Part shown: positions 1 to 64,000 of the stretch, one piece after another
How the letters are laid out: each line of letters begins with the position of its first letter
Position numbering within the stretch: the first letter of the stretch is position 1
From: a virus
Strand: one strand, 5' to 3'
Virus record (IMG/VR): IMGVR_UViG_3300047494_000112
Coordinates: 64,001-128,000 of that record
Length of the DNA: 64,000 nucleotides
The notes under the pieces: model-generated
What the model was told of the DNA's origin: nothing
Databases searched by the model: none
Seen by the model: the letters and a program-made list of their open reading frames with translations, nothing else
Made by a program: the position numbers and the translations under genes

Positions 1-1652
1 TCTGTTTTGGTATATTGCCGGTCGAGCCTTTGATGGACGGCGAGTTCAGACGTGATAAATTCAGCTTGCTTGGTAAGCTGTGCAAGTTTCTTTTTATTGG
101 ATAATAGCGCTTCTTTTGAAACAGGCACCGAATTATTTTTGGGTAGATCATTTAACTGACGCTGCACACGCTGTAATTCACCTTTCGTATGCAAATGCTC
201 TTCAACATGAACAAGTAGTTGTTTGGCGTCAGTGTACTCTGAATGTAATTCTTCAATACTTGATTCCCTAAAACGTTTGTCTAACTGATTAACTCTTTGG
301 ATCCTGGAATAGTTTTCCAGCACTTCAAGCTGTTGTAGATATTTCGTTTTTTCGGTTTTAGCTTCTGCAATTAGTCTATCAACAGTAGATGAGGATAAAA
401 TCTGATAACAAGTTGGGCATTTTTGTTTCTTTTGTAGTTGAGTAAACTCAGCAATTGTTGAATTGCTAGAAAACAAATTTGAGCTAATAACACTAATAGC
501 TTCATTTATCTTCTCTTCTAAATTATGAATTTTTTCATAGGGCTCTAGTAAGGCTTCTGCTTTAGAAATAATACTATTACGATCTAAATGCCTCCAAGCC
601 AAAATATCTGTTTCATGAATTGGGTATTCTTCTAGCAATAGTAGAGTTTTGTAGGATTGCTCGTATAAATTTTCCTGATCAGCTTCTGTAAAATTTCCGC
701 TCTTTTTTAAGATACGCTTTAAAGCAGTTTTTTCTCGCTCTAATTTGAATCGTTTAAATTTTGCTTCTTCTGCGGCAATTTGTTTACCCCAAGCAATCTG
801 CATTTCTTCAAGATCAGTTTCAATTCTGGTAGTCTCAATGCGTATATTCTTTAGTTCTTTTTTCAAAGTTTCAGAAGATTTTTCGCTCTTTAATGAAGAA
901 AAGAGAGTGACCAAGGAATTGTATTTTTGTAGAGTTGCTCCAATTTTATCTAGTTTATGAACTTTATCTTGTAGTTTGGATGATATAGATTCAAGCTTTA
1001 ATGCCAGTTCTTGCTGCTCTTTAGGAGAAGCTTTAATTTCTTTTTTCTGGCTTACAAGCTTAGGTAATTGCATACGCGCTATTTTTTGTTGATTGGCTAT
1101 TCGTAGCAATTTTTTATTAATCACGTCATAGATACGGAGATTAAAAATTGACTCTATATAGTCATATCTAGCTGAAGAGCTCCCAATTTGAAGCACTGAA
1201 GGTCTAAAGGAATGAATATAGAGAAAAGAGTAGATATGGTCTGAATTTAGCTTTAGTAGCTTTTGAATCGTTTTACGCTGGTCATCAATCTTCATGACCT
1301 TTTGAGCTTTACCGTTGATCTTTATCTGGTAATCTAATTTCTTGTCGTATTTTTGAGTAATGACAAATTTGTTTTTGCCAGATGATCCATATAGAGTTGC
1401 TGAGCCTTTTTGAGGTACAATTTCTTTGGCTGAATTTTTCTTGGTTGAAAATGGAGGTTGAGCGAGCCATAAACCAATTAGAGCGTTGAACAGCATAGAT
1501 TTTCCGGCACGATTTCCGGAATATTTTTTACCTGATTTAATTGCATCTAAATTGATGCCTCGAACAACCCACAAAGGTGCAGAAGAGATGCTCCAAGAAA
1601 ATTCCTGATATAGATGATATCGTTTCAATTCAAATTTATCTAGCTTTATCAA
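1..1652 (-). CDS. SbcC/Rad50/T4 gp46-like recombination ATPase (C-terminus runs off the left edge)
   Basis: Not in ORF track. Translated by hand from TTG at 1652: LIKLDKFELKRYHLYQEFSWS...SGNRAGKSMLFNAL (Walker A), long coiled coil, and an in-frame QKCPTCYQ zinc hook near 400-425. Confidence 0.85.
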   Translation of the reverse strand, partial: MIKLDKFELKRYHLYQEFSWSISSAPLWVVRGINLDAIKSGKKYSGNRAGKSMLFNALIGLWLAQPPFSTKKNSAKEIVPQKGSATLYGSSGKNKFVITQKYDKKLDYQIKINGKAQKVMKIDDQRKTIQKLLKLNSDHIYSFLYIHSFRPSVLQIGSSSARYDYIESIFNLRIYDVINKKLLRIANQQKIARMQLPKLVSQKKEIKASPKEQQELALKLESISSKLQDKVHKLDKIGATLQKYNSLVTLFSSLKSEKSSETLKKELKNIRIETTRIETDLEEMQIAWGKQIAAEEAKFKRFKLEREKTALKRILKKSGNFTEADQENLYEQSYKTLLLLEEYPIHETDILAWRHLDRNSIISKAEALLEPYEKIHNLEEKINEAISVISSNLFSSNSTIAEFTQLQKKQKCPTCYQILSSSTVDRLIAEAKTEKTKYLQQLEVLENYSRIQRVNQLDKRFRESSIEELHSEYTDAKQLLVHVEEHLHTKGELQRVQRQLNDLPKNNSVPVSKEALLSNKKKLAQLTKQAEFITSELAVHQRLDRQYTKT

Positions 1653-1750
1653 CTTGCCCTCAATAATTATTGATTTGTAGAATACCTAAACCGTAAAAAA
1701 TTCCGTACACAATTACAAAACCTAACAAGACATAGAAAAGGATTTTAATA

Positions 1751-2068
1751 TTAGTCATCTGTATTTACCCATTTCCAAAAGCTTAGTAAAAAATAAACAA
1801 TTGCAATAAAAGCTTGTATAAAAAGAGGCGAAAATAAAATGATAATACTTATCAAACACGCTGTTTGTGCAGCTTGTGACCCTGGAGTTGTAAAAATAAA
1901 TGTGGCTATTAGAATTAGTCCTAAAGCTATTAGCCAAAAAGAGATAAAACGTTTTGTTACCTTTGACATTTTGACTTCCTTATATGCTATGTAGTCGATT
2001 AATAATTTCATCATGCACCTTCTTTTTGTGCTCATAGTCAGCAGGTAAGCAAGTTTTATGCTTTGCAT
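1751..2068 (-). CDS. small membrane protein, hypothetical (true start may be MSKVTK)
   Basis: ORF track; two hydrophobic segments; in line with neighbouring minus-strand genes. Confidence 0.5.
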   Translation of the reverse strand: MQSIKLAYLLTMSTKRRCMMKLLIDYIAYKEVKMSKVTKRFISFWLIALGLILIATFIFTTPGSQAAQTACLISIIILFSPLFIQAFIAIVYFLLSFWKWVNTDD

Positions 2069-2167
2069 TGCCTAGATAAAAGTATAGAGAAGCTAAAGCT
2101 TTTATGCTATACAACGGGCTTTGGTAATGCAGGTATAGAACATGCTTTTTAGCGTTTGTCATCAGTA

Positions 2168-2926
2168 TTAACTTTTTTCATCTTGTTCTTCATGTTTTTT
2201 AATCTGAGTATCTGAATAGATACTTAAAGTTTCAAAGAGATCATAAATATCTAGAGTAACTGTTGCTTCTTGCAACAAGTATCTTGAAGTTGCAATATCT
2301 TTGCATCTTGCCAAGGTTACCTTAATATCCAAATCTTTTAGTTCTTTAATTGTAGGAATAAGCTCAGGATCTCTGCTAAGAATTAAAGCTTGTTGGATAT
2401 CAGGATTATCATAAGCTTCTCTCAAAGCTATAATTGTCATGTCTACAGCTACACTTTTATAAACAGATTTGTTAATGTTTGTCTCAGTCGATCTAGGTAA
2501 ATTTTTAACAATCACTTCACAGCCTTCAATGCTGCTAATGTAATGCAAAAATCTGGTAATTGAATCTTGATCCTGATTGGCTGAGAAATAGTGAAGGGTT
2601 TTTGCATAAGGAAAAATTGCTTCTCGAAATTTTCGATAATCAATGTACTTTTTTGCAAAATATACAGCGGCGGAATGAGCAAAGGTGCCATCGACTAAGA
2701 CCATTAAGGTCTTCTTATCTTCCTGAATATGCTCAATTGTATTAAGCCAATTTTTAACCGATAGCTTATTTATTCCAAATTCACCCTCTCGCTGTTCTTT
2801 AAAAACTTCTCTCCTAACAGGCCAGCTTTCTTTTTGAAAAGTCTGAGCTTCAGTATCATGCTTTAGATTTTCTTCGGTAGTATCAATTACTTTTGATTCA
2901 ACTTTTACTTCAATAGTCATTTTCAA
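2168..2926 (-). CDS. NYN (LabA/DUF88, PIN-like) domain protein
   Basis: Motifs VLVDGT, KSVAVDMTI, ALILSRDPELIPTIKELKDLDIKVTL match the NYN pattern (DG...VD...SGD.DF...L...G..V). Confidence 0.7.
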   Translation of the reverse strand: MKMTIEVKVESKVIDTTEENLKHDTEAQTFQKESWPVRREVFKEQREGEFGINKLSVKNWLNTIEHIQEDKKTLMVLVDGTFAHSAAVYFAKKYIDYRKFREAIFPYAKTLHYFSANQDQDSITRFLHYISSIEGCEVIVKNLPRSTETNINKSVYKSVAVDMTIIALREAYDNPDIQQALILSRDPELIPTIKELKDLDIKVTLARCKDIATSRYLLQEATVTLDIYDLFETLSIYSDTQIKKHEEQDEKS

Positions 2927-2932
2927 ACCTCA

Positions 2933-3124
2933 TTATTCAGTATCTTTTTTAGTCCAAGCTTCAAGATCAGCATTTTCAGCACATTCTATTAGGTGCTCTA
3001 CAATGTACCTATTTACTGATATGCCTTTTTGTTTTGCATAAAAAGAAATCCGATCACTTAACACTTTTGGCATACGAAGAGTATATTTTGCCTTTTCTCT
3101 CATTTTCACACCTATATTATTCAA
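2933..3124 (-). CDS. Arc/HicB-like ribbon-helix-helix DNA-binding protein
   Basis: KYTLRMPKVLSDRISFYAKQKGISVNRYI is a typical RHH signature. Confidence 0.75.
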   Translation of the reverse strand: MNNIGVKMREKAKYTLRMPKVLSDRISFYAKQKGISVNRYIVEHLIECAENADLEAWTKKDTE

Positions 3125-3345
3125 TTGTATTCGTCATCAAAATTGCAAGAGAAAACCTCTTGTTTACCGCACTTAGAGCACTCACAAATATCTTGGTCAT
3201 CGTACGTATGACAACAGTCTACTACCCGCCAATTGTGATTGTGTGGCCCAATATCAATTTCTTTATCGTACATTGTATATTTGTTTTTAACTCTAGCTTC
3301 AGCAGCCATCATAATTTCTCTCATCAAAAGACTCTTCATCTGCAT
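3121..3345 (-). CDS. hypothetical protein with Cys cluster
   Basis: ORF track; HNW...CECSKCG; 4-bp overlap with the next gene. Confidence 0.55.
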   Translation of the reverse strand: MQMKSLLMREIMMAAEARVKNKYTMYDKEIDIGPHNHNWRVVDCCHTYDDQDICECSKCGKQEVFSCNFDDEYN

Positions 3346-3589
3346 TTGGATTTTTTGACCAAATGCCTAAACCTGAATTATCTCGAACAACTAGATCGTT
3401 ATCTCGGATATGATCACCTGTATTAAAGACGCTGATGCAATAGTGTGGATTACATAGGTGATTGCGAATGTCAAAAACAGCCTCAATTTCTCCTTCCATT
3501 GCTTTGAAATCTTTGCCGTATTCTTGATGAATAATCCAAACTCTATCACCTACATGCCATCGTTGTTTTTTAATAGGCCAAGCTATCAT
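3299..3589 (-). CDS. hypothetical protein (KOW/SH3-like N-terminus)
   Basis: WHVGDRVWII...GEIEAV pattern. Confidence 0.5.
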   Translation of the reverse strand: MIAWPIKKQRWHVGDRVWIIHQEYGKDFKAMEGEIEAVFDIRNHLCNPHYCISVFNTGDHIRDNDLVVRDNSGLGIWSKNPNADEESFDERNYDGC

Positions 3590-3726
3590 TTCTTCCGTCT
3601 CTTTCTATACCAGTTGTACATTGATCTAATTTCAGTACCTAGACAAAAACAAAAAGCAATTATCAGCACGTCTTCAAAGGTCACTACACTAACCTGCGTC
3701 AAACATTGCGTTACCGTTTGCCATAT

Positions 3727-4785
3727 TTACTTTTCTTCTCCTGTTAATGCTAGTAGTTTTGCCATTATCAAATCTTGTTCTGGAACCAAAAACGTTGCTA
3801 GTTCTTTTTTTATTCCAACCAATACCTCATGCACCTTTACAATCTTTTTCAAAGGTATTTTATCAACACTTACAGCATCCAACAATTTTTTTCTAGCTTC
3901 ATTTTGCCAGCCATCAATTTCAACTTTTGTGTCTAATAAAAAACCGTTATGAAATAACAGATACATGCCAACAGAAATATATTCATTCGCCTTCAATTTC
4001 CGTACTGAGGTAATTATTCCTTTTGGTCTATTGCTATAGACACAAGCAAGCATTTTAGCTGCAAGCATATCTATGCCAGCGCCATAAGATTCTAAAGCTT
4101 GTGCCAAGGCAAGCTTCAAGTTTTTACCACAACCATGATATGCCATAATAGTGCTCTGCAAAAGCCCAATTGCTGATCTAGGCTCAGCATAAGCATTTCG
4201 CGCTATTGAAAGCAAAGTTTTATCGTTTATAAAATCAACTTTTTCTTTTTTGCAAATGTGTCTTAATCTAGGCACCAAATCTTCCGGTTCTAAACCTCTA
4301 AGAGTTAAATGAAGAGAACGCCCTACAATTGTTTTTAGTAATTTTTCAGGTTCATTTGTCACTAATATCCAAACTGTATTTCGCAGCGGTTTTTCCAAAG
4401 GCTTTAGTAAAGCTGAAGCCGCTGCTGTAGACAACCGCTGTACTTCATCTAAAATAATGACACGAAAATTTGCTTTTGGCTTAAATTGAGCCAATCGAAT
4501 TAATTTTTCAATGTCCTCTTTGTTACCCTCTGCACCGATATTATGATCTAATATATCAGTTGTTGCTGTACCATAAGGTAACTCGTTAATTAGATAGGAT
4601 ATTAGATACGCTAATGTGGATTTCCCTAAACCGGTTTGACCTGAGATTAATATTGTGCTAGGTACTTGCTTGCTTTTTAAAAAACCTTTGATAATTGATA
4701 CAACATTTGGTTGCCCTACAACATCTTCTAAGGTTTGTGGCCTATATTTTTCAGCTAATTGAATTGCGGATCCAAAATCATTCAT
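3727..4785 (-). CDS. DnaX (Pol III gamma/tau)-like clamp loader AAA+ ATPase
   Basis: LAEKYRPQTLEDVVGQ, Walker A GQTGLGKST, Walker B IILDEVQ, ALLKPLEKP. Confidence 0.9.
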   Translation of the reverse strand: MNDFGSAIQLAEKYRPQTLEDVVGQPNVVSIIKGFLKSKQVPSTILISGQTGLGKSTLAYLISYLINELPYGTATTDILDHNIGAEGNKEDIEKLIRLAQFKPKANFRVIILDEVQRLSTAAASALLKPLEKPLRNTVWILVTNEPEKLLKTIVGRSLHLTLRGLEPEDLVPRLRHICKKEKVDFINDKTLLSIARNAYAEPRSAIGLLQSTIMAYHGCGKNLKLALAQALESYGAGIDMLAAKMLACVYSNRPKGIITSVRKLKANEYISVGMYLLFHNGFLLDTKVEIDGWQNEARKKLLDAVSVDKIPLKKIVKVHEVLVGIKKELATFLVPEQDLIMAKLLALTGEEK

Positions 4786-4878
4786 TGGTTTTACTACTCT
4801 TTCAAAATTCTGACAACTCTTTAGCTTGACATTGAATAGTTAGCATTTAGGTTAAAATCTGACTTGCCAAAAATAGCC

Positions 4879-4914
4879 ATCTATAGAGTTGGTAATTTTA
4901 CCAACTCTATAGAT
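4879..4914. terminator. perfect 17-bp inverted repeat (terminator and/or promoter site)
   Basis: ATCTATAGAGTTGGTAA-TT-TTACCAACTCTATAGAT between the glycosidase and clamp loader genes; contains TTGGTAAAA on the minus strand. Confidence 0.65.
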
Positions 4915-4925
4915 TTTAATCTTTG

Positions 4926-6503
4926 TTATTGCTTAATGATAAAGATCAATGGATGATCAGTTTCATCAACTGGAATGTTACCTGTTGTTGAGGTTTTTAC
5001 AGGAACGGTTCCCATTGTTGGATCATATTCTGTAATCAAAGATGCACCGTTCCCGTAGAGATGAGAATAGTCATGTGTGATCGGATTAACTGATCCAGTT
5101 CCAGGGTAGTTGGCGTTGCTACAAAGTTGTGTTTCACGCCAAATGATGACCATCTCTTGAGTTGGTGAGAACTCAAAAGTTTCAGCATAGGTGTGAGAAT
5201 CCGCTGCTGAAAGAGTCCAGCTTTGTGGAATAGGTGTTGTGATGGTTGCACCTGTAGTCCAAGGCATTGTACTATTAAGAATAATGTTAAAGTTATGAAT
5301 GTACAAAGCCTCTGTTGTAAGTTGATTGTTGTTATCAAAGATGCCAAAATTGTCGCTGGGATTATCAGCAGCAGCATCATGAATTAGCTTGTAGGCAAAC
5401 ATGTGGTGAATGCCTAAGCTTGCACCATCCAACCAATAGTCTAATTGCTGTTTACCTGCAATATCTGCTGTAACATTGGAGGGATAATTGTAGTCACAAA
5501 GATAATTTGATCCAATTGGATAACCTTCTTCTGTAGCATAAGCAGGTTCATCAGCAGCAGTAAATGTAAAGGGAACACCATCTACATAGTAGGTACCACC
5601 ATTTTCATTTTTATATGCTTTTGATTTAGAAACCCAATACATTGGAGGGCTGCCGTTTTGAGCATAAGGGTGTTGATTGTCAGCAAAAGCAACAACTGAC
5701 GGACTTGGATAATTTGTGCCTACATAGGGGTAAGGATCAGGTAGAAAGGTTTCTTGGTTAGCGCCCCATCCAGTATAATATACTGTCTGAATGCCCGAAT
5801 AATAAAAGTTGTCTTGTCCAGTATAGTGCTGAGCAAGTGTTAGCATAACAGCATTTGCAGCATTAATCTCGTCATTAAAAACACACGATTTTGGTGTTTT
5901 CCACTGGTTACCTGGACCGTTGGTAACACAACTGGTACCGTATTCAGTCCCAGCAACTATACCTTGCGGTGGTATTCCAAAATTCGGATTTGAGATTGTA
6001 GCAGTATACCGAATTGGGAAATTATCAATTTCATTTGGACCTTCAACGGCAAGTACCGATCCAGGACACGCCGCATTAATTTTATCAATTGTTGCCATAC
6101 GATATGGCAGTGGATAAGATCCATTTGTAAGATCTGCTGTAAGATAACTATTTGAACTTGCAATTAGCATAACCAATTGGTTTGGAGTGGTTGTTCCGCT
6201 CCCACCATAATTGCAAGCAATCTGCTCAAATGTTAAATTTGCAGCATCGGTACCAGTTATATCTGCATCTCTAATTTTGTGAATCCCAAGATAATTTAGA
6301 TCCGCAACCACATTGGATACTGTCCACAATGAATTGTTGGTACCTGCCATTTGTGTAGTCACACCTTCTGAATCCATTAGTCCGTACACAGAATAAACAG
6401 GTGCGTTTTTACTTAAAATTTGAACTGTCCCTGTTTGTGCATTGGCATTAAACACAACCAGAAAACAGGAAGCTAGTACTCCTAATATAAAATGTTTCAT
6501 CAC
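4926..6503 (-). CDS. secreted clan GH-A-like glycoside hydrolase
   Basis: Signal peptide MMKHFILGVLASCFLVVFNANA; putative acid/base EGPNE and nucleophile ATEEG motifs; LGIHKIRD segment. Confidence 0.65.
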   Translation of the reverse strand: MMKHFILGVLASCFLVVFNANAQTGTVQILSKNAPVYSVYGLMDSEGVTTQMAGTNNSLWTVSNVVADLNYLGIHKIRDADITGTDAANLTFEQIACNYGGSGTTTPNQLVMLIASSNSYLTADLTNGSYPLPYRMATIDKINAACPGSVLAVEGPNEIDNFPIRYTATISNPNFGIPPQGIVAGTEYGTSCVTNGPGNQWKTPKSCVFNDEINAANAVMLTLAQHYTGQDNFYYSGIQTVYYTGWGANQETFLPDPYPYVGTNYPSPSVVAFADNQHPYAQNGSPPMYWVSKSKAYKNENGGTYYVDGVPFTFTAADEPAYATEEGYPIGSNYLCDYNYPSNVTADIAGKQQLDYWLDGASLGIHHMFAYKLIHDAAADNPSDNFGIFDNNNQLTTEALYIHNFNIILNSTMPWTTGATITTPIPQSWTLSAADSHTYAETFEFSPTQEMVIIWRETQLCSNANYPGTGSVNPITHDYSHLYGNGASLITEYDPTMGTVPVKTSTTGNIPVDETDHPLIFIIKQ

Positions 6504-6601
6504 AAACTCCTTTTTAAAACTAAAATAAAGGTCTAGTTCAAAACCTTTCGCAAAAGTCTATAAAAGATTTTCGCAAACTCTTAAAGTCATTACCTTACTA
6601 G

Positions 6602-7960
6602 TTATTTTACCAAAGTCATTCTAAGTTTTTCCTTCTCAGATTCATTAATCTTATGAAACGCAATCTGTATCAAAGACTCTTGAAATTGTGCTGGAGTCAT
6701 GCCTTCGCCCTGTTTAACGGCCAATTCAATTTCTTCTGGCCAGTCACAAAGAGTAACCTGCGCCATTTTTCTTCTATTTGGCTCAGACATTGCACCCATG
6801 TATATGACAGTATCTACACGGCCTGGTCTAGTTGAAAGAGTTTCACCATTCTTGCTAATGCCTATAGCAGGATCAATTTTGTCTAAATTATTTGTGGTAA
6901 TTATCAAAAATATTCCGTCTTGTACCTCAACGCCTGAGATAGAATTTAGAATATTATCAAAGCTCAAATCCTTACTCTTACTTAGATTCCTTCTGCCATC
7001 AAAAACAGCATCAAAATCTTCAAACAAAGCAATGCAAGGTGTAAACATTTGCTCCCAAAATTTAGTAAACTCCTGATCTGACATTGTGTTCAAGTGAAAT
7101 CTATAAATCATTATTCCCATGTCTTGAGCCAACGCGCGAACCAAAGTAGATTTGCCACAGCCTCCGGGACCATGTAAAAGCCAGCCTCTACGCCAAGGTA
7201 TCTTTCTTTTAGAATACCATTGTTCCATTGCAAGCCACTCTTTTGCTTGATGAAGGTAAGGAATGACCTCAGGTTCTAGGTACATGTGAGAGAAAGCTGA
7301 ATCTTTTTTAATTGTATATTGATCTTTTGTATAAAGAAATGAGCCTTTAATGTTAAAAGACAGATCCTTTTCCCAATCCAAATATTCACTAGGGCTATTA
7401 GTTGAACCTTTTGGAACAATCGAATCGTTGTCACCTTCATTAGAAATTTTATCTCTATTATATGAAATGTCTCTGCCAATTTGGTTTTTTACTCCAAAGC
7501 CATTACGGTTAGAGTAATCAAAAGTTTGCCTATATAGCTCTTCTTTTTTCAATTGTTTTTCGTGAGATTCTTGAATCAGTCTCTCAAAATTGAAACCTCT
7601 AATAGCTGTAAGGTTAATGTTATAACCTGAGTATTTTACAAATAGAAATCTAAAGCCCTTGTAGTTTAATCCTTCCACTCGTGAAATTTTAAAAGGTACG
7701 GTTCTATGCCTGGATCCTTCTTGATTTGAATTAAATTCAAGATAATTTGCGCTATATTCTTTTGTTATAGGTGGCAATCTTTTCCATTCTGTAAACAAAT
7801 GTTCTACTAGATCTGTGGCTAGTCCTGAACCAGGGTGTATAATGCCTCTAGACAAAATTATGCCTGAAACTCTGTTATAGATATCTTTGATATGGCTCCA
7901 GACAGTACCTATAACTGCTAATGCTCCTCCGCCTAGCATTAGTTTTGTAACATCAATCAT
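6602..7960 (-). CDS. BCS1-like membrane-anchored AAA ATPase
   Basis: N-terminal TM helix; WRRGWLLHGPGGCGKS, LFEDFD, LSFDNILNSISGV, TTNNLDKIDPA, RPGRVD. Confidence 0.85.
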   Translation of the reverse strand: MIDVTKLMLGGGALAVIGTVWSHIKDIYNRVSGIILSRGIIHPGSGLATDLVEHLFTEWKRLPPITKEYSANYLEFNSNQEGSRHRTVPFKISRVEGLNYKGFRFLFVKYSGYNINLTAIRGFNFERLIQESHEKQLKKEELYRQTFDYSNRNGFGVKNQIGRDISYNRDKISNEGDNDSIVPKGSTNSPSEYLDWEKDLSFNIKGSFLYTKDQYTIKKDSAFSHMYLEPEVIPYLHQAKEWLAMEQWYSKRKIPWRRGWLLHGPGGCGKSTLVRALAQDMGIMIYRFHLNTMSDQEFTKFWEQMFTPCIALFEDFDAVFDGRRNLSKSKDLSFDNILNSISGVEVQDGIFLIITTNNLDKIDPAIGISKNGETLSTRPGRVDTVIYMGAMSEPNRRKMAQVTLCDWPEEIELAVKQGEGMTPAQFQESLIQIAFHKINESEKEKLRMTLVK

Positions 7961-8473
7961 TTAAACCCCTTCAACTTTATAATTTAACAAAGCTTCATGC
8001 AGCATGATACGCGCTGGAAAATATCTGGTTTTCCAGAAATTTATAATCTTTTGAGTAAGTGGCTTTGCTCTAAAAGGGTCTCCATTATCATAGTTATCAG
8101 CTAATTTTACTTTGATAGCAGAAATGTTGCCTGAGTCAATAATGTCTTGCACGTACTCAAGATACGGACGTTCATCATCTTTTTTGTGTGTGAGTAACAC
8201 AACGATTTCAACCGTCTTTGGAGAAAAGCCTTTTATTAACAAATCAACAGCTGTAATGTCTGTGTCTTCAATAATGTCGTGCAGCCACGCTGCACACAAT
8301 TCGTCATCAGACGTTGAGTCAGGCCAAGCAGATATAACATAATTAAACACTCTATTAAGATGCTCAAAGTAAGGTCTGCCTGAAAGGTCAAGCTGACCTT
8401 CATGCTTAAACCTTGCTAATTCTTGAGCATCGTAATATTTCATTGGATGACCAGCCTTCTTTTCATTACTCAT
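7961..8473 (-). CDS. HD-domain hydrolase, RelA/SpoT-hydrolase (Mesh1/SAH)-like
   Basis: RPYFEHLNRV, AAWLHDIIEDT, VKLADNYDN. Confidence 0.8.
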   Translation of the reverse strand: MSNEKKAGHPMKYYDAQELARFKHEGQLDLSGRPYFEHLNRVFNYVISAWPDSTSDDELCAAWLHDIIEDTDITAVDLLIKGFSPKTVEIVVLLTHKKDDERPYLEYVQDIIDSGNISAIKVKLADNYDNGDPFRAKPLTQKIINFWKTRYFPARIMLHEALLNYKVEGV

Positions 8474-8482
8474 TGCTATCTC

Positions 8483-8827
8483 CTATTGTTCATCTGGTTC
8501 TGGCTCATAATTTGTGAAAAGCTTAGCTTCTTTTAGCATATACACGTGAGGAAAATCGTAGTAAGGTAGGCCTTTGATTATCGACAAATATCTATCTTCG
8601 TCTATCAATTCTACATCAGGAGTCATTACCCAAATTTTTGGAATCATGCCATATTTGTGTGCTAGGTATAACCTATGGGAGCCTTCAAGAGCAAAGAATT
8701 GCTTTTTATAATCACCATAACCTATTACTCGAATTGTAGGTTCGCCAGCTAATTCCATTTCGTCAAACACCTTGCCTAGATTTCCATCCTCATAAGGCAA
8801 GTGCTTTGCATATATTCTAACTGTCAT
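8483..8827 (-). CDS. ParB/Srx-like small protein
   Basis: FALEGSHRL resembles the ParB-N (D/E)GxHR motif. Confidence 0.45.
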   Translation of the reverse strand: MTVRIYAKHLPYEDGNLGKVFDEMELAGEPTIRVIGYGDYKKQFFALEGSHRLYLAHKYGMIPKIWVMTPDVELIDEDRYLSIIKGLPYYDFPHVYMLKEAKLFTNYEPEPDEQ

Positions 8828-9337
8828 TTAGGTGAGTCTCCATTCCAAATAGTTACTCTGTCATCGGTGTAGAAAGTACGTTTGATTTCTCTATCACCAG
8901 ATTTTACCTGCATAGTCACATCTAGCTTACCCGGCTTGGTACTCAGCGAAATATGAGTAATCCAGTATAGAACCCATTCCCATCTAGAGTTACCGTAATA
9001 TTTATCATAGACATTATCTTGGCTAGCAATAGCATCTCCTACTTTTAGGTTTATTACTAAACGACTAGTTTCCATTTTTAGTCCCCAGCAATTTGCACGT
9101 AATAGGTATCCAGATATACACGTTTTTGCATTGCTATTCTTTCTTTAGCTTCATTAATTTCATACCTCCACAATGTTCTACATCTGAACAGTGTGAAAAG
9201 CCTGAAGCCCTACAACTAGGGCAGTATAGCCCTGAAGGATTATCACTTTCAGGAGCATTAGGTTCTAATTTAAGGTCTTCGATGTAGCTTTTTGTTTTGA
9301 GCACAAAATTAATCCTTAAACGGGTCAAACTCCCCAC
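8824..9337 (-). other. two short hypothetical ORFs (8824-9075, 9134-9337)
   Basis: ORF track; tile the minus-strand operon. Confidence 0.5.
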
Positions 9338-10688
9338 GACCGGCCATTGCTACGGCGAACGGATGTAAGGTGCGTTCAATTTCAATTGTTCCGTAGTGAT
9401 GTCCTAAAACAGAAGGCAGCCTTCTGTAAGCCATTGGACTCTCGTCTAAATCACCACCATGTATTGTTACATTTCTTGCAGTCAACCACTTGTGCCACTC
9501 TTCATTTGAAAACCTTCGTTTGGCTTCTTTACGGCCAAACAAACGACCAGCACCATGAACAGTTGAATACAAACCTTTTGCTGCTCTATCATTTTCTACG
9601 CCATGAACAATCACAGCATCATCACCCATAGAGCCGCCAACAAAACCGCGTTGGTTGGGAAACGCTGGCGTTGCACCTTTACGCACTACCCACAACATTT
9701 TACCCTCGTGTTCTTCTTGCCAAGCGTAATTGTGGTGGTTCTCAACGTAGTCAAGTTCTTCACCACCAATGATTTGTTTTACTCTACTAAGCACCCAACG
9801 ACGGCCTTCTCTAGCGTAATCACCTGCAAGTGTCATTGCAGAAATGTAGCGTTGACCTAGTTCACTAGCGACATTAACTACAGTGGGAGTTTCCCAAATG
9901 CCATCTTTGCCACCAGCCGCTTTTAGATATTTGGTTGCAGAAGAGTGACCTAATCCACGTGATCCAAAATGAACTCCTATCCATATTCTACAGTCTTCAA
10001 TTGAGCCACCAAATTCAGGATCATCCAAAGGCGTCTTGTCAATCAGAAGATCTACGTAGTGATTACCTGACCCTACTGTACCTAACTGTGACATTGCTTT
10101 GCTTTTGTAATCCATCCTATCTGCTTGACGCCATCTCTCGGTGTCATCAAACAAGGCGCTTTCCACTGGCTCATGATTGGTTCTGCCAACACCGAATGAA
10201 ATATGTTGCGTAATTTTCTCAATCAGACCTGGAATGTCGTGCATAATATCACGATATTCGATATCAAGCTGAATTGCACCACAACCACATCCAATGTCAT
10301 AGCCTACACCAGATATGCTGATCTGATCTTCATATGCAATGACTCCGCCAACAGGTTGAGCATAGCCAAGATGGCCATCAGCGCATAGTACGCCACTGAC
10401 AACATTTCCAACCTTCATGCAGTTTTGCATTTGTAGTCTAGTATTTTCTTCGTGCTCGCCGTACACTAGCAATGGTGCGTTTTGATATTTTTCTTCTTGA
10501 GGTGGTGCCACAAATTTTTCTGCTTCATGCTGCTTGAACTCTTGACGAGCTGATTCCTGGTATAAGCACCAGCGCATCATGGTCCTGCCTTTGTCACCCA
10601 TTGGTACACGTTCATCTGGATCTAAACCATCAATTAGGCACAACTCTCTGGCACGAGTCTCGTATGGATTAGCTTGACGTTCGTTCAT
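9309..10688 (-). CDS. rtcB: RtcB RNA 2',3'-cyclic-phosphate/5'-OH ligase
   Basis: DGHLGYAQPVGGV, GYDIGCG, GTVGSGNHY, HFGSRGLGH, NHHNYAW, VRKGATPA, GSMG, STVHGAGR, DESPMAY. Confidence 0.96.
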   Translation of the reverse strand: MNERQANPYETRARELCLIDGLDPDERVPMGDKGRTMMRWCLYQESARQEFKQHEAEKFVAPPQEEKYQNAPLLVYGEHEENTRLQMQNCMKVGNVVSGVLCADGHLGYAQPVGGVIAYEDQISISGVGYDIGCGCGAIQLDIEYRDIMHDIPGLIEKITQHISFGVGRTNHEPVESALFDDTERWRQADRMDYKSKAMSQLGTVGSGNHYVDLLIDKTPLDDPEFGGSIEDCRIWIGVHFGSRGLGHSSATKYLKAAGGKDGIWETPTVVNVASELGQRYISAMTLAGDYAREGRRWVLSRVKQIIGGEELDYVENHHNYAWQEEHEGKMLWVVRKGATPAFPNQRGFVGGSMGDDAVIVHGVENDRAAKGLYSTVHGAGRLFGRKEAKRRFSNEEWHKWLTARNVTIHGGDLDESPMAYRRLPSVLGHHYGTIEIERTLHPFAVAMAGRGEFDPFKD

Positions 10689-11232
10689 TAGAAATTTATT
10701 CCTTCGCTGTTATCTATCATTCCAGATAAAACCTGAGCTTTATCTGTCCAGTGACTGAGAGCTGCTTCTTGATTTTCAATCACTTTATCTTGCTCTTTAA
10801 TTAAGAGCAAAAGCTCTTTTAGCAAAGGTAAACTCCAGGTTTGTTGTAACCCAGCTTCCATCTGCTTAATGTGATTTTTGGCATCCTTGATAATATCTTC
10901 TTTCGATCTATTTTCCATTTGTTCCTCTAAGCTTCGGTTCCAAGATAAAAATCTCTCTTTTCAAGAGCTGCAATTATTCTACGTGCTGTTGGTAGTCTAT
11001 ATTGCCATAGCTTGTAGGTCACACCTTCTGCTACTCGGTATATCTTTTCCTTAATTGTCATTTCTCTATCAGGATCGACGCCTTCCTCTTCACACATTGC
11101 TCTACACATTTCTTCAAGGTAGTAAATTTCTTTTTCAGCCTCAGTAATGGTCATGTCCTGTTGTGTATATTCAGGCAAATTTGAAGGCATAGCCATCTCC
11201 AATAAGATTTGAGTTGATACATTCAGCCACAA
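10688..11232 (-). other. two hypothetical ORFs (10688-10918, 10927-11232)
   Basis: ORF track; first genes of the leftward transcription unit. Confidence 0.55.
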
Positions 11233-11235
11233 TTA

Positions 11236-11266
11236 CTTTACCAGATTAAAGATCAACCTGGTAAAG
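11236..11266. promoter_or_regulatory. divergent pair of CTGGTAAAG motifs at the strand switch
   Basis: CTTTACCAG (11236-11244) and CTGGTAAAG (11258-11266); the same motif precedes several other genes. Confidence 0.6.
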
Positions 11267-11340
11267 TCAGTTTTGCACACCGTTTAAAACTGACTGTAGA
11301 AATCATAATTTGTAATACAAACTAGATCCGGATATATGCT

Positions 11341-12384
11341 TTGACTATTCAATTAGAACCAAAAAAATTTAGTCCTGCTTTTGATGACATTTGGGTTTCT
11401 CACCTAATCTATCAATTCAACAGCATTCAAGACATACGACAGCAAATTTCTTATCTAAAATATACGATACAAAGATGCAACTTTATTAGCAATCTACGAG
11501 CTAATACAGGATCCTTTGTCACCTGTACCTTTGCATGTTCTGATTTAGATTGGGTGCACAAATTTACAGATTCAAACAATCCTGCCTTAGTTTCGATACT
11601 AAAAAATGAACAGCTAGAAATTGCAAATATGCTGCGTATCTATTGCAAGGAAAAATTTGCTTTAATAGGTGAAAATGCAATTTCTGGTGTCAAAATTCAC
11701 CGGGAAAAGGGATCCAAACTGTTTATTGCTGAGGCAAGGAAATCAAATTTTACACAAGGCTATTCAGTAAAAAAGTTTCAAGATAGGTATAAATCCAAGC
11801 TTAATCACAATTTGATAAGCTGTGACCTAATTCGGCATTATCATGCAGTATTATCTGTATCTGACTACAAAATCATACAAAAACAGGCAAAGCAATGGCG
11901 GCATGATTTAAATATCACAATGACAAAGGCAAAAGGAACGGTCAAGTTTAAAGCTGAGATCCATAAACTCTCACAATATCTCGCCAAATGCAATATCGTT
12001 CCATCTTCGTCTGAGGTGCCTTTTAATCGATATAGATTTGATATTCCCTTGATTAATTCAAGATTGGTGCAAGCTAGGCTAAATTGGCATGATATCTACA
12101 CTCCTGTATCCACATTTACTGGTAGAGATTATGACGTAGATTCGGTAATTATTTACCTAAAATCTGTCATTCGAGAGCTAGAATTGCAGATAAAAAGGGA
12201 TGAATACATTGAAAAACATGCTAATCTAATTGATATACAGATTCTTGCACCTAAATTAAAACGTTCAATCTCATCAAAACCTACCAAGCCTGTACAAATA
12301 TACGAGCCTCAGAAATGGCGGTTGTTTTGTCCATATTTACGGCGAAAAATGGGTGTAGATCCACCTAAAAAGGCGGTGGCATGA
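11341..12384 (+). CDS. hypothetical basic protein (347 aa) next to tandem repeats
   Basis: ORF track; no motif recognised. Confidence 0.7.
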   Translation: MTIQLEPKKFSPAFDDIWVSHLIYQFNSIQDIRQQISYLKYTIQRCNFISNLRANTGSFVTCTFACSDLDWVHKFTDSNNPALVSILKNEQLEIANMLRIYCKEKFALIGENAISGVKIHREKGSKLFIAEARKSNFTQGYSVKKFQDRYKSKLNHNLISCDLIRHYHAVLSVSDYKIIQKQAKQWRHDLNITMTKAKGTVKFKAEIHKLSQYLAKCNIVPSSSEVPFNRYRFDIPLINSRLVQARLNWHDIYTPVSTFTGRDYDVDSVIIYLKSVIRELELQIKRDEYIEKHANLIDIQILAPKLKRSISSKPTKPVQIYEPQKWRLFCPYLRRKMGVDPPKKAVA

Positions 12385-12513
12385 CCCACTATCCGCAATC
12401 AAGCCAAATTCAGAAACCTAAAACGCCTCACAATTCTGCATTAGATACACAAGATACCAGTAATACGATTAGATACTGTAAATTTCACTCCCTACCATCT
12501 GCCTATTTACATA

Positions 12514-12700
12514 TAATAATGGTCCATATAGATATAAGCATGGAGATATAAGCATTAATAATGGTCTACTAATAATGGTCCATATAGATATAAGCATGGA
12601 GATATAAGCATTAATAATGGTCTACTAGTAATGGTCCATATAGATATAAGCATTAATCCATTAGTAATTAAAGCATTAATAATGATGTAGATATTAGCAT
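12514..12700. repeat. about 2.5 copies of a 56-bp AT-rich tandem repeat with internal sub-repeats
   Basis: Unit TAATAATGGTCCATATAGATATAAGCATGGAGATATAAGCATTAATAATGGTCTAC starts at 12514 and 12570, with a partial copy at 12626; degenerate AGCATTAAT copies continue to about 12700. Confidence 0.95.
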
Positions 12701-12769
12701 TAATGTAATAGAGACAGTAGTAATTGGAATCTGGTAAAGTCAGCATGTGGACAACTAGGCGAATATCAA

Positions 12770-12910
12770 ATGAACAATGAAGATGAAATACCAGAAAATG
12801 ATGAGAGTGATAATGAATTGTACGACGCTGATCCAGATTGTGACCACCAGATAATTGCCAAATGGTCTGGTGTTGAGTGTAGCAAATGTGGTGGCTGGTT
12901 CTGTTTCTAA
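12770..12910 (+). CDS. 46-aa acidic/Cys small protein
   Basis: Hand translation MNNEDEIPENDESDNELYDADPDCDHQIIAKWSGVECSKCGGWFCF*; lies about 27 nt after a CTGGTAAAGTCAG motif. Confidence 0.6.
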   Translation: MNNEDEIPENDESDNELYDADPDCDHQIIAKWSGVECSKCGGWFCF

Positions 12911-15097
12911 AGGAAAGAAAAATGAGTGATGACACTGACTGGTGTAAATCCATGCTTGAAAAAATGAGTGCAGCTCCCGTAGGACAAATGGACCCAGTAA
13001 TTGCCATACGTCTAAAAGCTTTAACTGCGCAGCAGAATATTACATCAGACCAAATTTTGGCAGTAATTGATGACTGTGTCTATGGCTCATTGTGTAGTGA
13101 TTTTTGTATTACTGTCATGAATATAATCTGGAAAGAAATGTGTAAAATTGAAGGTATTACTATCGAGGTAGCTTTAGCTTCACGCGACTACTCGCTTAGA
13201 TACAATGGAGAATAAAATGTACATGCTATTACCTGACGATTGGGCGATAAACTTTTTACCTTTGGTTGATCCTGCTCGTATTGATTTCCCAGAGACTCTG
13301 TATATCTACGAGATGACGGATAACGAACCCTACTTTTTATTGTGTGATTGGACTAGCTACCCCAATTTTTGTACCAAGAAAAAAGGCTAGGACAGTTGAT
13401 CTATCTTAGAGTGTTGGAATCCTTGAGGGAGATAGATGGCAATAATTTAGTAGGGTATTATGGTAGGTTTACTCGGAAACAGATACAACAAGCAGTGCTA
13501 AACCCAATGATAAAGTCAATGAACCGTCCCCGGTATGCTTTAGCAGGTTCAGAGATAGTTTTTATACCTGAGACTATAGATCTATCCTTAAATAAAAAGA
13601 GGTTTGTATGAAACGTGAATGGACAAAAGACAAAATTGAGTTGATTAAGGAACTAAATAGCTTTGGTCTTTTGAGACTGTCTACTCAAGTAGAAACAGTT
13701 TGGGGCTATAAAGTTGCCTGTTTAGTGTGTGGTGCTCAAGGCTTCAGCTATAAAGGTCCTGACGGCTTTCAATACCAGGAAGCTCATCACAAAGATGACT
13801 GCCTTGCTGACGAAATTGCTCACATTCACGAGATTGAAAAAGGTGAATAGAAAATGGCTATTTATAATCTACCTCTCGTTCATACCTGCTCATGGACAGG
13901 TATCAAGTCCTACAACTCTTGGGCGTTTGATATCTGGATAAGAATGTGGAATATTATAGGCAGCCCGATGAACAGCAAGGCAATTGCATTAATTAATGGA
14001 GATACGGTAGAGGTGCTTGATACTGCAATTACTCCTGAGTTTTCACAGTTTGACAAATGGAAAAAGTAAATGAGCTTGTATGAGAAAGACTTGGATGATC
14101 TATTAGTTACTCAGCTAATGAATAAGGAGTTAAACGCTGAAAATTTAAAGCTTCGTTCCCTGTTTCTAAAATTGGCTATAGAGCTTGAAGCTATAAACGA
14201 ATGGCCTAGCCGTAACCGAGTTAAAAACGTTTTGAGTATTGCTGATCGCATGAAGGCAATCGCAGCTAGTAAATCCAGTAAGATTGAAAGTGAATCAGAT
14301 GCTTGATAAATATTTATCAAGAGCAATTTTGATCTTAGGTCTAATTGCAGAAGGAATTTATTGCATTAGTCACGGCATGGTTCATACCGGACATATGATC
14401 CTATGGTTGACTGCTATTGTTGTAATTTTTGTTTTGTGAGGTTAGTATGGACCATGGCATTGGAGACGGTATTGGTGAATTAATCAAAGGCTTAATGATT
14501 CTGTGTGCTATCTTTATTCCTTTAGGACTGTGGAAACTGATAGATATATTAATCTGGGTTTGCCATCACATTAGCATAAATTTTGGAGTGCATTGAATGT
14601 CTAGAAATCCACACGTTGAAGGATATCAACCGTATAGAGATCCATATTTGGATACGGTTGATAGAATGGAACCAGATATATCTCACATTGATGCTAGTGC
14701 TGGTTGGGCTAGTGTTGCAATATCGTTGAAACGAATTGCTGACTCCTTGGAGTATCTGGTAAATAAAGCGAAAGAAAAATAAATGGTTTTAGGTGAAGAA
14801 AGGAAACTAAATACAGATTTTATTATCAAACTAAGGTCTGTATCTGAAGAGCGTGTTGTATTGGACATTGCTGGAATATTTAATGACGATAATGGAAATA
14901 TTGTTGACCTGAATTGGGATTTGCACTTGCTTTTTGAGTTTTATATCTATAAAGATGGCAGTAGTGAATGGACAAACGATCCAGAATTTACTGGCTTTAT
15001 GTTTAGAAATTTATCTGAGATTCAATCATTTAACGAAATGATATTAGATTTGTATGATATAGGCATGGAGCAATTTTCATTGAACAAGATAAGATGA
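12886..15097 (+). other. run of short, tightly packed hypothetical phage ORFs
   Basis: ORF track entries at 12886, 13205, 13369, 13608, 13854, 14070, 14597 and 14783, with overlapping or abutting start/stop codons. Confidence 0.65.
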
Positions 15098-15295
15098 TAA
15101 AGTTGGCAAAATATCAATGCTTAAACTGCAACGCAACCTGGGAATCAAAACCAGGGCCCATTACTCAAAAAGATGGTAGTGGTTGTCCAGCTTGTGGCCT
15201 TTTGTGGATAAAATGGCTAAACTATGAAACAGATTTTGTAAGGAAAGAAAAATGACAACTAAAAAAATTTTATTTCCAGTCGTGGGGTAATAGCA

Positions 15296-15976
15296 ATGGA
15301 CTATATCGGACCTTCTATTGGGCAAGATAAACCTACCAAGACAAATTATGTTGGAGTAAAGCCAAGAAAAGGTGATAGAGTATACGTTATAGCTGAGGAC
15401 TATGAAGGAATAATTCACCGCATAGTTCCTCGCACAATTTGGAAAAATGGGCACGAGATAAACTACAATCGATATGAAGTTATGCCCATGTTTTGGGTTA
15501 ATAAGACTACAAAAACGTTTAACAAGACGGAGCTTTACCGCACTCAATCTGCTTGGAAAGAACCTGAACCTGTGACTCTAATTCATCATCACATGCTATT
15601 ATCTGGCGTTGTTCAAAATGTTCCTAAAAATGATATAGATAGGATTCCACCTTTTGCAACCAAGGTTGTTGAAGACTGGCTTACCGAGTTGGTTAACAAG
15701 ATTAAAATGAAGATACTGATTCCAGCTAAAGCTGAGTATTGTTTTACAAAAGGCAATGAAGGCGTTACCGGAATTGTGTGCTTAGAAACTAGCCATGCTA
15801 GTGTGCATTTTTGGAATAGGGACAACTCATTTAAATTTGATCTATACTCTTGCGCCGAATTTAGTACTGATCAAGTCCTAAATCACTTTGAACCTTTTGG
15901 ATTGACCTATTACCAAATGCTGTTAGTTGATCGTGACAACTGTATAGTTTTGAATGAAAAAAGTTTAGGTAAGTAA
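15296..15976 (+). CDS. pyruvoyl-dependent AdoMet-decarboxylase-like proenzyme with N-terminal KOW-like extension
   Basis: GVTGIVCLETSHASVHFW...FDLYSC (self-cleavage at T-SH); N-terminus PRKGDRVYVI. Confidence 0.75.
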   Translation: MDYIGPSIGQDKPTKTNYVGVKPRKGDRVYVIAEDYEGIIHRIVPRTIWKNGHEINYNRYEVMPMFWVNKTTKTFNKTELYRTQSAWKEPEPVTLIHHHMLLSGVVQNVPKNDIDRIPPFATKVVEDWLTELVNKIKMKILIPAKAEYCFTKGNEGVTGIVCLETSHASVHFWNRDNSFKFDLYSCAEFSTDQVLNHFEPFGLTYYQMLLVDRDNCIVLNEKSLGK

Positions 15977-15999
15977 AGTTTTTAATACCACAAGTCTAA

Positions 16000-17052
16000 T
16001 TGATAATTGATAGTGCGAAGGCTTGGCGGCTTTCTAACCTTTTACCTATTCAATTACCTCAAGGGCTATCTCTCATGAATGTCTCCTTAATTAACACTGA
16101 AGACTCTCTAAAGCCACATATGCTTCATGTCATTTTACCTTACTCAAATGACGAGATGTGGAATAGTAGACCAAAAACTTTTTCAAAGACACTTCAGCAT
16201 GTAATTAATGCTGGTGCCTCAGTTACCGTTGTTGAGGCAGCGTTAGGTGGTCGTGCTTTTATTTGGGACAAGGTTCCAGGTATAAATCACGTTGCTGTAC
16301 GTCATAGCACTACTCTATGGACAAAAGAGAATCTAATCAATATTGGCATTCAGCGTTTACCTCATAGCTGGAAATATGTTTGCTGGATGGATGGTGATGT
16401 TATCTTTCGCAAACCCAGCTGGGTAATGGATACTCTTCATGCCTTACAGCGTTATCAGATAATCCAGCCGTGGTCAGACGCGTATGACTTGGGGCCACAT
16501 GATGAACACATGCAAGCGCATAAATCGTTTTGCTATCAATGGTGGCATAAACAACCCGTTTCTCCCAAAGGACCAAATTGGTGGAAATTTAGTGGTGGTC
16601 CATATGACTACCCACATTCTGGCTATTGCTGGGCAGCAGTTCGAGACTTTATCGAACGTGTTGGTGGGCTAATTGAAATCTGTATTTTGGGTGCTGCGGA
16701 TCATCACATGGCTCTGGGCCTTGTTGGCGAAATATTAATGTCAGTTCCTGGCTATATAAACGAAGCTTATTTAGATATCTTGCGTGTTTGGGAAGCTAGA
16801 GCTGTTGAGCATGGCAATTATAGCATTGGATACATTCAAGGTACAATTGAACATGCTTTTCATGGTCGAAAAGCTGATCGTAGATATGTTGACAGATGGA
16901 AGATAATTACCGAAAGTAATTTTGATCCTAGATATGATATAAAGAAAAATGTCTATGGAGTATACGAGTTGGCTGGGAATAAACCAAAGCTGACTCTTGA
17001 TCTGCTTCACTACATGATGCAAAGAAACGAAGACGCAAACACACTTGCATAA
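16000..17052 (+). CDS. GT-A-fold glycosyltransferase-like protein
   Basis: WTKENLINIG...YVCWMDGDVIF (DxD), WSDAYDL, GAADHHMA, EHAFHG. Confidence 0.65.
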   Translation: MIIDSAKAWRLSNLLPIQLPQGLSLMNVSLINTEDSLKPHMLHVILPYSNDEMWNSRPKTFSKTLQHVINAGASVTVVEAALGGRAFIWDKVPGINHVAVRHSTTLWTKENLINIGIQRLPHSWKYVCWMDGDVIFRKPSWVMDTLHALQRYQIIQPWSDAYDLGPHDEHMQAHKSFCYQWWHKQPVSPKGPNWWKFSGGPYDYPHSGYCWAAVRDFIERVGGLIEICILGAADHHMALGLVGEILMSVPGYINEAYLDILRVWEARAVEHGNYSIGYIQGTIEHAFHGRKADRRYVDRWKIITESNFDPRYDIKKNVYGVYELAGNKPKLTLDLLHYMMQRNEDANTLA

Positions 17053-17459
17053 GGAAAATTATGGCATGGTTTTGATCTATTCTAGAGAGTTGATAAAAAC
17101 CCCTCTACCTTGGGTCAAAACCATGCTTCAATGCTCAGAATGCTCTAGTTGGTTTGTGTCGGATAAAGCTGGTAAATGCGGAGAGTGTATCAAGCCTGTA
17201 ATTGTAAAGGTTGTAGAACAAGCAATTTCAAAGGTGAAGAAGAAAAAGAAACTAAAGAAAAAGAAGATAAAAAATGGCAAATCCAAAAAATGATAAAACC
17301 GAATTGGAACTCTTGATAGAGAACCTTTTAGATATTCACGATAAAATTATTCAAGGCAAAGCCGTTTATTGCCCAATTACAGTAGGTAGAGTAATCAGGA
17401 TTTTGAAAACTTTACCTATTGACCAAAAATTCCCAGAAACTAAAGCTTAGGGGTGGTTT

Positions 17460-18427
17460 ATGCCGTATTCATTGTTTAGAGAAAGTGACGGTGCTGGTGA
17501 CAGCGGCCAAATGTCTTGTGCTCTATATCCAATATATGATGAAAAGGATTCTGATATAATTGTAGATGTTAAATACGTCCACAACTCTCCTCCTGTAGTA
17601 GGAGCTTCTTTACGTGTAGGTAGTCCCTATGGTAGAACAATGCAGGCTCAGGATTATTGGACCACGACAATGGTGGCTGAAATATTAGATCAATGGGTAG
17701 AGGAACCTGAGGACAAAAACCGTAGAAAAGAATGTGTTCGGTTCAAGACGATAAATGGTTCAACCTATGTTTGGAAGTCATTTTGATGAAACAATACCTA
17801 AAAGTCAAGATTAAATCTTTAGCTCAAGAATCAAGAATAATCAAGCAGGAATTTTTTAAAGCTAAACGTAGCTTAAAGTGGCACCGTGATGGTGTGGATG
17901 AGCTCTATATCGTACGTAAAGCCTATCCACTTAGACCAGAAGAAGCCGCAGAATTAAAATACAACGAAGAGAAACAGGCCGAATTTGCTGAGCTAATGAG
18001 TGGTTTGCAGAGTCATAGGGTGAGTGTTGTTCAGCTAGAATCTCGTTGTTCTCAGTTGGCTTATGCTTACATGCGTGGTGTACCGTATTCCGTTGTAGAG
18101 CAAAATGTCAGAGAGCAAAATAAAATTAAAGCTTTTAGGCTAGAAAAGGTCGCTGAAATTCTACTTCGGTTTGATCCTGACTTGCGTAAGAGACTAAGCA
18201 ACTCTCGCAGTATGAAAAAAGATGCAATGGAGTTAATCAAGGCTTGGATTGAATTGCCTACGGTTGAAGCTTCAGCTGTAGAAACGCAAGACTCTCCGTT
18301 TACAAAAGAGTTTTTCGCTACACTAAAGCCTGTCTCGGAAGCCAGTGAAGCGTTAATGGCTGACCAACATTTTACCGCATCCAAATCAATTTGGCAACGC
18401 TTTGCGTCAATCTGGAGTTCAAACTAA
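17460..18427 (+). other. two hypothetical ORFs (17460-17786, 17732-18427)
   Basis: ORF track. Confidence 0.6.
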
Positions 18428-18987
18428 TGCAGGATCTATATAACGAAGAATACTACAAAAATAATCTAGGTCCTATTCCATGTACCTGGGATGATCCAAC
18501 TTGGCGAAATCACGTAGGCAATATTGCAAAAGAGTTTGTACAACTCTATAATCCAAAAACGTTTATAGACGCAGGCTGCGGTATTGGCTTGCTAGTTGAT
18601 GAAATGGAAAAACGTGGCGTTGAGTCTTACGGTTTTGATATTTCAGAATACGGTGTTAGCGTTGCCCAAGAAAACGGTTTAAACTGTGTAACTGCTACTT
18701 TGCCACATGTTCCTAAAGACTGGCAGGCAGATTTAGTTTCCTGCATTGAAGTCTTAGAGCATCTGAATCAGGAACAAGCTGAAGCCTCAGTTGCAAGCAT
18801 TTGTGGCATGGCAAAGGAATATATCGTATTTTCATCCACTCCTGATGATACAACCGAAGCCTCGCATCACTGTGTTAAACCGGAGGAGTTTTGGACAAAA
18901 CTGTTTGAACAGCAAAAGTTTTTAAAGATTGACACGGCAAAATACATTGCTCCTCATGCAATAGTGTTTCAACGCAAACCTTGGTGA
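18427..18987 (+). CDS. class I SAM-dependent methyltransferase
   Basis: FIDAGCGIG motif I, YGFDISEY, SCIEVLEHL; ATG at 18427 overlaps the upstream stop. Confidence 0.9.
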   Translation: MQDLYNEEYYKNNLGPIPCTWDDPTWRNHVGNIAKEFVQLYNPKTFIDAGCGIGLLVDEMEKRGVESYGFDISEYGVSVAQENGLNCVTATLPHVPKDWQADLVSCIEVLEHLNQEQAEASVASICGMAKEYIVFSSTPDDTTEASHHCVKPEEFWTKLFEQQKFLKIDTAKYIAPHAIVFQRKPW

Positions 18988-18994
18988 GATAAAA

Positions 18995-19777
18995 ATGTCG
19001 GAGATTAAAGCAGTATTAATGCCAAATGAGAAAGAGGAGAAAATTGTAAAACAAGGTATTGGCTTTGGCAATAGATACGGCACTCTAAATCCACTTGTAC
19101 TAATAGCTAGAAAAATTGCTAGTAAGTGGGGTAATGACAAAAATCCTGAATACGATTATTTTATCACTAGATGGATTAGCTTTGGATCTAGCAGTTCCCA
19201 TATAATGGGGCTGCCAATATACAGTAAAAAGTTGAAAGAAAAATTACCGTGGTTATACTGGCTCTACTTTAAAGTTCTAACTCCTATTCATGATTGGAAA
19301 TTACGCCAACACTATAGATTTTTTGTAAGGCACCACAAGTTAACCATTTTAAACATTGAGCCCTCAACCTATACAGATCCTGATGAGCGTGTTTTTCATG
19401 CAGTATTTTCTATACTTGGAAACATGATTGAAGACGAGCTTGGTCCATTTAAGCTAAACCATCCTAACTATCACATTGATTCTCATTATCGAGGCTATAA
19501 TATGAGACATGGTGGTGATGAAACCTTTATTGACATGTGGCTGTGGTACAAGTTTGACCTGCCAAGAGAAATTGCCGCCTATGAAAATTGGCAAGATAGA
19601 AGAAATGAAAAATTTGCCATGATTGAAAAGACAGATGAAAAGGGATCAAAATACGTTACCTTTACTTCGCCTATTCCTCAACCGGATGATGATAAATATA
19701 GCTACAACTACATTGAAGATTTGAAGCAAAAGAAACTAGTTGAGTTAATTGAAATGCGCCAAGGAATGTGGACGTGA
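18995..19777 (+). CDS. hypothetical protein
   Basis: ORF track, 260 aa. Confidence 0.6.
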   Translation: MSEIKAVLMPNEKEEKIVKQGIGFGNRYGTLNPLVLIARKIASKWGNDKNPEYDYFITRWISFGSSSSHIMGLPIYSKKLKEKLPWLYWLYFKVLTPIHDWKLRQHYRFFVRHHKLTILNIEPSTYTDPDERVFHAVFSILGNMIEDELGPFKLNHPNYHIDSHYRGYNMRHGGDETFIDMWLWYKFDLPREIAAYENWQDRRNEKFAMIEKTDEKGSKYVTFTSPIPQPDDDKYSYNYIEDLKQKKLVELIEMRQGMWT

Positions 19778-20166
19778 GCTCGCCTTATACACATTTTATC
19801 AAGGACAAAAACTATGTTTATGCAGGTAAGCACCTGCTAATAGATTTGATAGGCTGCAAGTTAAACCTGTGCTCAGTTGAAGCGACAAAGAAAATTTTGA
19901 CTAGAGCCATTGAAATGACTGGAGCTTCGATTGTAAAAGAAGTGTTTCATTCTTTTGGAGAGAATAGCGGTGTCACGGGATTGATTCTGTTATCAGAAAG
20001 CCATGCAGCTTCACACTCTTGGCCTGAATTAGGTTTATTGGTTATTGATATTTTTACATGCGGTGAACACACCGAACCTAGCAATTGTTTGCAATTTTTA
20101 AAAGATTCATTTCAAGCTGAACAGATTTTTGTTCAGGAAATTAAAAGAGCGCTAACCGTAATATGA
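19768..20166 (+). CDS. speD: S-adenosylmethionine decarboxylase proenzyme (class 1b)
   Basis: GKHLLIDLIGC, GVTGLILLSESHAASHSWPE (E-SH cleavage site), IDIFTCG. Confidence 0.9.
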   Translation: MDVSSPYTHFIKDKNYVYAGKHLLIDLIGCKLNLCSVEATKKILTRAIEMTGASIVKEVFHSFGENSGVTGLILLSESHAASHSWPELGLLVIDIFTCGEHTEPSNCLQFLKDSFQAEQIFVQEIKRALTVI

Positions 20167-20954
20167 GAATTTGGACCAATTTGGGCATGATAGGAGATAG
20201 TTTATCTGCTTGCCCTATGCTATTTGAACAGTCAAAAATTGAGCCTATTACAATAGGACCAAACTTTAATCAGTGGGTTTTTTCTGGATTAGATTTTCCT
20301 GTTGTATTTGATAATAACCTAAATCAACAAGATTGCGTTTACAAATTAGATGCTTCATTGGCAATGAATTTTTCAGCTTGTCAGGGTTGGCAATGGCATA
20401 TGGCTCAATCGTACTTTGCCATGAACGGGCTAAAACCAATTCAATTGCCTTGTAGCTTTCCAATTAAATTTGAAATGTGTAATCTAACGCCGGGAATTGT
20501 AATTGCTCCTTATTCGGGCTCTGACTTTCAAGGTAACAAGTTTTGGCCTTTGGACAATTGGAAAGAGCTAGTTCAAAACTTTGATGAGCCTGTTTATCTC
20601 TTAGGGTCAAATCAAAATTATCCCAATGCAGCAACAAATGGTGGAAAGTCAGATACACTAAACTGGATTGAAGGTACAAACATTACTCCAGTATTTGATA
20701 AACCTATGGCATATGTAGCTGACCTACTAATCAAGTGCAAAATGCTAGTATCCATTGATACAGGCATTTCTCATTTAGCACATATGCTAGGAATTAAACA
20801 TCATGCCTTGTTGTATCCTGGATGTTTAGATATACGGTGGGTAAACAATCCTCATGCAAGACATGTTCAAGGATGGCCATCAACAATATCTCCAAATGAA
20901 ATGCTACAATTGTGTAAACAAATTCCGAATTGGAAATTAAATGAAGCTGTATAG
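20163..20954 (+). CDS. GT9 (ADP-heptose:LPS heptosyltransferase-like) glycosyltransferase
   Basis: IGDSLSACP, IVIAPYSG, KFWPLDNW, LVSIDTGISHLAHMLG. Confidence 0.8.
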   Translation: MRIWTNLGMIGDSLSACPMLFEQSKIEPITIGPNFNQWVFSGLDFPVVFDNNLNQQDCVYKLDASLAMNFSACQGWQWHMAQSYFAMNGLKPIQLPCSFPIKFEMCNLTPGIVIAPYSGSDFQGNKFWPLDNWKELVQNFDEPVYLLGSNQNYPNAATNGGKSDTLNWIEGTNITPVFDKPMAYVADLLIKCKMLVSIDTGISHLAHMLGIKHHALLYPGCLDIRWVNNPHARHVQGWPSTISPNEMLQLCKQIPNWKLNEAV

Positions 20955-21648
20955 TGAATATCCTGGCGCGTCCATGGAAATGAAATTTGATCCTGTTCTA
21001 CACTCTTTGCTTGTAGAGCGCATTAAACAAGAAAAAATTGCCACAGTAATTGAGACCGGAACCTATTTGGGTCTTGGTTCTACTACAAATACTGCTAAAG
21101 CTTTTTTGGAAGCCGGCGTTGACCCAGACTCTATTCTTTTTTATACGTTTGAAGCTAATACAGAAAATTACCAAAAGGCTTTAGAAAATCTAAAAGCTTA
21201 TCCTTTTGTAAAACCTATTCATGGTGCCACAATTGAAAAAGAATTGGTTGATTGGTTTATAACAAGAGATTCAGCTCTAATTAATCCTGACCAATATAAC
21301 GATATTTACATTGACGGAGCGGGCGATACTAGACCTGGATACATTGCAGAAAGTTTGGGAACCCCTGAATTAGCTCTTGATCAATGGCTAGGTGAAGGAT
21401 TACTAGCTAAATATTTGGTTGAGGTTCAGCATTTGAATCCACTAATTCTTTTGGACTCGGCTGGAGGCTTAGGTTGGGCAGAGTTTGAAATTACGATAAA
21501 TATAATGCAGTACAACAGATATACTCTGTTGCTTGATGACGTGCATCACGTTAAGCATTTTCGTTCATTGGAATACGCCAAGAAGCATCCTAATTGGACA
21601 ATACTAGGTGAGCAAAATGGCTGGGCCTTAATGAGTTATGATCCATGA
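20941..21648 (+). CDS. SAM-dependent methyltransferase-like protein
   Basis: TVIETGTYLGLGST, YTFEAN, LLLDDV. Confidence 0.65.
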   Translation: MKLYSEYPGASMEMKFDPVLHSLLVERIKQEKIATVIETGTYLGLGSTTNTAKAFLEAGVDPDSILFYTFEANTENYQKALENLKAYPFVKPIHGATIEKELVDWFITRDSALINPDQYNDIYIDGAGDTRPGYIAESLGTPELALDQWLGEGLLAKYLVEVQHLNPLILLDSAGGLGWAEFEITINIMQYNRYTLLLDDVHHVKHFRSLEYAKKHPNWTILGEQNGWALMSYDP

Positions 21649-21866
21649 TTTTTTATGAGATAGTAGGTACATTGTGCTGCATGATTGCAGCAACTTTAAT
21701 GTGTTTTATGCCAAACAAAATGCCTTTGGCTCAAATATTCATGTTATTTTTAGCAGGCGATATAATACTTGGTTGTGTAGCAGCATCGAAGCACATTTTA
21801 TGGTTAACGCTTTTGATGGCTTATTATTGTTTGATCAATCTATATGGCCTTTGGAGATTAATTTAG
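21645..21866 (+). CDS. small membrane protein
   Basis: 73 aa, almost entirely hydrophobic. Confidence 0.5.
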   Translation: MIFYEIVGTLCCMIAATLMCFMPNKMPLAQIFMLFLAGDIILGCVAASKHILWLTLLMAYYCLINLYGLWRLI

Positions 21867-22312
21867 TGACGGAAAAAGAAAAAGATTTGATACAGCGTTT
21901 AAATGGTTTGTTTGAGATAGAATTTAATCTATATTTTGTTACTCATTCAGCTCACTGGAACACGGTAGGAGTAACGTTTTACGAAATTCATCTATTACTC
22001 GAAAAACAATATACCCAAATTTGGGAATCTTTGGATGATATTGCAGAAAAGATTCGTCAATTAGATGCAGTTGCACCTTATGATTTACGCAAAATTGCTG
22101 CAAGTGAGGATATCTTAGACTGTCATGCCATGTCTGTTCAACAAATGGCTGAAACTTTGATGCGTAATCACGAAGTTACTATTGCTTGGATAAAAGGAGC
22201 AATTAGACTTGCAAAGGAAGCGGGCAGAGAAGACTTGGTAAATTACTTAGGTGGGTTGTGGGAGCAACATGGTAAAATGAGATGGATGTTGAGAGCCACA
22301 GCTCAACAGTAA
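21866..22312 (+). CDS. dps: Dps/ferritin-like DNA protection protein
   Basis: THSAHWNTVGVTFYEIHLLLEKQY...DDIAEKIR; probable GTG start at 21866, inside the ORF-track entry 21674-22312. Confidence 0.92.
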   Translation: MTEKEKDLIQRLNGLFEIEFNLYFVTHSAHWNTVGVTFYEIHLLLEKQYTQIWESLDDIAEKIRQLDAVAPYDLRKIAASEDILDCHAMSVQQMAETLMRNHEVTIAWIKGAIRLAKEAGREDLVNYLGGLWEQHGKMRWMLRATAQQ

Positions 22313-22337
22313 CCTAAAAGTGGTAAATAAATCATGT

Positions 22338-22429
22338 GGAAAGGTGGCCGAGTCCGGCTGAAGGCACCTGATTTGAAATCAGACGAACGTGCAAGCGTTC
22401 CGTGGGTTCGAATCCCACCCTTTCCGCCA
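22338..22429 (+). tRNA. tRNA-Ser(TGA)
   Basis: Acceptor GGAAAGG/CCTTTCC, anticodon loop TTTGAAA, long variable arm, GTGGG-TTCGAAT-CCCAC T arm, G73, encoded CCA. Confidence 0.93.
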
Positions 22430-22443
22430 AATGTTATTCTTAT

Positions 22444-22520
22444 TCGGGTGTAGCTCAGTTGGTAGTAGCAGAAGATTGTTAATCTTCAGGTCGTTGGTTC
22501 GAATCCAACCACCCGAGCCA
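22444..22520 (+). tRNA. tRNA-Asn(GTT)
   Basis: Acceptor TCGGGTG/CACCCGA, GAAGA-TTGTTAA-TCTTC anticodon arm, GTTGG-TTCGAAT-CCAAC T arm, G73, CCA. Confidence 0.93.
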
Positions 22521-22543
22521 ATTTTTAACTTAGGAGAAAAACC

Positions 22544-23424
22544 ATGAGATTAATTCGTAATACCCGCACCGATGGTTTGTGCAAATACGCAATTATTCGA
22601 TTGGATAAAATTGACTTAAATACGTTTGATGTTCGTAATCCTAGAGATTTGGCAGAGGCTATAGCCTCTGACTTTTCTGTAGTTGAATTTGGCGAGCCAA
22701 ATTCTGAAAACGAATTTTTTGTTATTAAATTAAAAGATAAAAATGCAAGAAAAGCTTTAAATGCCTACGTAGATTGTGCTAGGGCTGGCCCTGACGGTGA
22801 TAGTGAATATGCAAATGACGTGCAAGAATTAGCAAATCGTGCAGGATTTAATCATCCAAATTGTAAGGTACCAGATTAATGACAAATAACAAAATAGCCT
22901 TTGATAAACAAGACGCTTGAACCTTTAACTACTGGAGAAGAGAAATGGAAAATACTCCAAATGTTGCTGCATTAAAGCAAGTTATTCGAGTTTTGACTGA
23001 GGTTGAAGCTAAAGGTAAATTATTTGATCTAAATATTTTTGCTTGTGAAAGCGAAGAAGCAAAAGATCATGATTGTGGCACTTCTGCTTGTGCTATTGGC
23101 TGGTGCATGTTCGATGATTGGCATAAAAAGCAAGGTTTTACTTTTGCCAAAGATGAAGGTGAGGATGAATTGTATCCAATCTACAAGTTTGTAGAAGACG
23201 GTGAGGAAGTTAGCCTAGACAGCTGGCAAGCTGTTATAGAGTTTTATAAGATTGAGCAAGTGGATGCTGATAGGTTGTTTACAATCCATGCTTATCAGAT
23301 TATAGATAATAAGGGGTTTATAATTGGACCTAAAGTAAATCCAACACCTGCAATGGTAAGAGAAAAAATTGAAGCTTTCATTGCTCCCTACATTCAGGAC
23401 AAAGGTCTAAATTCTCTACTCTAG
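22544..23424 (+). other. two hypothetical ORFs (22544-22879, 22945-23424)
   Basis: ORF track; both preceded by GGAG Shine-Dalgarno sequences. Confidence 0.65.
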
Positions 23425-23479
23425 AATAAAACTGGTAAAGTAGTGACGTTAAAACAAACTCAAACCGGAGAAATCAAAA

Positions 23480-24232
23480 ATGAGCAAATTACATGAAATT
23501 TTGGCTGTTGAAGGTGACCTCAAGAAAACCGCAACGGTAGTTCTTGATGAAGCCAAAAATACTTTGGCGAAAAAACCTGACCATTTCTTGAAAACAGCCA
23601 CGGTAACAAAATACTTTGATGAGAATGACATTAAGCTAAACACCGACGAGTATAAAGCTCTTGTCACTACCGTTGGAGATAAATTGGAATACGTTGGCGA
23701 GATGGTTACTCGTTACTATGATGCTTATCTGCAAAAAGAAGCAACAAATCAGCACGCAAAAGCTGACGTGGTAATAGATGGCAATGTTTTTCTCACGGAT
23801 GTTCCGGTAGTTGTTCTCTTAGGTATGGAGACAAAGCTAAAAGAGTTGCGTGACGTGTACGAAGCCATTCCTACACTACGTCCAGGCCCGGTTTGGGAAA
23901 TTGATCCAAATGAAGGCAAGGGTGTGTATCGTGCCAAGCATGATGAAAAGCGTTTCTTGACAAAGAAAACTCGAAAAGCTTTTGTTAAATCTCCGGCAAC
24001 TGACAAGCATCCAGCTCAGGTGGAGACAATTGATGAGGATGTTGCAGTTGCAGAGCGTGTAGTTACAACTTGGTCTAGCATGTTGTCTGTAACTGAAAAG
24101 TCTTTGCTGTTGGATAGGTTGGACAATTTGATCCAGGCTTTCAAGAAAGCACGTCAGCGTGCAAATGAAGCAGAAATTGTGCCTGCAGAAATGGGTAAAA
24201 AGATTTTCACTTACCTACATGCAGGTACCTAA
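23480..24232 (+). CDS. conserved protein of unknown function (MSKLHEILAVE...HPAQV...KARQRAN type)
   Basis: GGAG SD; resembles a helical family I recall from actinobacteria and phages (DUF7873-like; recall, not searched). Confidence 0.65.
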   Translation: MSKLHEILAVEGDLKKTATVVLDEAKNTLAKKPDHFLKTATVTKYFDENDIKLNTDEYKALVTTVGDKLEYVGEMVTRYYDAYLQKEATNQHAKADVVIDGNVFLTDVPVVVLLGMETKLKELRDVYEAIPTLRPGPVWEIDPNEGKGVYRAKHDEKRFLTKKTRKAFVKSPATDKHPAQVETIDEDVAVAERVVTTWSSMLSVTEKSLLLDRLDNLIQAFKKARQRANEAEIVPAEMGKKIFTYLHAGT

Positions 24233-24240
24233 CAAATAGA

Positions 24241-24551
24241 CATGGTTCCGTCAACTTCACCGTGACGTTGACGTGTTGAGCCATGCACAAGGGTAAACTA
24301 AGCCTAACGCCTAAATCTCAAAATTATCATAATGATGGCCTGTGTCGAAAGCAGTGAGCCATTATTTTTGACCCACCAAAATTATTGGACAAGGCTGCAC
24401 TATGTTCTGATAAGCCAAAATACAATCGGGTCGCTGGTTCAAATCCAGCCTCTTCCTCCAAACTTTTATGGAAGAGTAACTCAGTGGTAGAGTACGATTT
24501 TTCATGATCAGGCAGACAGTAACTGAATACAGCGAATAGATCCAGTATTCA
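24241..24551 (+). ncRNA. structured RNA containing a circularly permuted tRNA-like domain
   Basis: AATCG 24424-28, GGTC, T arm GCTGG-TTCAAAT-CCAGC, CTCTTCC-T-CCA to 24460, 9-nt linker, GGAAGAG 24470-76, TA, D arm ACTC-AGTGGTA-GAGT, A, CGATT 24495-99; flanking helices. The outer boundaries are approximate. Confidence 0.85.
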
Positions 24552-24618
24552 TCATGGCCGAATAGTAAGGCAATAGCTTTGTAAGCTATGGATGCGGGTG
24601 CGATTCCCGTTGATGTAA
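24548..24618 (+). pseudogene. degenerate tRNA-Thr(TGT)-like cloverleaf
   Basis: TTCATCA/TGATGTA acceptor (one mismatch), GCC/GGC D stem, ATAGC-TTTGTAA-GCTAT, GCGGG-TGCGATT-CCCGT; non-canonical T loop, no CCA. Confidence 0.7.
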
Positions 24619-24627
24619 ATATACATA

Positions 24628-24655
24628 GGGGTGGTGGAAGGGTATCCACCACCCC
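24628..24655 (+). terminator. 11-bp GC-rich hairpin closing the RNA locus
   Basis: GGGGTGGTGGA-AGGGTA-TCCACCACCCC; weak U tail. Confidence 0.6.
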
Positions 24656-24678
24656 GCTTGTGTTTAATGGAGTAAAAA

Positions 24679-24927
24679 ATGAGTCAGCCAAAAACCCCAA
24701 TTAATTCTATACCGCACATGTCTGTTGGTGAGTTATCATTAGTGTTCACTACACTTGGATTATCACCTATTGGTTTAGCTAGAGTTTTGGGTGAAAGACC
24801 AAAGGTTATACTGTCTTGGCTAAAAGGCTCTCCTGTTCCTTTTACGGCAGCCATTTTTATGCGTTTGATGGTACTACATCCTGAAATTCTAGATTGGCGG
24901 AAAGAAGTCGCCTACTACCATTTCTAG
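24679..24927 (+). CDS. XRE-like helix-turn-helix protein
   Basis: LGLSPIGLARVLGERPKVILSWLKG. Confidence 0.6.
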   Translation: MSQPKTPINSIPHMSVGELSLVFTTLGLSPIGLARVLGERPKVILSWLKGSPVPFTAAIFMRLMVLHPEILDWRKEVAYYHF

Positions 24928-25101
24928 CATAAAAACTCCGCAAGAAATGTATGAGCTCTGGAAGGCTTTGATTGAGTTAGCTCATGGCACAAATAACGAT
25001 AAAGCTTTCATGAAAGCTGTTGCCGAATACATGTATCAATACAAACGACTAGACTACAATCAACAAGGCGAAATTTCACATCTAATAAATGAGAATCGAG
25101 C

Positions 25102-25884
25102 ATGATCAAAATTTGGATAATGTCTGACCTTCATACTGAAATTACTGGACAAGAATTGCCTATCACCGACGTACCTGAATGTGATTATATTGTTATGGCA
25201 GGTGATTTTTCTAGAGCGTCCCTAAACACACTTCGAAATTTGGCAGGATATTTAGGTAACTCTACAGCCGATATTATTTATGTTGCCGGTAATCATGAAC
25301 ACTACAAATCATTCAGGTCTGTACCGGAAGCCATAAAAACTCTTGAGTCAGATTCACGGAATTTCAAATCACTGTATTTTGCTGAAAACAAGACAGTGAC
25401 TTTTTCAGGTATTCGCTTTATCTGTGCTACTTTGTGGACCGACTACAATTTGTACGGTGATCAGAACAATCACATGAATGTTGCCGAGCGTAGTATGAAC
25501 GATTTTAGCTTAATTCAAGGTGAACATTTTCCTTATTTGCGAGCTATAGACTGTATAGATTGGTATCACAAGTCTTATCAGTTTATCAAAGACGAGCTAT
25601 TAAAGTCTTTCGATGGTAAAACTTTAGTAGTCACTCACCATTTGCCTTCAGAAAAATCCATAAATCCTGTGTATGGAAAATCTAGTTTGAATCCTGCCTT
25701 TGCTAGCAATGCAGAAGAGCTAATTGCGTTAGAGCCAGACCTTTGGATTAACGGACATACTCATAGTAGCACCGATTATTATATCGGCAAGACTCGTATC
25801 CTTTGTAATCCACGTGGCTATTTATTTCGTAATGGTGAATACGAGAATAAACAGTGGGATCCTAAACTTGTCGTGGAGATTTAG
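25102..25884 (+). CDS. calcineurin-like metallophosphoesterase
   Basis: SDLH, AGD, GNHEH, VVTHH, GHTH motifs. Confidence 0.92.
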   Translation: MIKIWIMSDLHTEITGQELPITDVPECDYIVMAGDFSRASLNTLRNLAGYLGNSTADIIYVAGNHEHYKSFRSVPEAIKTLESDSRNFKSLYFAENKTVTFSGIRFICATLWTDYNLYGDQNNHMNVAERSMNDFSLIQGEHFPYLRAIDCIDWYHKSYQFIKDELLKSFDGKTLVVTHHLPSEKSINPVYGKSSLNPAFASNAEELIALEPDLWINGHTHSSTDYYIGKTRILCNPRGYLFRNGEYENKQWDPKLVVEI

Positions 25885-25944
25885 CATGATTCTAGAAAAG
25901 ACCTATTCAGCTTACAACTGGAAAGAAAAACCTAAACTAGAGTA

Positions 25945-26727
25945 TTGGTGGCCAAAATGAAAGAACAGATATTAACCTCCTTGTACCACATTCAAAAAGA
26001 AAAGGCTGTTCAAATTCTATTTGCAGTAGAAAGTGGCAGTCGTGCTTGGGGCTTTGCTAGCCCTGATAGCGATTGGGATGTCAGGTTTGTTTATGCTAGG
26101 CCTATTCGAGACTATGTTAGATTAAAGCTGATACCTGACCATTTAGATTATCAAGACAAAGAAAATGACATTGATTGCACAGGTTGGGATATTCGTAAAG
26201 CTTTATCTCTTCTGTTAAATGGCAATCACGCAATTCGTGAATGGATTAGGTCTCCTATTGTATATGTAAATTTTGAAGACAGCATTGCTAAATTTTCAGC
26301 AATTGCTGAGAGAACTCACGTTAAAACTCGTCTAATGTACTCGTATCGACACATTTTGATAAAGTGCATTAGAGATTATTTGGACTTGGCTACCGAACAG
26401 GTAAATTTAAAAAAGTATTTTTACGGTATTAGGTCCACCTTGGTGATGAAATGGCTTGAAAGTAACGAAGGATTTGTTCCTCCGATAGAATTGCATCAAT
26501 TACTAACCGAAGTAGATATTAGTAATGAAGTGTTGCAAGAAATTGAGCATTTGTTGGAGTTGAAGCAAAAGAGTTCTGAGTTAGGCTTAGGTGCAAGACT
26601 AAAGGCAGTAGATGAAATGCTGTTTGAATATTCTGGTAAATTGGGAGAGAACGCTGATCCAAAACACAGCCAGGTTTTATTGGATCAAGTTGATGAGCTA
26701 GTGTACACAATTACTAAGAGAGCATAG
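25945..26727 (+). CDS. RlaP/YcgL-type Pol-beta nucleotidyltransferase
   Basis: AVESGSRAWGFASPDSDWDVRFVY, GWDIRKAL, EWIRSPIVY, KKYFY. Confidence 0.88.
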   Translation: MVAKMKEQILTSLYHIQKEKAVQILFAVESGSRAWGFASPDSDWDVRFVYARPIRDYVRLKLIPDHLDYQDKENDIDCTGWDIRKALSLLLNGNHAIREWIRSPIVYVNFEDSIAKFSAIAERTHVKTRLMYSYRHILIKCIRDYLDLATEQVNLKKYFYGIRSTLVMKWLESNEGFVPPIELHQLLTEVDISNEVLQEIEHLLELKQKSSELGLGARLKAVDEMLFEYSGKLGENADPKHSQVLLDQVDELVYTITKRA

Positions 26728-26735
26728 GTGATAGA

Positions 26736-26963
26736 ATGGACAACTGGCTAATTGCAGTTCTTGCTATTTCTATATTAGCTCTTTCAATAGGAGAGTCTAT
26801 TAATACAGCTAGTGTATCAAGACTTCAAAACGAAATTGACCAGGAAAACAAGCTAGAAACTCTTGTTATTCAATCTTTAAACGATAAAATTAAAATTCAA
26901 AATTCCACAATTGTGGACATGCAAGCTACAATTGCTAGCTTAATTGAACAGCATCAAAAATAA
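26736..26963 (+). CDS. small membrane-anchored coiled-coil protein
   Basis: N-terminal TM helix followed by heptad repeats. Confidence 0.5.
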   Translation: MDNWLIAVLAISILALSIGESINTASVSRLQNEIDQENKLETLVIQSLNDKIKIQNSTIVDMQATIASLIEQHQK

Positions 26964-26966
26964 ACT

Positions 26967-28583
26967 ATGGCAAAGAGGAAAATGAAATTGACCGTAATTG
27001 AGAAACACAAGGTTGCGATATGGCATGACCATAATCATGATGAGGATTATACAGGATTAAGACTGGCTGTTAAATCTGCTTTTGAAAATGCAATCGCAGC
27101 GGACAAAGTTTTCTTTATGACAGATGCAGATGATTTGTATGGAACATATTTAAAAGCAATACCTGAGGCCGGGCGCAAAGTTCATACCTGTCATGCTTGC
27201 CGTAGATTTATCCAGCAATATGGTGCCTTGGTCCGTGTAAAAGAAGATGGTACCTTGCAATCTGTATTTTGGAATAGTAAGCTAGTGCCTGATTTTTATA
27301 ATGAGATAATTGAACGTCTTCAAAAGAAGGTTGAAAAATCAAAAATCATCAGGCCATTTGTGACTTCAGAAAAAACTTTGGGAACTCCAAAGACAGGCAA
27401 CTGGCATCATTTTGCTGTAGAGATGCCAACTGAGATGGTTTACAAAGGTAAAGTTCTTTCAGCTTTTCAACGTGCAGCTGAAATTAAAGAAAATTATTTA
27501 CAAGTAGAGTCAGCACTAAAGGAGTTCAAAACTCCAATGCTTGATGCTGCTTTATCTTTGTTTACCAGCGAAAGCTTAAATCGCCCTGAAAAGTTTATTG
27601 GTCCGGTCAAATTTTTGCGTGATTTAAAGGACAGACCAAAAGGTAATAAAGGTATCAACCGTTTGTGGAAGGAAGTAGCTATAGCTCCAAATGGTTTTTG
27701 TCATCCTCGTGCGTCTGTTGTAGGCAGCCTGTTGTCTGACTTAGCTGAAGGCAAAGATTTTTTAACTGTTAAGCGTAACTTTGCTTATCAAACAAAATCT
27801 GACAATTATCAGCGAGCAAAGGAAGCACCTTCAGAGGGCAACATTAAAGCTGGAGAAGATATTATCAAGAAGCTAGGTGCTGAAAGATCTCTATATCGTA
27901 GATTTGCTCACATGGGAGATATTTTAAAGTTTACCTGGCAGCCCGCTCAAGAAAAAAGAGCTAAACCCAGCTCAGTATTTGGTGATTTGAAGACACGTAA
28001 GGCTTTAGATACAACTTTATCAGCACCAAAGAGTATAATGACCTGGTACAAATTTTCTAAAGATGTTTTACCTCAAGCACAAAAATTAGAGTTTAAAGCC
28101 CCAAGTCGAGGTAATTACGTTGCGTTGACTACTGCTCTGTATAAAGATGCTCCACCTATCCTTAAATGGGATATGGAAGATAACCGTAATCCTGTTGCCT
28201 TGTATGTTTATACAAACGGATCATATGCTAATGAATGGAGTTTAACAGCTAATGCTTGGGTACAAGTTAAGGCAGTTATTCCTTATCCTACACTTTGGGG
28301 CGACGTGCAATATGATTATCTGGGTAAAGGAGCAATTCTTTTGTTAGAAGGCTGTGTAGATCAAAAAACTCCAAACATGTGCTTGTTCTCTGAAACGCTA
28401 ATAGGTGAATTGTATCCAGCACGTTCTACAATTGAAGCTTTCTCAAATAGCAACTATCTTGCTGGTAAAGACAATGCAGACGCGTGTGGCTATAATTTGA
28501 ATACTTCTGGCTTCATGAATTTAGATGTTCGTGTAACAATTGGTGAAGCTGTCTCAACATATAGAATTGATAGGTGGGACTAA
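26967..28583 (+). CDS. large conserved-looking hypothetical protein (538 aa)
   Basis: ORF track; HTCHACRRF, WHHF and GFCHPR motifs. Confidence 0.75.
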   Translation: MAKRKMKLTVIEKHKVAIWHDHNHDEDYTGLRLAVKSAFENAIAADKVFFMTDADDLYGTYLKAIPEAGRKVHTCHACRRFIQQYGALVRVKEDGTLQSVFWNSKLVPDFYNEIIERLQKKVEKSKIIRPFVTSEKTLGTPKTGNWHHFAVEMPTEMVYKGKVLSAFQRAAEIKENYLQVESALKEFKTPMLDAALSLFTSESLNRPEKFIGPVKFLRDLKDRPKGNKGINRLWKEVAIAPNGFCHPRASVVGSLLSDLAEGKDFLTVKRNFAYQTKSDNYQRAKEAPSEGNIKAGEDIIKKLGAERSLYRRFAHMGDILKFTWQPAQEKRAKPSSVFGDLKTRKALDTTLSAPKSIMTWYKFSKDVLPQAQKLEFKAPSRGNYVALTTALYKDAPPILKWDMEDNRNPVALYVYTNGSYANEWSLTANAWVQVKAVIPYPTLWGDVQYDYLGKGAILLLEGCVDQKTPNMCLFSETLIGELYPARSTIEAFSNSNYLAGKDNADACGYNLNTSGFMNLDVRVTIGEAVSTYRIDRWD

Positions 28584-28853
28584 TGATGAACATAGGTAAA
28601 TGGCACAGATAAAAAATCATGAGCCTGAAACAATTTGGTCCGGCTAAAGCTACTATAGTTAGAGTTTGGCAAAATTATAGTAATACAAAAATCTATTCTC
28701 CTTTAAGAAACATTAGATTAGTGAATGAATGCCAAAGAAGCCTTGTGCAGCATTGTCATCACTGTGATAAGCGAAAGCGTTTTTACAAGGGAATTAAAGG
28801 ACGTTGTGAAGACTGTTTTAAAGCTTACATGAGAGAAGTTAGGAAAAGATAAT

Positions 28854-29405
28854 ATGGCTGGTTGGAAGATACTAGAAGGAGTCAAAGGCGCAGCATTGTT
28901 CCATAACGAAAAAGATGGAATAGAGAGGCGCCGATCTCTTCATAGAGATTGGTCAAAACCCGGTGAAATTATAATGATGCCTCATCAGCCTACGACCTTA
29001 GTTTCTATAGGGATGAATCCATCAATTGCAACAGGTGAAATAGATGATCCTACAATCAGAAAAGAATATACCTGGGCTAGGTCTTATGCCTGTTATCAAC
29101 GATACACAAAATTTAATGTGTGCGATATGATTACAAGCCATCCCCTTGATATGCTTGAATGCTCAAATCCTAGCAGCAAAGGAAATCATAAATTTATTTT
29201 AGATTCTTTAAAAAATATGCAATCTGATATCGTTTTATCTTGGGGTATATTGCCGAAAGGTTTAGAATACTTGGCTGAAGATTTGCTTTCTGCTCTAAGA
29301 AAGGCTGGTCACACACTTTATTGTTGGAGAATTAACAAAAACGGTTCTCCTGGTCATCCTAGATTTATTAACCTTCCTGATCTAAAAATTCAAAGGTATT
29401 TCTAA
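28854..29405 (+). CDS. DUF1643 family protein
   Basis: IGMNPSIATGEIDDPTIRK, VLSWG, GSPGHPRF. Confidence 0.8.
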   Translation: MAGWKILEGVKGAALFHNEKDGIERRRSLHRDWSKPGEIIMMPHQPTTLVSIGMNPSIATGEIDDPTIRKEYTWARSYACYQRYTKFNVCDMITSHPLDMLECSNPSSKGNHKFILDSLKNMQSDIVLSWGILPKGLEYLAEDLLSALRKAGHTLYCWRINKNGSPGHPRFINLPDLKIQRYF

Positions 29406-29715
29406 TGAAACATTTACATCACTTTATCCGAGGATTTCTAATTCTTTGTATCTTGGCTTTTTTCGTGGTAATTATTGGAATAATTATTCATTATGCTAAA
29501 GCTTTAGGTTGTTGCGTATTAACAGTGCTAGTCATAAGTTATCTTATAGGCTGGATATTTGAACCAGAAGATTAAAAATGTTTTTATGGTTACTATTAAC
29601 GTATTGCTTTGTTAGCTTGATTAGAAAAATGGACCCTGATCGAGCTGTTTTGTTTTTACCTTTTTATATATTTATCTACATTTGGTTAATGATTCGGTTG
29701 TATTAGGAAATACAG

Positions 29716-30216
29716 ATGAAAAGCTTGCTTGCTACTAAAAAATACCCAAGTTCTTTAATTGAATTTGCTGAAGAGTGTAAAAAAATTATTCATGGATCTT
29801 TTCAATATTTTGCAGCAGATGACTCGACAATTGAATTAGATGCTACAGGCATAAAACAAGCCATTAAAAATGAAGATGAAGATAAAATATTTTCATATTC
29901 AGAAGCTGCATTAATAAAGTGTCAAAGTAAAATTGAAGCAGCTTTAAATGAATTGTTTGAGCCGCCAACATCTGATCTTATCAATAGCTCGCAGGTGTTT
30001 GCTTTATTGTCCATGTTTTTGACAATTTCCTTAAGAGCACAAGATATAGATAAACTTCGAGAGGATATTGCGGAATCTGATATACAAGCGCAAACAAAGC
30101 AAGAAGCTTACCACGCTTTAGTTTTAGGAGTATTAGACACCATTTATAGTTTAGCTATGCCTAAAATAGAAGAAACATCAGATACGGAGATAAAAATTGA
30201 GCGCGTTTTCAATTGA
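29716..30216 (+). CDS. hypothetical protein
   Basis: ORF track; GGA SD. Confidence 0.55.
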   Translation: MKSLLATKKYPSSLIEFAEECKKIIHGSFQYFAADDSTIELDATGIKQAIKNEDEDKIFSYSEAALIKCQSKIEAALNELFEPPTSDLINSSQVFALLSMFLTISLRAQDIDKLREDIAESDIQAQTKQEAYHALVLGVLDTIYSLAMPKIEETSDTEIKIERVFN

Positions 30217-30913
30217 CCTTACTGTAGATAAACCTTTTTCACTATTTAATGAAATGTTTTGGGCTAATCATAAGCTAATGAGCTATCGTGACTTTATCCT
30301 TGATCAATATACAGAGAAAAATAGATTATATCATGGGCTATACCATATTGCACAAATGTTCCAATGCCATAAGCAAATGACAAAAAATAATCAAAGCTAT
30401 ATTTCTGGCACTAATGTTGATAGAATAATATACGCAATTCTATATCATGATATTGTATATGATGCCAAAGCGCCTTGTAATCAAAATGAAGAGCAATCAG
30501 CAGCTTTGTGGCTAAAACATTTTCATGATCAAGAGGATGAATCTACAGTAGCTGTTGTGCATGAGATGATTACTGCTACATCTGGCCATTTAGCACAACA
30601 TCAATGTGACGACCTGACTAGCTGTTTTCTAGATTTGGACCTGTGTTCTTTAGCTGCTCCGTACAAAGAATTTGAATTGAATAACTGCCTAATTCGATTA
30701 GAGTATTCACATGTACCGGATCTTGATTATCACCGTGCTGATTTTTTGAAGGCTTTGTTAAAGAAACCAAAAATATATAGACACCAAGCCTTTGAATTCT
30801 TTGAACCTATTGCTAGATATAACATTGGCAAGCTATTAGCCACGTACTCTGCAACTCCTAATATTTCATCAGGTTTAGGCTTGCCTATTACAGATAATGT
30901 TCAAGCTTACTAG
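30197..30913 (+). CDS. HD-superfamily metal-dependent phosphohydrolase (COG4339-like)
   Basis: RLYHGLYHI, AILYHDIVYD, NEEQSA, FLDLDL. Confidence 0.8.
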   Translation: MSAFSIDLTVDKPFSLFNEMFWANHKLMSYRDFILDQYTEKNRLYHGLYHIAQMFQCHKQMTKNNQSYISGTNVDRIIYAILYHDIVYDAKAPCNQNEEQSAALWLKHFHDQEDESTVAVVHEMITATSGHLAQHQCDDLTSCFLDLDLCSLAAPYKEFELNNCLIRLEYSHVPDLDYHRADFLKALLKKPKIYRHQAFEFFEPIARYNIGKLLATYSATPNISSGLGLPITDNVQAY

Positions 30914-30922
30914 GAAATAAAA

Positions 30923-31387
30923 ATGAAAATCATATATCGTACTGGTAGCCTGCTTGATTTCAAAGGCATGTACATTTGTCATTCTTGCAATATAAAGGGT
31001 GGCTTTAAATCTGGAGTAGCTGGTGTCATACGAAAAGAAATGCCTGAGGTACATGAAGCTTACCTTGAGCTGTTTAATAAAGGCGGCATTAAATTAGGAG
31101 AAGTGCAGTGGGTACAAACCAATTCAGGAAAAGAGGTAGGTAACATGTTTTGCCAGCCTGAATATGGCTATGATGGAAAGCGATATGTTTCATACGATGC
31201 AATAGATGATGCCATTAAACAGATAAATGAAGACTGTGCTGATTTCAAGGTTGCTTTTCCTTTGATTGGCGCGGGTCTTGGAGGAGGCGATTGGAACATC
31301 ATTGAGATGATAATTGAAAGGAATGCTAAACACTTTTCTCCTGTTGTTTATACATTAGATGGAGTTATACCTTATGGCAATGAATAG
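30923..31387 (+). CDS. macro domain (ADP-ribose processing) protein
   Basis: HSCNIKGGFKSGVAGVIRK and FPLIGAGLGGGDW. Confidence 0.88.
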   Translation: MKIIYRTGSLLDFKGMYICHSCNIKGGFKSGVAGVIRKEMPEVHEAYLELFNKGGIKLGEVQWVQTNSGKEVGNMFCQPEYGYDGKRYVSYDAIDDAIKQINEDCADFKVAFPLIGAGLGGGDWNIIEMIIERNAKHFSPVVYTLDGVIPYGNE

Positions 31388-31670
31388 GCTACAGTACCTT
31401 TTAGGTAAACTAGCAGAAGAGTGCAATGAGGTAGGACAACGCTGTTCTAAAGCAATGCAATTTGGTTTAGATGAAGTTCAGGAACTTCAACACCTGACAA
31501 ATAAAGAAAGACTAGAGCTAGAATTTAATGATATTCTAGTCATTGCTTTGCTACTGCATGATGAGTTTGGTTTCAATAATCGGAGACTAACCTCAAGCTA
31601 CATTGAAGTAAAGAAAGCAAAAATTGAGAAATACTACCTCTATTCCAAATCACTAGGAATGGTTGAATAA
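31374..31670 (+). CDS. MazG-like nucleotide pyrophosphohydrolase
   Basis: LAEECNEV...ELEFNDIL (ExxE...ExxD). Confidence 0.7.
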   Translation: MAMNRLQYLLGKLAEECNEVGQRCSKAMQFGLDEVQELQHLTNKERLELEFNDILVIALLLHDEFGFNNRRLTSSYIEVKKAKIEKYYLYSKSLGMVE

Positions 31671-31685
31671 TCTAGGATTAGTAAT

Positions 31686-32699
31686 TTGAGACTACCTACA
31701 ACAGATGAGTGGCTTAATAGCAAAACTCTTGAGAAAATTGTGCAAGCTGTACAAGCCACCACAATTATAGCAAAAAAGAAGCATGATTTTCGTGTAAGTT
31801 CATTACCTTACTGTCCTTTGCTTGAATTAGTAGCCAGAAAAGAGCTTGAGCAAACAGAAGAAATGGAATATGACTCTCATTTCTATTTTGCAATCGGTAA
31901 CGCGCTCCATTCGCTCTTTCAGAAATTTTCTAGAGACGCCAAAGGTGTGACCTTAATTGGTGATTGGAAATGCTCAAAGATAATTAGCATCAAACAAGAC
32001 TCTAATCCTCCATCTGAAACAATCACAAAATGTGCTCAAGCTTATCAATTTTGTAGCAATAAATCTGCAAAGAAAAGACATTCTTGTCCGCATAAATTGA
32101 AAGATTGTAAAGGTGACTTTGAATATGTAGAGCTAACTCTTTATTACAATGGTTTATCAGGTCACTGCGATTTACTTTTCAAAGTTGATGGTAAATATTA
32201 TCTAGTAGATATAAAAACTACCTCAACTTTTTTATTCGACTCAACCAAACTGGCATTAGACAAAGGCTATTATCCAGCTAAAAAATATTTTCATCAAATT
32301 GAATCATACGCAGTAATGCTTGAAAAACAATTTGACATTAAAATCGAGCAGTATGCCATTCTATACGTTTCACGAGACAGGACCAGCACAAAAAGAAAAG
32401 GTCATATGCTGTTTGTTCGTAAATTAAATAATAGAATGAGAAGAGAGCGTTGGGAGTTATTAGATAAACAAACAGCCAATAACAAATTGGTTGAAAAATA
32501 CGAAAAATCCCAAAGCAAAAAGTTGCTAACTAAGATATGGGAAAATCGTCCCTGTCAAAAGCCTTCTGACTACAAGAATGAAATGGGCCCCAAATTCTTT
32601 GACAAGGTTTGTACGTTTCACAAGGACAAGACCTGCTATAGCGGCAAAATTATAAAGACAATAGAGAAAATGTATTCAAACAAAACTGCATCTATCTAA
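31686..32699 (+). CDS. Cas4-like PD-(D/E)XK exonuclease
   Basis: RVSSLPYCP, GNALH, GHCDLL, LVDIKT, HQIESY, C-terminal Cys residues. Confidence 0.8.
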   Translation: MRLPTTDEWLNSKTLEKIVQAVQATTIIAKKKHDFRVSSLPYCPLLELVARKELEQTEEMEYDSHFYFAIGNALHSLFQKFSRDAKGVTLIGDWKCSKIISIKQDSNPPSETITKCAQAYQFCSNKSAKKRHSCPHKLKDCKGDFEYVELTLYYNGLSGHCDLLFKVDGKYYLVDIKTTSTFLFDSTKLALDKGYYPAKKYFHQIESYAVMLEKQFDIKIEQYAILYVSRDRTSTKRKGHMLFVRKLNNRMRRERWELLDKQTANNKLVEKYEKSQSKKLLTKIWENRPCQKPSDYKNEMGPKFFDKVCTFHKDKTCYSGKIIKTIEKMYSNKTASI

Positions 32700-32709
32700 G
32701 GAATTAGTC

Positions 32710-33237
32710 ATGATACTTTCAGCTCAATCTATTCGTCGCCTTTGTAAATATGAATATCCTAATAAACTACCTCAGGTGCCCTTGTTGGCACCTTATTCTG
32801 AAAGTGCTGTTAATTCAGGTATGACCTTTGGCCTTTCATCAGCTGGATATGATATTCGTATTGACCAGGATGTTACCTTATATCCTATCACGCTTGGTAA
32901 TCTTATGCTTAAAGCTATTGGTGTTAAACGCTCTTCTTTTGCTTTAGCAAGCTCAATTGAGAAATTTACTATTCCCAAGCATCTTATGCCGTTAGTAATG
33001 GATAAATCAACCTGGGCACGTAGAGGGTTAAGCGTTTTCAACACCTGTGCTGAACCAGGATGGACTGGCTGGCTAACCTTAGAATTAGCTAATAAAAGTG
33101 AGCACGTTTTGGAGATAAGAAAAGGAATGCCTATTGCTCAAATTGTATTCTTTGAGTTAGATCATCCTACTTGTCAACCCTATCAAGGAAAATATCAGCA
33201 TCAAGCTAGAGGTCCTCAACCGGCAATATTAGCATGA
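32710..33237 (+). CDS. dcd: dCTP deaminase
   Basis: GLSSAGYDIR, KSTWARRG, EPGWTGWLTLEL, PIAQIVF, GKYQHQ. Confidence 0.93.
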   Translation: MILSAQSIRRLCKYEYPNKLPQVPLLAPYSESAVNSGMTFGLSSAGYDIRIDQDVTLYPITLGNLMLKAIGVKRSSFALASSIEKFTIPKHLMPLVMDKSTWARRGLSVFNTCAEPGWTGWLTLELANKSEHVLEIRKGMPIAQIVFFELDHPTCQPYQGKYQHQARGPQPAILA

Positions 33238-34601
33238 AGCCTACTTTAACAGTATTAGGCTTACAGAGTAGCTCAAAGCATTTCATTCCGCACCACAAAA
33301 TTGTACCTAGCTTATATCTAGGTAGATCTAGATCTATAGATCTAGAAACTAAGAGCGTAATGCACACCCAAGAAGCCGTCCAAAATATTGACTTTTGGAC
33401 ATTGGATTGTGATGCTTTTTACGTTGAGGACTCTTTAGGGTGGACTAAACCCCTGGATGTATCAGGAAATCATTTTGACTATTTCAGTGAGTTTCCAAAG
33501 ATATACAGAGTTGCTCATTCACTCTTTGAAGAAGATAATTTTCTAACAAACGGTTGGACCAAGAACAAACAACACGTTTTAGAGATATACAACAACTTAC
33601 TAATTGCCGATCTAATTTGGGTTAGTCCTGTTCTAGTTGAGATATTGCGTAGAACAATGCCTCAGGTATTGTCAAAGCAACAGATACAGCGAATAGAGAA
33701 AAAGTTTGTTGTTCTACCTCCCCCTGACTACTACAAGTTGGATACTATCTCATCTACTGTAGTTCAGCCTTCACGTAGCTTTAAAAAGGGTTTGGTCTTT
33801 CTTTGGAACCACCGCTTAATATCTCTCAAAAATCCAAAAATGTTCTTTGAGGCCATTGAGACATTTCACAAACAGCATAGCAAGGTTCCGATTGAGATTC
33901 GTATCTGTGCATCAGGCACTGAAAAAGAGGCTAGAGCATTTGTTCCTGAGTCTTTGCAAAAAACTGTAGTATATTCACCTTTTATATCTGATCCAAAAGA
34001 GTACTCAAAATTTATTGAAACAGCCAACATTACTATCGGTACCTCACGAATAGAGTCATTTGGTATCTCCGTATTTGATTGTATTCGTCAAGGCATGACC
34101 TATATTAACACTACACCTAACGAAGCCTTTTCAACAATTGCTGGATCACTAACTACAGTTAATCCTAAAGATGTGCCCGATATAATTTGGAAGTTATATT
34201 CTGATCCTAAAAAACGAGCAGACTGGGACAAAAAGAACATACAAGCATTAAACAGTTTACCTAATTTTGATAAAGCAAAGACAATTTTCAGTAACCGTGT
34301 TGATGAAATTGTACATGGTAAAATACAATCAGCAAAGGGCGACAGGTCAGAGAAGCTAAAAACAGCACTAAAAGTGTTAAGCAAAAAAGCTTTGAGCAAG
34401 CAAGACTTGTATCGTACCTTTGGTTGGGAACCAATGACTACATGCCGCAATGCGTTTTGGGGCGGCTATTATTTCTCTTTGAGAAAAAATGGCATTGATA
34501 CAAAGTTGATAAGTAATAAGCTATATTTTTACTCTGATAAGGCTCACCTAAAGAGTATAAATGAAACAAAGATACAAGCGCCGAAAGGATTATTCAAATG
34601 A
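33234..34601 (+). CDS. GT-B (GT4-like) glycosyltransferase
   Basis: FLWNHRL...KNPKMF, SRIESFGISVFDC (ExFG motif). Confidence 0.75.
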   Translation: MKPTLTVLGLQSSSKHFIPHHKIVPSLYLGRSRSIDLETKSVMHTQEAVQNIDFWTLDCDAFYVEDSLGWTKPLDVSGNHFDYFSEFPKIYRVAHSLFEEDNFLTNGWTKNKQHVLEIYNNLLIADLIWVSPVLVEILRRTMPQVLSKQQIQRIEKKFVVLPPPDYYKLDTISSTVVQPSRSFKKGLVFLWNHRLISLKNPKMFFEAIETFHKQHSKVPIEIRICASGTEKEARAFVPESLQKTVVYSPFISDPKEYSKFIETANITIGTSRIESFGISVFDCIRQGMTYINTTPNEAFSTIAGSLTTVNPKDVPDIIWKLYSDPKKRADWDKKNIQALNSLPNFDKAKTIFSNRVDEIVHGKIQSAKGDRSEKLKTALKVLSKKALSKQDLYRTFGWEPMTTCRNAFWGGYYFSLRKNGIDTKLISNKLYFYSDKAHLKSINETKIQAPKGLFK

Positions 34602-35158
34602 CTCATCCGTTCTTCTTGCTATATGATGGCGAGACACGCAAGAAAGCATTAGCTGAATTGCCTGCCATGATTAACAAGGCTAGAGTAATTTTAGATGGCC
34701 ACCCTTTTGTTAATGCTGGATTATACATAGGCCATAGCGGAGGAAAAGACTCTGTTGCAGTCACTTATCTAACTAGGTTAGTTTTTGGTATTTTGCCTAT
34801 TCTTCATTCGGCTAAACCTAAAGGTGAAAATGCCGTTCATCCTGAAGCACAAAAGCTTATATACGCAATGGGTGAACATCGTCCTGTGTTATTGCATCCT
34901 AGAGACGTTGTGCCTCCTCCAGAATATGCTACTCAGATTGATGGCACAAAAATGTGTGAGTTTGATAGGACTGATGGCAGGCATACAGATGTAATGATTG
35001 ATGGAGAGTTAAAAAGCCGAGCCGAAATGACTTGTTATGTTAAAAATGGTCTGTTTGGCAAGAATTTCATTTTTCCAATTTTTGATTGGCAAGATTATCA
35101 CGTTTGGGCTTTGATCTACAAAGAAAACTTGGCCTTTTCCGGAGAGTATTTAGAATGA
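34598..35158 (+). CDS. PAPS-reductase-like adenine nucleotide alpha-hydrolase (PP-loop)
   Basis: GHSGGKDS PP-loop; FPIFDWQDYHVWALI. Confidence 0.8.
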   Translation: MTHPFFLLYDGETRKKALAELPAMINKARVILDGHPFVNAGLYIGHSGGKDSVAVTYLTRLVFGILPILHSAKPKGENAVHPEAQKLIYAMGEHRPVLLHPRDVVPPPEYATQIDGTKMCEFDRTDGRHTDVMIDGELKSRAEMTCYVKNGLFGKNFIFPIFDWQDYHVWALIYKENLAFSGEYLE

Positions 35159-35820
35159 AAAACGTTTTAATTATTGCACCCCACATTGATGATGAAATGA
35201 TAGGTTGCTGGTCTGTATTTAATAATCCTGAAAATAACGTTAGCATTGTCTGGCTGTACGAATTAACTGAAGCTAGAATGCTAGAAGGAATGAGCTTGAT
35301 CGGTAAAGCTAAATCCACCTTAGATAAATTGGGTACAGGTGAAGCTGTAGCCTTTAAGCATATTGAAAAATATGTATATGATGAGATATATGTTCCTTCA
35401 AGAAAAGACTCTCATTTAGACCACAAGAAAGCAAACTCTTTATTCAGAAAATATGCTACCCATTTCTATTCAGTAGACATGGTTGATGGAAAATACTTAG
35501 GTGAGAAAGTTTCTGGCCAAAAATGGCGTGCATTGGAGGACTGTTATCCAAGTCAAAAGTCTTTATGGGACACAAACGCAAAATACTATCTGTTTGAGTC
35601 TATAACAATGTGTGATTACGATACCTATGAGACCTTTGAACACTGGGACTACTCTATCACAGTACCTGCTGAGTATTGTTCAGAGTGTCTTGAAGCGATA
35701 AAGTCTAAAAGACGAGGTGAATACAATTCACGAGAGATTATGGATAAACTGCTACAAATTTGCCCAACAGGTAAAGTTACGGTTCAATACAACGAGTTAA
35801 CTCTAGTGGCAGAAGGCTAG
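35155..35820 (+). CDS. PIG-L/LmbE family N-deacetylase
   Basis: IIAPHIDDEMIGC and HLDH motifs. Confidence 0.85.
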   Translation: MKNVLIIAPHIDDEMIGCWSVFNNPENNVSIVWLYELTEARMLEGMSLIGKAKSTLDKLGTGEAVAFKHIEKYVYDEIYVPSRKDSHLDHKKANSLFRKYATHFYSVDMVDGKYLGEKVSGQKWRALEDCYPSQKSLWDTNAKYYLFESITMCDYDTYETFEHWDYSITVPAEYCSECLEAIKSKRRGEYNSREIMDKLLQICPTGKVTVQYNELTLVAEG

Positions 35821-35822
35821 TC

Positions 35823-36254
35823 ATGAAATACGGAATTGAGGTCGAAGGTAGACTACGTGGTGTCAAAACTTTGTTTATGGATGCAAATGAACCTGTGCAA
35901 AAAGTACTTGATTTTTTGTATAGTGATGAAGGTAGAGGCATAGGTCATATTTATATCTGTGATCATGAGAACACTTTGAATTACAGGCAGGTCGCCTATC
36001 TTTTCAAGGGTTTTCACGTAACATTAGAAGTAAGCAAAGTAGAAGGCCCTGAGTTAAGATTAGGTACAGAAAATCTATCAATCATGTTTAGAATTGACCT
36101 TTGTCCGACAAAAGCAATTTACAAAAGTATCAGTTTACTCAGCAGTCTTTTTGACCAAGTTAAGATTGAAAAAGATAAAAAAGTGTATGTCTTTCCCTTT
36201 AGTAGTGTTATTACAACTTTACCTAATGAGTTTGAAGGTGATGTTGAGATATGA
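35823..36254 (+). CDS. hypothetical protein, probable paralog of 39856-40353
   Basis: GIEVEG...GVKTLF...GHIY versus GEEVG...GTQTLF...DHIF. Confidence 0.6.
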   Translation: MKYGIEVEGRLRGVKTLFMDANEPVQKVLDFLYSDEGRGIGHIYICDHENTLNYRQVAYLFKGFHVTLEVSKVEGPELRLGTENLSIMFRIDLCPTKAIYKSISLLSSLFDQVKIEKDKKVYVFPFSSVITTLPNEFEGDVEI

Positions 36255-37366
36255 CCAAAATTTATCTGGTACCTATAGAACCTTTGACTGAACGTTATTC
36301 CGAGTCTTGGTATAGAAATATTCCCGTTGCATTTGAAAATGCTGGTTTTGAGGTAGTTGTAATTGACGGTCATCCATTGTTGAATGACGATATCAAGGTG
36401 GGCACTTTTTTAGATATTTCTAGCACTTGTCACTACAAGGCTAGCCAACTACAAAAAATTGCCAAAATGTTTCATCATGGTGCGATTGATAAAGACTCTG
36501 TTTTCTTTTTCTCGGATATTGAATTTTGGGGAATTGAACAGGTCAGACTATTATCTGACATGAACAAGGTACCGGTGTTTTTAACAGGTTTCTTGCACGC
36601 AGGTTCCTATACTAGAGGGGATGCTTTTGAAATTGCAGCACCATATCAACAATTTACAGAGGTTGGCTGGGTAGCAGCATTAGACATGGTTTTTGTTGGC
36701 TCTGAATATCACAAGCAAGCTTTTTGGGCAAGGCGTCTGAAACCTTTAGGCTTTAATAACGAGTTAATACATAAAATCCATGTTACCAAAAATCCAATGT
36801 TTAAGAGTGATTATACCTTTAAAGGCCTCCCAAAAGAAAAAAGAATGCTGCTAACGAATAGGTTTGATCAAGAGAAAAATTGTGACCTAACAATAGCACT
36901 GTTTGCCAAACTGGCCAAAGAATATCCTGATTGGAAGTTTATTGTCACTACTTCACGAAAGACATTCCGTACAAACTATCCAGAAAAAGACATGGTAAAT
37001 ATCAATCAGTTGATTGAGGAGTCAGGGATAGAGCTAAAAATAGGACTAACAAAAGAGAAATACCATGAAGAGTTAGAGAAAGCAGCAATTGTTGTCTCTC
37101 ACTCACCAGAAGAAAATTATGGCATTTGTGTAGCAGAGAGCGTAATTTACGGCTGTATGCCATTGCTATCAAAATGCGCCTCACATCCATCGTTTGTTGA
37201 TAACGATAATAGGTTAATGTTTTACCTAAATGTACCTGGAGATGATTATGCACAAGCAATACGTTTGATGCACGCTTTTGAGGCTGGCGAGAAATCAACT
37301 CTTAAATTGGATTGGAATGGCATGTCTAACATTATTCAATACATTAACGTCCTGCAAAGGAAATAG
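36251..37366 (+). CDS. GT-B glycosyltransferase
   Basis: NRFDQEKN, EENYGICVAESVIYGCMP (GT4-like ExxG...E motif). Confidence 0.8.
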   Translation: MTKIYLVPIEPLTERYSESWYRNIPVAFENAGFEVVVIDGHPLLNDDIKVGTFLDISSTCHYKASQLQKIAKMFHHGAIDKDSVFFFSDIEFWGIEQVRLLSDMNKVPVFLTGFLHAGSYTRGDAFEIAAPYQQFTEVGWVAALDMVFVGSEYHKQAFWARRLKPLGFNNELIHKIHVTKNPMFKSDYTFKGLPKEKRMLLTNRFDQEKNCDLTIALFAKLAKEYPDWKFIVTTSRKTFRTNYPEKDMVNINQLIEESGIELKIGLTKEKYHEELEKAAIVVSHSPEENYGICVAESVIYGCMPLLSKCASHPSFVDNDNRLMFYLNVPGDDYAQAIRLMHAFEAGEKSTLKLDWNGMSNIIQYINVLQRK

Positions 37367-37368
37367 TA

Positions 37369-37734
37369 ATGAAAACTAGCATTTTTGTAAAGTTTCAGAA
37401 AGAGGGAATACACTGTTATCCAGCTGCGCCAGAAGGCGTGGAATTTCTCAAACATCCTCATCGACACATGTTTCACTTTGAGGTGGAAATTCAGGTTTTC
37501 CACCACGATAGAGATATTGAATTTATTCTTCTTAAACGTGAATTGGAAGCTTTGTATGATGAAAAAGTGCTAGAATTAAACCATCAATCTTGTGAAATGA
37601 TGGCTAGCTCTCTATATGATTATTTAATTGGCAAGTATTCAAAACGCGATATAAAAATTACGGTGTCAGAGGATGGTGAGAATGGCGCAATACTAACCGT
37701 GCCATACGTTGAGAATGAATTTGTAGCTAATTGA
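37369..37734 (+). CDS. QueD-like (6-pyruvoyl-tetrahydropterin synthase, T-fold) protein
   Basis: EGIHCYP...HPHRHMFH...DRDIEFI...SCEMMA...VSEDGENGA. Confidence 0.7.
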   Translation: MKTSIFVKFQKEGIHCYPAAPEGVEFLKHPHRHMFHFEVEIQVFHHDRDIEFILLKRELEALYDEKVLELNHQSCEMMASSLYDYLIGKYSKRDIKITVSEDGENGAILTVPYVENEFVAN

Positions 37735-37738
37735 GGAT

Positions 37739-38308
37739 ATGCTTGTGAATAAAGAAGATATACTACCGGAAGTGACAGCATTAATTGCCAAAATGTATCC
37801 AAGTTATTTGGAAGATCCAAATTTGGCAGAGACGCCTGCTAGAATTGCAAAAATGTATTGTGAGGAATTGTTTGCTGGTTCATTTACTGAACCTCCTAAG
37901 CTAACAGTTTTTCCAAATACAAAAAAGTACAATCAGCTTATAATTGTTCCTGATATAAATTTCTCTAGTGTCTGTTCTCACCATTGGCTTTCATTCATGG
38001 GATTTGCAACAATTGGAATTTTATTGAATGAAGATTCTAGTTTTTTGGGACTATCTAAATATGCTCGTTTAGTAGATTGGTTTGCTAGACGTCCTCAGGT
38101 ACAAGAAAATCTAACTGAGGAAATTGCTGATTATATTAATGAGACCTTAAAGCCTGCTGCTTTAGGTGTGTACATCTCTGCAAATCATTTATGTGCAGTT
38201 GTTAGAGGTATAAAACAGCCAACCTCTACAATGATTACTACTGCTCTGCGTGGTGAAATGTTAACCAGCCCGTATCTTAAATCTGAATTTTTGGCTAGAT
38301 GTAAATGA
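37739..38308 (+). CDS. folE: GTP cyclohydrolase I
   Basis: ETPARIAKM, SVCSHHWL, GLSKYARLV, RRPQVQENLT, HLCAVVRG. Confidence 0.95.
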   Translation: MLVNKEDILPEVTALIAKMYPSYLEDPNLAETPARIAKMYCEELFAGSFTEPPKLTVFPNTKKYNQLIIVPDINFSSVCSHHWLSFMGFATIGILLNEDSSFLGLSKYARLVDWFARRPQVQENLTEEIADYINETLKPAALGVYISANHLCAVVRGIKQPTSTMITTALRGEMLTSPYLKSEFLARCK

Positions 38309-38309
38309 T

Positions 38310-39848
38310 ATGATTAAAGATTTAGTTCAATATATTCCAGCAGCACTCTTTAATCCTGCTCATTCAGGAACCGGAGTTTATATAAAGTATCACGCTCTAA
38401 GAAATGAACCACCTAAACTCTTAAAGTACAAAACTGAATACACTCACTTGGATACTCCCGATAGAGAGTTGTTACTTGTCAACGACAACAATCGACTCGG
38501 AAATACCAGACCTTTGGATGAAGGATTTGATGAATTTGTTTCTTTTTCTCCTATGCATCTGAGTTCAAAAGATTCAGGCATGAAGTGGGGAATGATGAAT
38601 TACCTTCAAAATCTCAATCCCAAGTATAATCACCATTTCATGGATGCTTATAAAGATATTCCTGATCGTGTGAAGATTATTTCTGACTCTGGTGGGTTTC
38701 AACTTTCTAGAGGCAGCGTTTCTTTTATTAATCCTGAAAAATTGGCTATATGGTACAGTACCACCTGTGACGTAGGCATGACTTTGGATGTTCCTTTAGG
38801 TCGAGAAGGTAGCAGCAAATACTTGAAAGAGTCTGGAAAGATACAAAAGAAAAACAATGAAAAAATGCTGGAAACTTTTTCAAAGCTAAATAGTCCTACA
38901 AAGCTCATGAACGTTTTGCATGGATTAAATGAATCAGAGTATGAGCTGTATCACAAAATTGTGTATGAGCCGACTGTGGATAAACTTGCAATTGGTGGTG
39001 TCTATCACTCTTCATTAGTTACATCCACCAAGCTGATCTATAATTTAATGTTTGAGTCTGATATAGGCAAGCACTACAATCACGTCCATATCTTAGGCGT
39101 ATTTAATAACAAAATATTGCCAATCTATTATTGGATTTTCAAATTAGCAAATGAGAAGCGCAAGAAACCAATTCTACTAACTTCTGATTCTTCTACTGCA
39201 ATCCAACAAGCAGTAGCCAAAACATATTTTATGGCTCACAATTACGACGAGCCTTATCAGTTTCAAAAATTAGGTACAACGTTTCAGACAGGACATCTTC
39301 CATCGAGAGTAATTTCATCACCTTTTAGAACATTAAACTGTTGCTGTCCTGTTTGTGCAGCCCTGAAATATACTGACCTATTTACTTTCTGCACAGGTCA
39401 AGCCATAAACTCAGCATTAACGTACCATAACAATTGGCAGTTTAGTCGCTATACCAATTTCATGAATGAAATGCTGCAAAAGCTTGATTTTGAACAGTAT
39501 CGAGATTTGGTTGCAAGACAAATTGGAAAGAGAGCTTCTAGAGACACTTTGGATGCTCTTGATTTTGTTAATCATGCACATAAACATGGTTTGAAGTCAG
39601 CACATAGTAGGTTTCATCACTATTTTAGAAATCTGTTTTCTTTTTCAAAAGAATTAGCTGAAGAAAAAACCATTAAGAAAAAAAGAGACGAATTTTTGGT
39701 GACTGTGTTTGACAAGTATAACAAATATCATAAAACAGGAAAGGCTCCTGAAACCGTTAAAATTATGCTTGACAAAAAAGTAGGTAATCTGGCTCAAAAG
39801 TCAACTTCCTCTAATAAAAAAGCGAAAAAAATCTCAATTAAAAAGTAA
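38310..39848 (+). CDS. guanine transglycosylase, TGT/DpdA family
   Basis: SDSGGFQL, GMTLDVP, VLHG, LAIGG, HILG, SDSST, Zn site NCCCPVC...YHN. Confidence 0.88.
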   Translation: MIKDLVQYIPAALFNPAHSGTGVYIKYHALRNEPPKLLKYKTEYTHLDTPDRELLLVNDNNRLGNTRPLDEGFDEFVSFSPMHLSSKDSGMKWGMMNYLQNLNPKYNHHFMDAYKDIPDRVKIISDSGGFQLSRGSVSFINPEKLAIWYSTTCDVGMTLDVPLGREGSSKYLKESGKIQKKNNEKMLETFSKLNSPTKLMNVLHGLNESEYELYHKIVYEPTVDKLAIGGVYHSSLVTSTKLIYNLMFESDIGKHYNHVHILGVFNNKILPIYYWIFKLANEKRKKPILLTSDSSTAIQQAVAKTYFMAHNYDEPYQFQKLGTTFQTGHLPSRVISSPFRTLNCCCPVCAALKYTDLFTFCTGQAINSALTYHNNWQFSRYTNFMNEMLQKLDFEQYRDLVARQIGKRASRDTLDALDFVNHAHKHGLKSAHSRFHHYFRNLFSFSKELAEEKTIKKKRDEFLVTVFDKYNKYHKTGKAPETVKIMLDKKVGNLAQKSTSSNKKAKKISIKK

Positions 39849-39855
39849 GGAATTT

Positions 39856-40353
39856 GTGATGAAAAAAATGTATGTAGGTGAAGAAGTAGGTAACACTCCA
39901 ATGTATGGAACACAAACTTTGTTTGTAGTAGGCTTGCAAGATTATGTTAGTGTTATTTCTGCTGCCGAAGCAAATGAATGTGATCATATCTTTTTAGGAG
40001 CAAATTTTAGCTTTAATCCAGAGGATGATCAAGATGAATTTAATGATTGGGAAGAGTTGATCTTTAATCTGTTGGATAGTCCTTTTGGCTACCATGTAAC
40101 TTTGGATATAGAAATTCCCAAATATAGCGTTTTTATCAAAGATATGGTCAAGAAATTTCCTGACAATTTTTATCCTTTGCTGTCCGTTAGATTGCCTAAT
40201 ATACTAGAATACGGTCCAAATGCGACTATAAAAATTGATGACATTGGATTCAACAAGACTAATCCAGGTATCTGGTGTTTTCCTTTGGATGATAGCTTAA
40301 AGGATTGGGGGTTTTTCAACACTTGGGATGAAATGATAAATAACACGGTTTAA
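39856..40353 (+). CDS. hypothetical protein closing the 7-deazaguanine cluster
   Basis: ORF track; shares motifs with 35823-36254. Confidence 0.65.
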   Translation: MMKKMYVGEEVGNTPMYGTQTLFVVGLQDYVSVISAAEANECDHIFLGANFSFNPEDDQDEFNDWEELIFNLLDSPFGYHVTLDIEIPKYSVFIKDMVKKFPDNFYPLLSVRLPNILEYGPNATIKIDDIGFNKTNPGIWCFPLDDSLKDWGFFNTWDEMINNTV

Positions 40354-40423
40354 TACGTGGTTCGGAATATATAATTTTACTTACGGACTAATTTTCATAA
40401 GGACTATTATATATGGAGCGCAC

Positions 40424-40969
40424 ATGGTTGATAACGTTACCGCTCACATTCTTAATGTTTTAGCAGCAAAAAAGAAAACTTCACAAACAATTGTTGACCC
40501 TAGAAGAGTAGCAATTGCTTTACCCAATTCTAGAGTGCCTAAAGCTGATTCAGTTGTGAGCTTCAAATACCTATTAATGAATAGCATTAAGTATCAGCCA
40601 GATGAAGCTAACTCTGAACATGTTACGCTCCGTTCTTTGGCTAAAAAGAATTTCAAGAATGGGTCCATTGGAGCTGTAGGTTCAACTTTGACGGACTTGC
40701 CTCAATATCGTCAAAAGCACAAATGGGATCAGACTCTTCGCTGCACACCAGCAAGCTATCGTGGTAAAATAATTGACTGCCCTTCAATTGTATTCAACTG
40801 TTCATGCCCTCGGTTCACGTTTGTCTGGAATTGGGTTCTCTGGGCCAAGTCAGCATCAGTTTTAAATGCTACAAACGAGCCGCCTGACATTACTAATCCT
40901 CGCAAGCTAATTGGGGGATGCAAGCACGCGATTATTTTTCTTCAAGCAATCAAAAAACGCGGTATGTAA
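40424..40969 (+). CDS. SWIM zinc-finger protein
   Basis: FNCSCPRF...GCKHAI (CxC...CxH). Confidence 0.65.
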   Translation: MVDNVTAHILNVLAAKKKTSQTIVDPRRVAIALPNSRVPKADSVVSFKYLLMNSIKYQPDEANSEHVTLRSLAKKNFKNGSIGAVGSTLTDLPQYRQKHKWDQTLRCTPASYRGKIIDCPSIVFNCSCPRFTFVWNWVLWAKSASVLNATNEPPDITNPRKLIGGCKHAIIFLQAIKKRGM

Positions 40970-41042
40970 ATTCATCTGGCTAGAAATCTAGTTTCAGAAT
41001 AATTAGCAGTCAAGCTGCTTTATTAAAAGGACTAAAAACAAA

Positions 41043-42905
41043 ATGCGCTACTCTGAAGCAATGTCATCTGCTACCTCAAATTCACTCAAATTTGGTCCGC
41101 AGCGAAAAACACCAGATACAATAGACATTGATTTAGAACGCAATAATTTAATCACTGGACATGGCATGGAGACATTCAACACGTCCTATCTCTTACCAGG
41201 TGAAAATCCACAAACTCTATATGCTAGAGTTTGTGCTTGGATGGGGAGCAATTCAGAACATGCTCAGCGTTTGTATGACTATTTAAGTAAGCATTGGTTC
41301 TCACCAGCTACACCAATTCTATCTAATGCTGGTACTAAACGTGGCCAGACCATTTCATGCTATCTAACTGAAGTTCAAGATAGTATGCGCTCAATTATTG
41401 ACAAGTGGCAGGAACAAGCTTGGTTAGCTTCTCAGGGTGGAGGTTTAGGTGTCTCTTGGAGACAAGTTCGTTCTCGTTCTGAAAAAGTTGGACAAGTAGG
41501 TTCAACTAGCGGTGTTGTCCCTTTTCTAAAGGTTTGTGAGTCTTTGACGCTTGCAATTTCACAAGGTTCTTTACGCCGTGGAAATGCTGCAATGTATCTG
41601 CCTATTTGGCATCCAGAGATAATTGAATTTCTTAATATTCGTAATCCTGTAGGAGGGGATCCCAAACGTAAAACGTTAGAACTGCATCACGGTATTACAA
41701 TTGATGATGAGTTCATGAAGGCTGTCGAGACAAATTCAACATATAATCTACGTTCACCAAAAGATGGATCAATTATAGATATAGTCAAGGCTCGCGAGGT
41801 TTGGATTCGTATTCTAACTACTAGAGTTGAAACTGGCGAACCATACATTATTTTTATAGATAATGTTAACAAAGCTGTTCCTGAGCATCATCAAGCTTTA
41901 GGCTTGTTTCCAACAAGCTCGAATTTATGCAGCGAGATTTTACTTCCTATAGGACCAGATTATAACAAAAAAGATCGAACCGCTGTTTGTTGTCTGTCTT
42001 CTCTAAATTTAGAGTATTGGGACGAGTGGAAAGACAACGAGCAATTTATTCCGGATATTATGGAGTTTCTTGACAACATATTAATCGAGTATTGCGATAC
42101 TGCTATTCCGGAAATGCAACATGCAGTTTATTCTGCAAGACAAGAGCGTAGTGTAGGTTTAGGAGTAATGGGCTTTCATTCTTTATTGCAAAAGAAAAAT
42201 TTGCCTTGGGAATCAGCTCTCTCTAAATCTCTAAACATGAAAGTATTCAAACATCTAAAGTTGGAAACTGATAGATCTTCAAAGCTATTAGCTGAGCTTC
42301 GTGGTCCATGTCCTGATGCTGTTGAATACACCTGCAGAACAGGTAAAGAATATAACGAACGCTTTTCTTACAAAATGGCAATTGCTCCTACAGCAAGCAT
42401 TTCAATTTTAACTGGTCAGTCCTCGCCAGGAATTGAACCTAATGCTGCAAACATTTTTAAATTTGTTATCAAAGCAGGAACACTAATTGCAAAGAACAAA
42501 TATTTATCTGAGTTGTTGGACAAATACGGTATGAATACTTCTGAAGTTTGGGAAGATATATCTCAAAACAAGGGTAGTGTCCGTCATCTGGAATTTCTCA
42601 CCCCATACGAAAAAGATATTTTTAAGACGGCTACAGAAATTGACCAACGTTGGCTAGTTGAGTTTGCCGCTGATAGAACTCCATTTGTAGATCAAGGACA
42701 AAGCTTAAATTTGTTTCTACCCGCCGATATCAACAAAAAAGATTTGCATAACATTCACATGATGGCTTGGAAAAAAGGAGTAAAAAGCTTATATTATGTA
42801 AGAAGTTCCAGTGTTCAACAAGCTCAAACATTGGATAGAGTGTTAAAAGCAAGCAAAGCAGAAACTCCTTCGTTCAATTCGGACGAATGCTTGGCTTGTC
42901 AGTAG
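41043..42905 (+). CDS. nrdA: class I ribonucleotide reductase alpha subunit
   Basis: SPATP, ISCY, SNLCSE, AIAPTAS, DQGQSLN, KSLYY, C-terminal ECLACQ. Confidence 0.96.
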   Translation: MRYSEAMSSATSNSLKFGPQRKTPDTIDIDLERNNLITGHGMETFNTSYLLPGENPQTLYARVCAWMGSNSEHAQRLYDYLSKHWFSPATPILSNAGTKRGQTISCYLTEVQDSMRSIIDKWQEQAWLASQGGGLGVSWRQVRSRSEKVGQVGSTSGVVPFLKVCESLTLAISQGSLRRGNAAMYLPIWHPEIIEFLNIRNPVGGDPKRKTLELHHGITIDDEFMKAVETNSTYNLRSPKDGSIIDIVKAREVWIRILTTRVETGEPYIIFIDNVNKAVPEHHQALGLFPTSSNLCSEILLPIGPDYNKKDRTAVCCLSSLNLEYWDEWKDNEQFIPDIMEFLDNILIEYCDTAIPEMQHAVYSARQERSVGLGVMGFHSLLQKKNLPWESALSKSLNMKVFKHLKLETDRSSKLLAELRGPCPDAVEYTCRTGKEYNERFSYKMAIAPTASISILTGQSSPGIEPNAANIFKFVIKAGTLIAKNKYLSELLDKYGMNTSEVWEDISQNKGSVRHLEFLTPYEKDIFKTATEIDQRWLVEFAADRTPFVDQGQSLNLFLPADINKKDLHNIHMMAWKKGVKSLYYVRSSSVQQAQTLDRVLKASKAETPSFNSDECLACQ

Positions 42906-42922
42906 CCTAATAGGAGGACATA

Positions 42923-44087
42923 ATGTCCTTAAAATTTCAAGAGGGAATGATCCTTTACAACAGTAAATTGCTAGTTTCATGGGATGACTTTGATGAAGCT
43001 AGAGTGTATTGGGATACAGTTGATTTTGTTATCAATGATATTGACATTTCAAGTTTAATTAAGGTAACAAAAGAAGGTTTAGAGTACCAATCTGAAAAAG
43101 CTGAAGAATTATTGGTAAAAAGCTATTGCTTAGCACTAATGTTTGCCTTCAATTATGGATTTAGATCACACATTGATCTAGAAAGCTATAGTCGAGTTTG
43201 GGAAGGTTATTCAATTCATGTCAATAATCGAGATGTTGACATGTTTGAATCTGAAATAATTATTACCGATGACATTCACTCAACTGAGATAACATGTTAT
43301 GAAGATTCAGAAGTAATACAAGGTAGAAAATATACCTTGTATTCTAGTGTAAATTGGAAATCAGTCTTTGGATTTGTTCATAAATTCTATGAAACAGAAA
43401 ACGATCAGGACGTGGAAGATGAGCATTTAATGGCTTTGGGCTTAATGCAAGCTCGTGACGACGGTTTAAAAAATGGAAAATTGTTGTAATTTGTAATAAG
43501 GAATTAAGAACGTGGTTTTGGATATTTTTAACTCTACAAATTTTTATGGATACAATGTTGTATCTAATACGCATGTACCGCTTCAAACTGATAACTACCT
43601 CTATTCATCCTACTTTGATGGAACAAAAATTGTAACTACGAACCTAAACGATGGAACAGTTGTTAATACTACTGGCTTGCAATCAACAGGTGTAGTATTA
43701 AATCCACAAATTGCACCTAGCACTTATGGAAATATCTCAATCTCAAATAATAATCCATTATTATTTCTTAATAACCCATTTATTCAGCAACAATTGTCAG
43801 GTGTTCCCTGTGATCAAAAATCAGTTACTTTTGATGATATGGTAAATGAATCTAAAGACGAAGAGAATGAGCTCGTTGATGAATCTGAAATTGAAGCCGT
43901 AACTCAAACTCTTTATAAAGATGAATTTGATTCCAAAGGTCGCATGAAGCTAGATTGGAACCTAATCGAAAAACTGGTAAATACAGAGTATGATGATTTG
44001 AGCAATGACGAAAATTGTGCTAAGCATATTGCTCATCTACTCATGGAAGCGCGTGAGTTTGGATTTAAAGAGTCTATCAAGAGGTGA
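42923..44087 (+). other. two hypothetical ORFs (42923-43489, 43512-44087)
   Basis: ORF track; GGAGG SD before the first. Confidence 0.6.
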
Positions 44088-44437
44088 AAATGGTTGAGCT
44101 TACAGACGAAGACATTATCTCAATGCGTCAAAGATTAAGATCAGGAGAAGCTTCGCTTAGGCTATTGGCTGCAGAATATAGAACTGATAGAAAGAGGATA
44201 ACAAATGCTATAAAGGGAAATACTTTTCAGCATTTGAATGAATTTGAACCTCCCGTTGAAGATATTGGCGTAAAAAAGGGACCTAGAAAAATTTTCTTTC
44301 CAAAGACTAAAGCAGCAATAGATAAACTGTATAAACTAGGATACAAAAAACATCAGATTAAACAAATACTCATTGAAAACGGAACTACAATGAGTAAAGT
44401 AACAATTGATCGTGCCTTAGGAACCTATAAATTTTAA
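44084..44437 (+). CDS. HTH DNA-binding protein
   Basis: SLRLLAAEYRTDRKRITNAIKGNTFQHL resembles the HTH tails of phage HNH proteins. Confidence 0.5.
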   Translation: MKMVELTDEDIISMRQRLRSGEASLRLLAAEYRTDRKRITNAIKGNTFQHLNEFEPPVEDIGVKKGPRKIFFPKTKAAIDKLYKLGYKKHQIKQILIENGTTMSKVTIDRALGTYKF

Positions 44438-44466
44438 CCTGATTTCCTTGAAAGGGAAACTATAAC

Positions 44467-46413
44467 ATGACCGGTGAAATTGATATCTTTGAAGAGATTA
44501 AACTCTCAAACAGCTTTCATGACGCAGAAAAAATGTCAATGCGTGATTATCTAGATCTATGCAAAGTAGATAGCTCTGCTTATGCTTCAGCTCCAGAGCG
44601 CATGTTAAAAGCAATTGGAAAACCCATTAAGCTGGACACGTCAAAGGACGAACGTCTTTCCCGAATTTTCTATAACCGTACTATCAAAGTCTATCCAGCT
44701 TTTGCTGACTTCTATGGTATTGAAGAGGCAATTGAATCTATTGTAAACTTTTTTACTCATGCTGCACAAGGTTTGGAAGAGCGTAAACAAATTTTGTACC
44801 TACTTGGCCCAGTTGGCTCCTCCAAGAGCTCTTTGGCTGAGCGTCTAAAACACTTGATGGAAAATCAGCCAATCTATGTCTTGGCAACCAAAGATCATGG
44901 CATGTCTCCTATTTTTGAATCGCCTTTAAGCTTGTTCATTAAAGACGAACAGATTGAAAAAATTGAAAAGAACTACAACATTCCTCGTTCCTATATGCCA
45001 GGAATAATGTCGCCTTGGGCTGTCAAGCGTTTGACAGAGTTTAAAGGAGATATTTCTCAGTTTGTTGTTCACAAAATTTACCCAAGCAAGCTGCAACAAA
45101 TCTGTGTTGCAAAAATTGAGCCAGGTGATGACAACAATATGGATATTGGCTCGATGGTCGGCAAGGTTGACCTTCGTATGCTTGAGAAATTTCCGCAAAA
45201 TGACACCGATGCTTATAGCTATTCAGGTTCCATGAATAGAGCCACTCAAGGCGTAATGGAATTTGTTGAAATGTTTAAAGCCCCGATAAAAATGCTGCAT
45301 CCGTTGCTAACTGCAACGCAAGAACGTAACTATATGGGTACTGAGAATATTGGTGCTATACCGTTTGACGGCATCATTTTGGCTCACTCAAACGAGTCTG
45401 AATGGGCAACTTTTAAGCATAACAAAAATAACGAAGCTTTTATTGATCGTGTTTACACAATCAAAGTGCCTTATTGCTTGCGAGTATCTGAAGAAGTCAA
45501 AATTTACGAAAAGCTTATCCGACATTCCAATCTACAAAACAACCCTCTAGCTCCGCATACATTGGAAATGTTGGCGCGCATGTCGGTTCTATCTCGCTTG
45601 CATGAGCATGAGAACAGCAACTATTTCAGTAAGATGCGTGTGTATGATGGTGAGTTCATTAAAGAGACTGATCCTCACGCTAAAACAGTTCAAGAGTATC
45701 GTGATGCAGCAGGTCAAGATGAAGGCATGACCGGCATCTCTACTCGGTTTGCGTTCAAAGTTCTTTCGGCCACATATAACTACGACTCTGAAGAAATCTC
45801 TGCTGACCCTGTTCATTTGATGCTTCAAATTGAGAAAGCAATCAAGAAAGAGCAGTATCACAAGGATTTGGAAAACAAATATATTTCTTTCTTGCAAGAA
45901 ACATTGGCGGCAAAGTATCTTCAATTTATTGGTGATGAAATTCAGAAAGCTTATCTGGAGTCATACAAAGACTATGGCCAAAATATGTTTGAACGCTATA
46001 TTGATTTAGCTGACAACTGGCTTGAAGATAAAGATTACAAAGATCCTGATACAGGTCAGCTAATGAATCGAGAGCTGATCGATAAAGAACTATCAAAAAT
46101 GGAAAAACCTGCAGGTATTGGTAATCCTAAAGATTTCCGAAATGAGGTTGTCAAGTTTGCTTTGCGAGCTGCAAAGAATACTGGCAAGACTCCTGCTTGG
46201 GATTCTTATGAAAAGATAAGAGACGTAATTGAAAAGCGCATGTTTTCAAACGTTGAAGATTTGCTTCCTATTATCAGCTTTGGCACAAAGAAAGACGCTG
46301 AGACTGACAAAAAACATAATGACTTTTTGGCTCGTATGAAAGAGCGTGGCTATACGGAACGTCAGGTTCGTCGTACTGTTGAATGGTACGTGCGAGCTAA
46401 AGGATCCATGTGA
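44467..46413 (+). CDS. prkA: PrkA/YeaG family AAA+ ATPase/serine kinase
   Basis: LYLLGPVGSSKSS, PGDDNNMDIG, EFVEMFKAPIKMLHPLLTATQE, HSNESEW, NNEAFIDR, GMTGISTRF. Confidence 0.96.
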   Translation: MTGEIDIFEEIKLSNSFHDAEKMSMRDYLDLCKVDSSAYASAPERMLKAIGKPIKLDTSKDERLSRIFYNRTIKVYPAFADFYGIEEAIESIVNFFTHAAQGLEERKQILYLLGPVGSSKSSLAERLKHLMENQPIYVLATKDHGMSPIFESPLSLFIKDEQIEKIEKNYNIPRSYMPGIMSPWAVKRLTEFKGDISQFVVHKIYPSKLQQICVAKIEPGDDNNMDIGSMVGKVDLRMLEKFPQNDTDAYSYSGSMNRATQGVMEFVEMFKAPIKMLHPLLTATQERNYMGTENIGAIPFDGIILAHSNESEWATFKHNKNNEAFIDRVYTIKVPYCLRVSEEVKIYEKLIRHSNLQNNPLAPHTLEMLARMSVLSRLHEHENSNYFSKMRVYDGEFIKETDPHAKTVQEYRDAAGQDEGMTGISTRFAFKVLSATYNYDSEEISADPVHLMLQIEKAIKKEQYHKDLENKYISFLQETLAAKYLQFIGDEIQKAYLESYKDYGQNMFERYIDLADNWLEDKDYKDPDTGQLMNRELIDKELSKMEKPAGIGNPKDFRNEVVKFALRAAKNTGKTPAWDSYEKIRDVIEKRMFSNVEDLLPIISFGTKKDAETDKKHNDFLARMKERGYTERQVRRTVEWYVRAKGSM

Positions 46414-46432
46414 GATAAACTGGTCTTATTTT

Positions 46433-46459
46433 GGTGGTGGGTTAGATATTCCCACCACC
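46433..46459 (+). terminator. 9-bp hairpin after prkA
   Basis: GGTGGTGGG-TTAGATATT-CCCACCACC. Confidence 0.5.
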
Positions 46460-46473
46460 TAAAGAGAGTAACT

Positions 46474-47187
46474 TTGAAATTTGAAGTCAGCTTATGCTAT
46501 TTTGAAAAAGATGGTTTAACAGTTAAACAGATAATAGAGTTCAATGATTGTGAAGACAAAAATGTTATTGCTCAATTAACTTGGATATTAAACCATGTCT
46601 CTCAGACTGGCATAAAATATGCTGCAAAAGGTGTTACGGTTTACAATTTTGATGGTTCTTTAGGGCTTCAAATTTTTACTTGGAGTTTAGATACAAAGTG
46701 CGTTCCTGATGATTATGATTTTTCAAAAGCTCACAAGTTAAAATATTGGTTGTTTGTAAACGATAGTCTATCAAGACTAGATACTTCCGTGTTAATAGAG
46801 TTTTCAAAAGACTTTTATCTTCACAAATTACGATATAGGTAAAAAATGTTCCACGTTACTGTCTTAATAAAGTCTATTCTCAAATATAATTTTCCTAAAG
46901 TCGATAAAGACTTAAATTTAGAAGAGTTGGAAAAAGCTTTTAACAGCATTTTGAAGGCTTTTTCTGATGCTTTTCCAAAGCAGATAAGCGTGACAGGGTC
47001 AGGTTATTCCAATAGACCTTTCGATGTCTACGAATCGAAAGGTCCAATAACTTTACAATACTTTACAATGCTTGAAAAAGCAATTTTCTATGTTTGGGAA
47101 GATAAAGAAAAAACAAAGCTAATTCTGGAAGTTATAGCTGATAAAGACGGTAATTTACGAGGCCTCAATAAATTACGTTTTGGATAG
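46474..47187 (+). other. two orphan ORFs between prkA and yeaH (46474-46842, 46846-47187)
   Basis: ORF track; no motifs recognised. Confidence 0.55.
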
Positions 47188-47257
47188 ATTGAGATAAAAA
47201 TAGAATCTTAGTTTAGGTAAGCTTTTTCCCTTTCACTTGCCTATTCAAGGATTCTAT

Positions 47258-47319
47258 AGAGGGCAAACAAACTAGTAATTGCGGATCAGCCGGCCGCGGT
47301 GAAGTTTTGTTTGCCCTCT
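47258..47319 (+). promoter_or_regulatory. long hairpin upstream of yeaH
   Basis: AGAGGGCAAACAAA pairs with TTTGTTTGCCCTCT (14 bp), with an inner GCGG/CCGC stem; TGGTAAA follows at 47326. Confidence 0.55.
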
Positions 47320-47368
47320 GCTATTTGGTAAATTATAGTGTAACTTTCTAACAAGGGATTGAGTTATC

Positions 47369-48619
47369 ATGACAGTTGTATTTATTGATAGACGTAAACT
47401 AAGACAAGATAGAAATTTAGAAAATAGACGTAGATTTTTTCAACGAGTTAAATCTCAACTGCTAGATTCAATCCAGGATCTAAGCGATCACAAGATACAT
47501 GAGGTAGATAAGACTAAACGCAAGGTATCTTTAGACCAAGAAAAAATTGAAGAGCCTCATTTTGCTTATGCTGCAACAGGTATTTGGGAGTTTGTTCTTT
47601 CAGGCAATAGCAATCTACTATCAAACGGCTATGTTGTCGGTGATGAAATTGAAAAACCTGAAGAAAGCCAAGGTGGTAGAGGATCAGACCCGTCTGAAGA
47701 TGGTGAAGGCAACGATGACTTTTTGTTCGAGGTAAATGAAGATGAGTTTTTACAGCTCTTCTTTGAAGATCTTGAATTACCTAACATGGTTAACAAAACC
47801 ATTGCTAAAACAGATGTTTATACTTGGCAAAGAAAAGGCTACACTTCCTCTGGAGCTCCCGCTAACCTTGAATTGCGTAAGACTTTTCGTAATTCATTAG
47901 GTAGAAGGATTGCATTGGGTCGGCCTCATGTGGATGATATTGAAGAAAAGAAGGAAGATGAGACTGACGAGCAGTATCAAGAAAGAATTGCTCACTGGAA
48001 GCGCATTCCTTACATTGATCCTGTTGATGTTCGTTACCGCAATTTTGTTAAACAACCTGTACCTACATTTTCAGCTGTAATTTTCTTTATGATGGATGTT
48101 TCAGGTAGCATGACTGAGCATCATAAAGATTTAGCTAAGCGTTTCTTTATGCTATATTACTTCTTTCTGCAAAAGAAATATTTAAATGTTGAAATTGTCT
48201 TTGTTAGCCATACGCATGTAGCTAAAGAAGTTGATGAACAAGAATTTTTCTATTCCACAGATAGTGGTGGTACGCATGTTATGCCTGCGTTAAAGCTGAT
48301 TAGCAAGATTCAACAGGATAGATACCCCATTGATAAATGGAATATCTACATGGGTCAAGCTTCCGATGGTGATTGTTTTTCACAAGATGGAGTAGCGAGT
48401 GCTGAGTATATGATGGAAACGCTACTACCGATTATGCAGTACGCTTGCTATATAAATGTTTTTGATGGTGGCCGGAATAACGTAACACCTTTGATGGAAG
48501 CTTATAGTCGAATTTCAAATGAAAATTTTGATCAGGTAAAGGTCAAAGATAAAAAGGACATCTTTCCTGTTTTCCGAAAGCTGTTTTCAAAAAATAGAGA
48601 AGAAGCCAAAACTGTTTAA
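47369..48619 (+). CDS. yeaH: YeaH/YhbH (DUF444) VWA-domain protein
   Basis: FIDRR...NRRRF, GDEIEKP, MMDVSGSM, KDLAKRFF, SGGT, QASDGD. Confidence 0.93.
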   Translation: MTVVFIDRRKLRQDRNLENRRRFFQRVKSQLLDSIQDLSDHKIHEVDKTKRKVSLDQEKIEEPHFAYAATGIWEFVLSGNSNLLSNGYVVGDEIEKPEESQGGRGSDPSEDGEGNDDFLFEVNEDEFLQLFFEDLELPNMVNKTIAKTDVYTWQRKGYTSSGAPANLELRKTFRNSLGRRIALGRPHVDDIEEKKEDETDEQYQERIAHWKRIPYIDPVDVRYRNFVKQPVPTFSAVIFFMMDVSGSMTEHHKDLAKRFFMLYYFFLQKKYLNVEIVFVSHTHVAKEVDEQEFFYSTDSGGTHVMPALKLISKIQQDRYPIDKWNIYMGQASDGDCFSQDGVASAEYMMETLLPIMQYACYINVFDGGRNNVTPLMEAYSRISNENFDQVKVKDKKDIFPVFRKLFSKNREEAKTV

Positions 48620-48644
48620 TCTAATATTGTGAAAGAGAAATGGC

Positions 48645-50192
48645 ATGAAACAAATTATGGCGTCAACAGACTGGAGCCAAGATCGTTTAATTGAAATATT
48701 CAACGAACTTGAAAAATTGAACGAAGAAAAATACAAATATGATCTCTATCCTAATCAGATAGAAATTGTTCCTTACAGTTGGATGATTGATAATCATTCA
48801 TCGCATGGTGGTTTACCTATTCTGTATAAACATTGGTCCTTCGGTAAAGCGTTTGTTAAATTTTCAAATGCTTATAAAGCTCGTCAAACTGGATTAGCTT
48901 ACGAAATGATAATCAACACAAATCCGTGCATTGCGTATTGCATGGAGGAAAACACCGAAGTAATGCAAACCTTGGTGATGGCTCATGCCTCTTTTGGGCA
49001 TAATTTTGTTTTCAAAAACAACTACCTATTTCAACAGTGGACAGATGCTGCTGAGATTTTAAACTATTTGGAATTTGCTAGAATCTATGTTTCTCGTTGT
49101 GAAGAAAAATACGGTGAAAAGCAAGTAGAGTTGTTTCTGGATGCTGCTCATACCTTGCAATTTTCTTCATTCACGCGGTACCCACGTAGTCGAAAATATT
49201 CCGTAAAAGACAATGAGCAACGCAGGTTAGCTCGAGTTAAAGACTATGAAAAAGATTATAACGAAATTTGGGAAAGTATTCCACGAGGTAAAAAAGATGC
49301 TGGCTCACTTCGTGCTGAATATAAAGCTCGTATGAATTTACCTGAAGAAAACATTTTGTATTTCCTTGAAAAATACTCTCCAAATTTATCTGTCTGGCAG
49401 CGTGAAATTCTTCGTATTGTTCGTAGCATCGGACAATATTTTTATCCAAATATTCAAACCAATCTAGTGCATGAAGCAGCAGCCACTTGGACTCACCATT
49501 CTATGCTGAATGATTTGTACGACAAGGGTTTGATCCATGACGGAGGAATGATGGAATGGTTGCACTCACACTCTTCAGTAGTTTATCAACCAACTTTTAA
49601 TCAAAAATTTGGTCCAGGACATTTTAATCCTTATGCTTTGGGTTTTGCAATGTGTAAGGATATGGAAAGAGTCTGTCTTAATCCTACAAAGGAAGATAAA
49701 GAATGGTTTCCTGATATTGCGGGAAGCAAAGACTACATAGGACTATTGAAATACATTTGGTCTAATTTTAGAAACGAAAGTTTTGTTCGACAATACTTGT
49801 CACCGAAAGTAATTCGAGACCTAAGAATGTTTTCAGTTAGAGATGATAGCACCGAAGATACTTATACCATTACAAACATTCATGATAAAGAAGGCTATAA
49901 GCAAGTTCGTTCAATCCTTGCTGATAGTTATCTTGTTGAAAATATGATTCCAAATGTTGAAGTAGTCGATGCCGATATTTTAGGTGACAGGACTTTGTCA
50001 CTTGAATTTGTCTCAGCAAATGGACATAGATTATATCCTAGATATGCTCAGAAGACTTTGGATGCAATTGCAGATATTTGGGGCTACCCTGTTAAACTAA
50101 ATGAAAATTACTCCTCACCTTCAAAGAGGATTAAGACTGAAACTTATGAAGCCAATCCTACTCGACCTTTTAATGAAAGCTTCATGATATAA
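48645..50192 (+). CDS. spoVR: SpoVR/YcgB family protein
   Basis: YPNQIEIV, HWSFGK, LAYEMIINTNPCIAY, AHASFGHN, FNPYALGF, ESFVRQYLSP. Confidence 0.95.
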   Translation: MKQIMASTDWSQDRLIEIFNELEKLNEEKYKYDLYPNQIEIVPYSWMIDNHSSHGGLPILYKHWSFGKAFVKFSNAYKARQTGLAYEMIINTNPCIAYCMEENTEVMQTLVMAHASFGHNFVFKNNYLFQQWTDAAEILNYLEFARIYVSRCEEKYGEKQVELFLDAAHTLQFSSFTRYPRSRKYSVKDNEQRRLARVKDYEKDYNEIWESIPRGKKDAGSLRAEYKARMNLPEENILYFLEKYSPNLSVWQREILRIVRSIGQYFYPNIQTNLVHEAAATWTHHSMLNDLYDKGLIHDGGMMEWLHSHSSVVYQPTFNQKFGPGHFNPYALGFAMCKDMERVCLNPTKEDKEWFPDIAGSKDYIGLLKYIWSNFRNESFVRQYLSPKVIRDLRMFSVRDDSTEDTYTITNIHDKEGYKQVRSILADSYLVENMIPNVEVVDADILGDRTLSLEFVSANGHRLYPRYAQKTLDAIADIWGYPVKLNENYSSPSKRIKTETYEANPTRPFNESFMI

Positions 50193-50208
50193 ACCAAAGG
50201 AGAATGAC

Positions 50209-50796
50209 GTGTTCCGTAAGAAAATACTAGAGACTAGCATTGAATATACGTGCGGATCCAGGGATGACACATATGGTGATCCTTGGATCAACCTGGCTTG
50301 TCATGCAGAGCTAATGGCTGTGTATAAAAAGTATGCAGGAAATAAGCATACAGGAGGTCATGATGCTGCAATGTTTCAAGTCTTATGCAAAATATCCAGA
50401 ATTGCTTGTGGCAAGCTGAAAGACGATAACTACATTGATCTGGCAGCTTATGCTGCAATTGCCTATGAATGTGACAGAGTAGAATTGGATAAACCCGAGA
50501 ACCAACCTAAGATTGGCGGTCCTGAAATTCAAGAAATGTTAGAGAAGAATCGACACCCTCCCCAAACTAGCTATGATGAAATGTACAAAAGAATTTCTGA
50601 CATGTATGGTGTTACCACCTCAGTAATTGATCCTACAAAAATATTGCAAAATGCAGTACCAACGCCTACTAAAAAAATTGAAGAGACTAGAATCGTTAGT
50701 GGTAAAATGGGAACACTAACACCAGGTAGCGCATTTTTTCAAAATGAAATTGAAGATGAATGCCCTTGTGATACTTGTGAATGTGGTAATAAATAA
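50209..50796 (+). CDS. DUF6378-like phage protein with C-terminal extension
   Basis: RDDTYGDP...KISR...DNYIDLAAYAA. Confidence 0.7.
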   Translation: MFRKKILETSIEYTCGSRDDTYGDPWINLACHAELMAVYKKYAGNKHTGGHDAAMFQVLCKISRIACGKLKDDNYIDLAAYAAIAYECDRVELDKPENQPKIGGPEIQEMLEKNRHPPQTSYDEMYKRISDMYGVTTSVIDPTKILQNAVPTPTKKIEETRIVSGKMGTLTPGSAFFQNEIEDECPCDTCECGNK

Positions 50797-50805
50797 TATA
50801 GACTA

Positions 50806-51798
50806 ATGAAATTAGGAGTACTGACTTTGAGTTTGACTGAAACTGTACCTGGTCGCCCTTATAGACCATTTCAATACCCTTGGTGCTTTGACTACTTTGA
50901 GCAGCAAAAGAAAATTGATTGGATGCCTTCTGAAGTCGCCATGGGCGATGATGTTAAAGACTATCATGATAGTCTAACCCCCGGCGAAAGAAATCTCTTA
51001 ACGCAAATTTTTCGTTTCTTTGTTACTGCTGATCAGGAAGTAGGTAACAATTATCACGAGCGTTATCTTCCAATCTTTAAGCCTACAGAAGTGCAAATGA
51101 TGTTGCTGCAATTTGCAGCAACTGAATCGGTTCATGTCTGGGCTTATTCTCATCTAATTGATACTATCGGTCTCCCGGAGACAGAATATTTAGCATTTCT
51201 TCAGTACAAGGAAATGACTGAAAAATACGAATATTTTTCAAAATTTTCAATTGACAATCCTCATGAGGTTGCAAAGACTTTAGCTGCTTTTGGAGCCTTT
51301 ACTGAAGGCTTGCAGCTATTTGCATCCTTTGCAATTTTACTAAATTTTCCTCGATACAATTTAATGAAAGGAATGGGCCAAATAATTTCCTGGTCCGTCC
51401 GCGACGAATCGCTCCATTGCGATGGTGTAATAAGATTGTATCATACTTATTTGGATGAGAATCCAAGTATAAACAAGGCTGAATTACAAAAAGACGTTGA
51501 ACAAATTTGTCGTGATATTGTCAATCACGAAGATGCTTTTATTGATTTAGCTTTTGGTGTTAGCGAAGATATTCGTGGCATGACAGCAAAAGATATTAAA
51601 GATTATATTCGTTATGTTGCCAATATGCGCTTGCTTCAATTGAAAATGGAACCCATTTACAATCAAATGGAAAATCCTATTCCTTGGTTAGCAAAGCAAT
51701 TAAACAGTGTTGAGCATGCAAACTTTTTTGACGCCAGAGTAACTACTTATAGTAGATCCGCAACGACCGGTAGCTGGGAAGAAGTGTTCGATGACTAA
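50806..51798 (+). CDS. nrdB: class I ribonucleotide reductase beta subunit
   Basis: DWMPSEV, ESVHVWAY, FTEGLQLF, RDESLH, NFFDARVTTY. Confidence 0.96.
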   Translation: MKLGVLTLSLTETVPGRPYRPFQYPWCFDYFEQQKKIDWMPSEVAMGDDVKDYHDSLTPGERNLLTQIFRFFVTADQEVGNNYHERYLPIFKPTEVQMMLLQFAATESVHVWAYSHLIDTIGLPETEYLAFLQYKEMTEKYEYFSKFSIDNPHEVAKTLAAFGAFTEGLQLFASFAILLNFPRYNLMKGMGQIISWSVRDESLHCDGVIRLYHTYLDENPSINKAELQKDVEQICRDIVNHEDAFIDLAFGVSEDIRGMTAKDIKDYIRYVANMRLLQLKMEPIYNQMENPIPWLAKQLNSVEHANFFDARVTTYSRSATTGSWEEVFDD

Positions 51799-52005
51799 CG
51801 CTATTTCGGCTACAACATTGGTTGCTGACAATGAGTTAGATTTGTTAAAAACAGCTCAGATTCATGCTTACAATTCTGGTAAAGCTGTTTACATTGCAAG
51901 AACTCTTGACAAAAAATTTTGTATAACTAATCTAATTCCGCATTGTGCAGCTTGGCGTAAAGATAAATTGGAATGGATTCGGACTGTGTTACCAACCGAA
52001 AAAAC

Positions 52006-52368
52006 ATGAAAAGAATCTTAGTCTGTGGTGGTAGAAAATATTCAAACGTAACACGAGTTTATGAGGTGTTAGACAAACTACAAGATAAGCATGGAAATTT
52101 AATTGTTGGTCATGGTTGGGCTACGGGTGCAGATACATTGGCAATGGAATGGGCTAAAAGCAGAGAGCAGATTTGCTTTTGTTTCCCTGCCCAATGGAAA
52201 ACATTTAAACGTTCGGCTGGATTTAAACGTAACGCTGAAATGTTAAAATTATTTGAACCTAATGTTGTAGTTGCTTTTCCAGGAGGAAATGGTACAGCTA
52301 ATATGGTTCAAATAGCTGAAAAAGCAAACGTTAGAATAATAAAACTTGAGGAGAAAAACAGTGACTAA
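52006..52368 (+). CDS. SLOG-family (DUF2493) protein
   Basis: RILVCGGR, HGWATGAD, AGFKRNAEM, AFPGGNGT. Confidence 0.85.
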   Translation: MKRILVCGGRKYSNVTRVYEVLDKLQDKHGNLIVGHGWATGADTLAMEWAKSREQICFCFPAQWKTFKRSAGFKRNAEMLKLFEPNVVVAFPGGNGTANMVQIAEKANVRIIKLEEKNSD

Positions 52369-53101
52369 CAAAACAATGGCTGATTATGTAAAAGAAGCTT
52401 GGGCTGACCCAAACAGCACAATTGCTTGGAACCCAAAAGCAGGTAGTGATACGTTTGTAGAAAATACTTGTGTTATGGCTGGAAAATGGCCGGTAGGATG
52501 GATTGATTGGACTAGTTTGACGAGAACTGAGATGCAGAGTCAAGCTATTAGGCATAATAATAAAGTACGGCAGATGGCTATGGTGCCAGTCGTCTCAACT
52601 GAACAACCTAAGACATGGGAAAACCAGCCATGGGTTGGAATTGATATGGCCAAGCAAGCTGAGATCAACTGTGCTATAGATAAAAGCTCTGAACAAACCT
52701 ACAATCTAGGTAATGAACTGCGTGAAACCTATCAACAATGGGTAGTTAGAATTGATAAAATCAACCAGGAAAAGAAAAGATATCAGCCAGTATCTAATCA
52801 TCAGCTAGAACAAATTAATAATGAGTTAGAGCAAACAAAGCTAGAATTACAGAGTGCTAAAGCAGAAATTGCTGTACTAAAACAAGTCAATAAATATAAC
52901 GAAATGACAAAGAATGATATTATGAATATGCTTGATATTCAAAAACTTCCAGGTAATGCTAGTGCAAACGAGTACATGAGAGGATTGGCAAATGGTTTAA
53001 TACTTGCCCTTAATTCTTTTAGAAGAAACTCAGGTAAACCTGAATTAGAATTAGTTCTTTATCCTTATGAAGATAAGGCCTTAACGCGCAAGCGTTTTTG
53101 A
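52346..53101 (+). CDS. hypothetical coiled-coil protein
   Basis: ORF track. Confidence 0.55.
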   Translation: MRRKTVTNKTMADYVKEAWADPNSTIAWNPKAGSDTFVENTCVMAGKWPVGWIDWTSLTRTEMQSQAIRHNNKVRQMAMVPVVSTEQPKTWENQPWVGIDMAKQAEINCAIDKSSEQTYNLGNELRETYQQWVVRIDKINQEKKRYQPVSNHQLEQINNELEQTKLELQSAKAEIAVLKQVNKYNEMTKNDIMNMLDIQKLPGNASANEYMRGLANGLILALNSFRRNSGKPELELVLYPYEDKALTRKRF

Positions 53102-53107
53102 TGCTTC

Positions 53108-54097
53108 ATGATTCCTGATTCCAGTAATTTCATACTTTCAAATCAAAAAGAAGAGATATCTAGAGAGATTCATACCCCTACTCTACTCTCTATCTTAGAT
53201 GACCTGTTATATGCAGCGTTTTCTCCGTTGTACAAGGAAACAACTTTTTTTCGTAGGTTGCTAATGCAGGTTTTGTTATACGCCACAGAAGATAATAGGC
53301 GCAAAATTTCTCTTCTTGAAAAGGAAAAAATCAATGCGTGGTTACTCAAAGCGGTTTACGACAACCGCTTTGATTTCTATACTAGTGCAAAAATTGATCG
53401 TGGAATATATGTTGATTTAATTGATCAATGTGTTCATTTGTTAGAACCAATTGAAGACATTGAAATTGGAATACTAGGAAAAAACAGATTATCTTTTCTT
53501 GAACAGCGTAGACAATTGGCTCTATTTTTTGGAGTAAACCAAGATAGATTATATTCATTATATCAATGGACTTCTAGCTATTTGAAATTATACCTTCAAT
53601 TTAAGGAACGTATAGCTTCTAGGTATTATAAATTAGCTTACCACGAAGCTAACAGAGTATATCACTCTGAAACTAAAAGAATAGATACAGCTGATCTATG
53701 CAAGAATCTGGTCTTGTCTACATGGCGAGCGATAGACAAGTGTGATGCTAGTCAAGGCACCCTAACAGGCTTCATTCAACGCTCATTTCTCAACGCAAAA
53801 ACTTACCCTGAACATGGTCATTTATACGGTACAGCCTATGACGTTCCGATGTCAGCACGTCACTTGCTTTCAAAATCTGGTAAAGTAGCTGAGAATCAAT
53901 CAGTCTCGTTTGATTTACCTGAGATACAAGACAAAATAGAAAAAGTTGATGCAGAAGAAATTAATTATAGCACTGTAGACAAAAATTTGCTAACATTTTT
54001 ACGATCAGTTCCAGGTTTAGAAATTGGTCTATTGATGTTAGGCATACCTATATATCTAACACAAAAAGAGCTTGAACGTTTAAAAGGAATAAGCTAA
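53108..54097 (+). CDS. sigma-70-like transcription factor
   Basis: Region-2-like YYKLAYHEANR...DLCKNLVLSTWRAIDKCDASQGTLTGFI. Confidence 0.6.
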   Translation: MIPDSSNFILSNQKEEISREIHTPTLLSILDDLLYAAFSPLYKETTFFRRLLMQVLLYATEDNRRKISLLEKEKINAWLLKAVYDNRFDFYTSAKIDRGIYVDLIDQCVHLLEPIEDIEIGILGKNRLSFLEQRRQLALFFGVNQDRLYSLYQWTSSYLKLYLQFKERIASRYYKLAYHEANRVYHSETKRIDTADLCKNLVLSTWRAIDKCDASQGTLTGFIQRSFLNAKTYPEHGHLYGTAYDVPMSARHLLSKSGKVAENQSVSFDLPEIQDKIEKVDAEEINYSTVDKNLLTFLRSVPGLEIGLLMLGIPIYLTQKELERLKGIS

Positions 54098-54767
54098 TGG
54101 AAGCTAATCAAGACATTTGTAATATAAATGAAACCGCTGAACCTATGGACATAAAGTGGAAGGTAGTTTGTGGCAACACGAATAACACATTGGATAATGT
54201 TGCACAAAGTAAGTTAAACGTTACTTTGTCATTTCAACCATCAGAACCTATTGTCTTAACTTTTACTGAGGACGATTCTCCTAGAACGCTTGAAATACTC
54301 AGGCAATGGTACATGTTTTTAGGAGCTGAAGCTGATAACGACATTTCTCTAAACACGTTGAGGTACAAGTGAAGACTGATCACATTTTCTACAAAGACTT
54401 ATCTAAATATGTTAGGCTGCTCTGGTCTCTAGTACAGCATCGCGATTTGCTTCTTGAATTTGGCTGTAAAGCCGGAGACTCTGGCAGCCTTTGGCTGCAT
54501 GAATTAGGATATAAAAATCCTGAGTATTCAACGGAATGTATTCAGCATGAAATAAAGCTAACCATTCAAGAAATGCTTGTAAATCAAAATTCAGGTATTC
54601 ATCAGCATTTTGTCAATGTTTGGATAGAAAACGGCAGCTTGCGGGTAAAGATACAATTGCAAATGTATGTTGGATCCACCATACTAGACTTTGGAATTAA
54701 TGTAGCCCCTTATGAGGTAAAGCCTAAGACTGATCTAACACTAAACCTTTTAAGGTACAAAGATTAA
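54097..54767 (+). other. two hypothetical ORFs (54097-54372, 54369-54767)
   Basis: ORF track. Confidence 0.55.
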
Positions 54768-54804
54768 ATTGGTAAAATACTAACGTAACATAGGAGTAGA
54801 ATAC

Positions 54805-55989
54805 ATGACCGGAGGTTGGTCAAGCGCTAAACCAAAAACACGCAGCAATAACATTCGACTCAGCGAAGAGATCGACATGTATGAGTTTCCCAAAAAGAAA
54901 TGGGTAAAAGTAAGAATGTTTGGTCCCATAACAAGCTATTCTCAGCTGTGGTTTGAGATCATTTCTTCTAAGCAAAAAAAGAAGGTCAAAATTCCTAAAA
55001 TTTGCCTTGACTATAATTCTCTAACTGAAGAATTTGAAGAAAAGGGATGTCCATTTCGCAAACTTGGCGGACAAATGACTCAGAACTATATCATTAATTT
55101 TATTGTTAGAGATATTCAGGAGGATGGTCCAACTAAGAATGGCTTAAAATATACAGATTTTGAGAAAAAGAAGCGTGATGTATTAGGTGAAAAATGGCGT
55201 GTTAAGGAAAAAGGATCCAAAACTTGGACTCCTGTTAGAGCAAAAGAATGGTCAGCTACAATGGCTGAAAAATTTCAGTCTCTAAAGACTCTAAATGTTG
55301 TCAAAAACAAAGATGGTGTCAAAAAAGAGTATGATATTACTCATCCAAAATTTGGTCGAGATATTTTGCTTAAATGGGATCCTGATAGCAAAAGTCCAAT
55401 AAAATGGGAAATTCAGCTTGAAGAGCGTACGCCTTTGACAGAAGAAGAATTGGAATACTGTATTCAGCCCTTGACAGGTCTTGAGTCTATTAAACCAATG
55501 GAATTATCAGCAGCAAAAGCTGAGGCGAAGGGTCTTGCTGGTATGCTGGTTGATAAAGACTCACGTAAAGATATTGATGATGACGATGACGAAGCTAAGC
55601 CAAAGAAAAAGAAGCGTGTTGAAGATGACGATGACGATGACGATGAGCCAGTAGTCAAGAAGAAAAAACGTCCTGTAGACGAAGAAGAAGATGATGACGA
55701 TGACTCAGATGATGACTCCGAAGAAGATGATGACGATGACTCCGATGATGATGACGATGACTCAGATGATGACTCCGAAGAAGAAGATGATGACGATGAG
55801 GATGAGCCACCAAAAAAAGTAAGCAAGAATAAACTAGGTACCAAAGCAAAATCTAAGCATCGTGACGATGACGATGATGATGACGATGAGCCAGTAGTCA
55901 AGAAATCTTCAAAAAATAAGATTAAGGACAAAAAGAAGAAAAAGAAACCAGTTGATGACGATGAATTTGATGATGACGATGAATTTTGA
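54805..55989 (+). CDS. T4 gp32-like ssDNA-binding protein with very long acidic/basic tail
   Basis: KVRMFGP, CPF, NFIVRD, GRDILLKW; D-rich tail ending DDDEF; located directly before RecA. Confidence 0.65.
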   Translation: MTGGWSSAKPKTRSNNIRLSEEIDMYEFPKKKWVKVRMFGPITSYSQLWFEIISSKQKKKVKIPKICLDYNSLTEEFEEKGCPFRKLGGQMTQNYIINFIVRDIQEDGPTKNGLKYTDFEKKKRDVLGEKWRVKEKGSKTWTPVRAKEWSATMAEKFQSLKTLNVVKNKDGVKKEYDITHPKFGRDILLKWDPDSKSPIKWEIQLEERTPLTEEELEYCIQPLTGLESIKPMELSAAKAEAKGLAGMLVDKDSRKDIDDDDDEAKPKKKKRVEDDDDDDDEPVVKKKKRPVDEEEDDDDDSDDDSEEDDDDDSDDDDDDSDDDSEEEDDDDEDEPPKKVSKNKLGTKAKSKHRDDDDDDDDEPVVKKSSKNKIKDKKKKKKPVDDDEFDDDDEF

Positions 55990-55996
55990 TTAAAAC

Positions 55997-56029
55997 AAGG
56001 GCGGCTGTAATAGGTCGCCCTTTTCATTT
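55997..56029 (+). terminator. intrinsic terminator-like hairpin
   Basis: AAGGGCGGC-TGTAATAG-GTCGCCCTT followed by TTCATTT. Confidence 0.7.
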
Positions 56030-56037
56030 GAGGTAAT

Positions 56038-57510
56038 GTGTTTATGCCTAAAGTAAAAGAAAAGATTAAAAAGAAAAAAGTTGCAAAAACAAAGCAAGTG
56101 GAAGAAAAAGCAAAACCTAGTTTAAAAGGCATCTATAGCCAACTACTAGATGAAATTGAAAAAGAGTACAGCCTTAGCTCTTCTGATCTTCATCGACATA
56201 GAATTTCATCAGGCTTAATATGCTCTGACTTGGTTATTGGTGGAGGTTTATGTGCGGGATGGTGTAGTGTTTCTGGGCAAGAAGCTAGCGGTAAATCTAC
56301 ACTGACTGCCCACGCCATGAAAGAGGCGTTGAAATATGACCTGTTTATTAGAGAAATGCTTGATCCCGAAGGTACAGTTGAGAGCGTTTACACGGGGAAT
56401 ATTTTCAATGTCAAAAGCCTAACTGAAGTATTCGGTGAAAAGAATAACAAAGGTGAATGGATAGGAGAACCTGGAGATATTCGTTATTCCGATGTCAATG
56501 TGATGGACGATATTTTTAACTCGCTTATTAAGACAACAAAAAGCTTACCTGACAAAATGTACCGAAAAGAAAATGACTCTTGGTATTTTGTCTTGGACCC
56601 GAACGATAAGAGAACAGCCCTTTTCCGCGAGTCCTTGGGTGAACCTGATGCCAGTCTTAAAAGAAAGACTGGTAGATTATGGTACCTTACTGATAATCCT
56701 TGGCCTCAAGCTTTTATTACTTTGGATAGTTTGCCTGCTTTGATCACCGAAAAATCGGAAGAAAAAGATGATAATGATAAAGGCTTAGCGCATCAAGCTA
56801 GAGCCTTTTCAGAATTTCTTCCTAGGCTAGTAGGTAAATTGAGGCGTAAAAACATTGTCATTATGGCTGTAAATCAGCTTCGTGAGAAACCAATGGTAAT
56901 GTTCGGTTCTCCCTTTTATGAGCCAGGTGGAAACGCTTTAAAGTTTTATGCCTCCAATCGAAATCAAATGTTTCCTAGAGTAATACCCCCCTCTTGGCGT
57001 ACTAGTGGTGGTACAAACAATATTGCAATTGAAAAATCCTTAGTTGGTGATAGCTTTGATGAATACCAGTGGAAGGAATTCCTCAACTCTAAGAATAAGT
57101 GGAGCACACCATACAGAAAATGCTCAATGAGAGTGTGGATAAAGGACGGTCAAACCTCTGAAGGTAGGGGATTTGATTTGGCTTTTGATACTTGGATGGG
57201 TTATCAATACTCTAGCTTAGCTACCCAAATTAACAAGAGCATAGATAAAAAGACCACAAAAGTGCTTCAATTTAGAAAGGATTTGCCTAAAGGCCTTGAA
57301 AGTTTAGCCGGTAAGGAAATTCCTTGGCGTGACATGAAAGCTTTGGTTTACGGTAAAGAGTTCAAGCAACGCGAATACAAAGATTTGGGTGAAAAAACAG
57401 CAACAAAGCTAAAAATTGATCCTAAATTAGACGTTCGTGTAAAGCTAGCAAAGTTGGTGAACACTGGAAAAGTTAGCTATTCACCCGTTAAAGATATCAA
57501 AGACGATTAA
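56038..57510 (+). CDS. RecA/UvsX-like recombinase
   Basis: ISSGLICSDLVIGGG, GQEASGKST, TLDSL, QAR, NQLREKP, PGGNALKFYAS. Confidence 0.92.
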   Translation: MFMPKVKEKIKKKKVAKTKQVEEKAKPSLKGIYSQLLDEIEKEYSLSSSDLHRHRISSGLICSDLVIGGGLCAGWCSVSGQEASGKSTLTAHAMKEALKYDLFIREMLDPEGTVESVYTGNIFNVKSLTEVFGEKNNKGEWIGEPGDIRYSDVNVMDDIFNSLIKTTKSLPDKMYRKENDSWYFVLDPNDKRTALFRESLGEPDASLKRKTGRLWYLTDNPWPQAFITLDSLPALITEKSEEKDDNDKGLAHQARAFSEFLPRLVGKLRRKNIVIMAVNQLREKPMVMFGSPFYEPGGNALKFYASNRNQMFPRVIPPSWRTSGGTNNIAIEKSLVGDSFDEYQWKEFLNSKNKWSTPYRKCSMRVWIKDGQTSEGRGFDLAFDTWMGYQYSSLATQINKSIDKKTTKVLQFRKDLPKGLESLAGKEIPWRDMKALVYGKEFKQREYKDLGEKTATKLKIDPKLDVRVKLAKLVNTGKVSYSPVKDIKDD

Positions 57511-57873
57511 GCAAGCTTCCAGGTGACCGACTCTCCCAGGATAGGTGAAGCGTCCTATTCTTTATCATGGCATTGCTCCATTAGTACGAGAAACCTGGCT
57601 AGGCATGGTCTCGTATTTGGCAAACTCTGGCGGTCTATAAAAAGAAACGGAGAAAGCGTGTCAACGCATTTTGGAGATAAGCATGAAGAAAATTCCTATT
57701 AAAGCTGCAAAAGAAATTGCAGAAAAATATGGATATGATCAGGTAATAGTGTATGCTAGAAAAACAGGAGATATAAAGCCTCATGGCGAGCATATTACCA
57801 CCTATGGTAAAAATAAAGATCACTGCAATGCAGCTGCTCAGATTGGCAATTTTTTAAAGTATAAGATAATAGG

Positions 57874-58470
57874 ATGGACAAAATGACTACTCATCTAATC
57901 GAACAAGTCTTCACAAGAAGAATAGCCATTGCTCATAGACTGATTTCAGATCCTTTGTCACCTTGCTATAGCATTCACGGACACAATGTCTATATCAAAT
58001 GGCACGCAGCCTATCATGCTACAATGTCTTTTACGTTGGATTTTGAAGCTAATATGCTAGCACCTTTTGCAAAGGTAAAAGGAACCATTCATAAATGGAT
58101 GGATAATTATTTAGACCATTCTTTATTCATATCGAATAAAGATAGTCACTTGCCTTTGTATTTAGAAGACAAGATGAAGATGGCAGTATTTCACGGCGAT
58201 CCTACAATGGAAATGGTGGCGGCTTCTCTGTATGCCAAAATCAATGCCTTTTTGTCTGATAGCTTTGAGTTGAAACTCTACTGTCCAATGGTTGAGATAG
58301 AAGAAACTCCAACAAACACAGTAATTGTACGCAGCTCTTTCAATTTACCTAAGAGTTGTCAGCATTGGTGGAATCGAGCTGACATGACAACAAACGATAA
58401 TCTTGCGGTCGCAATTGCAATCAATAATGCAGAGCAAGTTGTAGCAGATGCAGCAGCCCACAGACCATAA
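57874..58470 (+). CDS. queD: QueD 6-carboxy-tetrahydropterin synthase
   Basis: AHRL...CYSIHGHN, LDH, PTMEMV, EETPTN. Confidence 0.82.
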   Translation: MDKMTTHLIEQVFTRRIAIAHRLISDPLSPCYSIHGHNVYIKWHAAYHATMSFTLDFEANMLAPFAKVKGTIHKWMDNYLDHSLFISNKDSHLPLYLEDKMKMAVFHGDPTMEMVAASLYAKINAFLSDSFELKLYCPMVEIEETPTNTVIVRSSFNLPKSCQHWWNRADMTTNDNLAVAIAINNAEQVVADAAAHRP

Positions 58471-59444
58471 TTCTCTGTCTCAGAGCACAGCGTATGATAG
58501 ATATCTTGTGGGTACTGTCATTTGATCTGTACAATTCCTATGGTAATCCGAAATACTACCGTAGATAGCCTGTTCAATGCAAAGGATTGAGTAGCTATCA
58601 AGGTATTTTGACACCGTTTTGTAGTAACAGATAGTATGACGTAGTAAAACGTAGTAACTTGTAGTCATTTACAGCACATGGACATCATGTCATAATTGGG
58701 ACACGTTCACCATGCGCGGATTTCAGCGCGTATTGCGGGGCGTGAAAATGAGGTGTTGTATGTCAAGTGAGAACAGTGTCTCTGACCAAATCAAAAAGCT
58801 GCAAGAAAGCGTAGACTATTTGACGGATACCATTGCGTTTATGGCTGAACAGATTAATCGAGTACAAGTAGGCGTTGCGGACATAAAGGTACATTTACGT
58901 GTAGATGAAAATGATCCTGATGACGATGATGACGACGAATGATCTGGTAAAGTGTTTGCGTTCAAGAATTTCGTGACCGCGTGAGCAGCACGAGATAAAG
59001 GGCTAAACCAAAATGGAGCATAGCATGTCGGACAAATACTCGCCTATCCCAATCAAACCAGGAGAGATGAAAATGGAAACTTTTGTTCACCAGTATGAAG
59101 AGCCAAAGCGCAAACCTGTAAAGAAGCTCAAGAATATTCGGGCAATTGTTCAACAAGCTCTTACGGCATGGAAGCTCCAAGATCACTTGGTATGTCCTGA
59201 TATGCCTTATAGGGAAATTGAGGAAGCTGGAGGAACGGTTACTGTCAACGGTCCCTATCTGAATTACGTCAAGAAACACTCTAAAGCAGGCGACTTTGCA
59301 GCTTCGGGGTACGTTACTGGGCGGTACAGCAAAGGTAGCTGCGCTGTAAATTATAAAGCCTCTGCTGACATTGAGGGGTCTTATGTCGTCGATGAAAACA
59401 ACGTTTGCAAGTTGACTATCGACAATATCACATGGAATGGGCCT

Positions 59445-59540
59445 GACGAAGATGCTGATGAAGATGATGACGATTCCGACGAAGATGCTGATGAAGATGA
59501 TGACGATTCCGACGAAGATTCGGATGAGGACGATGATGAC
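59445..59540 (+). repeat. 33-bp coding tandem repeat (DEDADEDDDDS), two full copies plus a degenerate third
   Basis: GACGAAGATGCTGATGAAGATGATGACGATTCC at 59445 and 59478; partial copy at 59511. Confidence 0.9.
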
Positions 59541-59589
59541 TAGTTCCCGTGAAAAAGGCGAGTCAATCGATAGTTGAATAGCTAGACAT

Positions 59590-59615
59590 TGTAGGGAGGC
59601 AATTGCCTCCCTACA
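59590..59615. terminator. perfect 26-bp palindrome
   Basis: TGTAGGGAGGCAATTGCCTCCCTACA, intergenic. Confidence 0.6.
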
Positions 59616-60100
59616 CCTTATTATGGAGAGAAAATGTATGACCTACTACATTCAACGTAAAGCACCGCGCTTGAACGAAATTTGGGAGGCGTTTACTCGC
59701 GACGAAATAAGGGACCTTGAGGTAGAATTTCAACCTTGCTATGACCCACCCAAGAACCGCAAGGGCGACAAAATGGATGTAATGTTTCTTTTCGGTGATA
59801 GTGTAACAGTGGTTGAGACCACCAATGACGAGAAAAGATTTTGGGTTACGTCAAACAGCTTAGATCCATTTGGTACTGTAGCGCCGGTTGCTGATATAAT
59901 TGCCAACACAAAGGGCGTAGATGACATGATGGATGCGCTGAGACCAAAAGGATCGTACAAGCATCTAGGCAAATATTGCGCTACCTGGGAAGAAATATGG
60001 GCTGCTGCTTGCTATATTGAGAATGAGCCGCCAGAGAAATGGCCGACTGATGATGAACACCCTCGTGTTCCGTATGCTTTGCGTGATATAGAGCCGGACG

Positions 60101-62877
60101 ATGATGACGATACCGGCTCTGATATGGATGATGACGATGAGTAAAGCTCTAGAAATACCTGATAAGACTTGCACTATCCGAAAGCTTGAGCATGACATGT
60201 GGCGCGGTGAATTTTCGCCTGGATTGCCGTATGATCCAATGACAAAAGGCTGCAAACACAATGCAGCCGACATTGAGATAATTGAGATACAGAGTCCTAC
60301 AACGCATCAGGCCAATGTTTATTTGTCCATTCATGAGGTCGGCAAGCACGGCTTACGGTACATGCACTACCTATTTCACTTGATGGGTACGCGTGATACT
60401 GCTTTGACCGCCAAGCGCCTAACTAGCTTACTGAAAACCCACTTGGGCTACACTGTGATTGATCATGATAAAAAAGTAGCGTTAAACGCTTTGAAAAAAC
60501 TCACCGAAGAAGAGATACGCGCATTGCGTATCAGCGGCGTATAAAGTAAACCTGACCGAAAAACAAGGAGCCATCAAATGCAGGTATTTAAAGATCTAGA
60601 AACTCTGGTTGCACTAGTACCTGAAGAAAAGGCAATGGCTATTAGCTTCAAAATTCTTCAAGAGGAGCTTAATCGAAGTGTAGATTCAGTGGTTGAAGAG
60701 CTTCGATCCAAAGGATTCTTTTTAGCTGAAGACAATGTCTCGCTATTGATTGCACGCTCTGAGAATATAATTGATGCTGCCTGTAATGGTGCGGAAATTT
60801 TGGAATTGAATGAAATTGCTCTAGAATCTCCAAGATATTTGTCCTAATACCAGGAGAATGAAAATGGCTACTCCGATAAAAGATAGGATTGAGATAGCAG
60901 CTGTACTAGGTATTTCTATTGGAACATATGTAAACTATGATAATTTTGATGACGGAGACGAAGAAGCAGAAGGTAGCTGTGAAAACGGAGAACAAATTTT
61001 TGTAGGCTTTGAGCCCAATAAAACATTCAAAATGTACCTACCTGATAACTGGTTAGAAAATATTTCAAAGTGGAAGAAACAAAAGATTAATCAAATAGAA
61101 CCTGCTTGGTTTTTGAAGCTTTTCCACGAGACGGGCTCAATTAAGCTAATCAATTACGAGACAGGCATAGATGAAGACACCTTCGAGGAAGAAATTGATG
61201 GTGAACAGCTACAATGGCTAGATATTTTGATGCACTTGGTAAGTGCTGATGAAGATATGAATGAGGAAGGCGAGGAATGAAACTCAAATTGGTTCTGACT
61301 TGCGGGGCTTGCCCTGAGCAGTATGATGTCTTTGATCCAGATAATACAAGAATTGGATACTTGCGTCTAAGGCATGGGCATTTTAGTGCAGAATATCTTG
61401 GTGATACACATGTTGCTGATGACGAAGGATGGCTAGGTGAGATAGTGTATGAAGCAAGACCAAAAGGTGACGGCATATTTGATTCTGAAGAACGTGATTA
61501 TTATCTGCGCTGGGCTGTATACAAGCTGCTAGAAAGAATTAAAAAAGGTGAACCTTTTTCAAAAGAAAAGCCTAAAGCTCCTGATGTAGAATATGAAATT
61601 GAAGGTGACGCAGAAGAATGGGGTGGCTGGGGAAATTACTTGCAGGATAAAGGCGACGATGATAATGTCTAATCTATATAAACCGTCGCAAGAAGAAATT
61701 ATGAATATAGCATTGGATATCACTGCTCCTAATCACAGCGTTCAGATTGAGATTCGTGAGGATGGGCAAGTGATATGGGTGAACATAGATGGTGTTTGTG
61801 CCTTAAGAGTTTGCCGTATCCCTAAGCTGGAATTAAATGACAGTAGAAAACGTATCTTAGATACGCATGTTACGCACTTGTCAGGTGGTGAACTTAGGTA
61901 GGAAAAATCAATGACTGAATATAGATGGAAAAACGGCGGGCTATGCTTTAAATCAAGTTTGCCAAACGCAAAATGGCGCCCATGCTCTTTGGGACAAACT
62001 ATTTTTTATCTAAAAGGCAAGATTCGTAGCACTGCAAGAAAATTGGCTACCAATCATGATGTTTCAGCAATAGACTTGCTAGAGTTAATAGGTGAGCATG
62101 ATGCCTCAGCTTGAGTGGACAGTAAAACCGTTTGTATCTCGTTTTCATTGGATTTGGCATAATTGGGAACGCTGGCAAGATCAAGGCGACGAGACTCAGC
62201 GTAGAGAGTGCCTAGTTTGTGGTAAATTACAGGTTCGATCTACTTCACTATGTCAGCATACTTGGTTGGATAGAGGAATTACAAGAGTAATACATTTTGT
62301 TGACGAAAAACCGACAAAGGAACTGGGTATCAAATATGAATATGGCTGTATGAGATGTGCCAGGCACAAAACTGTCTTTAGTCCTCACGATATTAATCAG
62401 CGTACAAAAGTCACAATTACTTAGGAGATTGAGATGATCGATCTACGCCACGTTCAAGGTGACGCTCAAAGAGCAATCAAGTTGTATTGCACTATCTGTC
62501 AAAAAAACGAAGCTGTAATGTTCCTTGAACAAGTATACCGTAATCTGTGCGACAGGCTAAACCTGGATCCTGCTGTAGATCTTACAACCGCATACGTTGA
62601 TAGCGCGCTGTATCAGCGATTAATTATCTCAGAAACAATTATCATACTTTTGTCTTTAGATGAGATTCATTTGAATCTGGTAAATTCTGATTTGCAAGAA
62701 GCTTGCGATACTCTAATCGCACTTGAAGAACCTGAACAGGTGGGGTTTGAACAGTCTCTTGAGGAAGAAGATGATAGCAATAGGCGCATCATTGAATCCA
62801 ATGACGTTTTTGATGTTGAAGAAGTCGGTAGCGATTTCGATAATGTTTTCCTGGAAGATCCCTATGACGATGAATAG
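60101..62877 (+). other. run of short hypothetical phage ORFs
   Basis: ORF track entries at 60101, 60578, 60858, 61277, 61593, 61911, 62092 and 62434, several with GGAG SDs. Confidence 0.65.
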
Positions 62878-63047
62878 AAATTGCAGGCTATCCAGTGATA
62901 GCGCAACACTTACACAGCCTCATTATCTTGAGGCTGGGTAAGACTGGTAAATCACACCAGTCTAGTAGACGCGGACACGCTAGGCGCAATTGCGTGAGCT
63001 GTACGGCAAGGACATTGCGCGTATTTTAACACCGTAAAGGGTAAAAA

Positions 63048-63620
63048 ATGGCTTCTATCAAGAAAATGAAGAGTGAAATTGCTGCAAAGTTGGATGAGCT
63101 TTCGGACGAGCTTGTAACTGCTCACCATACTTTGATTATGGCAGCCGGAACCGATGACGATGATACTTCATCCGATGACGATGACGATGACGATGTTGTA
63201 TCTGACGATGACGATGACGATGATGACTCTTCGTCTGATGATGACGATGATAGCAACGATGACGATGACGATGATACTTCATCTGATGACGATGACGATG
63301 ATACTTCATCTGATGACGATGACGATGACGATGATGACTCTTCGTCTGATGATGACGATGATGACGATGATAGCACTGATGACGATGACGATGATAGCAC
63401 CGATGACGATGACGATGATGAACCCGCGCCGAAGCGTACCAAAAAAGTAAAGCCGGGAAAAAAGGCAGCTAAACCTGCCAAAAAAGTCAAGAAACCCGCA
63501 AAGGTGAAAAAGCCTGCAGCAAAGGTAAAAGCTGCCAAAGGTAAGGCAGTAAAGAAGACAGCTAAAGCTAAGCCTGGACCTAAGGCTGGCAAAAAGAAGA
63601 CCACCAAAAAGACACGTTAA
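63048..63620 (+). CDS. bipolar low-complexity protein: poly-Asp tract followed by histone-H1-like Lys/Ala/Pro tail
   Basis: About 90-residue D/S tract, then KPGKKAAKPAKKVKKPAKVKKPAAKVKAAK... Confidence 0.8.
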   Translation: MASIKKMKSEIAAKLDELSDELVTAHHTLIMAAGTDDDDTSSDDDDDDDVVSDDDDDDDDSSSDDDDDSNDDDDDDTSSDDDDDDTSSDDDDDDDDDSSSDDDDDDDDSTDDDDDDSTDDDDDDEPAPKRTKKVKPGKKAAKPAKKVKKPAKVKKPAAKVKAAKGKAVKKTAKAKPGPKAGKKKTTKKTR

Positions 63621-63626
63621 TCAGGT

Positions 63627-63657
63627 AATGGGGGTGTAACAGCCCCCATTTTCTGTT
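63627..63657 (+). terminator. intrinsic terminator
   Basis: AATGGGGG-TGTAACAG-CCCCCATT followed by TTCTGTT. Confidence 0.75.
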
Positions 63658-63670
63658 TAGGAAAAAATTA

Positions 63671-64000
63671 ATGGCAACAGAATATCACGTTGCTGTTAAC
63701 AGCAACGGAATTAGACATTTGATAGGAGAAATTATCTCCACAAATGAAAACGGCATTGTGTTCCAATTCAAACAACCTCGTTCTTCTAAGAGGTTAAGAG
63801 TAACGGTTCCTTCTTATGCAATTATCTTGATCAAAGAAAATGGCATCAAGAGTGAGTTAATTTTTCAGTCTCCTAGCTATGAAGTGGTAAGATTTACCGG
63901 AGTAACAAACGTAAGACAATCAAAAATTGTAGGACTCTCTGTAGGTGAAGCTAAAAAGGGAGAAACACTGCATTTTTCTTCCGACCGAGCTTTTGTTGCT
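63671..64000 (+). CDS. hypothetical protein running off the right edge
   Basis: ATG at 63671 after AGGA; open to the window end (MATEYHVAVNSNGIRHLIGE...). Confidence 0.6.
   Translation, partial: MATEYHVAVNSNGIRHLIGEIISTNENGIVFQFKQPRSSKRLRVTVPSYAIILIKENGIKSELIFQSPSYEVVRFTGVTNVRQSKIVGLSVGEAKKGETLHFSSDRAFVA

Follow-up and report, generated by a model that had tools for sequence, protein, structure and literature searches.

The window analysed here, a stretch of 64,000 nucleotides corresponding to positions 64,001 to 128,000 of IMG/VR virus record IMGVR_UViG_3300047494_000112, contains a short segment downstream of a gene at 23480 in which the parts of a tRNA are found in permuted order, the 3' half preceding the 5' half. 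The locus raises the question of whether this segment specifies a genuine structured RNA and, if so, to which kind of RNA it belongs and with which protein it acts. The original prediction, made from the letters of the DNA, described a circularly permuted tRNA-like RNA that has the T-acceptor-D order of YrlA and lacks an anticodon loop. This description is borne out by the Rfam alignment and by direct reading of the sequence, in which all of the elements that it named are present at the positions collected in Table 1.

A permuted tRNA-like RNA and its relatives

Positions 24395–24515 encode a structured non-coding RNA built around a circularly permuted tRNA, of which the T arm, the acceptor stem (7 bp) and the D arm are present. 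The flanks close the element through a 5-bp helix analogous to the anticodon stem (helix 1) and through an outer stem. Both strands of the anticodon-stem analogue run outward into the flanks, and there is no anticodon loop. Position 3 of the acceptor stem is an A-U pair, and neither half of the element is part of a complete tRNA. The expectation that a standard tRNA scan would miss such an arrangement was correct, as ARAGORN makes no call on the element. In the window the program reports three ordinary tRNAs (Ser, Asn and Thr(UGU)), and Rfam at its gathering thresholds returns the same three. The longer stem originally proposed to surround the core is retained in part; the CTGAT/ATCAG and CTGC/GCAG pairings are present, while the AAAA/TTT pairing is weak and no support for it was found.

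Table 1. Positions of the permuted element, its neighbours and the TROVE-adjacent copies used for comparison
Feature	Position	Strand	Evidence or remark
DUF7873 (PF25283) gene, 250 aa; proposed RNA partner	23480–24232	+	Pfam, 244.5 bits
Leader between DUF7873 and mimic	24233–24394	+	9-bp hairpin at about 24331–24368, then a T run; GUCGAAAG in the loop
Permuted tRNA-like domain with closing stems (CTGC/GCAG, CTGAT/ATCAG)	24395–24515	+	Sequence; Rfam YrlA match 24405–24516, 33.9 bits; covariance model R1, 88.8 bits
Outer pairing CTGC/GCAG	24395–24398 / 24512–24515	+	Sequence
Outer pairing CTGAT/ATCAG	24407–24411 / 24507–24511	+	Sequence
Anticodon-stem analogue, 3' strand AATCG	24424–24428	+	5/5 pairs with 24495–24499
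Variable loop GGTC, 4 nt	24429–24432	+	Read from sequence
T arm GCTGG-TTCAAAT-CCAGC	24433–24449	+	Sequence, Rfam alignment; 98.6% of family cells paired
Acceptor 3' strand CTCTTCC; discriminator U; CCA	24450–24456; 24457; 24458–24460	+	7/7 pairs with 24470–24476
Linker AACTTTTAT, 9 nt, A/U-rich	24461–24469	+	Between CCA and acceptor 5' strand
Acceptor 5' strand GGAAGAG	24470–24476	+	Sequence; followed by UA
D arm ACTC-AGTGGTA-GAGT	24479–24493	+	Sequence, Rfam alignment; 96.4% of family cells paired; followed by A
Anticodon-stem analogue, 5' strand CGATT	24495–24499	+	Family covariation
tRNA-Thr(UGU)	24548–24618	+	ARAGORN; Rfam, 57.6 bits; starts 33 nt after the mimic
Terminator-like hairpin	24628–24655	+	11 bp, 8 of them G-C; closes the RNA-only unit
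TROVE-adjacent YrlA-like copy	L237:7403–7517		Acceptor stem closed by a GCAA tetraloop
TROVE-adjacent YrlA-like copy	L238:5589–5653		GCAA tetraloop; exact GGUCGAAUG upstream
TROVE-adjacent YrlA-like copies in phage RHph_Y65	L308:1149–1263; L308:1328–1402		

When folded alone, the element is no more stable than its shuffles (z = −0.16). Its minimum free energy structure (−29.5 kcal/mol, compared with −26.3 kcal/mol for the tRNA-like fold) reproduces the T, acceptor and D arms and is devoid of the anticodon-stem analogue and the outer stems. As the single sequence carries no thermodynamic signal, the case rests on comparison with relatives. Viral contigs were searched by three pattern scans, with complementarity between the strand preceding the CCA and the 7 nt preceding the D arm serving as the filter. 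About 20 analogous elements occur in other viral contigs, and 12 more are located in or near sequenced phages. These relatives have a common order, T arm–acceptor–(N)CCA–linker–acceptor–D arm, built from stems that are unrelated in sequence and contain compensating changes. In the second scan complete (7/7) acceptor pairing was displayed by 16 of 119 matches, where about 0.1 would be expected. Matches to the pattern were dominated by tRNA dimers. ARAGORN was used to remove tandem paralogous tRNAs, and the candidates eliminated because they proved to be tandem or paralogous tRNAs are L060, L035, L233, L169, L236, L209, L202, L197, L170 and L166. The third scan, which was exhaustive and did not demand a CCA, yielded 12 true permuted elements; N-CCA is present at the tRNA register in 11 of these, compared with 38 of 51 ordinary tRNA dimers.

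In a MAFFT alignment of 14 cores, 90.5% of the pair cells hold a pair; the figure falls to 65% in shuffles and to 48% or less when the partners are slid. The anticodon-stem analogue, which played no role in the choice of family members, covaries at 5/5 pairs among 14 members, with changes on both sides, and at least four of its five pairs are formed in 10/15 permuted elements compared with 13/51 tRNA dimers. Covariation among homologues downstream of the 23480 gene family had been put forward as a check in the original prediction, and this hint opened the case. The long-range outer stem is found in almost all members, the weakest example being that of the window element. A covariance model built from the family cores, R1, scores the window element at 88.8 bits and tRNA dimers of the same genome at 30 bits or less, with the proviso that dimers in tRNA-rich loci reach about 60 bits and score alone does not separate the two. 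R1 also recovered closed-loop variants and additional members, the linkers of which measure 4 to 11 nt. Across the relatives the linker varies in length between 2 and about 90 nt without loss of the stems, all four bases (U, C, G and A) are found as the discriminator, and position 1 is occupied by G, U or A. A megablast search of the locus against phages gave no match, and blastn of the element matched only the T arms of tRNAs and tRNA dimers. On this comparative evidence, drawn from sequence, the element is far beyond chance.

Relationship to YrlA RNAs and to Ro60

YrlA has been described as an RNA that is bound by Ro60 and has a permuted tRNA as its effector domain (Chen et al. 2014, PMC4201824). 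The window element shares with YrlA, which is found in bacteria and phages, the permuted T arm–acceptor–D arm order, the lack of an anticodon loop and flanks that pair to close the structure. In a permissive scan the Rfam YrlA model (RF02553) gave a full-length match to 24405–24516 (33.9 bits, E of about 1e-6 for the 187-kb record), which is below the YrlA gathering score of 69 bits. The YrlA copies that lie next to TROVE genes in phages, however, reach just 33–41 bits (33.5–41.2) on the same model, and the sub-gathering score of the window element therefore says little about membership. The RNA is most appropriately regarded as a YrlA-type variant and not as a new class.

There are nevertheless differences from the classical RNA. 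YrlA typically contains a closed acceptor loop without a free CCA, whereas the window element encodes N-CCA followed by the 9-nt linker. Classical YrlA carries the Ro60 motif, GNCGAAN0-1G, on its 5' strand, whereas here the motif is out of register. On its 5' strand the closing stem has the sequence CUGAUAAGCC, which lacks the motif, and the sole match to the motif, GUCGAAAG at 24344–24351, is in the loop of the leader hairpin. The motif is not enriched in the family leaders (3/26, a count reached by 57 of 500 shuffles), the match in the window is consistent with chance, and plain CGAA is slightly under-represented in the leaders of the 26 family members. Finally, classical YrlA adjoins rsr/TROVE, whereas the record containing the window has no Ro60-type gene and the conserved neighbour of the element is DUF7873.

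The YrlA of M. smegmatis, likewise built with an acceptor stem of 7 bp, is a substrate of RNase P both in vivo and in vitro; its 3' end is nibbled back and the CCA is completed, so that the RNA ends up in two pieces (PMC4201824). The YrlA structure paper agrees with this view of RNase P/CCA processing (Wang et al. 2018, 10.1101/312249). This processing is what had been proposed for the window element, and the idea is not new, having its direct precedent in the mycobacterial RNA (PMC4201824). The two RNAs differ in that M. smegmatis YrlA is bound by Rsr, is encoded beside Rsr and has a CCA that is only partly genomic, while here the full CCA is encoded and there is no Rsr gene.

A role as a Ro60-type scaffold in this phage, one of those initially suggested, is not supported by the gene content of the record. 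No gene for TROVE, DUF2828 or DUF7788 was found in its 187,324 bases, which represent a genome that is about 81% complete. A strong YrlA match beside a Ro60 gene had been named as the mark of a known Y RNA; the locus instead has a sub-threshold match, and no Ro60 gene was found in the record. TROVE is present in one of 11 isolate genomes (one genome being partial) and in two of 14 metagenomic records. Each of the three TROVE-positive phages contains its own YrlA-like RNA close to TROVE, with the DUF7873-linked copy 4.5–6 kb away. Tetraloop-closed TROVE-adjacent copies were read in two phages, and one copy has the exact GNCGAANG. The module formed by DUF7873 and the mimic mostly occurs apart from Ro60-type genes, which are absent from this record and from most module-bearing genomes.

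Two candidates for a disguised Ro60 were considered and rejected. The 538-aa open reading frame at 26967–28583, which lies 2.4 kb downstream of the element, belongs to a large unnamed family (PF26675), and its model (pLDDT 87) displays no Ro60-like fold by Foldseek or VIA-align, the best VIA-align match (Z 5.2) being to an unrelated protein. The protein has no local Pfam match, no PDB sequence match and no BLAST similarity to two phage TROVE proteins. Weak recurring matches of this protein to ligases (E 0.5–1.8) were seen. The proposal that DUF2828 proteins are homologues of Ro60 received no support from PDB sequences or BLASTP.

Other known RNAs resemble the element in part. Thermus phage phiLo has a Ro60 with two RNAs, Yrl1 and Yrl2, which are Y-RNA-like RNAs of phage origin that probably interfere with host RNA metabolism (PMC12135203). 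The likeness lies in the phage-encoded, Y-RNA-like character of the molecules; the phiLo RNAs were, however, identified from a stem-bulge-stem containing CGAA and from their binding to the phage Ro60, and neither a tRNA-like CCA module nor DUF7873 is described with them (PMC12135203). Two-piece tmRNA has a similar gene order, in which the T arm and the acceptor strand ending in CCA come before the 5' acceptor strand, and a segment between them is removed. It also has, however, G3-U70, pseudoknots and a reading frame for the tag, and it lacks a true D stem; the window element shows none of these traits. ARAGORN makes no tmRNA call, and the Rfam matches to tmRNA models are partial and reach only 12–19 bits (beta_tmRNA 18.8 bits, tmRNA_permuted 12.2 bits). 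The permuted tRNA genes of Cyanidioschyzon merolae and other algae likewise encode the 3' half before the 5' half, and their closed acceptor loop is opened by RNase P or RNase Z. These genes give rise to real tRNAs, which contain an anticodon loop, through a circular intermediate and the splicing endonuclease, whereas the window element is without any anticodon loop.

Coupling of the mimic to DUF7873

The element begins 162 nt after the stop codon of the DUF7873 gene. When all neighbouring open reading frames of the window were compared with the family loci by tblastn, DUF7873 was the only neighbour that was shared. It is located directly upstream, on the same strand, in nine distinct loci that had been selected through the RNA, displaying 32–46% identity, and RtcB, RlaP, the metallophosphoesterase and the 538-aa protein are not common to the family loci. 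In a reverse test, 11 isolate phages were picked through the DUF7873 protein alone, together with L005, the single relative from the locus search that was found by DUF7873 alone. A permuted mimic with a 7/7 acceptor stem is present downstream, on the same strand, in 12 of these 12 loci. Both partners reside in tRNA clusters, so that neighbouring positions are somewhat more likely to arise by chance. The hosts of the phages selected through DUF7873 comprise Rhizobium, Klebsiella, Vibrio, Ralstonia, Gordonia, Arthrobacter and cyanobacteria. The arrangement in which DUF7873 is followed by the mimic recurs in phages of at least four bacterial phyla.

In nine of the 11 isolates the unannotated gap that follows DUF7873 contains a permuted element, which R1 scores at no less than 36 bits. 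Pseudanabaena phage PA-SR01 gave weaker R1 matches, and the element of a Microcoleus phage, which was read by hand, contains an insert of about 90 nt. L005 looked negative at first; its element is 860 nt downstream of DUF7873 and has a linker of about 80 nt. All 14 of the R1 matches in the isolates have 7/7 acceptor stems, the sequences of which are mutually unrelated. CCA is at the tRNA register in eight of these 14 elements and CC in ten, CCA being absent from six, and the linkers are either 2–5 nt or 20–34 nt in length. Four isolate phages have two mimics in tandem. The association is not absolute, as ten RNA-bearing records, one of them a complete 455-kb genome, lack DUF7873, indicating that the RNA does not strictly need the protein. 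In three records without DUF7873 the RNA adjoins a protein of about 490 aa that contains DUF2828 and DUF7788, and the C-terminal half of which has a weak VWA match.

DUF7873 is found in 75 sequenced phage records from very different hosts, and the family comprises at least 449 clusters, of about 250 aa each, none of which is named. The AF2 model of the protein (pLDDT 87.6) consists of long helices and long beta hairpins. Conserved residues of the protein include H5, K68, D81, K86, N90, R124, W139, D142, H177, Q180 and D187. The protein has no match in PDB sequences, NCBIfam or Foldseek; VIA-align gave only generic long-helix matches (Z of 8.7 or less) and the ESM Atlas returned just the family. 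No recognisable RNA-binding fold was seen in the protein, which is mildly acidic (pI 6.3), and Band_7 gave no match in 34 members of the family (E up to 1). Searches of the literature for DUF7873/PF25283 and for permuted tRNA in phages retrieved nothing relevant and, as far as could be searched, the coupling of DUF7873 to the mimic without Ro60 is not in print.

The unit appears to consist, in order, of DUF7873, a leader with hairpins, the mimic, tRNA-Thr and the terminator-like hairpin. In the window and in seven other family loci a normal tRNA starts some 110 nt beyond the T loop; in two of the seven it is again tRNA-Thr(UGU). The tRNA-Thr(UGU) of the window is probably on the same transcript as the mimic. 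In phage FBKp24 a promoter is annotated between DUF7873 and the RNA. More distant genes of the window include RtcB, about 14 kb upstream on the opposite strand, while the genes downstream encode a metallophosphoesterase and the nucleotidyltransferase RlaP. RlaP adds nucleotides to damaged RNA 3' ends (10.64898/2025.12.29.696909), and in jumbo phages its distribution mirrors that of RNA ligases (PMC7824862). The metallophosphoesterase and RlaP fit a tRNA-repair theme, yet as neighbours of the mimic they are specific to this phage. The YeaG-like gene of the phage is closest to those of very large uncultured phages and of Ralstonia phage RsoM2USA.

A putative RNA–protein module and competing explanations

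The data are most readily explained by a module in which a YrlA-type permuted RNA, processed to two pieces, acts with DUF7873 instead of Ro60, a reading that we consider likely. The RNA of this jumbo phage is the second half of a conserved two-gene module in which DUF7873 comes first, and the mimic would be co-transcribed with the neighbouring tRNA-Thr. By analogy with M. smegmatis YrlA, the tRNA-processing machinery may open the acceptor loop through an RNase P cut at 24469/24470, after which exonucleases could trim the 3' end to the CCA at 24460, and the linker would be lost. The predicted product is a tRNA mimic in two pieces, nicked and ending in a free CCA, which would work as a particle, a putative ribonucleoprotein, with DUF7873 in the place occupied elsewhere by Ro60. 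The freely varying linker and the retained CCA are consistent with loop opening and trimming. Loop opening, however, may not be general, given that CCA is missing from six of the 14 isolate elements and that some acceptor loops are only 2–5 nt. Its position within a group of tRNA genes, with RNA-repair genes also adjacent in this phage, suggests that the mimic may act on tRNA-handling enzymes or on defence directed at tRNA, by serving as a scaffold or by competition. A more far-reaching version, which we advance only tentatively, is that DUF7873 and a processed, CCA-ended two-piece mimic might represent an undescribed Ro60-independent ribonucleoprotein in phages of Proteobacteria, Actinobacteria and Cyanobacteria, through which host tRNA-processing or tRNA-targeting enzymes would be engaged during infection.

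The nearest published idea is that of b7a-tRNA with a Band-7 protein (Burroughs and Aravind 2016), an example of a tRNA-like RNA whose partner is other than Ro60. As summarised in 10.1101/312249, b7a-tRNA is placed in RNA-repair neighbourhoods, where it is sometimes interchangeable with YrlA. It differs from the mimic in that it is described as similar to an authentic tRNA; in addition, no Band-7 signal was found in 34 DUF7873 members, and the genome of the window contains no Band-7 gene.

A different explanation is that the element is an ordinary Ro60-bound YrlA Y RNA, in which case Ro60 would come from the unsequenced fifth of the genome or from the host and the adjacency of DUF7873 would be incidental to the tRNA cluster. 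The full-length match to Rfam YrlA is consistent with this view, particularly as bona fide TROVE-adjacent copies score no better (33–41 bits), and so is the presence of a DUF7873-linked element within 4.5–6 kb of TROVE in three phages. The leader GUCGAAAG fits the Ro60 motif, the record is only 81% complete and a host may supply Ro60, and in three other loci the RNA adjoins a DUF2828+vWA-like protein that has a Ro60-like size and layout. Against these points, the 187 kb contain no TROVE, DUF2828 or DUF7788, and the same lack of TROVE is seen in ten of 11 module-bearing isolate genomes (one partial). Those phages that do have TROVE keep separate YrlA-like copies beside it, and the motif in the window is in a hairpin loop, not on the 5' strand of the closing stem (CUGAUAAGCC), and is not enriched in the family. 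We therefore regard the Ro60-bound Y RNA as an unlikely identity for the element.

The preference expressed in the original prediction was for a chargeable two-piece tRNA, or for a decoy of anticodon nucleases or tRNA sensors that acts alone via its CCA. Support for such a role is provided by the 7-bp acceptor stem, the N-CCA in register, the canonical T and D loops and the CCA of 11/12 members in the CCA-agnostic scan. It was also suggested previously that cleaved M. smegmatis YrlA might be aminoacylated (Chen 2014, PMC4201824) and that YrlA could competitively inhibit an anticodon nuclease (Hughes 2020). Aminoacylation of the mimic is nevertheless unlikely because no conserved synthetase identity set is evident; G3-U70, a long variable arm and an anticodon are all lacking, and neither the discriminator (U/C/G/A) nor position 1 (G/U/A) is conserved. 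The variation in the discriminator among relatives also leaves without support the Cys/Gly-like identity that had been read from the U and the 4-nt variable loop of the window element. CCA is missing in 6/14 isolate elements, and the role of a decoy for anticodon nucleases does not sit well with an RNA that, having no anticodon loop, would be poor bait for loop-reading enzymes. As this explanation also leaves the conserved DUF7873 gene unaccounted for, we view it as improbable. The possibility that the element has no function of its own, being left over from the rearrangement of two tandem tRNAs or from part of a two-piece tmRNA, is suggested by its location in a tRNA cluster, by the ability of tRNA dimers to mimic the pattern and by the weak partial matches to beta_tmRNA (18.8 bits) and tmRNA_permuted (12.2 bits) in Rfam. 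The two halves, however, pair with each other (7/7 and 5/5) and neither is found within a complete tRNA, dozens of independent members with compensating changes reveal selection, and there is no tag reading frame, pseudoknot, G3-U70 or ARAGORN tmRNA call. A relic or tmRNA fragment is accordingly a highly improbable origin for the element.

Y RNAs and their tRNA-like YrlA relatives have so far been understood only as partners of Ro60. If the DUF7873–mimic module functions as proposed, the tRNA mimic would be a reusable module with more than one protein partner, and the module would provide the DUF7873 family, with its at least 449 clusters, with a first functional handle. The module occurs in cultured phages that have laboratory hosts, for example RHph_Y65, FBKp24, phiRSL1, Phendrix and Racecar, and is thus directly testable. 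Such RNAs are at present unannotated or mis-annotated; the copy in FBKp24 is called tRNA-Sup-TTA, and a closed copy is called tRNA-Ser by ARAGORN.

A neighbour of Ro60-like size and layout, and a match to the Ro60 motif

The permuted tRNA mimic is adjoined in three viral contigs (L071, L239 and L266), all of which lack DUF7873, by a gene encoding a DUF2828+DUF7788 protein. This ~490-aa protein is similar to Ro60 in size and layout and displays a weak VWA match over its C-terminal half; homology to TROVE was sought and none was demonstrable. In the leader between DUF7873 and the mimic, GUCGAAAG matches the Ro60-binding consensus GNCGAAN0-1G exactly. Judged across the family, this match is consistent with what chance allows.

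Features of the window and of related or compared viral contigs
Feature	Location	Strand	Remark
RtcB	window 9309-10688	-	RNA-repair gene, ~14 kb upstream of the RNA locus
GUCGAAAG	window 24344-24351	+	loop of leader hairpin, upstream of the mimic
Metallophosphoesterase + RlaP	window 25102-26727	+	RNA-repair genes, adjoin the RNA locus
538-aa protein	window 26967-28583	+	PF26675, phrog_1735
YeaG/PrkA-like AAA serine kinase	window 44467-46413	+	
DUF2828+DUF7788 protein	L071:10334-11800	-	adjoins mimic
DUF2828+DUF7788 protein	L239:2817-4304	+	adjoins mimic
DUF2828+DUF7788 protein	L266:12372-13832	-	adjoins mimic
tmRNA gene	L238:4212-4642	+	Rfam 55.2 bits, gathering score 47
GIY-YIG (SegE-like) endonuclease	L262:39-779	-	one of two paralogues
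GIY-YIG (SegE-like) endonuclease	L262:1488-2159	-	one of two paralogues
int-alpA RNA match	L005:120-187	+	Rfam 35.3 bits, gathering score 35.8

RNA-repair and other protein genes in the window

The metallophosphoesterase, RlaP and RtcB genes are not conserved beside the mimic in other phages. Directly after the phosphoesterase and RlaP genes lies the gene for a 538-aa protein, a member of a large phage family without a name. Its structural model is confident yet gave no clear structural match, ATP-dependent ligases and a capping enzyme recurring weakly in Foldseek searches (E 0.5-1.8). The window also encodes a YeaG/PrkA-like AAA serine kinase, which is unusual in a phage and shares 55-60% identity with genes of huge uncultured phages, Enterobacter phage LAU1 and Ralstonia phage RsoM2USA.

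tRNA clusters and mislabelled RNAs

A single tRNA cluster of the 238-kb viral contig L238 holds a tmRNA gene, TROVE, a closed YrlA (its acceptor loop shut) and the DUF7873 module. Further tRNA clusters of the window's own phage, recognised as tRNA-dimer matches of the family covariance model, lie directly past the window's end (contig ~128,500-133,000). On viral contig L262 the mimic occurs as a closed variant with an extended hairpin and sits between two paralogous GIY-YIG genes, an arrangement that may reflect homing-endonuclease traffic near the RNA gene. The int-alpA match, slightly below threshold, is on an unrelated viral contig.

Mimics and YrlA-like RNAs account for two annotation errors: part of the mimic in the Klebsiella phage FBKp24 record (2518-2597 of locus L307) is labelled 'tRNA-Sup-TTA', and ARAGORN reports the closed YrlA beside TROVE on L237 (7420-7516) as 'tRNA-Ser'.

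Follow-up and report, generated by a model that had tools for sequence, protein, structure and literature searches.

A putative sugar-handling gene block within the 7-deazaguanine operon of a large uncultured phage

A gene run and its ten members

Why would a phage that carries the genes to swap guanine in its DNA for a 7-deazaguanine also carry, packed into the same operon, a conserved set of sugar-handling enzymes? The question is raised by a large uncultured phage represented by a 187-kb contig (IMG/VR record IMGVR_UViG_3300047494_000112), of which a stretch of 64,000 nucleotides (positions 64,001 to 128,000 of the record; hereafter the window) was analyzed. A preliminary description had noted a contiguous run of genes between positions 32710 and 40353 of the window, and this observation is confirmed: ten open reading frames lie on the + strand, with successive junctions of -4, -4, -4, +2, -4, +2, +4, +1, and +7 nt. 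These ten genes, together with two further genes of the window that bear on them, are as follows.

32710..33237 (+), dcd, dCTP deaminase/dUTPase-family gene
33234..34601 (+), GT1, a second GT4-like glycosyltransferase (455 aa), the rarer accessory gene
34598..35158 (+), minimal PP-loop ATP pyrophosphatase of the PAPS-reductase/CysD type (186 aa)
35155..35820 (+), PIG-L/LmbE-like putative de-N-acetylase (221 aa)
35823..36254 (+), orfA, member of an unnamed family
36251..37366 (+), GT2, conserved phage GT4 glycosyltransferase (371 aa), the core sugar-transfer enzyme of the module proposed below
37369..37734 (+), DpdL, a QueD paralogue proposed to be the 7-carboxy-7-deazaguanine decarboxylase
37739..38308 (+), FolE, GTP cyclohydrolase I, the first step of deazaguanine synthesis
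38310..39848 (+), long DpdA-like guanine transglycosylase (512 aa) with a Lys-rich C-terminal tail
39856..40353 (+), orfB, divergent paralogue of orfA
40424..40969 (+), orf181, a gene kept directly after the long transglycosylase in distant relatives, and possibly a partner of it
57874..58470 (+), canonical QueD/PTPS (CPH4 synthase), supplying the step missing from the run

Deazaguanine synthesis and the transglycosylase

The preliminary description assigned the run to a 7-deazaguanine pathway with a DpdA-like transglycosylase, which is supported, but its recourse to a FolE/QueD/QueE/QueC gene set is not. FolE is present in the run (PF01227, E 5e-47; NCBIfam FolE models, E 3e-47). However, the gene that had been called QueD-like is DpdL: it gives no PTPS Pfam hit, carries LKHPHRHMF at residue 27, which matches the LxxxHRHxF signature that stands in place of the CxxxHGH of QueD, and is 37% identical to DpdL of Cellulophaga phage phiST (E 3e-19) and 50% identical to that of Acidovorax phage ACP17. 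The true QueD lies at 57874-58470 (PF01242, E 3e-15, over the cut-off) and QueE lies outside the window, at contig position 167937-168782. No match to QueC (PF06508) was found at E<=1 anywhere in the contig, which is an estimated 81% complete, such that this absence is not absolute; nor was QueC found in any of 80 DpdL loci. This is the gene set linked to 2'-deoxy-7-deazaguanosine (dDG) in phiST (Cui, Hutinet et al., NAR 2023, PMC10516641).

The transglycosylase scores only 23.3 bits with PF01702 (cut-off 26.3), but an AF2 model (pLDDT 86.7) has the TGT TIM-barrel fold, with Foldseek matches at prob 1.0 to TGTs, ArcTGT, and the bacterial DNA preQ0 insertase DpdA (PDB 7ui4; PMC10164549), as well as matches to phage DpdAs in BFVD. 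Among 44 homologues, D126, D160, H204, and D293 are invariant, and F130 and the Zn-site residues C344, C346, C349, and H373 are nearly invariant (the Zn-site residues at least 90% conserved). D126, F130, D160, H204, and D293 correspond to the three catalytic or recognition Asp, the stacking Phe, and the His of DpdA (Asp95, Phe99, Asp130, His181, and Asp256), although the correspondence rests on motif spacing and not on a superposition. The earlier claim that the enzyme has HG where tRNA TGTs have QG therefore holds, as H204-G205 is invariant and His204 corresponds to His181 of Salmonella DpdA. Identity to bacterial DpdA is nevertheless only about 12%; DpdB and DpdC partners and a preQ0 route are absent (there is no QueC), and the phage protein has an extra N-terminal beta region and a long helical, Lys-rich C-terminus. 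It belongs to a long clade that includes ACP17 DpdA (hhalign 95%) and is distinct from the 259-aa DpdA3 of phiST (hhalign 4%; structural match only at E 3e-4). Downstream, homologues of orf181, which has no Pfam hit, follow the transglycosylase gene in L008, L005/L006, and L112 (L numbers designate related loci compared here), in Vibrio phage GR7B, and in Pseudomonas phage Lauda, while in L009 the homologue lies about 3 kb downstream. In L005/L006 and L112 this homologue carries an intein.

The sugar genes and their linkage to dpdL

The left edge of the run is formed by dcd (PF22769, E 3e-19; phrog_1663, E 4e-49), which is a backbone gene and not part of the cassette, as it is kept at 37-63% identity next to different cassettes in L005, L007, and L009, and at 48% in L112. 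The slot between dcd and folE holds other cassettes in sister phages: QueC pairs with ATP-grasp, or a sulfotransferase. GT1 exceeds the PF00534 cut-off (29.7 bits against 26.4) but has no strict EX7E motif; it gave no hit in 50,697 phage records, and its homologues sit inside the same module in L008 (77%), L028 (37%), and L116 (37%). GT2 also exceeds the cut-off (32.5 bits), and its EX7E motif (E288 to E296), R204, and K209 are invariant in 52 homologues. More than 250 clusters exist at 43% identity or above, the family is viral among its Atlas neighbours, and its nearest solved relatives are generic GT4 enzymes.

The PP-loop protein carries SGGKDS at residue 47, which is invariant, and matches PF01507 just above the cut-off (23.0 bits against 22.5) over its C-terminal part only; its best solved relative is CysD (1zun, E 1e-4). 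PAPS reductase proper (CysH) has a C-terminal catalytic Cys motif, whereas this protein ends in FSGEYLE with no C-terminal Cys. It was found in phage records only in Burkholderia phage BCSR5 and Xanthomonas phages X1 and BUDD, and was not found in 185,579 bacterial and archaeal genomes. The PIG-L-like gene starts at the ATG at 35155, which overlaps the PP-loop stop codon (ATGA), and not at the TTG at 35086. The PIG-L call is weak by Pfam (PF02585, 21.3 bits against a cut-off of 28.2, matching only the N-terminal 30 residues), and PDB profile hits are at E about 0.6. However, both metal-site motifs, (A/P)HxDD and HxxH, which supply the Zn ligands in MshB, are present as PHIDDE at residue 9 and HLDH at residue 87, with D85, H87, and H90 invariant in a four-member alignment in which the X1 row lacks the N-terminus. 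The gene pairs with GT2 even where the PP-loop is absent (L112, L113).

The two genes previously described as orphans are related to each other. orfA belongs to a family of at least 315 sequence clusters, and in every locus examined that has both genes it sits next to GT2. orfB is a divergent, remote paralogue (hhalign of the orfA family profile against orfB, prob 77%, E 2e-5 over 116 columns); it is 32% identical to a 132-aa ORF between folE and dpdA in ACP17, and it is absent from the 80%-identical relative L008. The AF2 model of orfA (pLDDT 96.9) is a partial barrel whose top structural matches in two libraries are QueE (6nhl, Z 7.2; 5tgs, Z 7.0; an ESM Atlas QueE cluster, TM 0.61), but these values are within the background range and a sequence profile comparison gave no significant match. 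orfA shares an EGxxxGxxxxF motif with the phage's own QueE, yet no Cys is conserved in 116 family members, while the phage QueE carries CNLKCSFC for its 4Fe-4S cluster.

The sugar genes are not passengers. The preliminary description had set a lack of co-occurrence of the glycosyltransferase genes with dpdA in relatives as a condition that would count against it; in every relative examined, the glycosyltransferase, deacetylase, and PP-loop genes co-occur with dpdL and the transglycosylase. GT2 homologues in the 50,697 phage records number six, all within 4 kb of dpdL. A glycosyltransferase lies within 8 kb in 47 of 80 IMG/VR DpdL loci, and accompanies 15 of 16 long transglycosylases but none of 6 DpdA3 genes. 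The block PP-loop, PIG-L-like, orfA, GT2 is contiguous in BCSR5, X1, L025-L028, and 9 of 9 untruncated IMG/VR PP-loop loci, the contig's only two GT4 genes are in this run, and the genes of the run are translationally packed.

Among the closest systems, phiST shares FolE, QueD, QueE, DpdL, and the absence of QueC, but has no glycosyltransferase, PIG-L-like, PP-loop, or orfA genes. ACP17 has a GT2 homologue between dpdA and dpdL in a dpdA-GT-dpdL-queE cluster, and an orfB homologue upstream of dpdA, but lacks the PP-loop, PIG-L-like, and GT1 genes; the glycosyltransferase is not mentioned by Cui et al. (PMC10516641), in which "glycosyl" does not occur. BCSR5, X1, and BUDD, which are cultured but unstudied for modification, have the same contiguous block next to a transglycosylase, DpdL, QueE, and FolE at 30-53% identity. 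No GT1 or orfB hit was found in either locus, and the X1 transglycosylase is only a distant relative (hhalign 90%). Neither the X1 paper nor the other phage-characterization paper searched mentions DNA modification by deazaguanine. BCSR5, X1, and BUDD (full block), ACP17 and Phosso (glycosyltransferase only), and phiST (no glycosyltransferase) form a natural series of cultured phages.

A proposed amino-sugar deazapurine and its alternatives

The best explanation, held at about even confidence, is a DpdL-type 7-deazaguanine DNA-modification operon with a built-in sugar module. In this view, FolE, QueD, and QueE make 7-carboxy-7-deazaguanine, DpdL processes it (the literature proposes decarboxylation to 7-deazaguanine), and the long transglycosylase exchanges guanine in phage DNA for the deazapurine. 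GT2, a retaining GT4 enzyme, would then transfer an N-acetylhexosamine, probably GlcNAc from host UDP-GlcNAc, to the deazapurine, most likely after insertion into DNA; the PIG-L/LmbE-like enzyme would remove the acetyl group to expose an amine; the PP-loop ATPase would adenylate a carboxylate or carbonyl so that a further group is joined; and GT1 would add a second sugar. orfA and orfB, as putative QueE-like barrels without the radical-SAM cluster, may bind the 2-amino-4-oxo ring and present the substrate. This order copies the logic of the mycothiol (MshA/MshB/MshC), bacillithiol (BshA/BshB/BshC), and GPI (PIG-A/PIG-L) pathways, in which a GT4-family GlcNAc transferase is followed by an LmbE/PIG-L deacetylase and an ATP-dependent step on the freed amine. 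The acceptors there are inositol, malate, or phosphatidylinositol, the ATP enzyme here is a PP-loop protein and not an aminoacyl-tRNA-synthetase-like ligase, and no sequence relation beyond the family level was shown. The likely purpose would be protection of phage DNA from host nucleases. What the analysis establishes is the identity of the genes, their catalytic motifs, the predicted folds of two proteins, and the gene linkage, while every chemical step of the sugar module, its attachment site, the decarboxylation by DpdL, and DNA (as opposed to tRNA) as the target are inferences, and no modified nucleoside has been observed. Support for a DNA target is contextual, a phage deazaguanine gene set as in phages with modified DNA.

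The interpretation offered in the preliminary description, a glycosylated base carrying an amino sugar that is possibly acylated or sulfated, is supported only in part. Its MshA/MshB-type analogy is fair, but sulfation has no direct support here: the contig has no sulfotransferase, although a sister phage puts a carbohydrate-type sulfotransferase beside PIG-L-like and GT2 in the same slot. The CysD-like PP-loop would fit sulfate activation as well as ligation. Moreover, 7-deazaguanine has no hydroxyl, leaving a GT4 enzyme, usually an O-glycosyltransferase, without an obvious acceptor; the site would have to be N2, O6, or C7/C8, or DpdL would have to do something other than decarboxylation. DpdL activity is itself unproven, as Cui et al. 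obtained no dDG from phiST or ACP17 dpdL plus dpdA in E. coli.

This lack of an acceptor, the production of dDG by phiST with DpdL and no glycosyltransferase, and the use of most GT4 enzymes in envelope and small-molecule pathways leave room for an alternative, considered unlikely, in which the DNA carries plain dDG and the sugar module acts on a free deazapurine (giving a nucleoside-like small molecule, as in GlcNAc-bearing pyrrolopyrimidine natural products), a protein, or a host envelope component. However, GT2 homologues in phage records occur only beside dpdL and travel with the long transglycosylase in 15 of 16 loci, the family is viral among its Atlas neighbours, and the PP-loop gene was not found in the cellular genomes searched; an envelope or host-directed role would not predict this exclusive linkage. 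Less likely still, the sugar enzymes may act in base biosynthesis only, through a glycosylated or adenylated intermediate resolved before or during insertion, such that the final base carries no sugar; they could be the other unknown enzymes needed for DpdL to work. Cui et al. suggested that other enzymes may be required for dDG formation, the ACP17 glycosyltransferase sits between dpdA and dpdL, and orfA resembles the biosynthetic enzyme QueE (at background level, as above); on the other hand, phiST-type loci have DpdL and DpdA3 without any glycosyltransferase (0 of 6) and yet phiST DNA is fully dDG, and a deacetylase, a second glycosyltransferase, and, in sister phages, a sulfotransferase look like decoration rather than a transient handle.

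A tRNA target, giving a glycosylated queuosine-like wobble base, is doubtful. The transglycosylase fold is as close to tRNA TGTs as to DpdA, glycosylated queuosines exist in eukaryotic tRNA, a bacterial QTMAN cluster appears at rank 29 among the Atlas feature neighbours of GT2, and sequence alone does not distinguish the two targets. Against this, His204 replaces the Gln of tRNA TGTs, and the QTMAN_N domain (PF12038) has no match at E<=10 in the contig and is carried by none of the 120 listed GT2 homologues. The least likely reading, raised in the preliminary description, is a sugar on a cytosine- or uracil-derived base. It rests on the 4-nt overlap of dcd with GT1 and has no support, as dcd is kept beside unrelated cassettes in sister phages, no ThyA-type hydroxymethylase is found in the contig, and in other lineages the glycosyltransferase block sits without dcd.

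All known sugar modifications of phage DNA sit on pyrimidines, and all known deazaguanine modifications are small groups; an amino-sugar-bearing purine in DNA was found in no paper. It is possible, though somewhat less likely than not, that virion DNA carries the first sugar-bearing purine known in any DNA, a 7-deazaguanine derivative decorated with a deacetylated amino sugar that is further derivatized by the PP-loop enzyme and extended by a second glycosyltransferase, and that the site between dcd and folE-dpdA would be a cassette-exchange hotspot giving at least four different deazaguanine chemistries within one phage lineage. The module may also explain why DpdL plus DpdA from ACP17 gave no product in E. 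coli. A sugar-bearing deazapurine would be a new class of DNA base, would bear on which restriction, CRISPR, and glycosylase defences can see such DNA, and would offer new enzymes for labelling purines in DNA. The family also shows modification cassettes being swapped at one fixed genomic site.

Genomic setting and composition of the operon

The window comprises bases 64001-128000 of a single 187,324-bp IMG/VR virus contig, 38.6% G+C, with an estimated completeness of 81%. A megablast of the run against phage records gave no match, and nothing near-identical is present in the phage collection. The contig shares backbone synteny (primase, PD-(D/E)XK nuclease, transglycosylase, sigma factor, and RecA/UvsX) with ~200-kb myoviruses such as Vibrio phage GR7B and Pseudomonas putida phage Lauda. 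Ten + strand ORFs fill positions 32710-40353, with junctions of -4, -4, -4, +2, -4, +2, +4, +1, and +7 nt, so that the contiguous run reported in the preliminary description is confirmed. Scans of positions 31000-41500 for promoter- and terminator-like sites revealed no more sites than in shuffled sequence. The features located by coordinates are as follows:

28854-29405, DUF1643 gene, conserved backbone in relatives
30923-31387, macro-domain protein gene
31686-32699, PD-(D/E)XK nuclease gene, conserved backbone in relatives
32710-40353 (+), the ten-gene run
35155, ATG start of the PIG-L-like gene, overlapping the stop of the PP-loop gene
40424-40969, orf181, without a Pfam family
44467-50192, PrkA, DUF444 (YeaH), and SpoVR triad (PrkA at 44467-46413)
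57874-58470, canonical QueD
contig position 167937-168782, QueE

Family searches confirm dcd, two GT4-type glycosyltransferases (GT1 and GT2), a PP-loop protein with an SGGKDS motif, and FolE. GT1 and GT2 share no significant similarity with each other. The PIG-L assignment, in contrast, is below the Pfam threshold, although the PHIDDE and HLDH motifs are present and D85, H87, and H90 are invariant among four family members. Profile searches of the PDB with the PIG-L-like, PP-loop, orfA, and GT2 families returned only weak or generic hits.

The gene initially described as QueD-like is DpdL. It has no PTPS Pfam hit and carries LKHPHRHMF, which is the LxxxHRHxF signature that separates DpdL, a proposed 7-carboxy-7-deazaguanine decarboxylase, from QueD (Cui, Hutinet et al., NAR 2023, PMC10516641). 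It is 37% identical to phiST DpdL (E 3e-19) and hits ACP17, PA5oct, BCSR5, X1, and others. The canonical QueD lies elsewhere in the window, and the QueE of the contig is 35% identical to ACP17 QueE (E 7e-47), while no QueC is detectable in the contig. This is the gene set that Cui et al. associate with 2'-deoxy-7-deazaguanosine (dDG).

A phmmer search of PDB sequences with the transglycosylase returned only spurious spike-protein hits at E>0.01, and a search for related loci with its single sequence returned nothing. However, an alignment-based AF2 model (pLDDT 86.7) matches tRNA TGTs, archaeosine TGT, and the DNA preQ0 insertase DpdA (7ui4), all at probability 1.0, with none standing out as closest. 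Across 44 homologues, D126, S127, G128, G129, D160, H204, G205, and D293 are invariant, and F130, C344, C346, C349, and H373 are nearly so. These correspond to Asp95, Phe99, Asp130, His181, and Asp256 of Salmonella DpdA, and the earlier claim that the enzyme has HG, not QG, therefore holds. At profile level the protein is unrelated to phiST DpdA3 (probability 4%), but it is related to the ACP17 protein that Cui et al. call DpdA (95%) and, more distantly, to the X1 enzyme (90%). It thus belongs to a long (440-570 aa) clade of DpdA-like enzymes found in large phages. Directly after the long transglycosylase, orf181 is retained in distant relatives (GR7B and Lauda), where it overlaps the end of the TGT gene. 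In three relatives (including L005:11623-13638 and L112:12403-15122, both loci of sister phages) its homologue is interrupted by an intein with a LAGLIDADG endonuclease, which usually marks an important protein, and orf181 may be a partner of the transglycosylase.

Linkage of the sugar genes to the deazaguanine pathway

Four lines of evidence indicate that the sugar genes are part of the pathway. Of 50,697 phage records, the six with a GT2 homologue (BCSR5, X1, BUDD, two ACP17 records, and Phosso) all have it within 4 kb of dpdL; of these, BCSR5, X1, and BUDD carry the full block, and ACP17 and Phosso the GT only. Among the 80 best DpdL loci in IMG/VR, a GT2-type gene lies within 8 kb in 47; it accompanies 15 of 16 long transglycosylases and none of 6 DpdA3 genes, and QueC is found in none of these loci. 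The PP-loop family is found in only three phage records and ten IMG/VR loci, and in all nine loci that are not truncated it is followed by PIG-L-like, orfA, and GT2. The same block stands in BCSR5, X1, and the related loci L025-L028, and is rearranged in L029, while GT1 recurs inside the block in L008 (an 80%-identical relative), L028, and L116. Finally, GT1 and GT2 are the only two GT4 genes in the contig. A scan of 185,579 bacterial and archaeal genomes for the PP-loop family, which was pattern-limited, confirmed nothing.

PIG-L-like and GT2 also pair without the PP-loop gene, in the loci L112 and L113. The module is therefore layered, with a core of DpdL, GT2, and the long transglycosylase; PIG-L-like and orfA as frequent members; and the PP-loop gene, GT1, a sulfotransferase, or an AAA_28 NTPase as optional members. 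The last of these, a ~280-300-aa AAA_28-type NTPase, travels with the module in several lineages (BCSR5 15537-16463; L113:9751-10587; and the loci L117 and L118 around 5985-6770) but is absent here, and it may be an alternative to the PP-loop step or a kinase.

The orfA product belongs to an unnamed family of at least 315 clusters, and its model (pLDDT 96.9) is a predicted partial beta/alpha barrel. An ESM Atlas search for orfA, whose stored model is poor, gave no usable hit, and the deep orfA alignment had no conserved stretch usable in a search for related loci. The best matches of orfA in the PDB are QueE (Z 7.2, 7.0, and 6.2) and the best in the ESM Atlas is a QueE cluster (TM 0.61), but those scores are within background and the sequence profile comparison with the QueE of the phage is not significant. 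OrfA does share the N-terminal EGxxxGxxxxF spacing of QueE, and it has no conserved cysteine. BLASTP of orfA against orfB was not significant, and the relation between them appeared only with profiles, orfB aligning to the orfA profile over its full length (probability 77%, E 2e-5). OrfB is also 32% identical to the ORF between folE and dpdA in ACP17. Both are read here as cluster-less QueE-like proteins that may bind the deazapurine, which is an inference. A complex prediction of GT2 with orfA returned a score of 0.00, which counts neither for nor against binding.

Proposed chemistry and alternatives

The analysis establishes the gene content for CDG synthesis, DpdL, an intact transglycosylase active site, an intact EX7E motif in GT2, LmbE-type and PP-loop motifs, and tight linkage of the genes. 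From these it is inferred, rather than demonstrated, that GT2 would transfer GlcNAc, the PIG-L-like enzyme would free the amine, the PP-loop enzyme would activate a partner for ligation, and GT1 would extend the sugar, following the order of GT4, then LmbE, then an ATP-dependent ligase, as in mycothiol, bacillithiol, and GPI synthesis. A weak point is that 7-deazaguanine has no hydroxyl. Either the linkage is N- or C-glycosidic, or the carboxyl of CDG is used, or DpdL does something other than decarboxylation. The activity of DpdL has never been shown (PMC10516641). No paper describing a glycosylated deazaguanine in DNA was found, Cui et al. do not mention a glycosyltransferase, and papers on Xanthomonas phages X1 and PhiXhv contain nothing on deazaguanine.

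Other readings were weighed against this proposal. QTMAN membership was rejected for GT2, as the QTMAN_N domain (PF12038) has no match in the contig at E<=10 and was seen in none of at least 120 GT2 homologues. A sugar on a pyrimidine, which the preliminary description had offered as an alternative on account of the leading dcd gene, loses its support because dcd is backbone and not part of the cassette, and because no ThyA-type hydroxymethylase is found in the contig. Sulfation in this phage was likewise rejected, as the contig has no sulfotransferase; nevertheless, the nearest solved relative of the PP-loop protein is CysD, so that sulfate activation cannot be excluded. The interpretation first given to the run is thus partly supported. 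The run is a variant of the known phage deazaguanine systems in which sugar genes are linked to the deazaguanine genes, and it can be tested directly in cultured phages. What is contributed here is the conserved block of PP-loop, PIG-L-like, orfA, and GT2, the orfA/orfB family with its QueE-like reading, the long DpdA clade, and the cassette-exchange site.

A variable slot between dcd and folE

In sister phages whose transglycosylase is 39-80% identical and which keep the same flanks (DUF1643, PD-(D/E)XK, and dcd on the left; folE, transglycosylase, orf181, and nrdA on the right), the slot between dcd and folE differs.

Table. Content of the slot between dcd and folE in loci of sister phages.
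L008: this cassette, with a GIY-YIG insert
L007 and a 25.6-kb ENA contig: ATP-grasp plus two QueC paralogues
L009: DUF7448, QueC, ATP-grasp, QueC
L005/L006: sulfotransferase, unknown gene, long QueC
L112: PIG-L-like, GT2, sulfotransferase, unknown gene, DpdL

The insert in L008 (2917-3594) is a GIY-YIG (LEM-3-like) homing-endonuclease gene between the PIG-L-like gene and orfA, and is absent from this window. To the right of the slot, the PrkA, DUF444 (YeaH), and SpoVR triad lies after nrdA in this phage, in L006 (10773-15556), and in the 25.6-kb ENA contig, and PrkA was confirmed here by Pfam. This triad is a bacterial stress or sporulation module kept in a phage lineage.

The cultured ~200-kb phages GR7B (95039-103109) and Lauda (156779-165854), which have a 29-30% identical long transglycosylase, carry two QueC paralogues among several unknown genes, and in GR7B there is also a lysine 2,3-aminomutase-like radical-SAM gene. 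This cluster lies far from the transglycosylase and hints at another unknown deazaguanine derivative. Within the slot itself, the two QueC paralogues plus an ATP-grasp ligase (L007:7111-9425; L009:6368-8856), or the carbohydrate-type sulfotransferase plus a 349-aa QueC (L005:6486-9341), with which sister phages fill the same site, may encode further undescribed deazaguanine derivatives.
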